This document shows positions 1 through 33,965 of a stretch of DNA of 33,965 bases, piece after piece. The stretch is from a virus (lineage: Duplodnaviria; Caudoviricetes). The stretch covers positions 1 to 33,965 of the IMG/VR virus record IMGVR_UViG_3300036987_000545, one strand, 5' to 3'. The notes beneath the pieces were generated by a model. That model did not search any database, was not told where the DNA came from, and saw nothing but the letters and a program-made list of their open reading frames with translations. Numbering within the stretch: position 1 is the first letter of the stretch; each line of letters opens with the position of its first letter. Position numbers and translations under genes: made by a program.

Positions 1-1074
1 ATGAGCAAAGACTTCTATCTGCACAAGCGGGGGAATATCTGGTACGTCCAGTTTGTCCTTCCTGATGGGCGGCGTACCACGGCAAGATCCTCGGGACAGA
101 CCAATAAAACGGCCGCAGAGAAGTGGGCAAAGGCAGAACTTCCCAAGATCGGCAGCCCGAAAATCACCCTTGGGGCCTGGGCTGGACAGTTCTTCCAGGA
201 CGATTGTCCCCACATATCCCGGCTCAAGGAAGAGAACAAGCCGTACTCCGATCCCCACAAAGCAAATCAATACTCCCTGCTTAAAAATCATATCCTGCCC
301 GATCCGGTCTGCAGCATCCTCCTTGGAGATCTGACTAAAAACGACATTCTCCTATTCAGGCAGCGCCTGGTGAAGGCTGTAGGTCAATCCTCGGTATCAC
401 AGAAGACCATGGGAGCCCTGCGGGTGATCATCAGAGAGGCATTGTTCCGGGAGTTCATCCAGCGGGACCTGTTCGCCGGCATAGGGAAGATCCAGTACGA
501 GGAGAAGAAGCGGGAGGCATTGACCCAGGATGCCCTGAAGAAAGTCCTGGATCCTGAAAGTTTTGCCAACCGTATGCACTATGAGGCCACCTTCTGCGCT
601 GCTGTCACAGGGCTCCGGGCAGGAGAGGTCCGGGGACTCCAGTGGAGTTCCCTGGTTGGCGATGTTCTTATCGTGGACCGGAAAATCTACACCCAGAGCG
701 ACAAGTCAGCGAAGCCCAAGTGGGGGAAGGTCCGGGCAGGACCATATCCACAGATCCTGCAGGACATGCTTGAGCCCCGCAGAGGCAAGCCCGATGAGTG
801 GGTTTTCTCCATATCTGGCGGCCCGATGGGGTACAGGGAGTGGAGACGGGCCATGAAAACACTGGACCTTACAGGTGTTACCCTCCATTCCTTGCGTCAT
901 ACCTTGAACACCATGCTCCGCGGTGAAGGGGTGAACGATGCAATCCTCCAGGGAGCGTTCGGCTGGTCAGGCCCTGAAATGCAGGAGAACTATACAGACA
1001 AAACCAAGTATGACTATTCCGAGATGGGAGCCGACATAGACCGGCTGATTGGAGGCATTATTGAAAGCCATTGA
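1..1074 (+). CDS. int: Tyrosine recombinase / phage integrase
   Basis: N-terminal arm-binding-like segment (FYLHKRGNIWYVQF...ARSSGQTNKTAAEKWA). Catalytic motifs TGLRAGE (R), KPKWG (K), HSLRH, FGWS (W in place of second H) and ENY (Tyr). Confidence 0.95.
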   Translation: MSKDFYLHKRGNIWYVQFVLPDGRRTTARSSGQTNKTAAEKWAKAELPKIGSPKITLGAWAGQFFQDDCPHISRLKEENKPYSDPHKANQYSLLKNHILPDPVCSILLGDLTKNDILLFRQRLVKAVGQSSVSQKTMGALRVIIREALFREFIQRDLFAGIGKIQYEEKKREALTQDALKKVLDPESFANRMHYEATFCAAVTGLRAGEVRGLQWSSLVGDVLIVDRKIYTQSDKSAKPKWGKVRAGPYPQILQDMLEPRRGKPDEWVFSISGGPMGYREWRRAMKTLDLTGVTLHSLRHTLNTMLRGEGVNDAILQGAFGWSGPEMQENYTDKTKYDYSEMGADIDRLIGGIIESH

Positions 1075-1777
1075 CGGCACGGCCGCGGTTGCACTGTACG
1101 AGATCCCGGACCTGGGGGACGATGACCTGGTAATCGACTTCATCGACTCTGCAAGCCTGGAGCAGATCGAGGATGGAATACGGAAGATCCAGGACACCAG
1201 CGACCTTCTTGCCCTGGTCCAAGGGGTAGCTATCGTCAAGATCGAACGAGAAGGACTCTGGATGCAGGCAGGATTCAACAACCTGAAGAACTACCGGATA
1301 GCCCAGAATGAACGTCTGGGGATGCCCCGCCAGACTGTATCCAGGAGAAGACAAGTCGGTGAAGGATATCTGGATAATCGCAAACTGTTGGGGAAATTCT
1401 CCCTGCATGGCCATGTGGAGAAGCTGCGCCTCCTGAATGATGCGGTCCGATTGTTCGGGAAAAAGGAAGCTGTTGCCCTGTTCAAGACTTCCACCTTGCG
1501 CGAGTTCATCGAGGCTGTGAGGCCAAGGGAGATTGAAGGTGAACTCACCGAGGTATCGTTCAAGCTGGACAAGGATGGCGTATGGATCGACGGAGAACCA
1601 ACGCTCTTGTGGCCTACAACGTACCCGGAGCCTGAGCGCAAATGGCTGGGGACCATAGTCGAAAGAGCATTCAAGGCCCGTGCCGGCGGGAACCTGGCCC
1701 ATGTTGTATCGGTCTACGACCAAGGAGAGGCGAGGGCTGTGGACCTTTTTCTCAAGCGGCACAGGGAATCGAAGTAG
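1061..1777 (+). CDS. Hypothetical DNA-binding protein, distantly PF49 partition/DUF3102-like; overlaps the integrase end
   Basis: Long ORF. GGAGG at 1051-1055 precedes TTG at 1061, preferred over TTG 1049. Motif GVAIVKIEREGLWMQAGFNNLKNY followed by HTH-like RLGMPRQTVSRRRQVG. Family call is tentative. Confidence 0.6.
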   Translation: MKAIDGTAAVALYEIPDLGDDDLVIDFIDSASLEQIEDGIRKIQDTSDLLALVQGVAIVKIEREGLWMQAGFNNLKNYRIAQNERLGMPRQTVSRRRQVGEGYLDNRKLLGKFSLHGHVEKLRLLNDAVRLFGKKEAVALFKTSTLREFIEAVRPREIEGELTEVSFKLDKDGVWIDGEPTLLWPTTYPEPERKWLGTIVERAFKARAGGNLAHVVSVYDQGEARAVDLFLKRHRESK

Positions 1778-1781
1778 CCCC

Positions 1782-1853
1782 CTGGGAGCCTTGACCTCCC
1801 GGCCTCGCCTGGAACGATTTGCTAAGTGGCATCACCAGCGGCGGGGGCGGGGG
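1782..1853. terminator. GC-rich hairpin region between convergent operons, possible terminator
   Basis: CTGGGAG-N7-CTCCCGG stem at 1782-1802 plus C-rich/G-rich complementary arms to 1853. No U-tract. Confidence 0.25.
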
Positions 1854-2204
1854 TTATCTAATGAACAAGGCCAGGGTGACTGCTCCCAGCAGCACTGCGT
1901 TCAAGATCACGGAGAGCTTCAAGAATAGCACGGATCTTTGCAATGCTAGACTTGCTTGACTCAAGCTCTGTCCTTGCTGCACTGATAAATCCTGCATTTC
2001 TATCAAGCTCCGCTCCAAGTTTGCCGACCATAACTTCTGCATCAGCAAGCTGCTCTCCAAGCTGTCTATTATTTCTGATTGCCTCATCAAGCTCGCCTCC
2101 AAGATGTCCAATTCTGATAGAGCTTGATCTATAGATGATGGCCCCGCAAACGCCGGCCCCGATGACAAGGCCAAGCACAAAGCAAAACAGATAGCCTTTC
2201 GCAT
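1854..2204 (-). CDS. Signal-peptide + coiled-coil + C-terminal TM protein overlapping the previous gene in another frame (putative spanin partner)
   Basis: MRKAICFALCLALSSGPAFA resembles an SPase I signal (A-x-A). Leu heptads follow, then C-terminal hydrophobic VLFLKLSVILNAVLLGAVTLALFIR. GGAGG lies 5 nt upstream of its ATG. Confidence 0.7.
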   Translation of the reverse strand: MRKAICFALCLALSSGPAFAGPSSIDQALSELDILEASLMRQSEIIDSLESSLLMQKLWSANLERSLIEMQDLSVQQGQSLSQASLALQRSVLFLKLSVILNAVLLGAVTLALFIR

Positions 2205-2208
2205 TCAT
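1858..2208 (-). CDS. N-terminally membrane-anchored coiled-coil protein (i-spanin/Rz-like)
   Basis: TM helix YLFCFVLGLVIGAGVCGAII then heptad repeats. ATG overlaps the holin stop (ATGA). Last position in the lysis cassette. Confidence 0.7.
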   Translation of the reverse strand: MNAKGYLFCFVLGLVIGAGVCGAIIYRSSSIRIGHLGGELDEAIRNNRQLGEQLADAEVMVGKLGAELDRNAGFISAARTELESSKSSIAKIRAILEALRDLERSAAGSSHPGLVH

Positions 2209-2399
2209 CCCTCCCCCTTCGGCTTGGTAAAACTGTCAGCGGCGATATACCCCCCGGCCACCCCGACCAGCAGGGACAAGGCAGCCCCCATGCCTCCGGG
2301 GATGTCCTCGCGCACTATCCCCGCGGTGATGATCGCTGTGGCGCAGGCCATGGACCACAGGGCCACCATCCATCGTCTACTCTGCCATTTGTTGTACAT
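2205..2399 (-). CDS. Holin (2 TM helices)
   Basis: 64 aa, basic N-terminal KWQSRRW, two hydrophobic helices, charged tail. GAGGTG RBS before ATG 2399. Adjacent to the endolysin. Confidence 0.75.
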   Translation of the reverse strand: MYNKWQSRRWMVALWSMACATAIITAGIVREDIPGGMGAALSLLVGVAGGYIAADSFTKPKGEG

Positions 2400-2401
2400 G
2401 A

Positions 2402-2866
2402 TCACACCTCGAATGCTATCTGGATATGGTATCCATACCCGTATGGATCGTTGCCGACCCGGATCACCTTGCCCTTCATGGATCTATTCCAATGGATGTC
2501 GAAGTGGTCCTTGGTGGTGCGCCTGTCTTCCGGCACCAGGTCAAAGCCGTGATGCACCTTGCGGGTCAGCTTGTAGTACTCCAGCTCTGCATAGGCAGTA
2601 GTCACCACCAGTGGAACGATGAACATATCGTCGTCCAGGAAGTACAGGTACTGTTTCATTGGAGCAGACTGCGGCTTCTCGGCCTCGATGTCGTGGAGAC
2701 TGTACAGCCCGTCATTCTCTCCCCTGGTCAGGTCGAAGTGCAGGTGGGCTGCTGTGCTTTGCCCTGAGTTGCCCATGCGGCCGACGATGAAGTTCTCCAG
2801 GATGGTGTCCCCCACCTTCCATCTCGGGAGGCTGTCCAGGTGTGCGTAACGTGCGGTGAGGGTCAT
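2402..2866 (-). CDS. Endolysin, M23-family metallopeptidase, circularly permuted
   Basis: YAHL, VGRMGNSGQSTAAHLHF (HxH), HHGFD (HxxxD) and GKVIRVG...GYGYHIQI motifs all present but in permuted order. Confidence 0.88.
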   Translation of the reverse strand: MTLTARYAHLDSLPRWKVGDTILENFIVGRMGNSGQSTAAHLHFDLTRGENDGLYSLHDIEAEKPQSAPMKQYLYFLDDDMFIVPLVVTTAYAELEYYKLTRKVHHGFDLVPEDRRTTKDHFDIHWNRSMKGKVIRVGNDPYGYGYHIQIAFEV

Positions 2867-3213
2867 TTAAGCAGGGCGATCAACGCCACAATGATGATCC
2901 CTACTATCTGTACCCACTGGGCGTGCATCAAGTGCTTGCCCTTGACCTTCTCGATCTGCAGCATGGTGATCTCCTTCTTGTTCGTCTCTATGTAGTCCTT
3001 GATCGCCTTCAGGCCCAGACACTCCTGCGCCCTTGTCTGGGTCCTGCGGTCAACATGCCCCTCCAAGGTATCCACCCTGTCACAAAGGTCAACCACAATG
3101 GATCGCTTGCCATTACTCTTGTCTGGCCCCCAGTAATCGGCAGCCAGTTCGCGGTGTTCTGTGTACAGCTTTGCGATGCGGTCACGGGCCTCGCTGTCGA
3201 TTACTTCGGCCAT
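2863..3213 (-). CDS. Small membrane protein with C-terminal TM helix (lysis-module accessory)
   Basis: Helical soluble part plus WVQIVGIIIVALIALLK. Stop overlaps the endolysin ATG. Confidence 0.65.
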   Translation of the reverse strand: MAEVIDSEARDRIAKLYTEHRELAADYWGPDKSNGKRSIVVDLCDRVDTLEGHVDRRTQTRAQECLGLKAIKDYIETNKKEITMLQIEKVKGKHLMHAQWVQIVGIIIVALIALLK

Positions 3214-3219
3214 CTTGGT

Positions 3220-3459
3220 TTACTCCTCTGCCTGGCCAGGAGGGGTAGCCTCTGGTTTCGGCCAGCGGTCTTTGATCTCCTGGATCTTGTCCAGCCATGC
3301 CTGGCGCTCGTTCTCCCCCCGCTCGGAGCCGAAGAACAGCGGATCTGCCTCTAGGCTGTACGCTGCTCGGCGGGCTGCCAGCACCTCTTCCAGGGTGAGC
3401 TGGTAAGGCTCGGGGATCGGGTCCAGTGCTTCTTCCATTGCTTCCAGTTCCTCGTCCAT
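3220..3459 (-). CDS. Putative tail fibre assembly/chaperone-like protein
   Basis: Pattern RRAAYSLEADPLFF...W...IKDRWPKP is typical of small proteins downstream of fibre genes. AGGAG RBS. Confidence 0.6.
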   Translation of the reverse strand: MDEELEAMEEALDPIPEPYQLTLEEVLAARRAAYSLEADPLFFGSERGENERQAWLDKIQEIKDRWPKPEATPPGQAEE

Positions 3460-3469
3460 GATGTTCTCC

Positions 3470-4909
3470 TTACCAGCTGGCTATGGCCACGCGCTTCCAG
3501 GTGTTGGTTGCGGTGCATATGTAGATGTAGCTCGCGTCGTAGGCGATCTGTCCGACTGTTCCTGCGGCTCCTGCGGTGGCGGGGGTGTGGGTGGATAGGC
3601 GTATCCGGCCATCAGGGCCTCGTGCGACAATGCTGTTCATGGTAGGTGTAACTGACACTTCCATGTCATTGATGCAGTTCCCGCCCGGATTCTGGTACAG
3701 CTCCCAGATCTCCTCCGCACTCAGCGCACGGTTGTATATGCGGGGGTCGTCGATGGTGCCGATCAGTCTGTTTGCATTGAGCGCAGTTGTCATCCCCATT
3801 ACGAGAACTGATGCGTCATCAGCTCTATTCCCAACTGAGAGATTGGAAACAAAAACTCCATCCTTGTACGCTCTAGCAGTAGTCCCGTCCCATGTCACGG
3901 TAATCAGAGCGAATCCAGATACTATCGGCGTACTAATAGTGGTCTGAGTCCCCCTTATCCTGACTGCAATTGATTTGTCACCTACGGAAACTTCGTTGAT
4001 CAAGAATACCCTGTCAGTAGAATTTACCACCGCCCTGCCAATAAATGCTCCGATAGCATCACTTGTGGATGGCCCAATCCAGATTGATACCGACCATCGG
4101 GATGCGGCATCGGCAAACAGTTGGCCTGTCGTTATGGTCGGCGCCCTGACATAGCTTTCGCCGTTGAACCTCAGCGCCCTCCCCGTGATCCCGGCCACAG
4201 GGGTACAGCCGTATACCGTGCCGTGGTTGCCGTTGCCGGATGCGTCGAGGGCGAGGGAGTCGTGGTTGCCGTTGCCAGCGTAGATGAACTCAACAGTGAG
4301 AACATCATCTCCATAGGTGTTGTTTCCAAAATGAATAACTGTATCACTATTGGCTGGGACAAATGTATTAAATATAAATGTTTGTCCTGCCGCAAGAGTA
4401 ACTGTCTGCAATTGAACGACAGCAGGTACGGTGTCAGTGTGGCCTATCCAGCAGCTTCCACCTTTTAGCGTTGTAAGTTTTAACCTATAAGTTTTATTAG
4501 CCCATGAGCCTGCTGTTACTGTTCTTCTTGCCCTTGTGTACGATTGCGCTAAGTTGCCAGTGACGATTAGTTTTCTATTAGCAACTGTTAAAACCGAAGA
4601 TGAACCATGATTACCCCACCCATCCACCGTAGCCCACGCATCCTGTATGTACGTAGTCCCCGCCACGTTGTCGGGGCACTCGGGGATGTTCGCTTTCGGG
4701 GCGCAGATGAGGCCATTATTGACCTCTACCTTGGGATTGCGGACTACACCGGCGGCATCCCGCTTGGTTGAAGCATTGGCAGCAGGGGTGGCCGAGACGA
4801 CCGATTCGAGCTTGGCCTTCACATCTGCTGCAGTATACTCGCTCCTGGCCAGGTAGGTGTCAGGGCCTCCTGGCTGAATGAATGTCAGTTCTCCTACGGG
4901 CTCGCTCAT
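3470..4909 (-). CDS. Tail fibre / receptor-binding protein with LamG (ConA-like) domain
   Basis: LamG motifs DASGNGNHGT, ALRFNG, WSVSIWI, VTWDGTTARAYKDG, GTIDDPRIYNRALSAEEIWELY. C-terminal fibre motif GQIAYDASYIYICTATNTWKRVAI. Confidence 0.85.
   Translation of the reverse strand: MSEPVGELTFIQPGGPDTYLARSEYTAADVKAKLESVVSATPAANASTKRDAAGVVRNPKVEVNNGLICAPKANIPECPDNVAGTTYIQDAWATVDGWGNHGSSSVLTVANRKLIVTGNLAQSYTRARRTVTAGSWANKTYRLKLTTLKGGSCWIGHTDTVPAVVQLQTVTLAAGQTFIFNTFVPANSDTVIHFGNNTYGDDVLTVEFIYAGNGNHDSLALDASGNGNHGTVYGCTPVAGITGRALRFNGESYVRAPTITTGQLFADAASRWSVSIWIGPSTSDAIGAFIGRAVVNSTDRVFLINEVSVGDKSIAVRIRGTQTTISTPIVSGFALITVTWDGTTARAYKDGVFVSNLSVGNRADDASVLVMGMTTALNANRLIGTIDDPRIYNRALSAEEIWELYQNPGGNCINDMEVSVTPTMNSIVARGPDGRIRLSTHTPATAGAAGTVGQIAYDASYIYICTATNTWKRVAIASW
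4222..4276. repeat. 16-bp direct repeat CGTGGTTGCCGTTGCC (4222-4237, 4261-4276) encoding GNGNH twice
   Basis: Read directly from the sequence. Confidence 0.85.
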
Positions 4910-4910
4910 G

Positions 4911-5252
4911 TTACTGCCCCCTTATGGATGCCAGCATCGTGCCAGCCGTGCGGGTGATCCTGATGGCAGAGATTGCTCCGTACAATGCAATGACCCTGGA
5001 GATGCTCTGGTTCGCTCCATACGCATCGAACCATGGTACAGCCGTTCCTGACTGAACCCTGGCCACGGTTGCATTGGTGTACTCCACCTTGTAGCCCATG
5101 CCGGTCTCTGCATCCAGTTTGACCGAGATGGAAATCACCCCGATCCGTGGAGGAATCAGCCAGATGTGTTCCTGATAGGATGAGTTCATTGTCTTCTCAG
5201 CCTCGATGCCTATCGTGCCACCCTGTATCAGGTTGGGATTCTCAATTGCCAT
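4911..5252 (-). CDS. Hypothetical beta-rich virion/tail-associated protein
   Basis: 113-aa ORF with AGGAGG RBS, located between fibre genes. Confidence 0.7.
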   Translation of the reverse strand: MAIENPNLIQGGTIGIEAEKTMNSSYQEHIWLIPPRIGVISISVKLDAETGMGYKVEYTNATVARVQSGTAVPWFDAYGANQSISRVIALYGAISAIRITRTAGTMLASIRGQ

Positions 5253-5406
5253 GATCTGCCTCCTGTATCGGTCTCGGGGATTCTATCTGCTTCTGGCCAG
5301 TGCTGTTCGCGTTGGCCAGGGCTGTTATCAATGTATTCACCTCGTGCCAGGGCTTCCTGGCCAGGTAGTCGATCAAGGCTTTATAGAGCGGGTCCGGGAT
5401 GTGCAT
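5242..5406 (-). CDS. Small 54-aa protein (not in the ORF track), possible fibre chaperone
   Basis: AAGGAG RBS then MHIPDPLYKALIDYLARKPWHEVNTLITALANANSTGQKQIESPRPIQEADHGN*. Fills the gap and overlaps the next gene start. Confidence 0.7.
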   Translation of the reverse strand: MHIPDPLYKALIDYLARKPWHEVNTLITALANANSTGQKQIESPRPIQEADHGN

Positions 5407-5418
5407 GGGGCTACTCCT

Positions 5419-8037
5419 TTATCCTTTTATCATCAAACGGTAATTCGCGCCGTCTGCCGCTTTGTATACTGTGCCCGCCGGGAGTAATGTATTCCAGTCC
5501 GGCAGGCCGGTGAGCTTGTAGGTAAACGACGCTGCATTGAATGCAAGGGAGAGGTTCCTGTTTGCCAAGGCTTCGGATGCAGACAGGAGGACCTGCGGGT
5601 TATTGCCGTCAGGTGGGTTTTCCCCAGAAACCATCCCGTCACCATATGGGTAACCATACGATCCTGACCATGGTGCATGCCATAATTTTGTCCATGTGCT
5701 GCCTGGGCGATGGAATACGCCGGTCCAGTCAGTCACCACTGATCCATTCAGATAGCCTTTAAGTGTCGCATCTATGCGAGTGACACTCCCACCTTCCCAC
5801 CAGTCTGCCATAGCCTTGCCACTGTGATAATTTCTGAAATCCTTGTATGCTGCCTTGAACTGTGTTGCGCTGTACGATATCTCGATTTCATCTACTGATT
5901 GTCCATCTATGGTCCCAGTGCAGACAAACTTGCCGGAATGGACCCCGAGGTGGGCTGCTATCTTGCTGACTACAAGCGCCCGATAGTCGTTGGCATTCTG
6001 CGAATAAGTACTTGAGCCTGGCGGTGAAATGGATAATGTGAGAGGCCCGGCCTCTATGCTTCCTCGGAACACTCCGCTATGAGCGTTGATCTCTCCTTCA
6101 AAATATCCAACCTTAGCTATTACCGCCTCTGCATTGATGATATCTGTGTTGATAAGGCCACCAGATATGATAGTCCCGCCTGCCCGTGCCGACAGCTCCA
6201 TCTCGCCCCAACCATCAAACCCCAGTTTGTCTGCCATTGCGTCTTTGGCTGCCAGCTCTGCATCAGACACCTGTGTCGTGGTCGCTGCACCAAGGACATT
6301 CCCGACCAGCAGCTTCCCGTCCGGGAACATGACATCTCCGCCTGCGAAGACCAGCTCGTCCGCCTCGACCGTGAACCGGGAGCCGAGCAAGTCCGCTGCC
6401 CTGAGTACCGTCCGCAGTGCATCGAAATCCTGTATGCTCGCTCCCGGTTTGAGCCGGTAGATACCATCAGTCCCCGGAGCATATACAGCCAGCACCATCG
6501 CAGAGCTTGATCCGGCAGCGTTGGACATGGCGGTCATTGTATCGGCGGTTATTTCCAGAGGTAAAGTAATCTGTAGGCCGAGAAAGGCAGAGCTGCCCCC
6601 GCCCTGGACCCGGGCGGCTACGCTATCCTTGAGAATGGCGATCTCGCCGCTGGCCACCGGAAGTGGGCCAGGTACTGCTTCGGTTCCCCACACTGACAGG
6701 TTGATGCTGTCTGCTGTACTGATGATCTGGCTGGCAAGGACTCCTTCTGCAGCGCTGGCCCGGCTTACCTCGCTGGTGATCCGGTCGGCCTCGATGACGA
6801 TCAGGCTGGCAAGGACTCCTTCTGCAGCGCTGGCCCGGCTTACCTCGCTGGTGATCCGGTCGGCCTCGATGACGATCAGGCTCCGGGTGATGGTGTCGGT
6901 TTCTGCCTGGGCCTGTACTGCCAGCTCGATACGCCTGGTGGATACATAGATCCCGGCCTCTGCCTTGGCCAGGGCCTGGTCTATCATCTCGGTTGCAAGG
7001 GATTCTGCCTCGCGGACCCGGAGCATGATAGCGTCGCTGGTCTGCACGATGTCTGAGACAGCTGCAATGACTCCGGCGTCGGTCTCGATCACCTCGGCCA
7101 CCTTGGAGCTGATATTGTCGTCGGTGATGATGACGCTGGCTACGTTCCAGCCGGTCCCGCCATCTGACTCTACGACCAGGGAGATCTGGTCGTTCAGGAT
7201 GTTGATCTTGGCCATGCTCCAGGTTTCAAGTTCCCCCGGGCCTGTGTCGTAATTCACCCACTTGCCAGATAGTGCCGACAGTGCAATATTCGCCTTGTTC
7301 TGGGTGATCATGGTCAGGTTTACTTCCTGCCCTCCGCCCCCGTCTATCAGCTCTCCTACTAAGGAGGTCAGGCCATCTACCGTGCTTTGTAAGGTGGATA
7401 CAGCCGTAATGTTGCCATCCAGCACGATATTGTTGGCAAGCAAGCCTTCCTCGGTGTCGGAGACAGCCTCCATCAATCCGGTTGCCAGTGTGGATGCCTC
7501 ACCTGACAGGGTGTCAATACGTGCAATGTCTGACATTTCTGAAAGGCCGTATGGGAATACCTCGCTGGATATAGTCTCATGTTCCAGCAGGAAGCCTGAA
7601 GAGAGCTTGGCCTTCTCTATGGCTCCATCCAGGATTGCACTACCGTCGATAATATCATCCAGGTCGTCGGTGGTAGGGACCCGGATCGCTTCTTCCCAGG
7701 TACTGACCAGGGTGCCGTCGGCATACTTGAGGGCTCTGGTCTGCCAGCCGTACCCCTCGCCAGCGGGGATGTACAGGAACCAGTCGGAGGGGTCTTCAAC
7801 AACTGGTGGTTCTGGTTGGAGCAGGGATTTCTTGTAGCGGATCTCCAGGAACCATTTTACAGCAGAGAGGTCAAAGTCTCCCATGACCCCGTTGATACGG
7901 TGAATCTCGGATTCAGCCTGGAGGATGCGGGTCTTGACCCCAAGGTATTCCCGGGAATCAAGCCCTCCGTCAAGAGTTCTGATGGAACGTACAACGAGGT
8001 CTTTATATCCCAGATCCTCTTTCTGTGACGCCATCAT
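5419..8037 (-). CDS. Long tail fibre / host-specificity protein
   Basis: Acidic coiled-coil and I-x-Q-T-x-D-x-I type repeats, GEINAHSGVFRGSIEA motif seen in tail-tip proteins, and a distinct C-terminal domain. Follows the internal virion proteins. Confidence 0.7.
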   Translation of the reverse strand: MMASQKEDLGYKDLVVRSIRTLDGGLDSREYLGVKTRILQAESEIHRINGVMGDFDLSAVKWFLEIRYKKSLLQPEPPVVEDPSDWFLYIPAGEGYGWQTRALKYADGTLVSTWEEAIRVPTTDDLDDIIDGSAILDGAIEKAKLSSGFLLEHETISSEVFPYGLSEMSDIARIDTLSGEASTLATGLMEAVSDTEEGLLANNIVLDGNITAVSTLQSTVDGLTSLVGELIDGGGGQEVNLTMITQNKANIALSALSGKWVNYDTGPGELETWSMAKINILNDQISLVVESDGGTGWNVASVIITDDNISSKVAEVIETDAGVIAAVSDIVQTSDAIMLRVREAESLATEMIDQALAKAEAGIYVSTRRIELAVQAQAETDTITRSLIVIEADRITSEVSRASAAEGVLASLIVIEADRITSEVSRASAAEGVLASQIISTADSINLSVWGTEAVPGPLPVASGEIAILKDSVAARVQGGGSSAFLGLQITLPLEITADTMTAMSNAAGSSSAMVLAVYAPGTDGIYRLKPGASIQDFDALRTVLRAADLLGSRFTVEADELVFAGGDVMFPDGKLLVGNVLGAATTTQVSDAELAAKDAMADKLGFDGWGEMELSARAGGTIISGGLINTDIINAEAVIAKVGYFEGEINAHSGVFRGSIEAGPLTLSISPPGSSTYSQNANDYRALVVSKIAAHLGVHSGKFVCTGTIDGQSVDEIEISYSATQFKAAYKDFRNYHSGKAMADWWEGGSVTRIDATLKGYLNGSVVTDWTGVFHRPGSTWTKLWHAPWSGSYGYPYGDGMVSGENPPDGNNPQVLLSASEALANRNLSLAFNAASFTYKLTGLPDWNTLLPAGTVYKAADGANYRLMIKG
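6729..6882. repeat. Perfect 75-bp tandem duplication (25 aa: SLIVIEADRITSEVSRASAAEGVLA x2)
   Basis: Copies start at 6729 and 6804 and are identical at nucleotide level. Confidence 0.95.
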
Positions 8038-11000
8038 TCCTCCCCGAGGGCATCCTGCAAGTATTGCAGGTATTCCTGAACCGCTAGGATTGGGAGCCCG
8101 GAAATACGTGCAAGGGTAACTGCTGCTTCGGTCATCCCTTTACCTGTATTTCCGCTCACCAAATTGTATCCTGAACTGATCATTGATTCAATAACTGGGT
8201 ACATGCCTGAGCCCGATTTGTAGTACGGTCTCTTGGTGACCAGGCTCTTTACAGCCTGTGATACAGGCCCGGATACGAGGGGGAGGGAAGCGAACGGCTG
8301 GCTTATCGCGTAGAACATCCAGTCCTGCCACCACTGGTCGTCATCTTCCTTCCGCTTGTCCCGTCCGAATCCCTTTCTGATCACTCCCAGGGCCATGCCA
8401 CTGACGACCATGCCGGCAGCGATACCGAAGAACTCGCTGTAGTTCTTCTCGCTCAGGGCATGGGGCATGTCGAATGCCATCTGCTGGAATACAACATTAA
8501 GCTGTGATCCGAACTGGGTGAAGGCCCGTTTCCATTCATGGGTATCCTGGAACAGGGGAGCCATGTCTATCGCCCTGGCAGAGGGTTGGCAATGCCTGGT
8601 TACATAGTCAGCTCTCTCGATTGCCTGCTCCTGGTTGCCGTGCTTTGCCATCTCCTTGTTGTACACTGCTCTCCATCCGAGAGCCACCATCCATGTCTGG
8701 GAGAACTCCAGGCCCTTCATGCCTACTTCGCCTATCTTCTTGACAACCTTCTCGTATCCTTCCGGGTCCATCCGCTTGATCTGCTGCCAGAGGGGGTCAG
8801 GGTTGTAGTTGCGGAGGGTGATCGAGAGAGCCTTGGTCTCCTCCATCCAGACCGTTGGATTCCTCATCATGTCCGCTGCGGTTCCGAAGAGCTGCCCAGG
8901 GGCATAGGCCAGGTATGGCCAAGGGGTGGTCATAAGGTTGTTCAAGGCAGAAGCAAGCCTCCAGGAAAGAGCAGAGACTGCCACGAACCCCCTGGCCCTC
9001 CTGAGAAGCTGGTCGGATACGTCCGCTCCCTGGCGTCCGAACATCTCCACGGCACGGGTGTGAGCTATGTTGTGGATATGGTTGTCCACCACCTTGAGCC
9101 CTGAGTCCCCAGCCATGTTCTTGATCATGGTCCTGATCTTCTCTGCTCCATGTCCCTTGTATACACGGTTCAGCCTGTCCACGTACTCGCCCATGGCTAT
9201 GAGCTGTTCCTGGGCGTGAGTCGCTTCCATCCAGGTCTTGAACAGTCCCAGTCGTATCGGAGCCTGGTTGGTCAGACCGATGTTTATGCGCTCCTTGGCC
9301 CATCCATTCTCGGGGGAGGCCTTCATGTATGATGTAGACCCATCGGCACTGGCGTTCCTGGTGAGGATGTCGTTCACAACCGATTCAGTGACATTCTGGG
9401 TCAGCCCCATCCTGAGCATCGGAATATAGTTCTCCTCCTGCCTGAGTTCCTCGTTGGTGAGCCTGATGATCTCCTTGTTGAGCCGTGGGAACTCTGTCGC
9501 GTAATCCTTGGCAATGAGTTCCATGAGACCTTTTTCATCCGCAGTAAGCTCGGTCTCCGCAGCCTTGAGAACGGCATGGAGCCGTGGTTCTGCTATCGCC
9601 CGGAGGGTCTTGGAGTCATACAGGAACTTCTTCTCGTTCACCTCGTCCAGCAGCATGCCAAGGAGTGCATCCCTGGACTTCTCGTTCCTTGCGCCGGCAA
9701 CGAACATCATTATATCATCTGCGGTATAATGGACATCCTTCCCATTGAAGAAAGCACCTTCGACCTTGATCTTCCTGGTCAGCTTGTCAGCAGTGATGTT
9801 GTGAGCCTTCATGTATGCCAGAACAGGATTGGCCCTGCGCTCAGTCTGCCGCAGCCGTTCCTTGTAATGCTTCTCATGCTCATCCACCAGCAGGGTCCAG
9901 TTGGGTTTATCCGGATTCTTCTTATCCAGGACATACTCGATGAACCGCTCGGAATTCATGGTTCCCAGGATCAATCCATACTTGGAATTCAATCCTTTGA
10001 GGATCTTGCGCTCCTCTGCCGATCCAGGAGCATTCTGGTCCTTGTACTTGGGATTTGCCTTGAGCCCTCTTTCCACCTCGTCCCGATGGTTGTAGATTGC
10101 CATGTTCCGGACGTTCTCCTTGACCTGCCAGCTCGTCCTGCCGGCGGCGTAGATCGCTTCCATTGCCTTGTTGAGCCTGAGTAGTTCTGAGTAGGTCCAA
10201 TCCTTTAAGGGTTTGTCGTTGATCTTGTTCACCAGGTTCTGGGTCAGAATGTTTTCAAGGCCCGGGTGTTCCCGGAAAAGCTGGGATATCTTGGACCAGT
10301 TTAGCGGAGGTTCGACGATGCGGCCGGTCTTCCGGTATCCACCTGCTTCCGTCCGTTCTGTCTCCCACTTCTTGTTCCGCAGATAGTCCTTGATCGCCCT
10401 GAGCTGGGTCTTCTGCTCGTAGTCGATCTTCGCGCCCTTGCGGATAGGCTCAAGGATGTTCGCCACCAGTTTAGCCCGGACTTCCTTGAGCTTGTACATG
10501 GCCCGGATCTCTTTGGCTGCCAGCTTCGATTCTTCCCTGGCGCTCTTGAGGGCTTCGGCAAGTGCCTGGCCTTTGAGCTTCGAGGTATCCAGGGACTTCT
10601 CCCGGTCTGCCAGCTTCTTTCTATCAGACTCCAGGCGCTCGATGTATTCCTTTATCTCAGGTTCAGTGATGGTGTCGTTCTCGATCTTCTCCTTGAGGTT
10701 CTTGTCCCTAATGTTGTCCAGGACCGCCTGCCTCTGGGCCACGGTCATGCCCTTGTACGCTCTGGGGAGTTTTATATCCCTGGGTCCGGTGACTGCTTCC
10801 TTCTCCACCCTTACTTCCTGGGCAAGGTCCAGATCTCCGGTCAGCTCCGAGGACATCTCCTTGAAGGCCAGTTCGCTCTTGCGTATGGATGAAAGCACAG
10901 CCCTGCGGACCGTTGAATTCAAGGGCTGACCCTTCTTGCCGTGGGATATCACAGCTCCCAGTACAAAGGGGTGATTGGCAAGCATCTTCTCGATGCTGGT

Positions 11001-14000
11001 CTTTCCCTTCGTCTCAGGGTCGTTCTCTGCCTTGATGCGTTCCCAGAGGTCAGACAGGAAGGCTTCCAGGTTCTTGCCCTCGGATAGTTGGCTTGCGAAC
11101 TTGCCCCGGTTCTGGGTGTATGCGTCGGGTTCGGAGTCTTCCGGTTCGAATAGGGTCTTGGGTGTTGCTTCCGTCATCCCCTCCGGAGCGAACCACTGCT
11201 CCCCGGAGAACCTTGGCTTGCCTCCGATAGTGTCAGCCCACTCAGTGAAAACCCTTGCTGATTCCGGGTCTTTCACATCGTAGTTGATGTCAGCCTTGCC
11301 GTAGTATCCACCCGCAGGAGGGGAGGGATGATCAGATACCCGGACCAGGTATTCTCCGTTGACCTTGTAGTACCTGGAGAGTGAGGAGCGGGAATACTGG
11401 ACTGAATACTCCAAGCCCCTGGAATACAGCTCGTCCTGCACAGTAAGGGAAGCTTGCTCTACAGCTTCGAACAGGTAGGTTCCCTTCTCTGCTATCATGG
11501 TCATCGCAGGGGTGATGGGCATGGAGTGGACAGTCTGGGATTCAACAGGTTCAGCAGAGTAATAGGTCATCCTGCTGTTCTCTGCGAACCGTTCCGCTTC
11601 CGCTTCCGAATCGAATACATCAGATCCTATCCGTCTGCCTTCGTCGGGGGTTCCAGTCTCGACAAGCATCCAGCCTTGCATGGGAAGCTCTGAGTCTGCC
11701 ACCTGGGCTCCGTACTTCTTCCCGAAAGAGTTGGCATAGTCAACAAGCATCTTGTCATAGAAGCCTTCCATGCCTTCCTTGCGTGGCATGGACGAGCCTT
11801 CATCCTCGGTCTGCATCCTGGTCCACGTGCGGTCTACGATCTTGCTGATCTGCTCATCGGAGTGTTCTCGGCTCAGAATATTACGGACGATACCTTGCAA
11901 TGCTTCTTTGCTGTTGACCGACTTTCCACTAACCTCCAGGAGTTCACCTCGCCTACGAGCGTCGGCTTCGATGTCAACACCACCAGCTACGCCACCCCTT
12001 TGCTCGGTGACAGCAACCTTCCATCCTTCTCCTTCGCGCTTCCAGGCAATCTCCTCTGAACCCCAACGATCAAACTGTACCGCTCCAGGTGTCCAGGACA
12101 CCGTGTCATACCCCTTCTCGACAGCCTCGCGTAGGATTCGCTTGAATACGAACTCGTGCCAGGTCTTCTTGAAGGGAGAATCAGGAACGCCAGGAGTCAT
12201 CAAGCCATTTATACGCTTCTCAACGCTTTTCTCGGCAACCTCTTTGCTGGTGAATAATTTCCCAGGGTCATCTTCTGCAAACCAATAGCCAGGATCATCC
12301 TGTGATTCAACGATCTTGATATTTACTTCTGTCGAATACCCCTTCTTCTTCCCTTCCTGATGCAAGTCAGACTGGATCTCCTCGATGAACAAGGCTTTCT
12401 TGCCGTCTGATGTTACTCGGTCATTCAGGCGGGTGTGGGCGAGGACGTTGCGCTCGTCCCAGTGGCCGGATTGGTACTGTCTGTTGTACGCATCGCTATA
12501 CGCATCGTTGTATTGTTCTTTTTTAGCTATCTCATATCCCTCTCGTGCAAACTTTTCATCAGCCAATCCAATTTCATTCAAGTTTTCTTTAGCCCATACA
12601 TCGAATTCCGGAAATGGTTTAAGTTCGCCTACTTTCACTGGTAACTTAAACAACACCTCCCGGTAGTTCTCGCCGCCAGGGAGGGTGTACTGGGAGAACT
12701 TGGGAGGGTTGGGGAGGGGCATTGCAAGTGCCTGCTTGTTTAGATGATCCAGCTCACCGCGCAAGCGTTCCATTTCTACCGGGTCAGTGGTCTGCCCAAT
12801 TTCCCACTTCTTGTCTAGTATATCCTTTGTAAGTTTACGCCTGGCCCGTTCGCTATTCCAGCCTTTTTCCACTTCCTCGATCTGCAACCGGTTCCCCTGG
12901 ATATGCTCCATCACCTGTGCAGGGGTCAGCTTCTCGTCGGTGTCCAGGAACTTGTCCAGCCCGGTCCACTTCAGTTCCTCAGCCTTGACCCCGGCGTTCT
13001 GGAGCATCTTGAGTATGCTGTTTCCAGGCATTGGGCCTTTGAGCTTCTGGGAGATTGTTTCTTCGGCTTTGTAGATCCAGCCATCGTCGGCCTCAAAGTA
13101 GATCCTGTTGGTCTCGTCGAAGGTGACATTCCTTCCGGAAGCATCCTTGATCCCGTAGCTGGAGAACTTGGCAAAGATGTTGTCGGTCGGCCCACCGTCC
13201 CTGGCGTTCATCAGGATGATGCCGTCATGGCCTTCGTCCCGCGCTGCCTTGACTGCCTCAAACCACCGTCCGGTCACGCCATCGGCAGCCTGATGCCATG
13301 CACCACCACCCCAGTCGATGACCTTGGGGTTGTCCAGCTTGAGCCATAACTCAAGGACTCCTCCAGCAGGAGGGGCTGGGTCGAAATCATCAAGCCCTGC
13401 GTACTCGGCTATCCTTTTGGTTGTCTCAATGCTAGGGAACTCTGTGTAGTGATCCTGAATTTCACCTACCAGCTTCCGCCTCTTGTCATCCAACCTGTCG
13501 AGGAATTTGGTATCAGGGTGGGTTGGTCCCAAAGCATCAATCTCTGCCTGGATCTGTGTCAATGCGTCATTCAGGACAGTTCCCATCTCCAGGTAAGCAT
13601 CAACGTACCTTTGCAGACGATCAACTGCTTCGTCTGATGCCCCTTTGGCATTTCCGTCAGCCACCAGCCTGTTGTACCATTCGGTGTTCTGCCCAGTGTC
13701 TGGCACATACGCATGAGCTGTATTGATGTTTCCACCAAAGAAGAATGCTATCTTTGCAGATCTTGCTCCGGTAAAGGACCCCCTCAGATCCTCCCTGAAA
13801 CTATCGAACTGATCTACGTTCCTGCCGGTTCCGTGGAACACCTTGGCAACCACCGGCTCCCCGGTCTGGAATGTATTGGAGGCTTTCTCTATGAGCTGGT
13901 CGATCCCGCTGATCTTCTGGACAAGATCACTGGCTTCCTTCGCTTCGTAGACAGCCTCGGTCTTGTGGTACTCGATCTGCTCGGAAACCGTCCTGTCGCT

Positions 14001-17000
14001 AGGTATCCAGTATCCCAGATCCATAGCCAGTTCACGGTCTTGCTCTGTCGCGCTTTGTTCGGAAATACCCTTGGTCTTCATCCACTGAAGGGTGCGCTCC
14101 AAGGTATCATCGGTCTTATAGGCAACTGCGTTCTGCTGGTGTTTCTCCAGTGACCGATTGTACCACCCCTTCAAATGGTTCAGCGCACCGAGTACGGATA
14201 TCTCAGAGTTGGTCGTCTCCCGGTAGTACCCCGAGGCATTGAGGTCAGACTCCTGCGCGATGGACAGGATGGACTGGAGGTTCTTGTACGATGAGTCATC
14301 GACAACCTTGTGGCCTTCGGACCATCGGTCGAACTCCGGGTCGCCGGCCTCGAACATGATCGTGCTATCAAAGTCCTGCCCGTCGTAGAAGCGCCGGATA
14401 TATCCCAGTGCCTTTGCTGGATTCCCGTCAGCCTCTATTGTCGCAGTCCTTTTACCGTCCCGCATCTCAACCCATGATGTCCCGCTGCCCTGGATTATTG
14501 TCTTGATCACGCTCCACTGTTTCGTGGTAGGCATCCTGGACATATCGGCAAGACCTGAGTTGGCATCCATACGGATTGCACCCATATCAATGAACGCTTC
14601 CATTGAATCGTTTCTGCCTTCTGGAGCGCCAGGCCAGTCTATTTCTCGATGATCGGTTGCTCTCTCATGCTTCAGGTAATCACGGCCTTTATCAACAACA
14701 AACATGCCATTCTTTTTCTGGTATCCTGTTGCTTCATGCCTGCCCGAGAAGTCCAGCATGGTCCCATCAGGCAGGACATATCCTGCTTCGTAGACATCCC
14801 TGGTAGTTCCAAAGGTCTCTATGGCTGCATTGAAGGCTTCCTGTGCTTCAGGGGTTATGTCTTCGGGCTCGAACAGGATAATCGCTTCGTCAGCAGCAAT
14901 ATCCTCTGATGAATACGGACGGATTGACTTCCGCTGGTCCCTGGAAAACCCCATGCGGCTTGCAGCGTCCCTGGCTTCTATCTCCCCTGCGGTTTTAGTG
15001 TATGCCTGGAAGGGATCTTGCGGGGCTGGAACCTTTGCTCTTAATTCGTAGAGCTTCCTATACAGTTCCTTGTCTCCATCCTTCTTGGCCTTTGACATTT
15101 GATCTGAGTAAAACCTGTATGATGCTGCGTTTTCATCCTGCATCTTTCGCTGCATCTCAGGGGTCGATCCCCGTGCAAAACCTTGGACTTTCTGTATGGC
15201 ATGCTGGAGTTCATGCACAAGAGTGTTTTTGTTTATTTCGCCAGTCTTTCTTGAGTAGCCAACTCCGATAGACGGCATGCCATAGGGATTATCCTGGAGC
15301 CATCCATTTTCCGTGTCAGGAAGTAGCGTTAGACCGATACGGTCAATGCCAGGGTATGCCTTGAACAACTCCGGGTTGCGGTAAACACCGCCCACAGTAT
15401 CAAAGGTTTTATTCCCTTGTTTCATGTCCTCCCTGGTTCCCCAGGATTCTATCTCGTCTCGGGGGATTATTTCCCCTGATGGTACTTCCGTCCTCCACAC
15501 GCCGTCATACTTGCCCTGGAACCAGCCGGTCTTCTGCCGTATTTCTTCTCCATCCACACCGGAGGCCAACATCTGCTTGGCCTGAGCAAGGGCTGATCTT
15601 TCTTCATCGGTCAGTACAGCGTTCTCTCCGGCGTACTCGAAAAGAATGCGCGGGTCGCTGGTGTCCCAAGTGCCGTAATTGTTTACGCTTTTGATCTGTG
15701 TGGGGTAGAAGGCTGCTATCTGCCCGAACGATCCGTCAGGATGGATTTCTATTATCCCGTCCACCCCTTCTGATTTCAACTGCTTGTCCAGCTTGTCTAT
15801 GAATGAATCCCTGGTCTTCATTTCCACCGAGCTGTCAAACAAGTCTTTACCGGACAGCTCCTTGAACCTGGAATAGTAGTCTTTCTCCATGATCGGATTC
15901 TTGATCGAAGCATACAGAGGCATGACATTCGGTGTTTTGCCAAGATTCCTTTCAGTGGCTGCCATTGCGAATGCCGATGCAACAGCCTTCTCGCCAGTCA
16001 GGTAAATTTTGCCTTTGCCCATTCCAAGGTTGCGCTTGCGGCCTTCCTTGTCTTGCGCTATTCCAAGGCTGAATTCTTCGATGACACTGCCTGTACCGTG
16101 GTAAACCTCTACAGGGTTGCCATTGCCGTCAATAATTTTCGAGCCATCATAAAATGCTTTGAATTTGTCGCTTCCAATATCACCAGCAGGCTCGAACAAC
16201 AGGAACTGATCCTTCTGCTTCCTTGGGGGAAGATCAGCCTCGTCAAACAAACTCGCAGTCTCGGGCTTGGTAGGGTTGTCGTAGAACTTCGCAACGTCAT
16301 ACGGAGTGGCCGAATTCAGGGTCTTTCTTCCCACAAGCTGCCCATCCGGTCCGTCTATGTGCAGGGTGAACGATCCCTTGGCATTGGCTGCAATGATCGC
16401 TGCTGCATCGAAGGAAGGAACCCCAAGCGAATAGGCCACGCCGGCATTGAAGTCCACCCGGACCGCTCCGGTTTTCTTCATGAAATCCTGGGACGGGTCT
16501 TTCTTCGAGATTCCTTCGATGGAGGCAACGGCTCCATGCTGGAGCATCCTGATCCCGCCCTGGTAATCACTAGTCGTCCCCATGCCGATATCTTTGCCTG
16601 AGAAGTTGAGCATCCGTCCGTCAGACAGGATGTATCCCGCTTCCTTCGGGTTCGTGGTGGTTCCGAACTTCTTTACGGCAACATCGGACAGGGTGCGTTC
16701 GTCGAACAGGTCATCGGCCTCGAACATCACTCGTGCAACAGGACGGTACATTGATTCGCTGACACGGAAATCCTTGTGCTTGCCCTTGTTCTCTACGAAC
16801 CCGAACCGCTTGTAAAACTCGACAAGCCTTGCTTTCGACGATCCCCATTCGCTTGTCGGAGTCAGTTCAAGCTGGATTCCATGCTTGTCAGCCAGGGCTC
16901 CAGCTTCCATCATTGCGGCGGTGGCGAGCCCTTTTCCTCTTAGTTCCTTGTTGACCTTAATGGTGACACTTGCACTGTTTTTCCCAGGATAAATGTCTAG

Positions 17001-20000
17001 AGTGACTCCTTCGCTTGCCCATTTCTGCCTGAGCTGCCTGAAATCATCTTCTGTTTCCGGCTCGAACATCATCGGGGTATCGGTGTCCTGTGATGCCGTT
17101 TCTTCCTCGACCACAATGTCGGATACAGGAAGGCCTGCTTCGACCCTGAGCTGCCGGATGATTTCAGGATCCGTGGCCCATCCCTTGAGCCGTTCAATCT
17201 CGGATAGGATCTCGTCTATCTTCCCCTGGACATCGCCGACATTCTCGGCATCAACCGGGATATTGAGCCCGTATTCCTTGGCTATCTTTGCCCTGTCTGC
17301 TTTTGACAGGGTTAAAGCCCCGGTCAGGGTGGTCTTCATCCTGGTGAGGTCGTACAGCTTGTCTGCCAGGAGTTCTGACAGGATCTCGTTCTGCCTGATC
17401 ATCTCCTGGTATGATTCATCGGAGGCGAATCCGTCCAGGTCGGTCTGTGCGCTATCGTCGCGCTGCTGCTGGGACCTCTGGACCATGGAGGCGCGAACCA
17501 TGTCGATGAATACCAGGAGCTTGTCCGCGGTCATCTCGCGGTGTTTCCTGATCCCTACTGCCTGCAGGGCTTCGTCTCCCCTGGATGCTTCGGCAATCGC
17601 TGCAGCCTTGTCTGCCCGGATCTCCCCCATCATGAACAGTCCGTACAGGGAATCCCCTGCGTACCGTGCAATCACCCATCCGGCCCGGCCTTTGTCGTTC
17701 CGCAGAAGGCCGTTCTCCTGGGCTGCCTCCTCTGTGTAGCTGGTGTGCCGGAAGAAGTGGGCAAAGTCCTGTTCTGTTCCTTGGTTATCAAGGATGTTCT
17801 GCTCTGCATCGAGTATCAGCATTTGATCAACAGTGTACCCGTCTGACTCCTTGAACACCTGGACAGGAACCTGGGGGGCTCCGACACGCTGTGCAAGGTC
17901 TGCCCGGTGTCTTCCTGTTGCTATGATCCGCTTTCCATCGGATGCACGTTCCCATACAAGGATCGGGTTTGCCGGTTCAGTCCGGTACGACTTTCCCGGA
18001 AGCTGCTTGACGACACCACGCTTGTTGGCGTTTTTCTTGAACTGTGGAATTACTTCGTTGTCCACGAAGATTGAATCAGGCGACACCCATTCAACAGGGA
18101 GGGCCGTCCCCTTCATTGATGGAGGGACAGGCTGCTGTGTAACCGTCTCATCGGTGGGACTTTCCTGGATGGTCTGTTCTGCCTGCTTCGCTTCCTGCTG
18201 CATCTCCTGGTTGATCGCTGAAAGGGGAGAGGACTGGCTTCCCAACCATTCGTCGAATATCGCTGCAAGCTCAGGGCTTACCTTGTTCTCGGAGGACAAG
18301 GCCTTCCACATGCGGACGATGTATTTGCCGATCTGCTCGAAGATACCCCTGAGCCCCTCGTGCTGGACCGTACCGTAGGCTTCCCAGGTCATCACATCAT
18401 TGACAAGTTGTTCCTCTTGAGCCCTGGTCCAGACCCCTCCGGAGACGCCGTATGCCTGGTCCAGTTTCTTGCCTGCCTCGGTCCCGATGGTAGTTCTACG
18501 GTACATGTGCAGCATCTCATGGTGCAGCGAGAGGCTATTGGAACTCTTGGACAGGAGGATCAAGCCCCTCCCGCTGTCCGGATCCACATAGAATCCGGCC
18601 CTCGCGCTGGTTCCTTCGACTTCCCCGGTGGCCTGTGCCTTGGTCCATGCGTCCTGCAGCTTTGCATCATCCCGGACGAACAGCTCTGATTCCATGTACT
18701 TGTCCAGGAACTGCTGCACGGTGAGCCCTTCGGCGGCCGCCCTGGTTTCCAGCCTGGCTGTTTCAAGTTCTATCTGCAGCCTGGAAGCATCCGGGAACAT
18801 GTCTATCGCCCTGGCCCGGAACCTCTGGGTTCCTTCGTCCCCGGACTGGTTGAACCACTGCGCTCCATGCTCTATCCCGCGGGGGTTCATCTTCGTGGCC
18901 TTCTCCACGAGAGCCCGGGCCATCGCACTGGATGCTTCGTTGGCAATGATGGGGATCCCCGCATGGCTTGCTGCCAGCTCCATCAGGGCCTCGCTCGAAA
19001 CTCCTGCGTAGGCATCGGAGAAGTTTGCGTCCTTGAGCAGGAGCTGCCTGTTCCCTTTTGAATCCACCTGGATCTCGTACCCCAGTTTCCCCGTAGGCCT
19101 TCCGGTCTCAGGGTCTCCAATGAGGAACTGTGCCTCCACCGATCCATCGTCGGATTCATTTATCCGTACATCCCTGGTGTGAAGGTGTCCGGAGACGTAC
19201 TTGGCATCCAGGGGCTTGTTCTGCTCTGCTTCCAGGCTGGTCTTCTTCTGCTCCCGCTCCCACAGGTCGTTCAGGGCTTTCTCCTGCTCCTGCGGATCCA
19301 GCTGCCCCAGGACTTCCTTGACGACTTCCGTCTCCTTGGCGTTCTTGATGAAGGTCTGCCTGTCGGAGGCTTTCGCGTACTGCTGGAGCCCGCTGAGGGC
19401 CTTGTAGTCCGATGCGACACCCATAGGGCCGGATACGACGCTGAACCAGGGAGTGGCCAGGAAAGCGCCCTTGCTGGCTTCCAGCATGTCCCGGACGATC
19501 CTTTCGGTTCCCGGTCGGTCGATCTCCTTGCCCCTGAAATGCTCCATGTACTCTGCGGCGATGATATCCGTCAGGCTGGAGGCCAGGGCATCCAGGGGCT
19601 CCACGATCAGACCTTCTTCCAGAGTGGACACAGCTGTCCTGGTGAAGTGCCGGAGTATTATTGTCGGAACCACACCTTTGGCGAATACCTTCTGCGATAT
19701 CGCGTTCGCAAGGCCCCCGGATACACCAGTGGCAAGCCCCCGGACCATGGCATCGGCACCCAGGGCGGTGTTGATGATACCAGTAAGGGCTCCGGATATT
19801 GCAGCCCCTATGGTAGCCACATCATTGTCGGCTCCGTTCTCGATGAGCCGGAGGTATTCATGCCCCACTGATCCCAGTCCCATATCCACGGCGGAATAGA
19901 GCTTGGATGCGGCCGCAACACCCTTCATGAGGGCAGGAGTGACAGCCAGACCCATGGCTCCTGCGACGGGAGCCACTGCAGCTCCTGCGATACTTAGACC

Positions 20001-20546
20001 TACAGCACGGACGATCTGGGGATAGTTGTTCACGCCAGCCTTGAGGGACTCGATGAATATGTTCCGGTCATCCACGTTGTCGGCGTATTTCTCCATCTCC
20101 CTGCGGAGGAAGGCCAGCTCCTGGGTCAGTTCAGGGGTCAGCCCCCCTTCCTTCTGAGCCCTGCGGCCCAGGTCGTTTATCTCCCTGGCCACGTTTGCCA
20201 TGTGGAACTGGTCCACCACGGCCCTTGCAGCGGTCTTCGGAGGCATGCTGGCACCGAAGAACCCGTATATGTACGAGTCCAGGTTCTGCATCGTCTCGGT
20301 TATCGGTTTATTGTGGATCCTGGAGAACTGGATCGCGGAGGCCCACTTCCATACATCGTCATCAGGATTCGGCGCGGTGGACAAGGATTTATTGATGATG
20401 TCCAGCTCCCAGGGCTGTACGCTTACACCCTGGAAGGTGGTGGCTTCCTTGACCTTGCGGTAGGTATCATCGACATTGAACTCGAACTTCTGCCCGGAGG
20501 CTGCCTTCTCGTATGCCTTGCTGGTGTCGAAGCTGAAATCGCTCAT
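8034..20546 (-). CDS. Giant (4170 aa) internal virion / large polyvalent protein
   Basis: Third gene after tail tubular B, in a gp16-like position. Contains HEMLH peptidase motif, ParB-like domain, GNAT, two ART-like domains, LPD23-like domain with HELQH, and helical/hydrophobic N- and C-terminal regions. Confidence 0.9.
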   Translation of the reverse strand: MSDFSFDTSKAYEKAASGQKFEFNVDDTYRKVKEATTFQGVSVQPWELDIINKSLSTAPNPDDDVWKWASAIQFSRIHNKPITETMQNLDSYIYGFFGASMPPKTAARAVVDQFHMANVAREINDLGRRAQKEGGLTPELTQELAFLRREMEKYADNVDDRNIFIESLKAGVNNYPQIVRAVGLSIAGAAVAPVAGAMGLAVTPALMKGVAAASKLYSAVDMGLGSVGHEYLRLIENGADNDVATIGAAISGALTGIINTALGADAMVRGLATGVSGGLANAISQKVFAKGVVPTIILRHFTRTAVSTLEEGLIVEPLDALASSLTDIIAAEYMEHFRGKEIDRPGTERIVRDMLEASKGAFLATPWFSVVSGPMGVASDYKALSGLQQYAKASDRQTFIKNAKETEVVKEVLGQLDPQEQEKALNDLWEREQKKTSLEAEQNKPLDAKYVSGHLHTRDVRINESDDGSVEAQFLIGDPETGRPTGKLGYEIQVDSKGNRQLLLKDANFSDAYAGVSSEALMELAASHAGIPIIANEASSAMARALVEKATKMNPRGIEHGAQWFNQSGDEGTQRFRARAIDMFPDASRLQIELETARLETRAAAEGLTVQQFLDKYMESELFVRDDAKLQDAWTKAQATGEVEGTSARAGFYVDPDSGRGLILLSKSSNSLSLHHEMLHMYRRTTIGTEAGKKLDQAYGVSGGVWTRAQEEQLVNDVMTWEAYGTVQHEGLRGIFEQIGKYIVRMWKALSSENKVSPELAAIFDEWLGSQSSPLSAINQEMQQEAKQAEQTIQESPTDETVTQQPVPPSMKGTALPVEWVSPDSIFVDNEVIPQFKKNANKRGVVKQLPGKSYRTEPANPILVWERASDGKRIIATGRHRADLAQRVGAPQVPVQVFKESDGYTVDQMLILDAEQNILDNQGTEQDFAHFFRHTSYTEEAAQENGLLRNDKGRAGWVIARYAGDSLYGLFMMGEIRADKAAAIAEASRGDEALQAVGIRKHREMTADKLLVFIDMVRASMVQRSQQQRDDSAQTDLDGFASDESYQEMIRQNEILSELLADKLYDLTRMKTTLTGALTLSKADRAKIAKEYGLNIPVDAENVGDVQGKIDEILSEIERLKGWATDPEIIRQLRVEAGLPVSDIVVEEETASQDTDTPMMFEPETEDDFRQLRQKWASEGVTLDIYPGKNSASVTIKVNKELRGKGLATAAMMEAGALADKHGIQLELTPTSEWGSSKARLVEFYKRFGFVENKGKHKDFRVSESMYRPVARVMFEADDLFDERTLSDVAVKKFGTTTNPKEAGYILSDGRMLNFSGKDIGMGTTSDYQGGIRMLQHGAVASIEGISKKDPSQDFMKKTGAVRVDFNAGVAYSLGVPSFDAAAIIAANAKGSFTLHIDGPDGQLVGRKTLNSATPYDVAKFYDNPTKPETASLFDEADLPPRKQKDQFLLFEPAGDIGSDKFKAFYDGSKIIDGNGNPVEVYHGTGSVIEEFSLGIAQDKEGRKRNLGMGKGKIYLTGEKAVASAFAMAATERNLGKTPNVMPLYASIKNPIMEKDYYSRFKELSGKDLFDSSVEMKTRDSFIDKLDKQLKSEGVDGIIEIHPDGSFGQIAAFYPTQIKSVNNYGTWDTSDPRILFEYAGENAVLTDEERSALAQAKQMLASGVDGEEIRQKTGWFQGKYDGVWRTEVPSGEIIPRDEIESWGTREDMKQGNKTFDTVGGVYRNPELFKAYPGIDRIGLTLLPDTENGWLQDNPYGMPSIGVGYSRKTGEINKNTLVHELQHAIQKVQGFARGSTPEMQRKMQDENAASYRFYSDQMSKAKKDGDKELYRKLYELRAKVPAPQDPFQAYTKTAGEIEARDAASRMGFSRDQRKSIRPYSSEDIAADEAIILFEPEDITPEAQEAFNAAIETFGTTRDVYEAGYVLPDGTMLDFSGRHEATGYQKKNGMFVVDKGRDYLKHERATDHREIDWPGAPEGRNDSMEAFIDMGAIRMDANSGLADMSRMPTTKQWSVIKTIIQGSGTSWVEMRDGKRTATIEADGNPAKALGYIRRFYDGQDFDSTIMFEAGDPEFDRWSEGHKVVDDSSYKNLQSILSIAQESDLNASGYYRETTNSEISVLGALNHLKGWYNRSLEKHQQNAVAYKTDDTLERTLQWMKTKGISEQSATEQDRELAMDLGYWIPSDRTVSEQIEYHKTEAVYEAKEASDLVQKISGIDQLIEKASNTFQTGEPVVAKVFHGTGRNVDQFDSFREDLRGSFTGARSAKIAFFFGGNINTAHAYVPDTGQNTEWYNRLVADGNAKGASDEAVDRLQRYVDAYLEMGTVLNDALTQIQAEIDALGPTHPDTKFLDRLDDKRRKLVGEIQDHYTEFPSIETTKRIAEYAGLDDFDPAPPAGGVLELWLKLDNPKVIDWGGGAWHQAADGVTGRWFEAVKAARDEGHDGIILMNARDGGPTDNIFAKFSSYGIKDASGRNVTFDETNRIYFEADDGWIYKAEETISQKLKGPMPGNSILKMLQNAGVKAEELKWTGLDKFLDTDEKLTPAQVMEHIQGNRLQIEEVEKGWNSERARRKLTKDILDKKWEIGQTTDPVEMERLRGELDHLNKQALAMPLPNPPKFSQYTLPGGENYREVLFKLPVKVGELKPFPEFDVWAKENLNEIGLADEKFAREGYEIAKKEQYNDAYSDAYNRQYQSGHWDERNVLAHTRLNDRVTSDGKKALFIEEIQSDLHQEGKKKGYSTEVNIKIVESQDDPGYWFAEDDPGKLFTSKEVAEKSVEKRINGLMTPGVPDSPFKKTWHEFVFKRILREAVEKGYDTVSWTPGAVQFDRWGSEEIAWKREGEGWKVAVTEQRGGVAGGVDIEADARRRGELLEVSGKSVNSKEALQGIVRNILSREHSDEQISKIVDRTWTRMQTEDEGSSMPRKEGMEGFYDKMLVDYANSFGKKYGAQVADSELPMQGWMLVETGTPDEGRRIGSDVFDSEAEAERFAENSRMTYYSAEPVESQTVHSMPITPAMTMIAEKGTYLFEAVEQASLTVQDELYSRGLEYSVQYSRSSLSRYYKVNGEYLVRVSDHPSPPAGGYYGKADINYDVKDPESARVFTEWADTIGGKPRFSGEQWFAPEGMTEATPKTLFEPEDSEPDAYTQNRGKFASQLSEGKNLEAFLSDLWERIKAENDPETKGKTSIEKMLANHPFVLGAVISHGKKGQPLNSTVRRAVLSSIRKSELAFKEMSSELTGDLDLAQEVRVEKEAVTGPRDIKLPRAYKGMTVAQRQAVLDNIRDKNLKEKIENDTITEPEIKEYIERLESDRKKLADREKSLDTSKLKGQALAEALKSAREESKLAAKEIRAMYKLKEVRAKLVANILEPIRKGAKIDYEQKTQLRAIKDYLRNKKWETERTEAGGYRKTGRIVEPPLNWSKISQLFREHPGLENILTQNLVNKINDKPLKDWTYSELLRLNKAMEAIYAAGRTSWQVKENVRNMAIYNHRDEVERGLKANPKYKDQNAPGSAEERKILKGLNSKYGLILGTMNSERFIEYVLDKKNPDKPNWTLLVDEHEKHYKERLRQTERRANPVLAYMKAHNITADKLTRKIKVEGAFFNGKDVHYTADDIMMFVAGARNEKSRDALLGMLLDEVNEKKFLYDSKTLRAIAEPRLHAVLKAAETELTADEKGLMELIAKDYATEFPRLNKEIIRLTNEELRQEENYIPMLRMGLTQNVTESVVNDILTRNASADGSTSYMKASPENGWAKERINIGLTNQAPIRLGLFKTWMEATHAQEQLIAMGEYVDRLNRVYKGHGAEKIRTMIKNMAGDSGLKVVDNHIHNIAHTRAVEMFGRQGADVSDQLLRRARGFVAVSALSWRLASALNNLMTTPWPYLAYAPGQLFGTAADMMRNPTVWMEETKALSITLRNYNPDPLWQQIKRMDPEGYEKVVKKIGEVGMKGLEFSQTWMVALGWRAVYNKEMAKHGNQEQAIERADYVTRHCQPSARAIDMAPLFQDTHEWKRAFTQFGSQLNVVFQQMAFDMPHALSEKNYSEFFGIAAGMVVSGMALGVIRKGFGRDKRKEDDDQWWQDWMFYAISQPFASLPLVSGPVSQAVKSLVTKRPYYKSGSGMYPVIESMISSGYNLVSGNTGKGMTEAAVTLARISGLPILAVQEYLQYLQDALGEE
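11145..17066 (-). repeat. Nine dispersed copies of an inter-domain motif hh-F-E-[P/A/Y] within the giant protein
   Basis: FE codons at 17061-66 (MMFEP), 16719-24 (VMFEA), 16191-96 (LLFEP), 15636-41 (ILFEY), 14868-73 (ILFEP), 14349-54 (IMFEA), 13092-97 (IYFEA), 11466-71 (YLFEA), 11145-50 (TLFEP). Confidence 0.8.
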
Positions 20547-22654
20547 TTAAGCACCCATTTCTTGCTGGCTGAATCCCAGTTGTACATGCCCAGGATGTAC
20601 CTGAGCTTGTCCTCGGTCGTGGTCCGCTTGTCCAGCTCCCGTCTCAAGGCAGGTGCGGAGGGAAGCCCTGCGTCCCCTGGCCACTCACTGAACTCCTCTG
20701 GCTTGGTCAACCTCTGGCCGGCAGGAGCCGGGGAGAGGGCTGGATCCCGGCCCGAAGGGGCAGGAGGAGGCGGTTCATCCCGGCTATCCAACCGGGACTG
20801 GATATCCGCTGGCACTCCTGCTGGGGTTGGCCGCTGGTGTATCCGGTCTATCTTCCTGTCATTCCCTGCCGTGTCACGCACATGGAGTGAATACTTGTCC
20901 TCCATCGACCTGGCGCTCTGGTTGAACTTGAAGTAGTACGTGCTGCCATCCGGAGAGGTGAAGGTCACCCGGCCATCGTCTCCCACCTTCTCGGTCAACG
21001 GGATGACAATGCCGTACTCCTGGGCAGCTATATCTTTCTGCCAGCCTATGAGCATATTGTAGGAGCTGTTCACCGCTCCTGAAATCCTCACCCCGCCCTG
21101 GGCTCCGATGTCAACCGCAGCATCCAGCTTGCCTTCCTCTGACATGGATCCCATCCGGACCATGTTCAAGAGGAAATGGGTGTCCCTCGTCGCGCCATGC
21201 TTGAACTCCATGTTGCGGATAAACTGAATCTCCTCAGCCTTCCACACGTTATGATAGTTCTGAGCCCATTCCTCGGCTTCCTTGAGGGTAATGTTCGGCC
21301 TGGCTCCAGCCATGTTTGTCAGTGCATCCTGGAAGTCCCTGACCCTTCTGTTCCTTTCTTCAAGCGGCATCTTGTTCAGGTCAGACCCTTTGTTGTTGTA
21401 ATCCTTGGCAAGACTATCAGCCAGGAGCTTCAAGGGCTCGGGCATGTGTCCAAGGATGGAATTCCTGTTCTTGGAATACTCGGACAGGTTCTCCCCGCCG
21501 GATTCGACATGGAGCGCATCCAGGGAGATAAGGGAATCCATCATGGTTACCCGCTCCCCGGTCGCAGGGTTCACGTATCCATCTTTGAAATTCCGAGCAA
21601 CCTGGTCCATCATTGCCCGGTTCGCGTGGCTGGCTTCCTTGCCCCCAGATGGACCGGCCTTCAGATCTTCTATGCGCTTGTCAGTAGCATCCAGGAGCTT
21701 CTTGCGGAGGTCCTGCCTGTGGCTCCAGTTCTCCAGGCCCTTGTACCCTGTCAGATCTCCTTCGACCAGCAGCTCCTGGCGTAGCATCATGAGCCCTGCA
21801 AGGTTCTCGGTGTTGTTGTTGTACTGCCTCCAGAAGAAGGCATCCATGGCCTGGATCTGCTCGTTCCGGTACGACACTGCCAGATCCTCGGCAGCCTTAC
21901 TTGAAATGTTCCTTCCCTTGAGGAAGGCAATCATCGACCCTTCTGGGTCCGGGTCGTAGTATCCCTTCCTCTGGTCAAGGAACCCCTCGAAGTCGGCCTT
22001 GGCCTGCTTGTCGTTGGCTTCCATGGTCTTGTACATGGTGTCCAGCGCGGCGTTCTTGACATTCAGCGGCAATTCCTTGTCCTGCTGCAGGCGCTGGATC
22101 GTAGCCTCGTAGCCATTCTCCTTGGCCGCTTCCATGATCCCCTCGACGCCGGCCTGGGCCTTCGCTGCCCTGAGCCGCTCGCCCTTCCAGGTATTGTCGA
22201 ACGGGGTCTTGTTTATGATCTCGGTTATCTGCTCGTACCGTTGCTGTGCGGACAGCCCCGGGTTGTTTGAAATAGTATACAGTGCGTTGTTGAAATCCTC
22301 TTCGGCCAGGGCAAGCTGCTTCTTGTTCATCGCAAGCCCGACCCTCAGCTTCATCTCCGGTATCATGGAAGCTATCCCGGACTTGACTGCACCTTTGGCA
22401 GGACCGTAGGAAAGCTCCTCGGCATAGTCATTGAGCCCTGCTACGAACTCATCGAAGGATACCTCGAAGTCATCCGGGACAATCTCGCCCTTGTCTATCT
22501 TCAGGAGGTAGTCCGTAGTCTTCAGATCCAGGTCTGCCTTGGCTTTGATCTGGGCGGACTGGACCCGCATCTGGGCTATCCCTACGGCGTCACGGAGGAT
22601 GGTGTTCGACAGGGCTGCAAGCCCCTCAAGAAGGCTGCCGGTTCCTTTACTCAT
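20543..22654 (-). CDS. Internal virion (ejection) protein, gp15-like by position
   Basis: 703-aa helical protein between a gp14-like gene and the giant gene, with ATGA overlaps on both sides. Confidence 0.6.
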   Translation of the reverse strand: MSKGTGSLLEGLAALSNTILRDAVGIAQMRVQSAQIKAKADLDLKTTDYLLKIDKGEIVPDDFEVSFDEFVAGLNDYAEELSYGPAKGAVKSGIASMIPEMKLRVGLAMNKKQLALAEEDFNNALYTISNNPGLSAQQRYEQITEIINKTPFDNTWKGERLRAAKAQAGVEGIMEAAKENGYEATIQRLQQDKELPLNVKNAALDTMYKTMEANDKQAKADFEGFLDQRKGYYDPDPEGSMIAFLKGRNISSKAAEDLAVSYRNEQIQAMDAFFWRQYNNNTENLAGLMMLRQELLVEGDLTGYKGLENWSHRQDLRKKLLDATDKRIEDLKAGPSGGKEASHANRAMMDQVARNFKDGYVNPATGERVTMMDSLISLDALHVESGGENLSEYSKNRNSILGHMPEPLKLLADSLAKDYNNKGSDLNKMPLEERNRRVRDFQDALTNMAGARPNITLKEAEEWAQNYHNVWKAEEIQFIRNMEFKHGATRDTHFLLNMVRMGSMSEEGKLDAAVDIGAQGGVRISGAVNSSYNMLIGWQKDIAAQEYGIVIPLTEKVGDDGRVTFTSPDGSTYYFKFNQSARSMEDKYSLHVRDTAGNDRKIDRIHQRPTPAGVPADIQSRLDSRDEPPPPAPSGRDPALSPAPAGQRLTKPEEFSEWPGDAGLPSAPALRRELDKRTTTEDKLRYILGMYNWDSASKKWVLK

Positions 22655-23682
22655 AGGTTAAACCTCGGATCGAAGCGGGCTGTCAGGGGGCTTTGTAGAT
22701 ATGATGGCATTTGTGGATACGCCTGGTTGTTCATTGGCATCATGCCGCCAACCTGTAGCATTTCAGGAGTTGCCATTGGAGACATCGTTGGCAATGCAAG
22801 GCCTTTGAACTGTGTCTGCCCGAAACTATCCTTAAATCCTCCCCATAGATCCTGGGCTTTGCCCCCGAACTTCCGGGCATCGGATCCCCATATATCCATT
22901 TTGGGCGGGTCGAATTCCTTGAAGAATGTATCATCCTCGGTTAATGCTGTGTACATCTTCTCTCCGCCCATGCGCATCATCCCCAGCATGCCTGGCATCT
23001 GACCGTTGTTCATAGCTCCAAGCCCGAAGTTACCAAGGTCTAATCCGGCCAGCTTCAATCCTCCTATTGCTGTTGATCCTAAGCTGTAGACCGAAGCAGC
23101 CGTCTTCAGGAACCCGCCAAGTATATCAAGCCCGCCTGGCATGTTGTCTTCCATCTTGCTGATATTCTTGTTGAGCTTGGTCAGGTTATTCTCTCCCTGC
23201 TTCTTCCTGAACCTGGCATTCTCGATTGACATTGCCGTGTTCTCGCCGGTCATCGAGATGCTCTCTGACGACTTGGAGAACCAGTTGCGGAGAGCACGGT
23301 CTGTCTCGCTCAATGACGCCTGGGCTGCCATGTACGGAGAGCCTTCGGATATCCCACTGAGCCCTGAATCGGCAAGCGCGGCACTTTCAGCCTGGAACTG
23401 GTCGATGGATGCAGCCCTTGCTTGTTCTCCGATTGCATCGGCTTCCATGTTCGCCTGTTGCGCTGCAATGGCTGCCTGTCTCTGGGTTTGCGACCAGTCC
23501 TTCGCAATGGATTCGTCAAGGAGCTGTGCTTCCACCTTGGCTTGCGCCAGATCTTTCCTGGCTTCCTCGGCCCGGCCAGTAGCGCCCCCAGTCATGATAT
23601 TTAATATGTCATCCCCGTACTTGGATACTACCTTGGTAACAGGCTTGAAGATAGCCTTGTAAAGGAGATTAGCAAGTCCCAT
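22651..23682 (-). CDS. Internal virion (ejection) protein, gp14-like
   Basis: Ala/Gln-rich coiled coil, ADSGLSGISEGSP motif, Gly-rich hydrophobic segment. Directly after tail tubular B. Confidence 0.65.
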   Translation of the reverse strand: MGLANLLYKAIFKPVTKVVSKYGDDILNIMTGGATGRAEEARKDLAQAKVEAQLLDESIAKDWSQTQRQAAIAAQQANMEADAIGEQARAASIDQFQAESAALADSGLSGISEGSPYMAAQASLSETDRALRNWFSKSSESISMTGENTAMSIENARFRKKQGENNLTKLNKNISKMEDNMPGGLDILGGFLKTAASVYSLGSTAIGGLKLAGLDLGNFGLGAMNNGQMPGMLGMMRMGGEKMYTALTEDDTFFKEFDPPKMDIWGSDARKFGGKAQDLWGGFKDSFGQTQFKGLALPTMSPMATPEMLQVGGMMPMNNQAYPQMPSYLQSPLTARFDPRFNL

Positions 23683-23683
23683 G

Positions 23684-25954
23684 TCAGCCCCCTATCTCTG
23701 CTTCAGGAACGATGCTCTGGATGTTCACGGGGACAGGATCGTCCGATTCCACCCTCAGCCCTACATCCATCATCGTCGGTATGTCGGTGGTCACGTAATG
23801 GGCTCCGGTGTAACCGGATGGAAGATCGACCGGGATAGGATCACTGGTTTCGTCATATCGCAGCATGAACCCGTTGCTCTTGTAGAGACGGAAGAAGACC
23901 CTTCCTATGCCTTTATGAAGCCCCTCGGAGTCCGCAGAGTTGACCAGGTGCGTCCGCAGCACTGCGGAATAAGGAAGCCCCACCAGTGCGTAGGTTGCCG
24001 AAGGAATCGTCACGGATCCACCGGATACGGTCACGGTAGCTACCGCTATTCCACCTGCAGCGGGGACGTACCGTACCTTGACCTCCTGGCCATTGAAATG
24101 CGCGAGTCCTGTCACAGTCGTGAAGGCCGCTCCGCTTTTCGAGACAGCCGCGTCCAGATACCACTGGCTTGCAGGGGAATCATCCTCGTTCTCCTGCAGC
24201 ACTTCTATGAAGCGTACAGCAGAGCCGTTGATGGTCCGCTTGACCACCATGTACACATAGTCCCTGTCTGCTCCAGGAACCACGGCCACGCTTTCGATTG
24301 AGTCGCCATCCCGTACCTTGATTCGGTCCCAGGCAATCACGCCAGTAGAGGGCTCCATGAGGCATCTGGCAAGCTCGCCGTTGGCAAGGACAGCGTACAG
24401 GCACATGTCCGGGACCTGTGCGAAATCAAGCTGTGTGATCCCGACCTTGACCATGTGTTCAGCCTGGAGTGTAAGCGGAGCCCCTCCTCCAGTGGAAAGC
24501 TGCCTGATGTGCCTGGAAGCCGGAGCAACGTACATGAGCCCGTCCCCTACATACCTGCTCTGGATGTCAGCAGATCCGTACCTTGAGGCGATTATCGCCC
24601 TGGCCTGGACAGCGTTGCTGGTTCCAGGGATAACCCATTCGGATGATGTCGTCCCGACATACAGATCCTGGGCCGCAGAGATCCAGACAATCCTTTCATC
24701 TTCCTCTGTGGCAAGTCCCAGCCTTACAGCGGATCCTGCGCCGACCTGTTGTGTGGTGTCCTCCGAGTCATCGAACTCGGGAACCATCGCGTCCTTCCAG
24801 TCAGTGAAGCGGACTGCGAAAGATCCCGAGCCTATCGCGCCCCTATCCAGGGTAATGGTGTCGGCCGTGTTCGATACAACCTTCGTGCCGTAGGCCACGT
24901 TGACACCTGATGCGTACTTGTCCTTGAGTTCGTCGATAGTCAGTACCGGAGTGACAGACTTGAGCGTCACCGAGTCAGTGGTAGCCGATGCTGTACAAGT
25001 GAAGCCATTGCCAACTTCGCCTGAAGGTTTTTCTTCTTTTGTCTTATATACGATTTCCTCGAACAGCACGAAATTCTTGTAGTCCCAGGGCTTGGAGCCC
25101 CACAGGACCGCAGGATCTTTCCTGGATCCACCCATCCATAGTCGTCCCCCGAAGTAGCAGACAGCCCCAGGATAATTACCGGCCCCGATGAAGGGCCGCA
25201 TGTCCATGCTGATCGTTCCCTGGTATGAGTAAGTTGATCCACGGGTAATGACCACATTGGTCTCATCGGAGAACGTAACGGTCAAGGCAAGGTCATTGCG
25301 CCTGATCCCGGTTACCGTCTTGCTGTTGAATGTACCTGAAGCTGGATAATCCTTGCGCGAGGACAGCCATTGAGCTACCTGTTCCCAGAGTTCATAGGTG
25401 TCATACGGTGTTTCGGTCGGGGCTGTCCATTCGATCAGGTTTCCTGCAAAGGACTGGTCTGACGTGGTGTAATCCAGGACTGCCGTGGTAGGAGTCCCGG
25501 AGACATACCGGAACCACAAGGGAGGGTAGTCCGGATGGACCAGCATGACCTCCCGGTGGGTCTGTGCGTAGCGGATCTGAAACAAATCGCCATCAGTGTA
25601 GGATGTAGGGATGCTGGCTGGATTCCCTCCGTTGGATACCCATAAACCTGATGCGGCATCCAGCAGTCTGATCTTTCCTGGAGCCGCAGGGGATACGGTC
25701 GCCCCTGTCAGCTCGATGAGGAATACAGTGTTGGCATCAATAACGAACGGTATGAGCCTGGCCTTCTTGCTCCCATCGGTTGACTGGACATACTTGGTCC
25801 CAGGTCTCTTTCCTGCTCCCCCAAGCACCCTTGTCTGGAAGTTGGTCAGCTCCTGGGCTCCGCGGTAATAGACAGGCAGATCGACCCGCCCGGCAAGCCG
25901 TGGTGACAGCTCGCCTGCGGAGAAGTCGTTGAATATCGGACGGATCGTTGGCAT
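23684..25954 (-). CDS. Tail tubular protein B / nozzle (T7 gp12-, BPP-1-like)
   Basis: N-terminal FSAGELSPRLAGRVDL...GGAGKRPGT, ARLIPF, YPGAVCYFGGRLW, YLDAA, GLAHFNGQEV, VGLPY motifs. Confidence 0.9.
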   Translation of the reverse strand: MPTIRPIFNDFSAGELSPRLAGRVDLPVYYRGAQELTNFQTRVLGGAGKRPGTKYVQSTDGSKKARLIPFVIDANTVFLIELTGATVSPAAPGKIRLLDAASGLWVSNGGNPASIPTSYTDGDLFQIRYAQTHREVMLVHPDYPPLWFRYVSGTPTTAVLDYTTSDQSFAGNLIEWTAPTETPYDTYELWEQVAQWLSSRKDYPASGTFNSKTVTGIRRNDLALTVTFSDETNVVITRGSTYSYQGTISMDMRPFIGAGNYPGAVCYFGGRLWMGGSRKDPAVLWGSKPWDYKNFVLFEEIVYKTKEEKPSGEVGNGFTCTASATTDSVTLKSVTPVLTIDELKDKYASGVNVAYGTKVVSNTADTITLDRGAIGSGSFAVRFTDWKDAMVPEFDDSEDTTQQVGAGSAVRLGLATEEDERIVWISAAQDLYVGTTSSEWVIPGTSNAVQARAIIASRYGSADIQSRYVGDGLMYVAPASRHIRQLSTGGGAPLTLQAEHMVKVGITQLDFAQVPDMCLYAVLANGELARCLMEPSTGVIAWDRIKVRDGDSIESVAVVPGADRDYVYMVVKRTINGSAVRFIEVLQENEDDSPASQWYLDAAVSKSGAAFTTVTGLAHFNGQEVKVRYVPAAGGIAVATVTVSGGSVTIPSATYALVGLPYSAVLRTHLVNSADSEGLHKGIGRVFFRLYKSNGFMLRYDETSDPIPVDLPSGYTGAHYVTTDIPTMMDVGLRVESDDPVPVNIQSIVPEAEIGG

Positions 25955-26809
25955 CTACTGCCTCTGCCTGGGCTGGCCCCTGTCAGTCCACTGTGGTTCT
26001 GCCTCGTCAACCTGTCTTTCCTTGGACGACGCGACCTTGGCCAGGTTGAATATCGCGGCGAACTCTCCCTGGAGGAACTGTGCAAGGTCTGCTCTCTTGA
26101 CCAGAGGAATTGCCATTTTGGAGGCAAGCCGGAGAGCTACGGCATCTCGGAACAGGGAGTCCCATGACAAAGGATCGAGCACTTGTTCGACATACTTGAT
26201 AGGCAGCTGCGACGGGGAACCGCTTCCTGCCACATTGCACAGCAATCTTCGGTTTGTGCCCTCGCCAATGACCTCGAACATATTCTCCTTGACGTTGCCG
26301 ATCTCGAGTACTTTGAGGACGGCTAGCGACAGGGTGATTGTCACTGATGCGGTCGCGGTGGCCTTGGCGTTCATGGTGGCGGTGGTCTCGGTGTTGGACA
26401 TGATGTATGCCCCCGCAGGAATGCCGCTTCCGGCAACCTTGTAGCCTCTCAGGGAATTGACTGCCAGTCCGGAGAATCCTGTCAGTCCGGTCTGGTTGGT
26501 GGTTGTGCCGATGGATGCGTATGATCCAGTTGTTGGTTCCAGCTTGTATGCGTAGGACCACGGCCCCTTGTTGGCATAGGTGGAATCCTCTGGTATGGAG
26601 AGGCGGCGCTGGGCAAAATTGAACTCGTAGTCGCGAAGGAGTTCATCCCTGGTAGCACCGAATACAGCTATGGACTGCCGTGCCGACGGGGTGTCCTCGC
26701 CATCATCCTTGATGTCATCTGCGGCCAGGCGTTTCAGTGCTATGTTCGCAAGCTCTGCTTCTGCCTGTTCGTGGCTCGGTGTCCACGACAGTCTGGTTAT
26801 GGGAGCCAT
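25955..26809 (-). CDS. Tail tubular protein A / adaptor (T7 gp11-like)
   Basis: LANIALKRL...RDELLRDYEFNFAQRR, WSYAY, WDSLFRDAVALRLASKMA motifs. Confidence 0.88.
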   Translation of the reverse strand: MAPITRLSWTPSHEQAEAELANIALKRLAADDIKDDGEDTPSARQSIAVFGATRDELLRDYEFNFAQRRLSIPEDSTYANKGPWSYAYKLEPTTGSYASIGTTTNQTGLTGFSGLAVNSLRGYKVAGSGIPAGAYIMSNTETTATMNAKATATASVTITLSLAVLKVLEIGNVKENMFEVIGEGTNRRLLCNVAGSGSPSQLPIKYVEQVLDPLSWDSLFRDAVALRLASKMAIPLVKRADLAQFLQGEFAAIFNLAKVASSKERQVDEAEPQWTDRGQPRQRQ

Positions 26810-27066
26810 CAGAATACTCCTTCAGCCAGCTCGCGGAGTTGTTTAAGGGAAAGACCCTCAACCTCGCTATGCTTGGCAAGCTTGTTATCGATGATCAACC
26901 TGACCGCTTCTTCCTTGGTCAGTTGCCTTTTCATTTCACCTTCGGCCTTTATGTACAAAGCCTGGTTGGCCCGTACAACCGATTCGTCAAGTTCCACGAT
27001 CTCCCCGGCCTGGAGGATCCGCCCGAGGATGTGGTTGCGGTGGGTCATTGTCGCCTGCACTCTCAT
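26809..27066 (-). CDS. Hypothetical 85-aa protein with possible Rho-N/HeH-like C-terminal helix
   Basis: AAGGAG RBS before ATG 27066, preferred to 27105, which lies next to the hairpin. Ends EGLSLKQLRELAE. Confidence 0.65.
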   Translation of the reverse strand: MRVQATMTHRNHILGRILQAGEIVELDESVVRANQALYIKAEGEMKRQLTKEEAVRLIIDNKLAKHSEVEGLSLKQLRELAEGVF

Positions 27067-27077
27067 GGTTACTCCTT

Positions 27078-27103
27078 GGAACAGGGGCTCCCGAAGGAGC
27101 CCC
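27078..27103 (-). terminator. Intrinsic terminator-like hairpin with cUUCGg tetraloop
   Basis: Minus strand GGGGCTCC-TTCG-GGAGCCCC-TGTT: perfect 8-bp stem just after the capsid gene cluster, short U-tract. Confidence 0.65.
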
Positions 27104-27109
27104 ATTCAA

Positions 27110-27787
27110 CTACAGAGGGAACTCGGGCAACTCGGCGAACAGGATGCTCGCCCAGAAGGTGGTGCTTGACGCCACGGTTCCCACCAGGCTGATTGCACTG
27201 CCTGGTGCCATCATGATCAACCCGTCCAGGTCGAACTCAAGACCTGCCACCGGGTTGCTGGTAGCTGCGGTGCCATCCTTCCATCCACCCATCCCGAGAT
27301 CCATGATCACGGTCGGGGCGGCGGTGAAGGTCACCACATCACTGGCAAACATCCCTTTCGCCACGGCAGCAGGGCCGCCGATCCGGGCCGTTTTGGGCGC
27401 ACGGTTGGTGAAGGTGACAATCGGCTTGCCTGAGCCGATGTTGGTGGATGGTCCGGTTGCCAGGGTCTGCGCGAGTGCCAGGCCCCAGATCGCCGGAGTG
27501 CCGATAGCTGCCAGGGAAAGCATGATCTTCAGTGGTACGAGGATCTTCCCGGAGCCTTCGGGGTTCCACAGGGTGGGACAAACGCCGGTCGTGGCCGACA
27601 GCGGGATTGCCGCAGCGGCGTGGGAACGGCCGATGAAGGTCATCCCCTCCCTGGTGGACTGGAGATACTTGCCGCCCTCGTTCGCCATCCGGGGGATGCC
27701 CAGGTTGTTGGCGACCAGGGATTCGACGCGGGCCATATTGGGGTATGCCCGGGATCCGTGTACGTATGAGGGAACCAGTTCGCTCAT
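27110..27787 (-). CDS. Putative capsid-associated/decoration protein (225 aa)
   Basis: GAGGTGG RBS before ATG 27787 (MSELVPSY). Ala/Gly/Thr-rich beta-type composition, in the capsid cluster upstream of the terminator. Confidence 0.6.
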   Translation of the reverse strand: MSELVPSYVHGSRAYPNMARVESLVANNLGIPRMANEGGKYLQSTREGMTFIGRSHAAAAIPLSATTGVCPTLWNPEGSGKILVPLKIMLSLAAIGTPAIWGLALAQTLATGPSTNIGSGKPIVTFTNRAPKTARIGGPAAVAKGMFASDVVTFTAAPTVIMDLGMGGWKDGTAATSNPVAGLEFDLDGLIMMAPGSAISLVGTVASSTTFWASILFAELPEFPL

Positions 27788-27798
27788 GATTCCACCTC

Positions 27799-28197
27799 TC
27801 ATTCGCTGTACAGGTAGGCCTTGAAGGCTCCACCTGAATCCGACGCCTCGGATACGTCCCATTCGATGCGGCAGTACCGCTTGATGCTTTCGGGGAGCTG
27901 TATCCTGGTCCTGGTGGCCGCGACATTGGCCTTGGCGATGGTCCAGGTGTGATGGGTGACCTTTGCCACATTGAACGCAGCGGCGCTGTCACTGGTCAGC
28001 GTAATGACCAGGTTGGCAGCTCCGGCACCCCGCACGAGATCAGTCGATCCCTCGATGACCAGGTAGGTCTTCTTCGAGGTGTCGAAGGCTCCTACGGCGT
28101 GGGTGTCGCGGTAGTCAGAGGTTCCCGCCTCATGGCCCCCGATGGTTTCCAGCCCCGTGGTCACGGTCCGGAAGTATTCCTGTCTGTCAAGAATCAT
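27799..28197 (-). CDS. Capsid cement/decoration protein (Bbp16-like)
   Basis: MILD...F start, C-terminal LPESIKRYCRIEW...GAFKAYL pattern, strong AAGGAGG RBS, directly after the major capsid gene. Confidence 0.75.
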   Translation of the reverse strand: MILDRQEYFRTVTTGLETIGGHEAGTSDYRDTHAVGAFDTSKKTYLVIEGSTDLVRGAGAANLVITLTSDSAAAFNVAKVTHHTWTIAKANVAATRTRIQLPESIKRYCRIEWDVSEASDSGGAFKAYLYSE

Positions 28198-28210
28198 CTG
28201 ATTCCTCCTT

Positions 28211-29212
28211 TTACTCTATCAGGCTTTCGACCACGGACAGGGAATCATCCCGGATGATCGGGATACCCCAGAGGGTGGGCATGGTCCGTCCCCACACGTT
28301 CTCAGGCGTGAAGTAGACGTTGCTCTTGCTGTTGAGCCGCTGCATGACGCCGGTCATGACCTGGCGGCCGCAGTAGATCGCGCAGTTCTCGGTCGAAGGC
28401 ATCTTGTTGATCGCCTCGATGAGGACATCCTCGAACCAGGAGGCCGGGACAGTGTTCTTGATCAGGATGTTGTTGGCATCCACGTTGAACAACCGCTGGA
28501 TCCTGCGCTCGTCGCCGACGCCGATCCCGTACTGGAAGTTGAAATAGGACCGGAACCCGGGGAACGGCTTGTTGTCGCTGTCCATCAGGTCCACAAGACC
28601 GCGGTCATCTTCCCAGAAGGTCTTCTTGCCGTCCTTGGGATTGATGAGCTGTACGCCATCCTCACCCCAGGAGACGATGACCACCGGGTAGTACTCCTGG
28701 CCGGATGCTCCCTTGAATGCAGTGCAGTCGATCATGTTGGCGGTCTTGGCGGCAGCGGAAACAGGGGTGTACCGGGTCAGTAGTCCGTTGACTTCCTTGA
28801 CATCGGTGGCCATGTTGCCGTTCCAGAACTTTTTGTTCCAGTTCTCGATCATGCCCTGGACATGGAGTTTGGCCCGCTGGGCTCTCCAGGCACCGGGATT
28901 GGACTGCTTGTCGGCCAGGCGCTTGTCCAGCTCGAAAAGAGAGCCGATCATGGCCAGGGGCTCGGTCACGGGGACGGTCGCGACGCCTTCCCTGTCGTAA
29001 CCCTGGTTGATGCGGGTGAAGGCACCACTGGGTTTCTTGGACAGGCGCAGCATCTCATGGCTGTTGTCGTTGTTGGCGTTGACCCAGTATCCTTCTTCGA
29101 GGATGGGCCGCTTGGAGCTGAACACATCGATGATGTGATGCAGCTTGCCCTCGGGGTCGTAGCTTTTCAGCACTTCCGCAAGGGTGTATGAGGTATCGAT
29201 GGTAAAGGGCAT
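28211..29212 (-). CDS. Major capsid protein (BPP-1 Bbp17-like, HK97 fold)
   Basis: 333 aa after scaffold. Motifs ELDKRLAD, FWNGN...EVNGLLTRY and C-terminal LWGIPIIRDDSLSVVE. Confidence 0.88.
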   Translation of the reverse strand: MPFTIDTSYTLAEVLKSYDPEGKLHHIIDVFSSKRPILEEGYWVNANNDNSHEMLRLSKKPSGAFTRINQGYDREGVATVPVTEPLAMIGSLFELDKRLADKQSNPGAWRAQRAKLHVQGMIENWNKKFWNGNMATDVKEVNGLLTRYTPVSAAAKTANMIDCTAFKGASGQEYYPVVIVSWGEDGVQLINPKDGKKTFWEDDRGLVDLMDSDNKPFPGFRSYFNFQYGIGVGDERRIQRLFNVDANNILIKNTVPASWFEDVLIEAINKMPSTENCAIYCGRQVMTGVMQRLNSKSNVYFTPENVWGRTMPTLWGIPIIRDDSLSVVESLIE

Positions 29213-29242
29213 TTTTGCCCTCCGTTGTCACGGTTTCTACGC

Positions 29243-29962
29243 TTACCGCTTCTCGTTCATGTAGGCATACGGGTTTGGCTTGCCTTTGACAGCCTGCCCA
29301 TCGACGAATCGGTGGGGAGTTGTCGCATCGGCGGCCGCAGCCAGGAGCTGGAGTACCACGGCATCCTTGCCGGCCCCGGTCTTCTCAAGGTGGGCAAGAG
29401 CGTTCTCTCCCCCGACCTTCAAGACAAACCGCTTGGCCAGTTCAAGTTTCTCGCCGGCCTTCGCTCCCCAGGCATTCGCTATCATCTCCTGGTTGAGCTT
29501 CTCGGCATTGGCGGCTTCTTCGTACTCCGCTTTTGCTTTCGACGCCAACAGGTTGAAGACAACCGCCGCCTGGTCCGGGTCCAGCCCTGCTTTGTGGAAC
29601 CCTGCCTTTATGTCCGACAGGAACGATTCATCAGCCTCAAGGCCATCAGCATTGAGCGCGTAGTCGTCGGCCTTTGCGGGGCGGCCAACCTTGGAATAAT
29701 ACTTATCCCAGTCCTCGGGCTTTGCGTCCTTGCCAGGTTTTGAAAAGCTCTTTCCAAGTTTGGCCTCAAGTTCGACATAGCTTTTTGCCAAGGCTTCTTC
29801 CGAAGTGAACTTGGCGAGCGTTTTCGATGCCTTGAGGGACTCGGGAAGCTTGTCCAGCCATGACTGTTTCGCTCCGGGATCCCCTTGCCCGGTTCCAGTG
29901 TCCGGGCTCACATCCGTGGCCTGAACCTGGTTGTCCCCTGCGGGGGCCGTGTTCTCGTCCAT
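29243..29962 (-). CDS. Capsid scaffolding protein
   Basis: Low-complexity N-terminus, LAKSYVELEAKLG, GRPAKADDYAL, GLDPDQA, AWG motifs. AAGGAG RBS before ATG 29962. Confidence 0.8.
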   Translation of the reverse strand: MDENTAPAGDNQVQATDVSPDTGTGQGDPGAKQSWLDKLPESLKASKTLAKFTSEEALAKSYVELEAKLGKSFSKPGKDAKPEDWDKYYSKVGRPAKADDYALNADGLEADESFLSDIKAGFHKAGLDPDQAAVVFNLLASKAKAEYEEAANAEKLNQEMIANAWGAKAGEKLELAKRFVLKVGGENALAHLEKTGAGKDAVVLQLLAAAADATTPHRFVDGQAVKGKPNPYAYMNEKR

Positions 29963-29964
29963 GA

Positions 29965-30240
29965 TCACTCCTTGTCGCCGTTGACCGGCGGTAGATACGG
30001 TAGATCAAGCAGGGCGTCAACGATTGCGTCCTCGTTGTGGTCCTGCAACGCTCCTATCTTGAACAGCAGGAATTTGGCATAGTTGTGCAAAGGGGCATTG
30101 TCCATCCCCACACTGCTGTTGTAGTTAAGGTCCGAAAGCATGTCCTTGAGGACCACCTTCCCGTCCGGGGTGCAGAACACCCTGCGATAGGTGTACACAA
30201 GGTCCATAGCCTTCTGGTCTGCTCCGTCAAGCTGCGCCAT
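29965..30240 (-). CDS. Conserved small phage protein (Bbp19-like)
   Basis: YRRVFCTPDGKVVLKDML motif, positioned between portal and scaffold. Confidence 0.75.
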   Translation of the reverse strand: MAQLDGADQKAMDLVYTYRRVFCTPDGKVVLKDMLSDLNYNSSVGMDNAPLHNYAKFLLFKIGALQDHNEDAIVDALLDLPYLPPVNGDKE

Positions 30241-31891
30241 TCTGCATCCTGTCTGCCGGGCTTCCCGGCTCCGGAGCCTTGCCGAGGTTCGGAGCCACCT
30301 TCGCGGCTTCCAGCTCCATCTGTGCTTCCTGCATGGCCTGCTGCTGCTCGGCCCGGGCCTTCCTTATCTTCATGACTGTCCGGTCGTCCCGGACCATCTC
30401 GTCGGGCATGCCATTGGATGTTCCCGCCCTCTCTGCTGCAAGGGTGAAGTCGAACTTGTCGAAGATCTCGACCTGTCCTGTAGCCTGGGCTATTCCCGAT
30501 ACAGCAGCAACGCCGTCCAGCACTCCCTGGCTTCTCAGGTATTGTTTCTGCTTCATCGCAAGGGGGCCAGTGTATTCGACTTCAAGAGCCAGACCCTGGA
30601 GTTCCATCAGCTCCTCGGGCATCGGTGGAAGCCTGCCTGCCTCAAGCTCGATCAGATAGGTAGTGGTGATCGCCGGCTCCAATAGTTCCTTGGTGATCCG
30701 TCCGATGGTGGATCCCAGGATCGCAGCCTTCTGGGCCTCGATTGCGTTGACTTCGGTTGCCGTGCGGTCCCTCTGGCCAGCGCCTTCTGCAAGGAGGTAG
30801 GAGAAGAAATCGGAGCGGAAATGCTCCCGGATGATCTTCGCCCGTCTCTCCAGTGCGTCGATCCCCAAGGGATACTGACCCAGGGCTCCTCCGTACAGGG
30901 ATTCCACGCGCCGGCCGCCTGGGGCTGCATTGTCCCAGTAGGTCAATCCACCCGGATTGATCTTGATCTGCCCCCTCATGGACTCATGGGCCAACAGGGG
31001 AGGATTGACGGCCTTGTGTGCTGCTTCGGCCATGGTCTTGGCCTGGTGGTTGATCATCACGACATCCCACAGGGCATCCATCGCAGGGGAGCGCCCGTAG
31101 GTCTCGTCGGAGTTCTTGGAGAACCGCCAGACGATGTAGGGCATCCAGTCGTATCCACCCTCGTCCAGGATCCTGTTGTTGTCCTTGTTCCCGCCATCCA
31201 GGAGCATGTAGGTGGAGGTATACTGCCTCTGCCCGTTCTTGTCCGGTTCCACGGCATGGAGTACATCCACCATCTCGTCGGGGTTGTCTTCTGCCCGGTC
31301 GATCATCTTCTGGTCAAGCCTGTCCTCGAACTGGTCCACTAAATTGCCCAGGCTCATGGCAAACTTGCGGTAGACGGTATCCACTTCTCCCCAGCGGTTC
31401 TCGGCTACGAATATCTCCTTCAGGTGACGGACGGAGAAGTAGACCTTGCCGGAGCGGATATCCTCCTCGGCGAACATCACTGCAGTCCCCAGGGATCCTG
31501 CATCAGGGAATATCTCGCCCAGGCTGGAATAGAAATTGGACCGCTCCAGGACCTTGAGTATGTGCTGCTGGCACTGGTCCAGCCAGACACGCAGTGGTTT
31601 GAACTCGTCAAGCTGCTGATTGCCTGATCTGAACTTGAAGAACGGTATGGATGCGGGTACAAGGTGGCCAAGAAGACCGTCACACATCAGCTTGAGGGCT
31701 GCGGTGGCGGTAGTGTCGTACATGTCCTGGGATTGCCGTTTGTCCTGGTCAGGACGCTTGTCCCAGCCGGATCTTCGGCAGAATATGAGGCGGGTTATGT
31801 CCTTCCATTCATCCTCGAATGGCTTGCGCTCCTGCTCCAGTGCGGTGAGACGCCGCAGGATCCGCTTCTCGGGCTTTTCGTCCCTGGGCAT
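30227..31891 (-). CDS. Portal (head-tail connector) protein, T7/BPP-1 type
   Basis: YDTTA, ERSNFY, GEVDTVYR, YGRSPAMDAL, RTATEV, VEYTGPLA motifs; 554 aa. Confidence 0.95.
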   Translation of the reverse strand: MPRDEKPEKRILRRLTALEQERKPFEDEWKDITRLIFCRRSGWDKRPDQDKRQSQDMYDTTATAALKLMCDGLLGHLVPASIPFFKFRSGNQQLDEFKPLRVWLDQCQQHILKVLERSNFYSSLGEIFPDAGSLGTAVMFAEEDIRSGKVYFSVRHLKEIFVAENRWGEVDTVYRKFAMSLGNLVDQFEDRLDQKMIDRAEDNPDEMVDVLHAVEPDKNGQRQYTSTYMLLDGGNKDNNRILDEGGYDWMPYIVWRFSKNSDETYGRSPAMDALWDVVMINHQAKTMAEAAHKAVNPPLLAHESMRGQIKINPGGLTYWDNAAPGGRRVESLYGGALGQYPLGIDALERRAKIIREHFRSDFFSYLLAEGAGQRDRTATEVNAIEAQKAAILGSTIGRITKELLEPAITTTYLIELEAGRLPPMPEELMELQGLALEVEYTGPLAMKQKQYLRSQGVLDGVAAVSGIAQATGQVEIFDKFDFTLAAERAGTSNGMPDEMVRDDRTVMKIRKARAEQQQAMQEAQMELEAAKVAPNLGKAPEPGSPADRMQNGAA

Positions 31892-31927
31892 TTATCCCCT
31901 CTTTGCCATGCCCCAGGGTCAATATAC

Positions 31928-31957
31928 ATTATCGGATCATTGATGGTCATCTGTCAA
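31928..31957 (-). promoter_or_regulatory. Candidate sigma70 promoter upstream of the portal gene
   Basis: Minus strand TTGACA (31957-31952), 18-nt spacer, GATAAT (31933-31928), in an AT-rich patch at one of the larger gaps of the operon. Confidence 0.4.
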
Positions 31958-32638
31958 GAGATAGCTCCGCGGGTCATACGGAGGCTCCGGCTTGTCCAGA
32001 AGGCTCCTGCGGTGAGCCCATGGCCTTGAATACGAACCCCACCATACAGCCATTGCACAGCTCATCACCAGATCGTCGTGGTCCTGCTCCTGCATCGCCT
32101 CGTAGGAAACGCTGGCGCTCTTGCCCATCTTCATCACGAAGCTTTCCATCTCAGCCAGGAATGCGTCGATCACGGCAAGCTTCCTCGGGTATTTGAGCCT
32201 GCCCGAGTTCCAGTAGAACTGCAGCGAATGGACCAGATCACTCTTGGGAACCCGGAGGAATCCGTCTTCTGTCTGCGTTATATTGGTCCCCGAGGTGTAG
32301 ACCAGTGGAATGGGGTTGAGGCTTTCGTTCCGCATGAAGTCGCAGACAGGCGTTCCCACCCCGGTCGCGTCTATCACCAGGTCGCAGTTGCCTTCGAGTT
32401 CCGGTGTCTCCAGCAGCTCCTTGACGATCCTGACCACCTCGACATAATCGGTTCCCAGTTCAACCCGGTCCATGTGGACGATCTGCCAGACCCTCGATGT
32501 TATGGATTCTCCCTCGAACTTGATGTCCAGCTCGTCGAATTTCGGCCTCTTGACCTCATGCAGCCCTTCCTTGATGATCGTGATGGCCGTCCAGTCGTTA
32601 TTCCTGCCAAGGTCAACACTCATGATGAACTGGTTCAT
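31937..32638 (-). CDS. terL: Terminase large subunit, C-terminal RNase H-like nuclease domain as a separate gene
   Basis: SVDLGRNNDWTA, LVIDATGVG and HDDLVMS acidic motifs. Own GGAGG RBS and ATGA overlap. Confidence 0.9.
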   Translation of the reverse strand: MNQFIMSVDLGRNNDWTAITIIKEGLHEVKRPKFDELDIKFEGESITSRVWQIVHMDRVELGTDYVEVVRIVKELLETPELEGNCDLVIDATGVGTPVCDFMRNESLNPIPLVYTSGTNITQTEDGFLRVPKSDLVHSLQFYWNSGRLKYPRKLAVIDAFLAEMESFVMKMGKSASVSYEAMQEQDHDDLVMSCAMAVWWGSYSRPWAHRRSLLDKPEPPYDPRSYLLTDDHQ

Positions 32639-33471
32639 GTTTTCCCTCCGAACAGCGGCTGGATGCTGTCATCCTCGTTCAGTTTCTTTTTGTCCCGGAC
32701 AGGGAACAGGGGTTCTATGCCTTCATCCAGTCCGGCCCTGACTTTATCCATGTTGAAGAATCCCAGGACCGCATCTATGAATTTGCACTCGTATTCCTGG
32801 GCATACCACGCTTCACCCAGGGTCATGCGTTCCTCTTCCAGGAACTCCCGCGAGATATGGTAGCACTCGTCCGCGGTGACTGAATACCTGGACCATCCAG
32901 GGTCTTGCTTGGTCCAGGTATCGTGGAAGAATCCCCGCTTTCCGAATGGAGTTGACAGGATAATCAGCTTGCCACCATGTGACAGGAAAGGTCTTATTGC
33001 CCGGTAGTCCTGGTCCTTGACAAAAGCTGCTTCGTCTATGATCACCAGCCTGGGGTTCGGATAGCCACGGATGTTCTCTCCCTTGGCCGGCAGGGCCACG
33101 ATCCTGGATCTGTTGGGCAGCTCCAGGCTGGTCTTGTTGGACTCCTCGAACTTCATTGATGGATAGGCATGGCAGATGTAATCCTTGGTCCTGCGGAACA
33201 ATTCCTTTGCCTGGCGTTCGGTGGGAGCAATGACCAGGTACAAACCAGGGTAGGAAAGGGCTTCTGCGGCTGCTTTGGCTGCAACGGTGGTTGTCTTGCC
33301 CCATTGGCGGGAGCAGCAGACTATCATCCGGTCGGACTGGTCCCGTATGATCTGCTCCTGGACCGGATCCAGCCTGAAACCCAGGCCGAAGGTATGCTCG
33401 ACCCGTGCCGCAGGGTGCAGGATGTATGTCATCTCCCTATCGAAGGTGGACAGGTTGGGGTTCATACTCAT
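32635..33471 (-). CDS. terL: Terminase large subunit, ATPase domain as a separate gene
   Basis: Walker A SRQWGKTT, Walker B LVIIDEAA, coupling motif LSTP, QEYECKF. Confidence 0.92.
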   Translation of the reverse strand: MSMNPNLSTFDREMTYILHPAARVEHTFGLGFRLDPVQEQIIRDQSDRMIVCCSRQWGKTTTVAAKAAAEALSYPGLYLVIAPTERQAKELFRRTKDYICHAYPSMKFEESNKTSLELPNRSRIVALPAKGENIRGYPNPRLVIIDEAAFVKDQDYRAIRPFLSHGGKLIILSTPFGKRGFFHDTWTKQDPGWSRYSVTADECYHISREFLEEERMTLGEAWYAQEYECKFIDAVLGFFNMDKVRAGLDEGIEPLFPVRDKKKLNEDDSIQPLFGGKT

Positions 33472-33965
33472 ACCAGATGCCTCCCGGTGTATTCCCTTAA
33501 ACCTTCCAGAACATCAGGGTAATTCTCTGCCAGCCAGCGGTATACAAGCGAAGCTGATACATCCTCTTTCTGGTACATCATCGCCACCTTCTGCTGTGCC
33601 TCAAAGATCTTCACCATTGACTCGACGGTCTTCCGTATCTCCCCGAGGGCCATCATCCTCAGTCCATCATTGCCAGTCTCTTTTGCGAGCTGTAGCAGTT
33701 CCTCAAACTCCGAATGGACTGTCAGGATTCTTTCATACGCATTGAACCCGTTGGCTGTGACAGGGAGGGTCTCGGTGAACGTCTCGTCAGCAGGAGGTGG
33801 AGGCTCCATTGGTTTTGCTGCACAGTTGCGTGTATGCCTGCTCAGTGCTGCTGCGGATACATCCCATTTGACCGCAATCTTGTTCAGGCTGAGTAATCCG
33901 ATACTGAAATCGGCCTCGATGGCTGTGCGGTCGGGGTGTTCACATACAGTACAGTGCCTTGGCAT
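33468..33965 (-). CDS. terS: Putative terminase small subunit (Cys/His motif + HTH)
   Basis: CTVCEH...IAVKWDVSAAALSRHTRNC N-terminus. Immediately upstream of and overlapping the TerL ATPase gene. Confidence 0.65.
   Translation of the reverse strand: MPRHCTVCEHPDRTAIEADFSIGLLSLNKIAVKWDVSAAALSRHTRNCAAKPMEPPPPADETFTETLPVTANGFNAYERILTVHSEFEELLQLAKETGNDGLRMMALGEIRKTVESMVKIFEAQQKVAMMYQKEDVSASLVYRWLAENYPDVLEGLREYTGRHLV

Follow-up and report, generated by a model that had tools for sequence, protein, structure and literature searches.

The window, namely the whole stretch of 33,965 nucleotides analyzed here, is a provirus record that is 62% complete. An integrase occupies positions 1-1074; genes for terminase, portal, capsid and tail proteins lie on the minus strand, the capsid protein having ~26-27% identity to the capsids of BPP-1 and phiV10-like podophages. 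The 3' end of the late operon contains, in this order, an M23 peptidase, a two-TM holin-like gene and a pair of overlapping genes, hereafter called B and A. The M23-family peptidase (2402..2866, minus strand; PF01551, E 8.6e-9, above the cut-off) is the likely endolysin, and the holin-like gene (2205..2399, minus strand, with its ATG at 2399) encodes a two-TM protein of 64 aa that belongs to the MYNKW family and matches the PHROG holin family phrog_9284 (E 0.0037). The pair B/A therefore shares a lysis cassette with holin and endolysin, the location that characterizes two-component spanins. Upstream of the endolysin, a gene for a 116-aa protein with a C-terminal hydrophobic segment (2863..3213, minus strand) gives a weak match to PHROG holins (E 0.12) and is possibly a second holin or an antiholin. 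In every cassette read, the endolysin is preceded by a small gene whose product has a single hydrophobic segment (window 2863-3213, minus strand; L002 2090-2413; L004 2663-3001; L007 2267-2578); neither the sequence of this gene nor the position of the segment is constant. Elsewhere in the window, an ORF of 4,170 aa (8034-20546, minus strand) in the internal-virion-protein region is apparently a long mosaic of domains, and one of 242 aa (1049-1777, plus strand), with no significant match in Pfam, PHROG, NCBIfam or plasmids, overlaps the end of the integrase.

Gene B (2208..1858) and gene A (2204..1854) are open frames of 351 nt on the minus strand, each coding for 116 aa, with A in the +1 frame of B. 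A previous sequence-only reading of this DNA, which was silent on the strand, had described two same-strand ORFs of 351 nt offset by 4 nt at both ends; the ORF coordinates agree with this description and give an overlap of 347 nt. The start junction, GAAGGGGGAGGG-ATGA-ATG, and the end, TAG-A-TAA, also read in the sequence as had been reported, and the TGA of the start junction (2207-2205) does end the upstream holin-like ORF, overlapping the ATG of B and abutting that of A. Common to both starts is a purine-rich ribosome-binding region, AAGGGGGAGGG (2209..2219, minus strand), which lies inside the 3' end of the holin gene, the Shine-Dalgarno-like elements being GGAGG 5 nt before the ATG of A and AAGG 7 nt before that of B; judging from this spacing, a single purine tract could serve both starts. 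The ATG of A follows the holin TGA directly and in the same frame (2204-2207, minus strand), so that read-through would fuse holin and A; this in-frame junction is not conserved, the two frames differing in one of the divergent records described below (L004).

Selection on the two overlapping frames

When the B protein was held fixed and its codons were resampled synonymously, the A frame was open in 1.4% of 20,000 trials; in the converse resampling, with the A protein fixed, the B frame was open in 4.7%. An open +1 frame was found in none of the 77 non-overlapping segments of 116 codons taken from ordinary genes of the window. Contigs of eight DNA runs aligned to positions 1700-2500 carry related sequence across the pair, and the indels inside the pair, among those listed for these runs, are net-zero pairs; no RNA data set with the stretch was listed.

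The test for selection was made with one DNA pair, the window and L002, the latter being the only close relative with DNA that was found. L002 keeps both frames with no indel and differs from the window at 74 of 355 nt, the proteins being 72% (A) and 68% (B) identical. At positions 1, 2 and 3 of the B codons there are 32, 15 and 27 differences, to be compared with 20, 12 and 39 in the adjacent holin gene. In the holin pS is 0.81, as compared with 0.34 in B and 0.37 in A, and pN, at 0.17 and 0.16, lies below pS in both frames. The holin has 13 changes at its 20 four-fold sites and B has 6 at 41 (Fisher p 2e-4); A has 10 at 28, and its difference from the holin is not significant (p 0.08). With simulated selection on B alone, A was stop-free in 3.4% of 10,000 runs, and the observed identity of A was reached in none of them.

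Two separately called database proteins, P0012 of B type and P0016 of A type, each on a contig of 8,413 bases, fit one DNA with 0 mismatches at an offset of -5, as compared with 77-89 mismatches at five other offsets; different gene callers each chose one frame. The sequence-only reading had looked to homologous loci for both frames kept open, with suppressed synonymous variation, and had taken stops in one frame as evidence against a functional pair. Both frames are open at six loci, with no stop in either, and pS is under half that of the holin in the comparison with L002. Given the synonymous suppression, the values of pN below pS in both frames and the divergent pairs occupying the same slot (see below), we conclude from these sequence comparisons that the stretch holds two genes, both under selection. 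The pair is a clear-cut natural example of overprinting, in which two full-length membrane proteins share 98% of their length.

Occurrence of the pair in divergent phage records

Searches starting from the endolysin, the holin and DUF261, an alternative enzyme, led to four further phage records that contain the pair (L004, L007, L017 and L019, the last being BK063670 or vir526). In all six loci with the pair A lies in the +1 frame, the starts are 2-5 nt apart and the overlap is near-total; the four divergent loci mostly begin with a twin start of the form ATGTG or GTGTG. By chance, the second frame would be open with a probability of 0.002-0.028 per locus in these four records and of 0.002-0.047 over the six loci. 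Pairwise identities outside the comparison of the window with L002 are 19-34%, and the two-frame architecture is older than the sequences themselves. The pair is present in 5/5 loci with a MYNKW-type holin. Three records (G001-G003) gave no match to the capsid protein of the window, which indicates that the module travels across phage backbones.

A blind scan of eight records for co-started overlapping ORFs with the topologies of B and A retrieved this architecture exactly once in six of them, each time directly behind a holin-like gene, and found no such pair in G005 and vir555. The lysis region of vir555 is of another kind. In G005 there are a distant DUF261, a different holin and, in the slot of the pair, a classical-looking overlapped i-spanin/o-spanin pair (L025 597-1092) whose second member carries an LMGC lipobox, so the slot is consistent with a spanin slot. 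(A metallophosphoesterase-like gene lies between DUF261 and the holin in G005). Scans of genome collections with alignments of B and of the holin returned no locus, and a DNA scan with the holin motif returned three known loci together with two chance matches in polymerase genes, which were dropped. Since gene callers report one of the two frames, the module is systematically under-annotated. In BK063670, the B frame alone is annotated and the A frame (L019 3586-3987) was missed.

Predicted topology of proteins A and B

Topology, signal and lipobox calls were derived from hydropathy, heptad and pattern scans. The product of the first frame, B (1858..2208, minus strand), had been described as an N-terminal TM followed by a coiled coil, and this holds: its 116 residues contain one hydrophobic segment, an N-terminal anchor at about residues 7-25, followed by a long helix predicted to lie in the periplasm and by a short tail rich in Gly and Ser, the structural model being one helix over residues 3-107. 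Sequence searches found 14 homologues of B. The window protein matches the Rz-like family phrog_89 of PHROG (E 0.0065) and weak Rz-like matches are given by the B types of L004 (0.00034), L007 (0.033) and L019 (0.018), with none for that of L017; overall, B gives such matches in 4/5 divergent loci, and they may reflect only the combination of a TM and a coiled coil. Among look-alikes in the ESM Atlas, one from the Rz family scored 0.83, under the mark of 0.9. B looks like an i-spanin in its predicted features, an N-terminal TMD and a periplasmic helical or coiled-coil domain.

The strict lipobox pattern [LVI][ASTVI][GAS]C occurs in 0/19 B proteins and a relaxed pattern in 1/19. The only cysteines of the window protein, Cys9 and Cys21, both lie in the anchor. 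Cys21 is present in 12/15 close homologues (P0013-P0015 lack it), and the B proteins of L007, L017 and L019 have no cysteine at all. Its conservation follows from the fact that its TGC codon shares bases with the GCG codon of Ala20 in A, the predicted -1 residue of the cleavage site of that protein. Because of these shared bases, and its absence from divergent B types, Cys21 would by this evidence not be a lipidation site.

For protein A (1854..2204, minus strand), the sequence-only reading had proposed a cleavable-type signal peptide, a coiled coil and a C-terminal TM, and the three elements are recognizable: a leader of signal-peptidase-I type with an h-region, predicted to be cut after Ala20, a single helix over residues 24-115 in the model (mean pLDDT 88), and, after basic residues, an uncharged hydrophobic tail of 19 residues (97-115). 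As a single-sequence query A found 0/70 candidates and a two-sequence profile found one; at E<=0.001 the profile search of the A family retrieved 17 rows, of which 16 have the size of A and together with the six loci make 22 A proteins. (P0031, of 833 aa with nine short matching stretches, was excluded from the family before this count). The A of the window is itself absent from the protein collection. As many as 19/22 A proteins begin with MC, MW, MTC or MMC, as the ATGTG twin start predicts. No match to any spanin family was obtained for A in scans of Pfam, PHROG and NCBIfam.

The claim that A has no clear lipobox was borne out: 0/22 A-family proteins match either the strict or the relaxed pattern. 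With the strict count of zero in both families, neither frame appears to encode a standard lipoprotein o-spanin; a lipoprotein of this kind would have spoken against the original proposal. Behind the h-region, 22/22 A proteins have a signal-peptidase-I-like site, of the form small-X-small and then E, D, Q or GP, by a permissive pattern used without a null control; in the window, alignment with L002 places this site at AFA-GP after residue 20. The cysteines of the window protein, Cys6 and Cys10, both lie in the leader; cysteine is absent in 2/22 A proteins and in the others mostly lies inside the n- or h-region. All 22 proteins have a hydrophobic C-terminal tail of 18-25 residues ending no more than six residues from the C-terminus, with a hydropathy (best 17-mer, Kyte-Doolittle) of 2.6 in the window and 1.8-2.8 in the family; the tails of L007 and P0024 are Ala-rich and only moderately hydrophobic. 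There are 2-5 Lys/Arg in the ten residues before the tail in 21/22 proteins, and none has more than one after it. This charge pattern is the reverse of that which the positive-inside rule prescribes for an inner-membrane N-out anchor. At each of the six loci, the soluble parts of both A and B carry a net negative charge. The partner of B is thus full length (116 aa) and predicted to be anchored at the opposite end, by a C-terminal tail versus the N-terminal anchor of B, as had been claimed.

Proposed mode of action, rival explanations and probable host

A model of the complex between A 21-96 and B 27-104 scored 0.54, versus 0.22 for the best of three controls, with at least 97% of contacts agreeing among runs and a partner pLDDT of at least 88. 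The mark of the method is reached by 116/157 solved pairs and 2/215 mismatched pairs, and scores of 0.60 or less at the mark comprise only 18/157 solved pairs as well as both mismatches; the tool rates the result as weak support, and the model thus speaks weakly for A binding B. Co-translation from one ribosome-binding region would yield both proteins, B entering the inner membrane by its N-terminus and A, once exported, being held by its hydrophobic tail at the C-terminus, for which the outer membrane is the most likely place. Their rods, of about 110 and 120 Å, would meet across the periplasm and, after holin and endolysin have acted and the wall is cut, the helices may zip antiparallel and draw the two membranes together to fuse. 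With B anchored N-terminally and A C-terminally, only antiparallel zippering would bring the anchors together. In SNAREs the helices form a parallel bundle and every anchor is C-terminal, whereas the class I viral fusion hairpin is antiparallel. The 'SNARE-like' module of the sequence-only reading consequently needs amending, since anchors at opposite ends need antiparallel pairing, and the arrangement is closer to a split class I hairpin. The likeness to these systems, helical rods in two membranes that zip together, is an analogy only, also where the basic residues next to the tail of A recall SNARE linkers; a profile search of the PDB gave one generic heptad match (E 0.0012) and no homology to fusion hairpins or SNAREs.

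We estimate at about 50% the probability that the pair is a lipoprotein-free two-component spanin with the tail of A in the outer membrane. The weak step of this mechanism is the escape of the hydrophobic tail from the inner membrane: by the Sec rules of E. coli, a hydrophobic tail of 19 residues would stop there, like the C-terminal TMD of u-spanins, and we know of no route into the outer membrane for such a helix. More tentatively, the pair could be a third spanin class, a split antiparallel fusion hairpin with both halves on the same DNA and an alpha-helical tail in place of the lipid. If true, this class would reveal a route by which single hydrophobic helices pass through the inner into the outer membrane in spirochaete-type envelopes. 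A two-gene, lipid-free module would also offer a direct test of how phages outside Proteobacteria cross the outer membrane and of whether coiled-coil zippering alone can fuse two membranes.

In the portions of the spanin survey available to us (PMC6139136), a lipoprotein o-spanin belongs to the definition of two-component spanins, and a lipobox together with a C-terminal TMD to that of u-spanins, all characterized spanins need an outer-membrane lipoprotein, and two-component spanins have periplasmic cysteines for intermolecular disulfides. The same portions report no identifiable spanin in 91/677 phages of Gram-negative hosts, place the start of embedded o-spanins at ~0.4-0.5 L in ~70% of cases, and state that other topologies were left unsurveyed. 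Since A and B fail the lipobox tests of both classes, the pair would be spanin-like in its working and a member of neither class as defined. It has in common with lambda Rz/Rz1, T7 18.5/18.7 and P2 LysB/LysC the last position in the cassette, a type II inner-membrane coiled-coil subunit and +1 overprinting, but its A gene covers the whole B gene, starting within 2-5 nt, and encodes a full-length helix with a C-terminal anchor and no lipobox; moreover, the window pair has no periplasmic cysteines. The u-spanins (T1 gp11, PB1 type) share with A a C-terminal TMD, but carry an N-terminal lipobox, are beta-rich in their largest family and act alone, whereas A is all-helical and always accompanied by B in the six loci read as DNA. 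The cationic outer-membrane peptide of the phiKT gp28 type, as characterized in the text available (10.1101/515445), is unlike the net negative soluble parts of A and B. The accessible text on Leptospira prophages predicts spanins by lipobox search and does not describe a lipid-free two-frame design (PMC8705779). No description of such a pair was found in the literature searched, which did not extend to subscription papers; the supplementary spanin tables of PMC6139136 could bear on its novelty.

Both proteins might instead stay in the inner membrane, B as a type II and A as a type I protein, and build a rod which, when the wall has been cut, would attack the outer membrane from its inner side or lever it off; the outcome would be spanin-like, with nothing pre-anchored in the outer membrane. 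The tail of A is hydrophobic enough for a stop-transfer anchor and the evidence from the slot serves this arrangement equally; yet the basic residues lie on the periplasmic side of the tail in all but one of the A proteins, some tails (L007, P0024) are Ala-rich and of moderate hydrophobicity, and neither the N-terminus of mature A nor the C-terminus of B has a second hydrophobic segment to enter another membrane. We consider it unlikely, if a serious alternative. The pair might also assist lysis without acting on the outer membrane, either as a factor of LysZ type directed at glycolipids anchored in the membrane or by regulating when the holin acts; this appears distinctly unlikely. LysZ of corynephages and mycobacteriophages, according to the part of the report at hand, is likewise a membrane protein of the lysis cassette, predicted to form a long helix and needed beyond holin and endolysin, and proved not to target the outer (myco)membrane (PMC13123898). 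The direct coupling of the pair to the holin stop and the archaeal host label of one carrier (see below) would also suit an accessory role. LysZ is, however, a single gene with no two-frame pair, found in Mycobacteriales hosts and acting against lipomannan/lipoarabinomannan (PMC13123898, same part), and the pair has no match to it in scans of Pfam, PHROG and NCBIfam; further arguments against such a role are the weak Rz-likeness of B and the classical-looking lipoprotein spanin pair that fills the slot in G005.

It is very improbable that one partner is a lipoprotein with an unusual lipobox, at Cys21 of B or Cys10 of A, in which case the pair would be a conventional two-component spanin whose signals are swapped or relaxed. 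Unusual spanin lipoboxes do exist, such as AWAC in the available survey text (PMC6139136), and Cys21 is frequent among close homologues, P0006 having AGAC there; the B proteins without Cys21 or any cysteine, the shared bases that explain its conservation, and the absence or leader position of cysteines in A count against this reading. That one frame is a gene and the other open by accident is hardly credible. Databases contain mostly B for the close family and the window A is missing from the protein collection, but the synonymous suppression, the pN values, the fit of P0012 with P0016, the low chance of an open frame at each of six loci, the 16 proteins of A length called elsewhere and the twin-start N-termini all argue for two genes. 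We retain a lipoprotein-free two-component spanin as the best reading.

The host is likely to be a spirochaete, on indirect grounds. DUF261 (PF03196) occupies the endolysin slot in 4/6 loci (L002 2410-2817; L007 2550-3008; L017 2019-2498; L019 2986-3405), where the window has its M23 enzyme; with an invariant Cys, His and Asp it is a candidate cysteine-peptidase endolysin. All 334 plasmid matches of DUF261 are from Borrelia or Borreliella, which points the cassette family to spirochaetes, and a role as endolysin could be relevant to Borrelia cp32 prophages, where DUF261 adjoins an integrase, outside any annotated lysis cassette. The third look-alike cluster of A in the ESM Atlas is commonest in Spirochaetota, a lead only, since its recognition value is under the threshold of the tool. 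Searches of phage and plasmid collections with the integrase, the capsid, ORF 1049-1777 and an SSB gave no host signal. BK063670 is labelled with an archaeal host, Methanomicrobiales, which has no outer membrane; its lysis cassette looks bacterial, and its GroES and DnaB-like genes suggest that the label may be wrong, no explanation of the vir526 label having been found in the literature. Spirochaetes, as far as the accessible text of two sources goes (PMC11326224, PMC11784454), possess LolA, lack LolB and, in the genera named, have an LPS-free outer membrane; outer-membrane lipoproteins are present, and a missing sorting route hence does not force a lipid-free design.

A G+C-rich non-coding element of 73 bases lies right behind the pair (window 1776-1852; L002 3353-3440). 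It matches no Rfam family, shows neither a significant fold nor a terminator, and is absent from the other six records searched. The two copies are 93% identical, the element being conserved in L002 though the downstream genes differ, and contig depth spikes there in lake metagenomes.

Follow-up and report, generated by a model that had tools for sequence, protein, structure and literature searches.

hh-F-E tags flank the modules of a giant phage polyvalent protein and are candidate cutting sites of its own HExxH domain

The window, i.e., the whole stretch of 33,965 nucleotides that was analysed, belongs to a BPP-1-like podophage provirus whose genome is estimated to be 62% complete. An ORF of 4170 aa on its minus strand carries nine hh-F-E tags that flank eight modules. 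Gene order and profile matches place this gene among virion genes, probably as the last of three internal-virion (ejection) genes, and in this context its product is likely packed in the phage head, to be ejected in the manner of other internal virion proteins. The one polypeptide combines several conflict domains of distinct biochemistry (ART-PolyVal, LPD23, GNAT). The features are as follows.

8034..20546, minus strand: polyvalent protein, 4170 aa, third of three probable internal-virion genes
18822..20546, minus strand: conserved N-terminal scaffold (aa 1-575), homologous across family members
18177..18821, minus strand: scaffold HExxH peptidase-like domain (aa 576-790), candidate tag reader
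18507-18521, minus strand: HEMLH of the scaffold domain, the scaffold HExxH
18411-18413, minus strand: E712, candidate third ligand, in the scaffold HExxH domain
17127..18134, minus strand: ParB-like domain, phrog_21 region (E 1e-8), no tag in front
17061..17072, minus strand: tag 1, MMFE
16725..17066, minus strand: module 1, GNAT acetyltransferase, 114 aa (PF13508, E 5e-6)
16719..16730, minus strand: tag 2, VMFE
16197..16724, minus strand: module 2, 176 aa, no named family, paralogue of module 5 (29%)
16191..16202, minus strand: tag 3, LLFE
15642..16196, minus strand: module 3, ART-PolyVal ADP-ribosyltransferase, 185 aa (PF18760, E 2e-18)
15636..15647, minus strand: tag 4, ILFE; the Pfam LPD23 match starts one residue past the tag F
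14874..15641, minus strand: module 4, LPD23 plus cargo HExxH domain, 256 aa (PF18838, E 2e-14)
15201-15215, minus strand: HELQH of module 4, the cargo HExxH
14868..14879, minus strand: tag 5, ILFE
14355..14873, minus strand: module 5, 173 aa, no named family, 55% identity to L013
14349..14360, minus strand: tag 6, IMFE
13098..14354, minus strand: module 6, ART-PolyVal-like with long inserts, 419 aa (PF18760, E 6e-7, slightly below the curated cut-off)
13092..13103, minus strand: tag 7, IYFE
11472..13097, minus strand: module 7, 542 aa, no named family, matches P0002 aa 96-667
11466..11477, minus strand: tag 8, YLFE
11151..11471, minus strand: module 8, 107 aa, no named family, matches in P0002, P0134, P0135 and P0141
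11145..11156, minus strand: tag 9, TLFE, opens the C-terminal scaffold
8037..11150, minus strand: conserved C-terminal scaffold (aa 3133-4170), weak match to JessA gp39 and AF gp16 (E 5e-6)
20543..23682, minus strand: two probable internal-virion genes (703 and 343 aa) upstream, role from position, without tag
23684..33471, minus strand: tail proteins, capsid (PF20911), probable scaffolding protein, portal (PF12236), split terminase

The original prediction quoted nine stretches bearing the tag, and all were confirmed, their F residues lying at aa 1161, 1275, 1451, 1636, 1892, 2065, 2484, 3026 and 3133 (F codons running from 17064-66 for tag 1 to 11148-50 for tag 9) and delimiting modules of 114, 176, 185, 256, 173, 419, 542 and 107 aa, as it had said. 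Its warning that the total number of FE dipeptides is ordinary was justified (12 vs 12.2 expected). There are 9 instances of the pattern [ILMVFYT][LMY]FE[PAY], whereas 5000 shuffled sequences averaged 0.09 and never had more than 2; since the pattern was picked after the sites were known, independent support has to come from the breakpoints in homologues. Two further counts in the prediction are accurate and carry no signal: TTCGAR encodes eight of the nine tags in a gene where TTC makes up 122 of 145 Phe codons, and the C-terminal 1035 aa lack FE with P = 0.11 (2.24 expected). Both are background and were dropped as evidence. A de novo dipeptide scan ranked FE top in the 4170-aa protein and FQ top in only one of 13 homologues, so single proteins give it little power.

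Relatives were found by alignment-based scans, single-sequence scans of the locus having detected none, and the family counts refer to the 42 proteins left after the removal of L017 (a 629-aa fragment) and 12 near-duplicates. Pairwise comparison of their cargo gave 1890 alignment ends, 351 of which have a tag no more than 5 aa away in both partners, whereas 500 randomisations gave a mean of 1.3 and a maximum of 7. The pattern hh[FY]Q is found 107 times in cargo regions, where 10.3 occurrences are expected, and 2 and 0 times in the scaffolds; this avoidance was not counted as evidence, because the controls hh[FY]K/E/D are depleted there as well. Alignment ends and a whole-module indel coincide with the tag, which is the behaviour of homologues that the prediction had proposed to look for, and its cassette reading holds: modules are gained, lost and reordered at the motif. 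That the tags arose by chance, or are the ends of unrelated domains, agrees with the ordinary FE count and has a negligible probability, as it is refuted by the breakpoint test and also faces the scaffold association, the in-tag indel, the cargo enrichment and the uniformity of E described below.

The majority of relatives carry hh-[FY]-Q, while the 4170-aa protein (9/9 sites) and three close relatives (P0134, 8/8; P0135, 2/2; P0141, 4/4) carry E; the sister proteins P0136 and P0138 are mostly Q. Across the other 41 family proteins, E occupies 14 of 121 sites. An anchor-free test of tag-type uniformity within proteins gave 0.635, which is below the null maximum of 0.676 (null mean 0.565). The Q/E is the most constant residue of the tag, and it is followed by T, P, I, D, A or E, all of them common, i.e., not restricted to G/S. 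Pro comes next at 4 of the 9 sites here and at 14 of 130 family-wide. For ordinary proteases, a Pro in that place would favour a cut ahead of the Q/E. Tags of this class are found both in spirochaete phages and in proteobacterial phages.

The genes also record how modules are exchanged. L006 and L007 differ by one whole module of 696 nt, with both breakpoints in TTATTCCAG, inside the tag codons, as would be expected if the tag were the mere translated footprint of a DNA microhomology for in-frame module shuffling, i.e., a peptide without a reader. The over-use of TTA (28 vs 9.7) and TTC (53 vs 38.3) at the tag goes in the same direction, and together the codon bias and the crossovers show a DNA-level contribution. 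As a complete explanation microhomology is nevertheless improbable. The conserved stretch is just 12 nt, every tag codon shows synonymous variation, there is no constraint on third positions (CAG is used 59 times vs 60.8 expected, Leu has five codons and TTT occurs 18 times), amino-acid swaps are conservative (Phe/Tyr, Ile/Leu/Met/Val), and crossover would mix donor and recipient joints, yet E is uniform within the E-type proteins. Synonymous codons, the association of tag and scaffold and the concerted change from Q to E are left unexplained by microhomology alone. Of the three mechanisms put forward in the prediction (a protease site, an ejection or threading signal, or a microhomology joint), these observations favour a protein-level site read by the scaffold; the microhomology crossover is real but insufficient by itself.

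The association with the scaffold extends to distant giant proteins, for which we used the 120 ART matches listed out of 277, giving 114 proteins with a parsable ART tail; of the scaffold matches, the 150 listed out of 293 were used. Among the ART matches listed, tails are Q-type in 62 of the 66 proteins with the scaffold HExxH domain and in 4 of the 48 without it, a group that includes possible fragments, in counts that ignore kinship. Also among these listed matches, 45 of the 52 ARTs whose best match has the opposite scaffold type differ from it in the tail, and the ART of the 4170-aa protein is nearest (55%) to one ending in IRFA. Outside ART tails, the enrichment in the distant set is modest (Q class 46 vs 26 expected; S class 31 vs 21). 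As far as these sequence comparisons go, the tag type follows the scaffold and not the ancestry of the module. This association with a built-in protease-like domain makes it likely that the tags are cutting sites. What covaries with the tag is the entire scaffold, so the reader could also be another scaffold part or a linked gene.

The tag demarcates four modules without a named family (2, 5, 7, 8) as candidate injected proteins. Pfam and NCBIfam offer no named family for any of the four; PHROGs has no match to modules 2, 5 and 8 and, for module 7, a match to only a portion of a 2564-column profile labelled endolysin, and an atlas search placed modules 5 and 7 in unnamed clusters. Module 2 has a full-length match to a tag-bounded module of P0134, the match of module 7 in P0002 sits between LMFE and LLFQ, and module 1 (GNAT) shares 63% identity with a differently placed, FQ-bounded module of L021. 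The domain at 17127..18134, which we take to be ParB-like from its GRHR motif, has no Pfam match and is common to the 4170-aa protein and its three E-type relatives. Unnamed look-alikes of module 5, of 161-203 aa, are a lead only.

As predicted, two HExxH motifs are present in cis, at aa 676 and aa 1778. The first belongs to the conserved scaffold and is found in 13 of the 14 proteins compared, the exception lacking its own N-terminus; the second lies in one of the swappable modules of the cargo, which 8 of these 14 have as far as this comparison goes. In the scaffold domain the H, E and H are invariant and a downstream E is at least 90% conserved (27 alignment rows), HExxH plus Glu is retained in 232 of 239 matches, and the family conserves HExxH...W...E. 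The domain is homologous to residues 786-923 of BPP-1 Bbp10 (family profile, E 3e-25), and the Bbp10 seed region matches L035 (tblastn, E 2e-12). The cultured phages JessA (of Caulobacter), AF (of Pseudomonas) and BPP-1 have minimal versions of the tagged protein, and in cultured phages a tag stands immediately ahead of the HExxH domain. In JessA gp39 the candidate sites are NSLTQ (about aa 587) and DLLAQ (about aa 791), which would release an ART piece of about 200 aa. AlphaFold2 models of the domain from shallow alignments (26 and 27 rows) have helix where zincin strands are expected; three fold searches with the models gave no significant match to a known fold, a profile search of PDB sequences found nothing, and 5 of the 27 alignment rows have weak reprolysin matches. 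An Asn six residues ahead of HExxH occurs in 3 of 4 E-type and 6 of 73 Q-type proteins; its link with the E-type tag is a weak lead, representing one or two independent events, with Asn also present alongside Q.

These data bear on two further readings. The tag could serve in docking, unfolding or threading instead of proteolysis, as a signal that the scaffold or the ejection channel recognises and that paces a beads-on-a-string protein through the tail. Protein-level conservation and tag-scaffold covariation would fit, the zincin fold was not recovered in the models, tags persist beside EExxH in P0140 and P0277, which keep 3 and 2 FQ sites, and N4 vRNAP is proposed to traverse its channel intact, like beads on a string (PMC13434306). 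We consider it unlikely, given the retention of HExxH plus Glu, the place of the tag directly ahead of the domain in cultured phages, and the fact that the scaffolds must thread too, yet lack the tag.

Cutting by another protease, whether a prohead-type phage enzyme in trans, the HExxH module of the cargo or an enzyme of the host, is quite unlikely. The prohead protease gp21 of T4 cuts at L/I-x-E, which L-x-E/Q resembles, the tagged EExxH relatives would be accommodated, and the incomplete provirus contains, as its nearest signal of a separate protease, a 241-aa head gene with a weak match to a 'protease' PHROG (phrog_458, E 1e-4). The strict hh-[FY]-[EQ] is however absent from the capsid, scaffolding and portal proteins and from the two upstream internal-virion ORFs, its 2 matches in the 5925 aa scanned being in the terminase small subunit and the tail; many tagged proteins have no cargo HExxH module, and a tag class spanning spirochaete and proteobacteria phages is a poor fit to a host enzyme.

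On balance, we favour the reading in which the nine hh-F-E tags are the exact joints of swappable modules and are cut by the protein's own HExxH peptidase-like domain, freeing the modules, although the tagged EExxH relatives and the unrecovered zincin fold speak against self-cutting. The reader would be the domain at aa 676 and not the cargo domain at aa 1778. Cutting would follow packaging and most likely ejection, since cargo released any sooner would be lost, and the ParB-like domain, having no preceding tag, would stay attached to the N-terminal part. Secondarily, the 9 nt that encode the tag may act as an in-frame crossover point, such that every acquired module brings a site at each end. 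At the level of residues, the tag predicts nine sites and ten products and points to one candidate enzyme, and its E and Q can be swapped as a test. Since cultured phages hold the same modules, flanked by tags of this kind, the question is open to experiment now.

More generally, we give even chances to the idea that Bbp10-type podophage ejection proteins are self-processing delivery cassettes, in which a zincin of the scaffold recognises a private code of four residues, the DNA of this code being the joint at which new anti-host enzymes are recombined in, ready to be released. The code would differ by scaffold class (L/F-x-Q in one, I-R-[YF]-S in others, hh-F-E in the clade described here), the hh-F-E specificity perhaps arising via an Asp-to-Asn change beside HExxH. 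If this idea is right, uncharacterised injected effectors could be read from sequence by splitting at the tag.

Phage-type polyvalent proteins, as described by Iyer et al. 2017 (PMC5512222), are likewise giant late-gene products with ART-PolyVal, LPD23, GNAT and HExxH, and their MPTase was proposed to process them into functional units; the scaffold HExxH with its downstream Glu is an MPTase-type feature present here. The accessible part of that paper names no junction or cut-site motif, exact-joint shuffling or motif-scaffold covariation, and our search of the open-access literature found no paper naming the cut site of phage polyvalent proteins. The LPD-bearing gp47 of phi24B is reported in virions (10.64898/2026.04.10.717836).

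Lenart et al. 2013 (PMC3650047) predicted the CLCA_X zincins from seeds comprising Bbp10 700-1000, which contains the region homologous to our scaffold domain, and a Spirochaeta coccoides protein. CLCA proteases, their sister group, self-cleave; in the accessible sections no CLCA_X substrate was proposed. The CLCA_X consensus given there, HExxHxxxD, is absent from the 4170-aa protein, which reads HEMLHMYRR, so we treat the scaffold domain as a CLCA_X relative, not a member. PMC4819975 lists Bbp10 as internal virion protein D in the subgroup of epsilon15 and BPP-1. Like the protein described here, it is encoded by the largest and last internal-virion gene behind the tail genes and has the homologous HExxH domain, and JessA gp39 and AF gp16 weakly match the C-terminal scaffold. 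The protein here is twice as long, with eight modules vs about one, and its HExxH domain is ahead of the cargo instead of behind it. The vRNAP gp50 of coliphage N4 (PMC13434306) is another giant protein that is ejected and has several domains, one of them HExxH, a likeness of motif and architecture; in contrast to the reading favoured here, it was purified intact, the recombinant protein showing no degradation. In prohead-protease systems of the T4 gp21 type, by comparison, the sites would be sought in the capsid, scaffolding and portal proteins that here lack the strict tag.

The 3C/NIa proteases of RNA viruses cut their polyproteins at sites such as LEVLFQ/GP and ENLYFQ/S. No 3C/NIa-type protease was found here, and G/S follows the Q/E there whereas the following residue is not confined to G/S here. 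By analogy, the near-identical-looking hh-[FY]-Q tag and the polyprotein logic are shared, and, if the idea of self-processing delivery cassettes is right, the protein would be a DNA-phage counterpart of the RNA-virus polyproteins, with a programmable payload.

The original prediction placed nine hh-F-E stretches (hereafter tags) at the joints of eight cargo modules in the giant ORF, a polyvalent protein. All nine are there, with the positions and module lengths it described, and the tag is a real feature of this protein. The contextual pattern occurs nine times versus a shuffle mean of 0.09, having been defined after the sites were seen, while the total FE count is not unusual (12 versus 12.2 expected), as had been cautioned. 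Two accompanying signals, TTCGAR codon use at the tags and an FE-free C-terminus, turned out to equal background.

The provirus record (33,965 bases, 62% complete) carries a minus-strand series of split terminase, portal (PF12236), probable scaffolding protein, capsid (PF20911) and tail genes, followed on the same strand by two probable internal-virion ORFs and then the giant ORF. The genes flanking its homologue in BPP-1, JessA, AF and Carin1 are arranged in the same order. Spirochaetes make up 7 of the 13 genome records bearing a relative, a share that suggests a spirochaete host for the provirus.

Features of the window
1-1074, plus strand: tyrosine integrase at the window edge
2402-2866, minus strand: M23 peptidase, probably a lysis gene
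5419-8037, minus strand: 872-aa ORF after the giant gene, with a direct repeat of SLIVIEADRITSEVSRASAAEGVLA; no match in Pfam and PHROG searches
8034-20546, minus strand: giant ORF, 4170 aa; homologous gene in BPP-1, JessA, AF and Carin1
29243-29968, minus strand: probable scaffolding protein; matches phrog_3742 (unknown) best and phrog_458 'protease' weakly
31937-33471, minus strand: terminase large subunit split over two ORFs that overlap, an ATPase of 278 aa and an RNaseH-like nuclease of 233 aa

In the homologues, a variable cargo region is flanked by two shared scaffolds: an N-terminal one, whose last part is an HExxH domain, and a C-terminal one about 1040-1440 aa long. The giant ORF has a GNAT as module 1 and an ART-PolyVal (ADP-ribosyltransferase) as module 3; module 4 combines LPD23 with a second HExxH, module 6 is an insert-bearing ART, and modules 2 and 5 are paralogous to each other. 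Modules 2, 5, 7 and 8 match no named family in Pfam or NCBIfam, and module 7 matches part of one PHROG profile. One domain is presumably ParB-like. Both HExxH motifs noted in cis exist, and the one at aa 676 belongs to the scaffold; the one at aa 1778 does not, and moves with module 4, of which relatives have 0, 1 or 2 copies. Substituted forms of the scaffold motif (EExxH, QExxH, HDxxY) occur in the relatives P0140, P0277, P0258, P0262 and P0226. Stretches resembling the beta-clamp-binding motif, QL[SD]LF, are QTDLDGF (aa 1035-1041) and ETASLF (aa 1430-1435) in the giant ORF and QIDLFQ (aa 965-970) in the relatives P0010-P0012; the first joint of some relatives is itself beta-clamp-like in form.

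Homologues gain and lose modules at the tag. We counted 42 family proteins, after taking out one fragment and 12 near-duplicates, and found 130 cargo-region tag sites in 40 of them (consensus [ILTMV]-L-[FY]-[QE]). Of 1890 ends of local alignments between cargoes, 351 have a tag no more than 5 aa away in each of the two proteins, versus a mean of 1.3 and a maximum of 7 when sites are circularly shifted; pairs are non-independent and the tag slightly raises the score at alignment ends, yet the excess is more than 200-fold. Module order also varies: GNAT, B (the kind at positions 2 and 5), ART, LPD23, B in the giant ORF, and LPD23, GNAT, ART in the relative at L021. At the DNA level, two relatives' loci, L006 and L007, match at about 90% identity as far as TTATTCCAG, and the match resumes at TTATTCCAG 696 nt on, which places the crossover within the tag codons. 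That the tag is a pure recombination scar seems very unlikely to us.

Sequence comparisons indicate that the tag is read at the protein level. Its codons vary synonymously, with TTA and TTC moderately over-used and no excess at Gln. The last residue is Q in 107/121 sites of the other 41 proteins and E in 9/9 of the giant ORF. Among the matches listed, E also occupies the joints of the closest relatives (P0134, 8/8; P0135, 2/2; P0141, 4/4), and those of the sister proteins P0136 and P0138 are mostly Q. Within-protein uniformity, measured anchor-free, is 0.635, inside the null range (mean 0.565, maximum 0.676). We compared distant giant proteins at one fixed anchor, the C-terminal tail of the ART, and these tails form two classes, I-L-[FY]-Q and I-R-[YF]-S/other. 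Among the matches listed, and uncorrected for kinship, the Q class is found in 62/66 with the scaffold HExxH domain (including family members placed there by scaffold) versus 4/48 without it. Tails differ in 45/52 ARTs whose best match has the other scaffold type, again among matches listed and uncorrected for kinship. Joints ending in His (LLFH, ILFH, VLFH) in P0201, P0209 and P0004 may be a third private tag. The giant proteins P0015, P0017 and P0019 each have 8-11 ART-PolyVal-type tails, with largely protein-specific endings (xFS, RL[KRS], mixed).

Because the sites flank every module, are tied to the scaffold and change in concert, a reader is needed, and the scaffold HExxH domain is the natural candidate. 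Its H, E and H are invariant, and a downstream Glu is conserved. It is homologous to a Bbp10 region that served as a seed for the predicted CLCA_X zincins, whose sister CLCA proteases self-cleave (PMC3650047). We lean towards the reading that this domain would cut at the tags; we also infer the bond cut and the timing of cleavage. Several results count against this reading: two shallow-alignment models of the domain did not recover the zincin sheet, fold searches gave no significant match, and two relatives keep tags with EExxH. The HExxH-bearing N4 vRNAP, moreover, was purified intact, according to PMC13434306. A threading or docking signal that is never cut is an unlikely alternative. Cutting by another protease is quite unlikely; the capsid, scaffolding protein and portal were searched and have no tag. 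The motifs of T4 gp21 and 3C/NIa serve as comparisons.

Cleavage by the scaffold domain can be approached in cultured phages, which have a minimal tag, [LF]-x-Q, the last directly preceding the HExxH domain. Modules 3 and 4 of the giant ORF have homologues in the cargoes of JessA and AF.

Cultured-phage proteins, each with [LF]-x-Q tags on either side of a cargo stretch, then directly the HExxH domain
L044:6589-12708: JessA gp39
L045:5778-11936: BPP-1 Bbp10
L047:5088-11729: AF gp16

The giant ORF belongs to a known class, and we have not found its junction code in print: a search of the open-access literature listed no publication on such a tag, and PMC3650047, PMC4819975, PMC13434306, 10.64898/2026.04.10.717836 and PMC9024508 give context, none reporting such a tag in the text available. 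Polyvalent proteins were defined in PMC5512222, which proposes self-processing by the MPTase and gives no site in its available text. What is new here is the exact breakpoint, the test of tag against scaffold, a clade with E-type tags whose sisters are Q-type, and the availability of cultured phages in which the tag can be tested.
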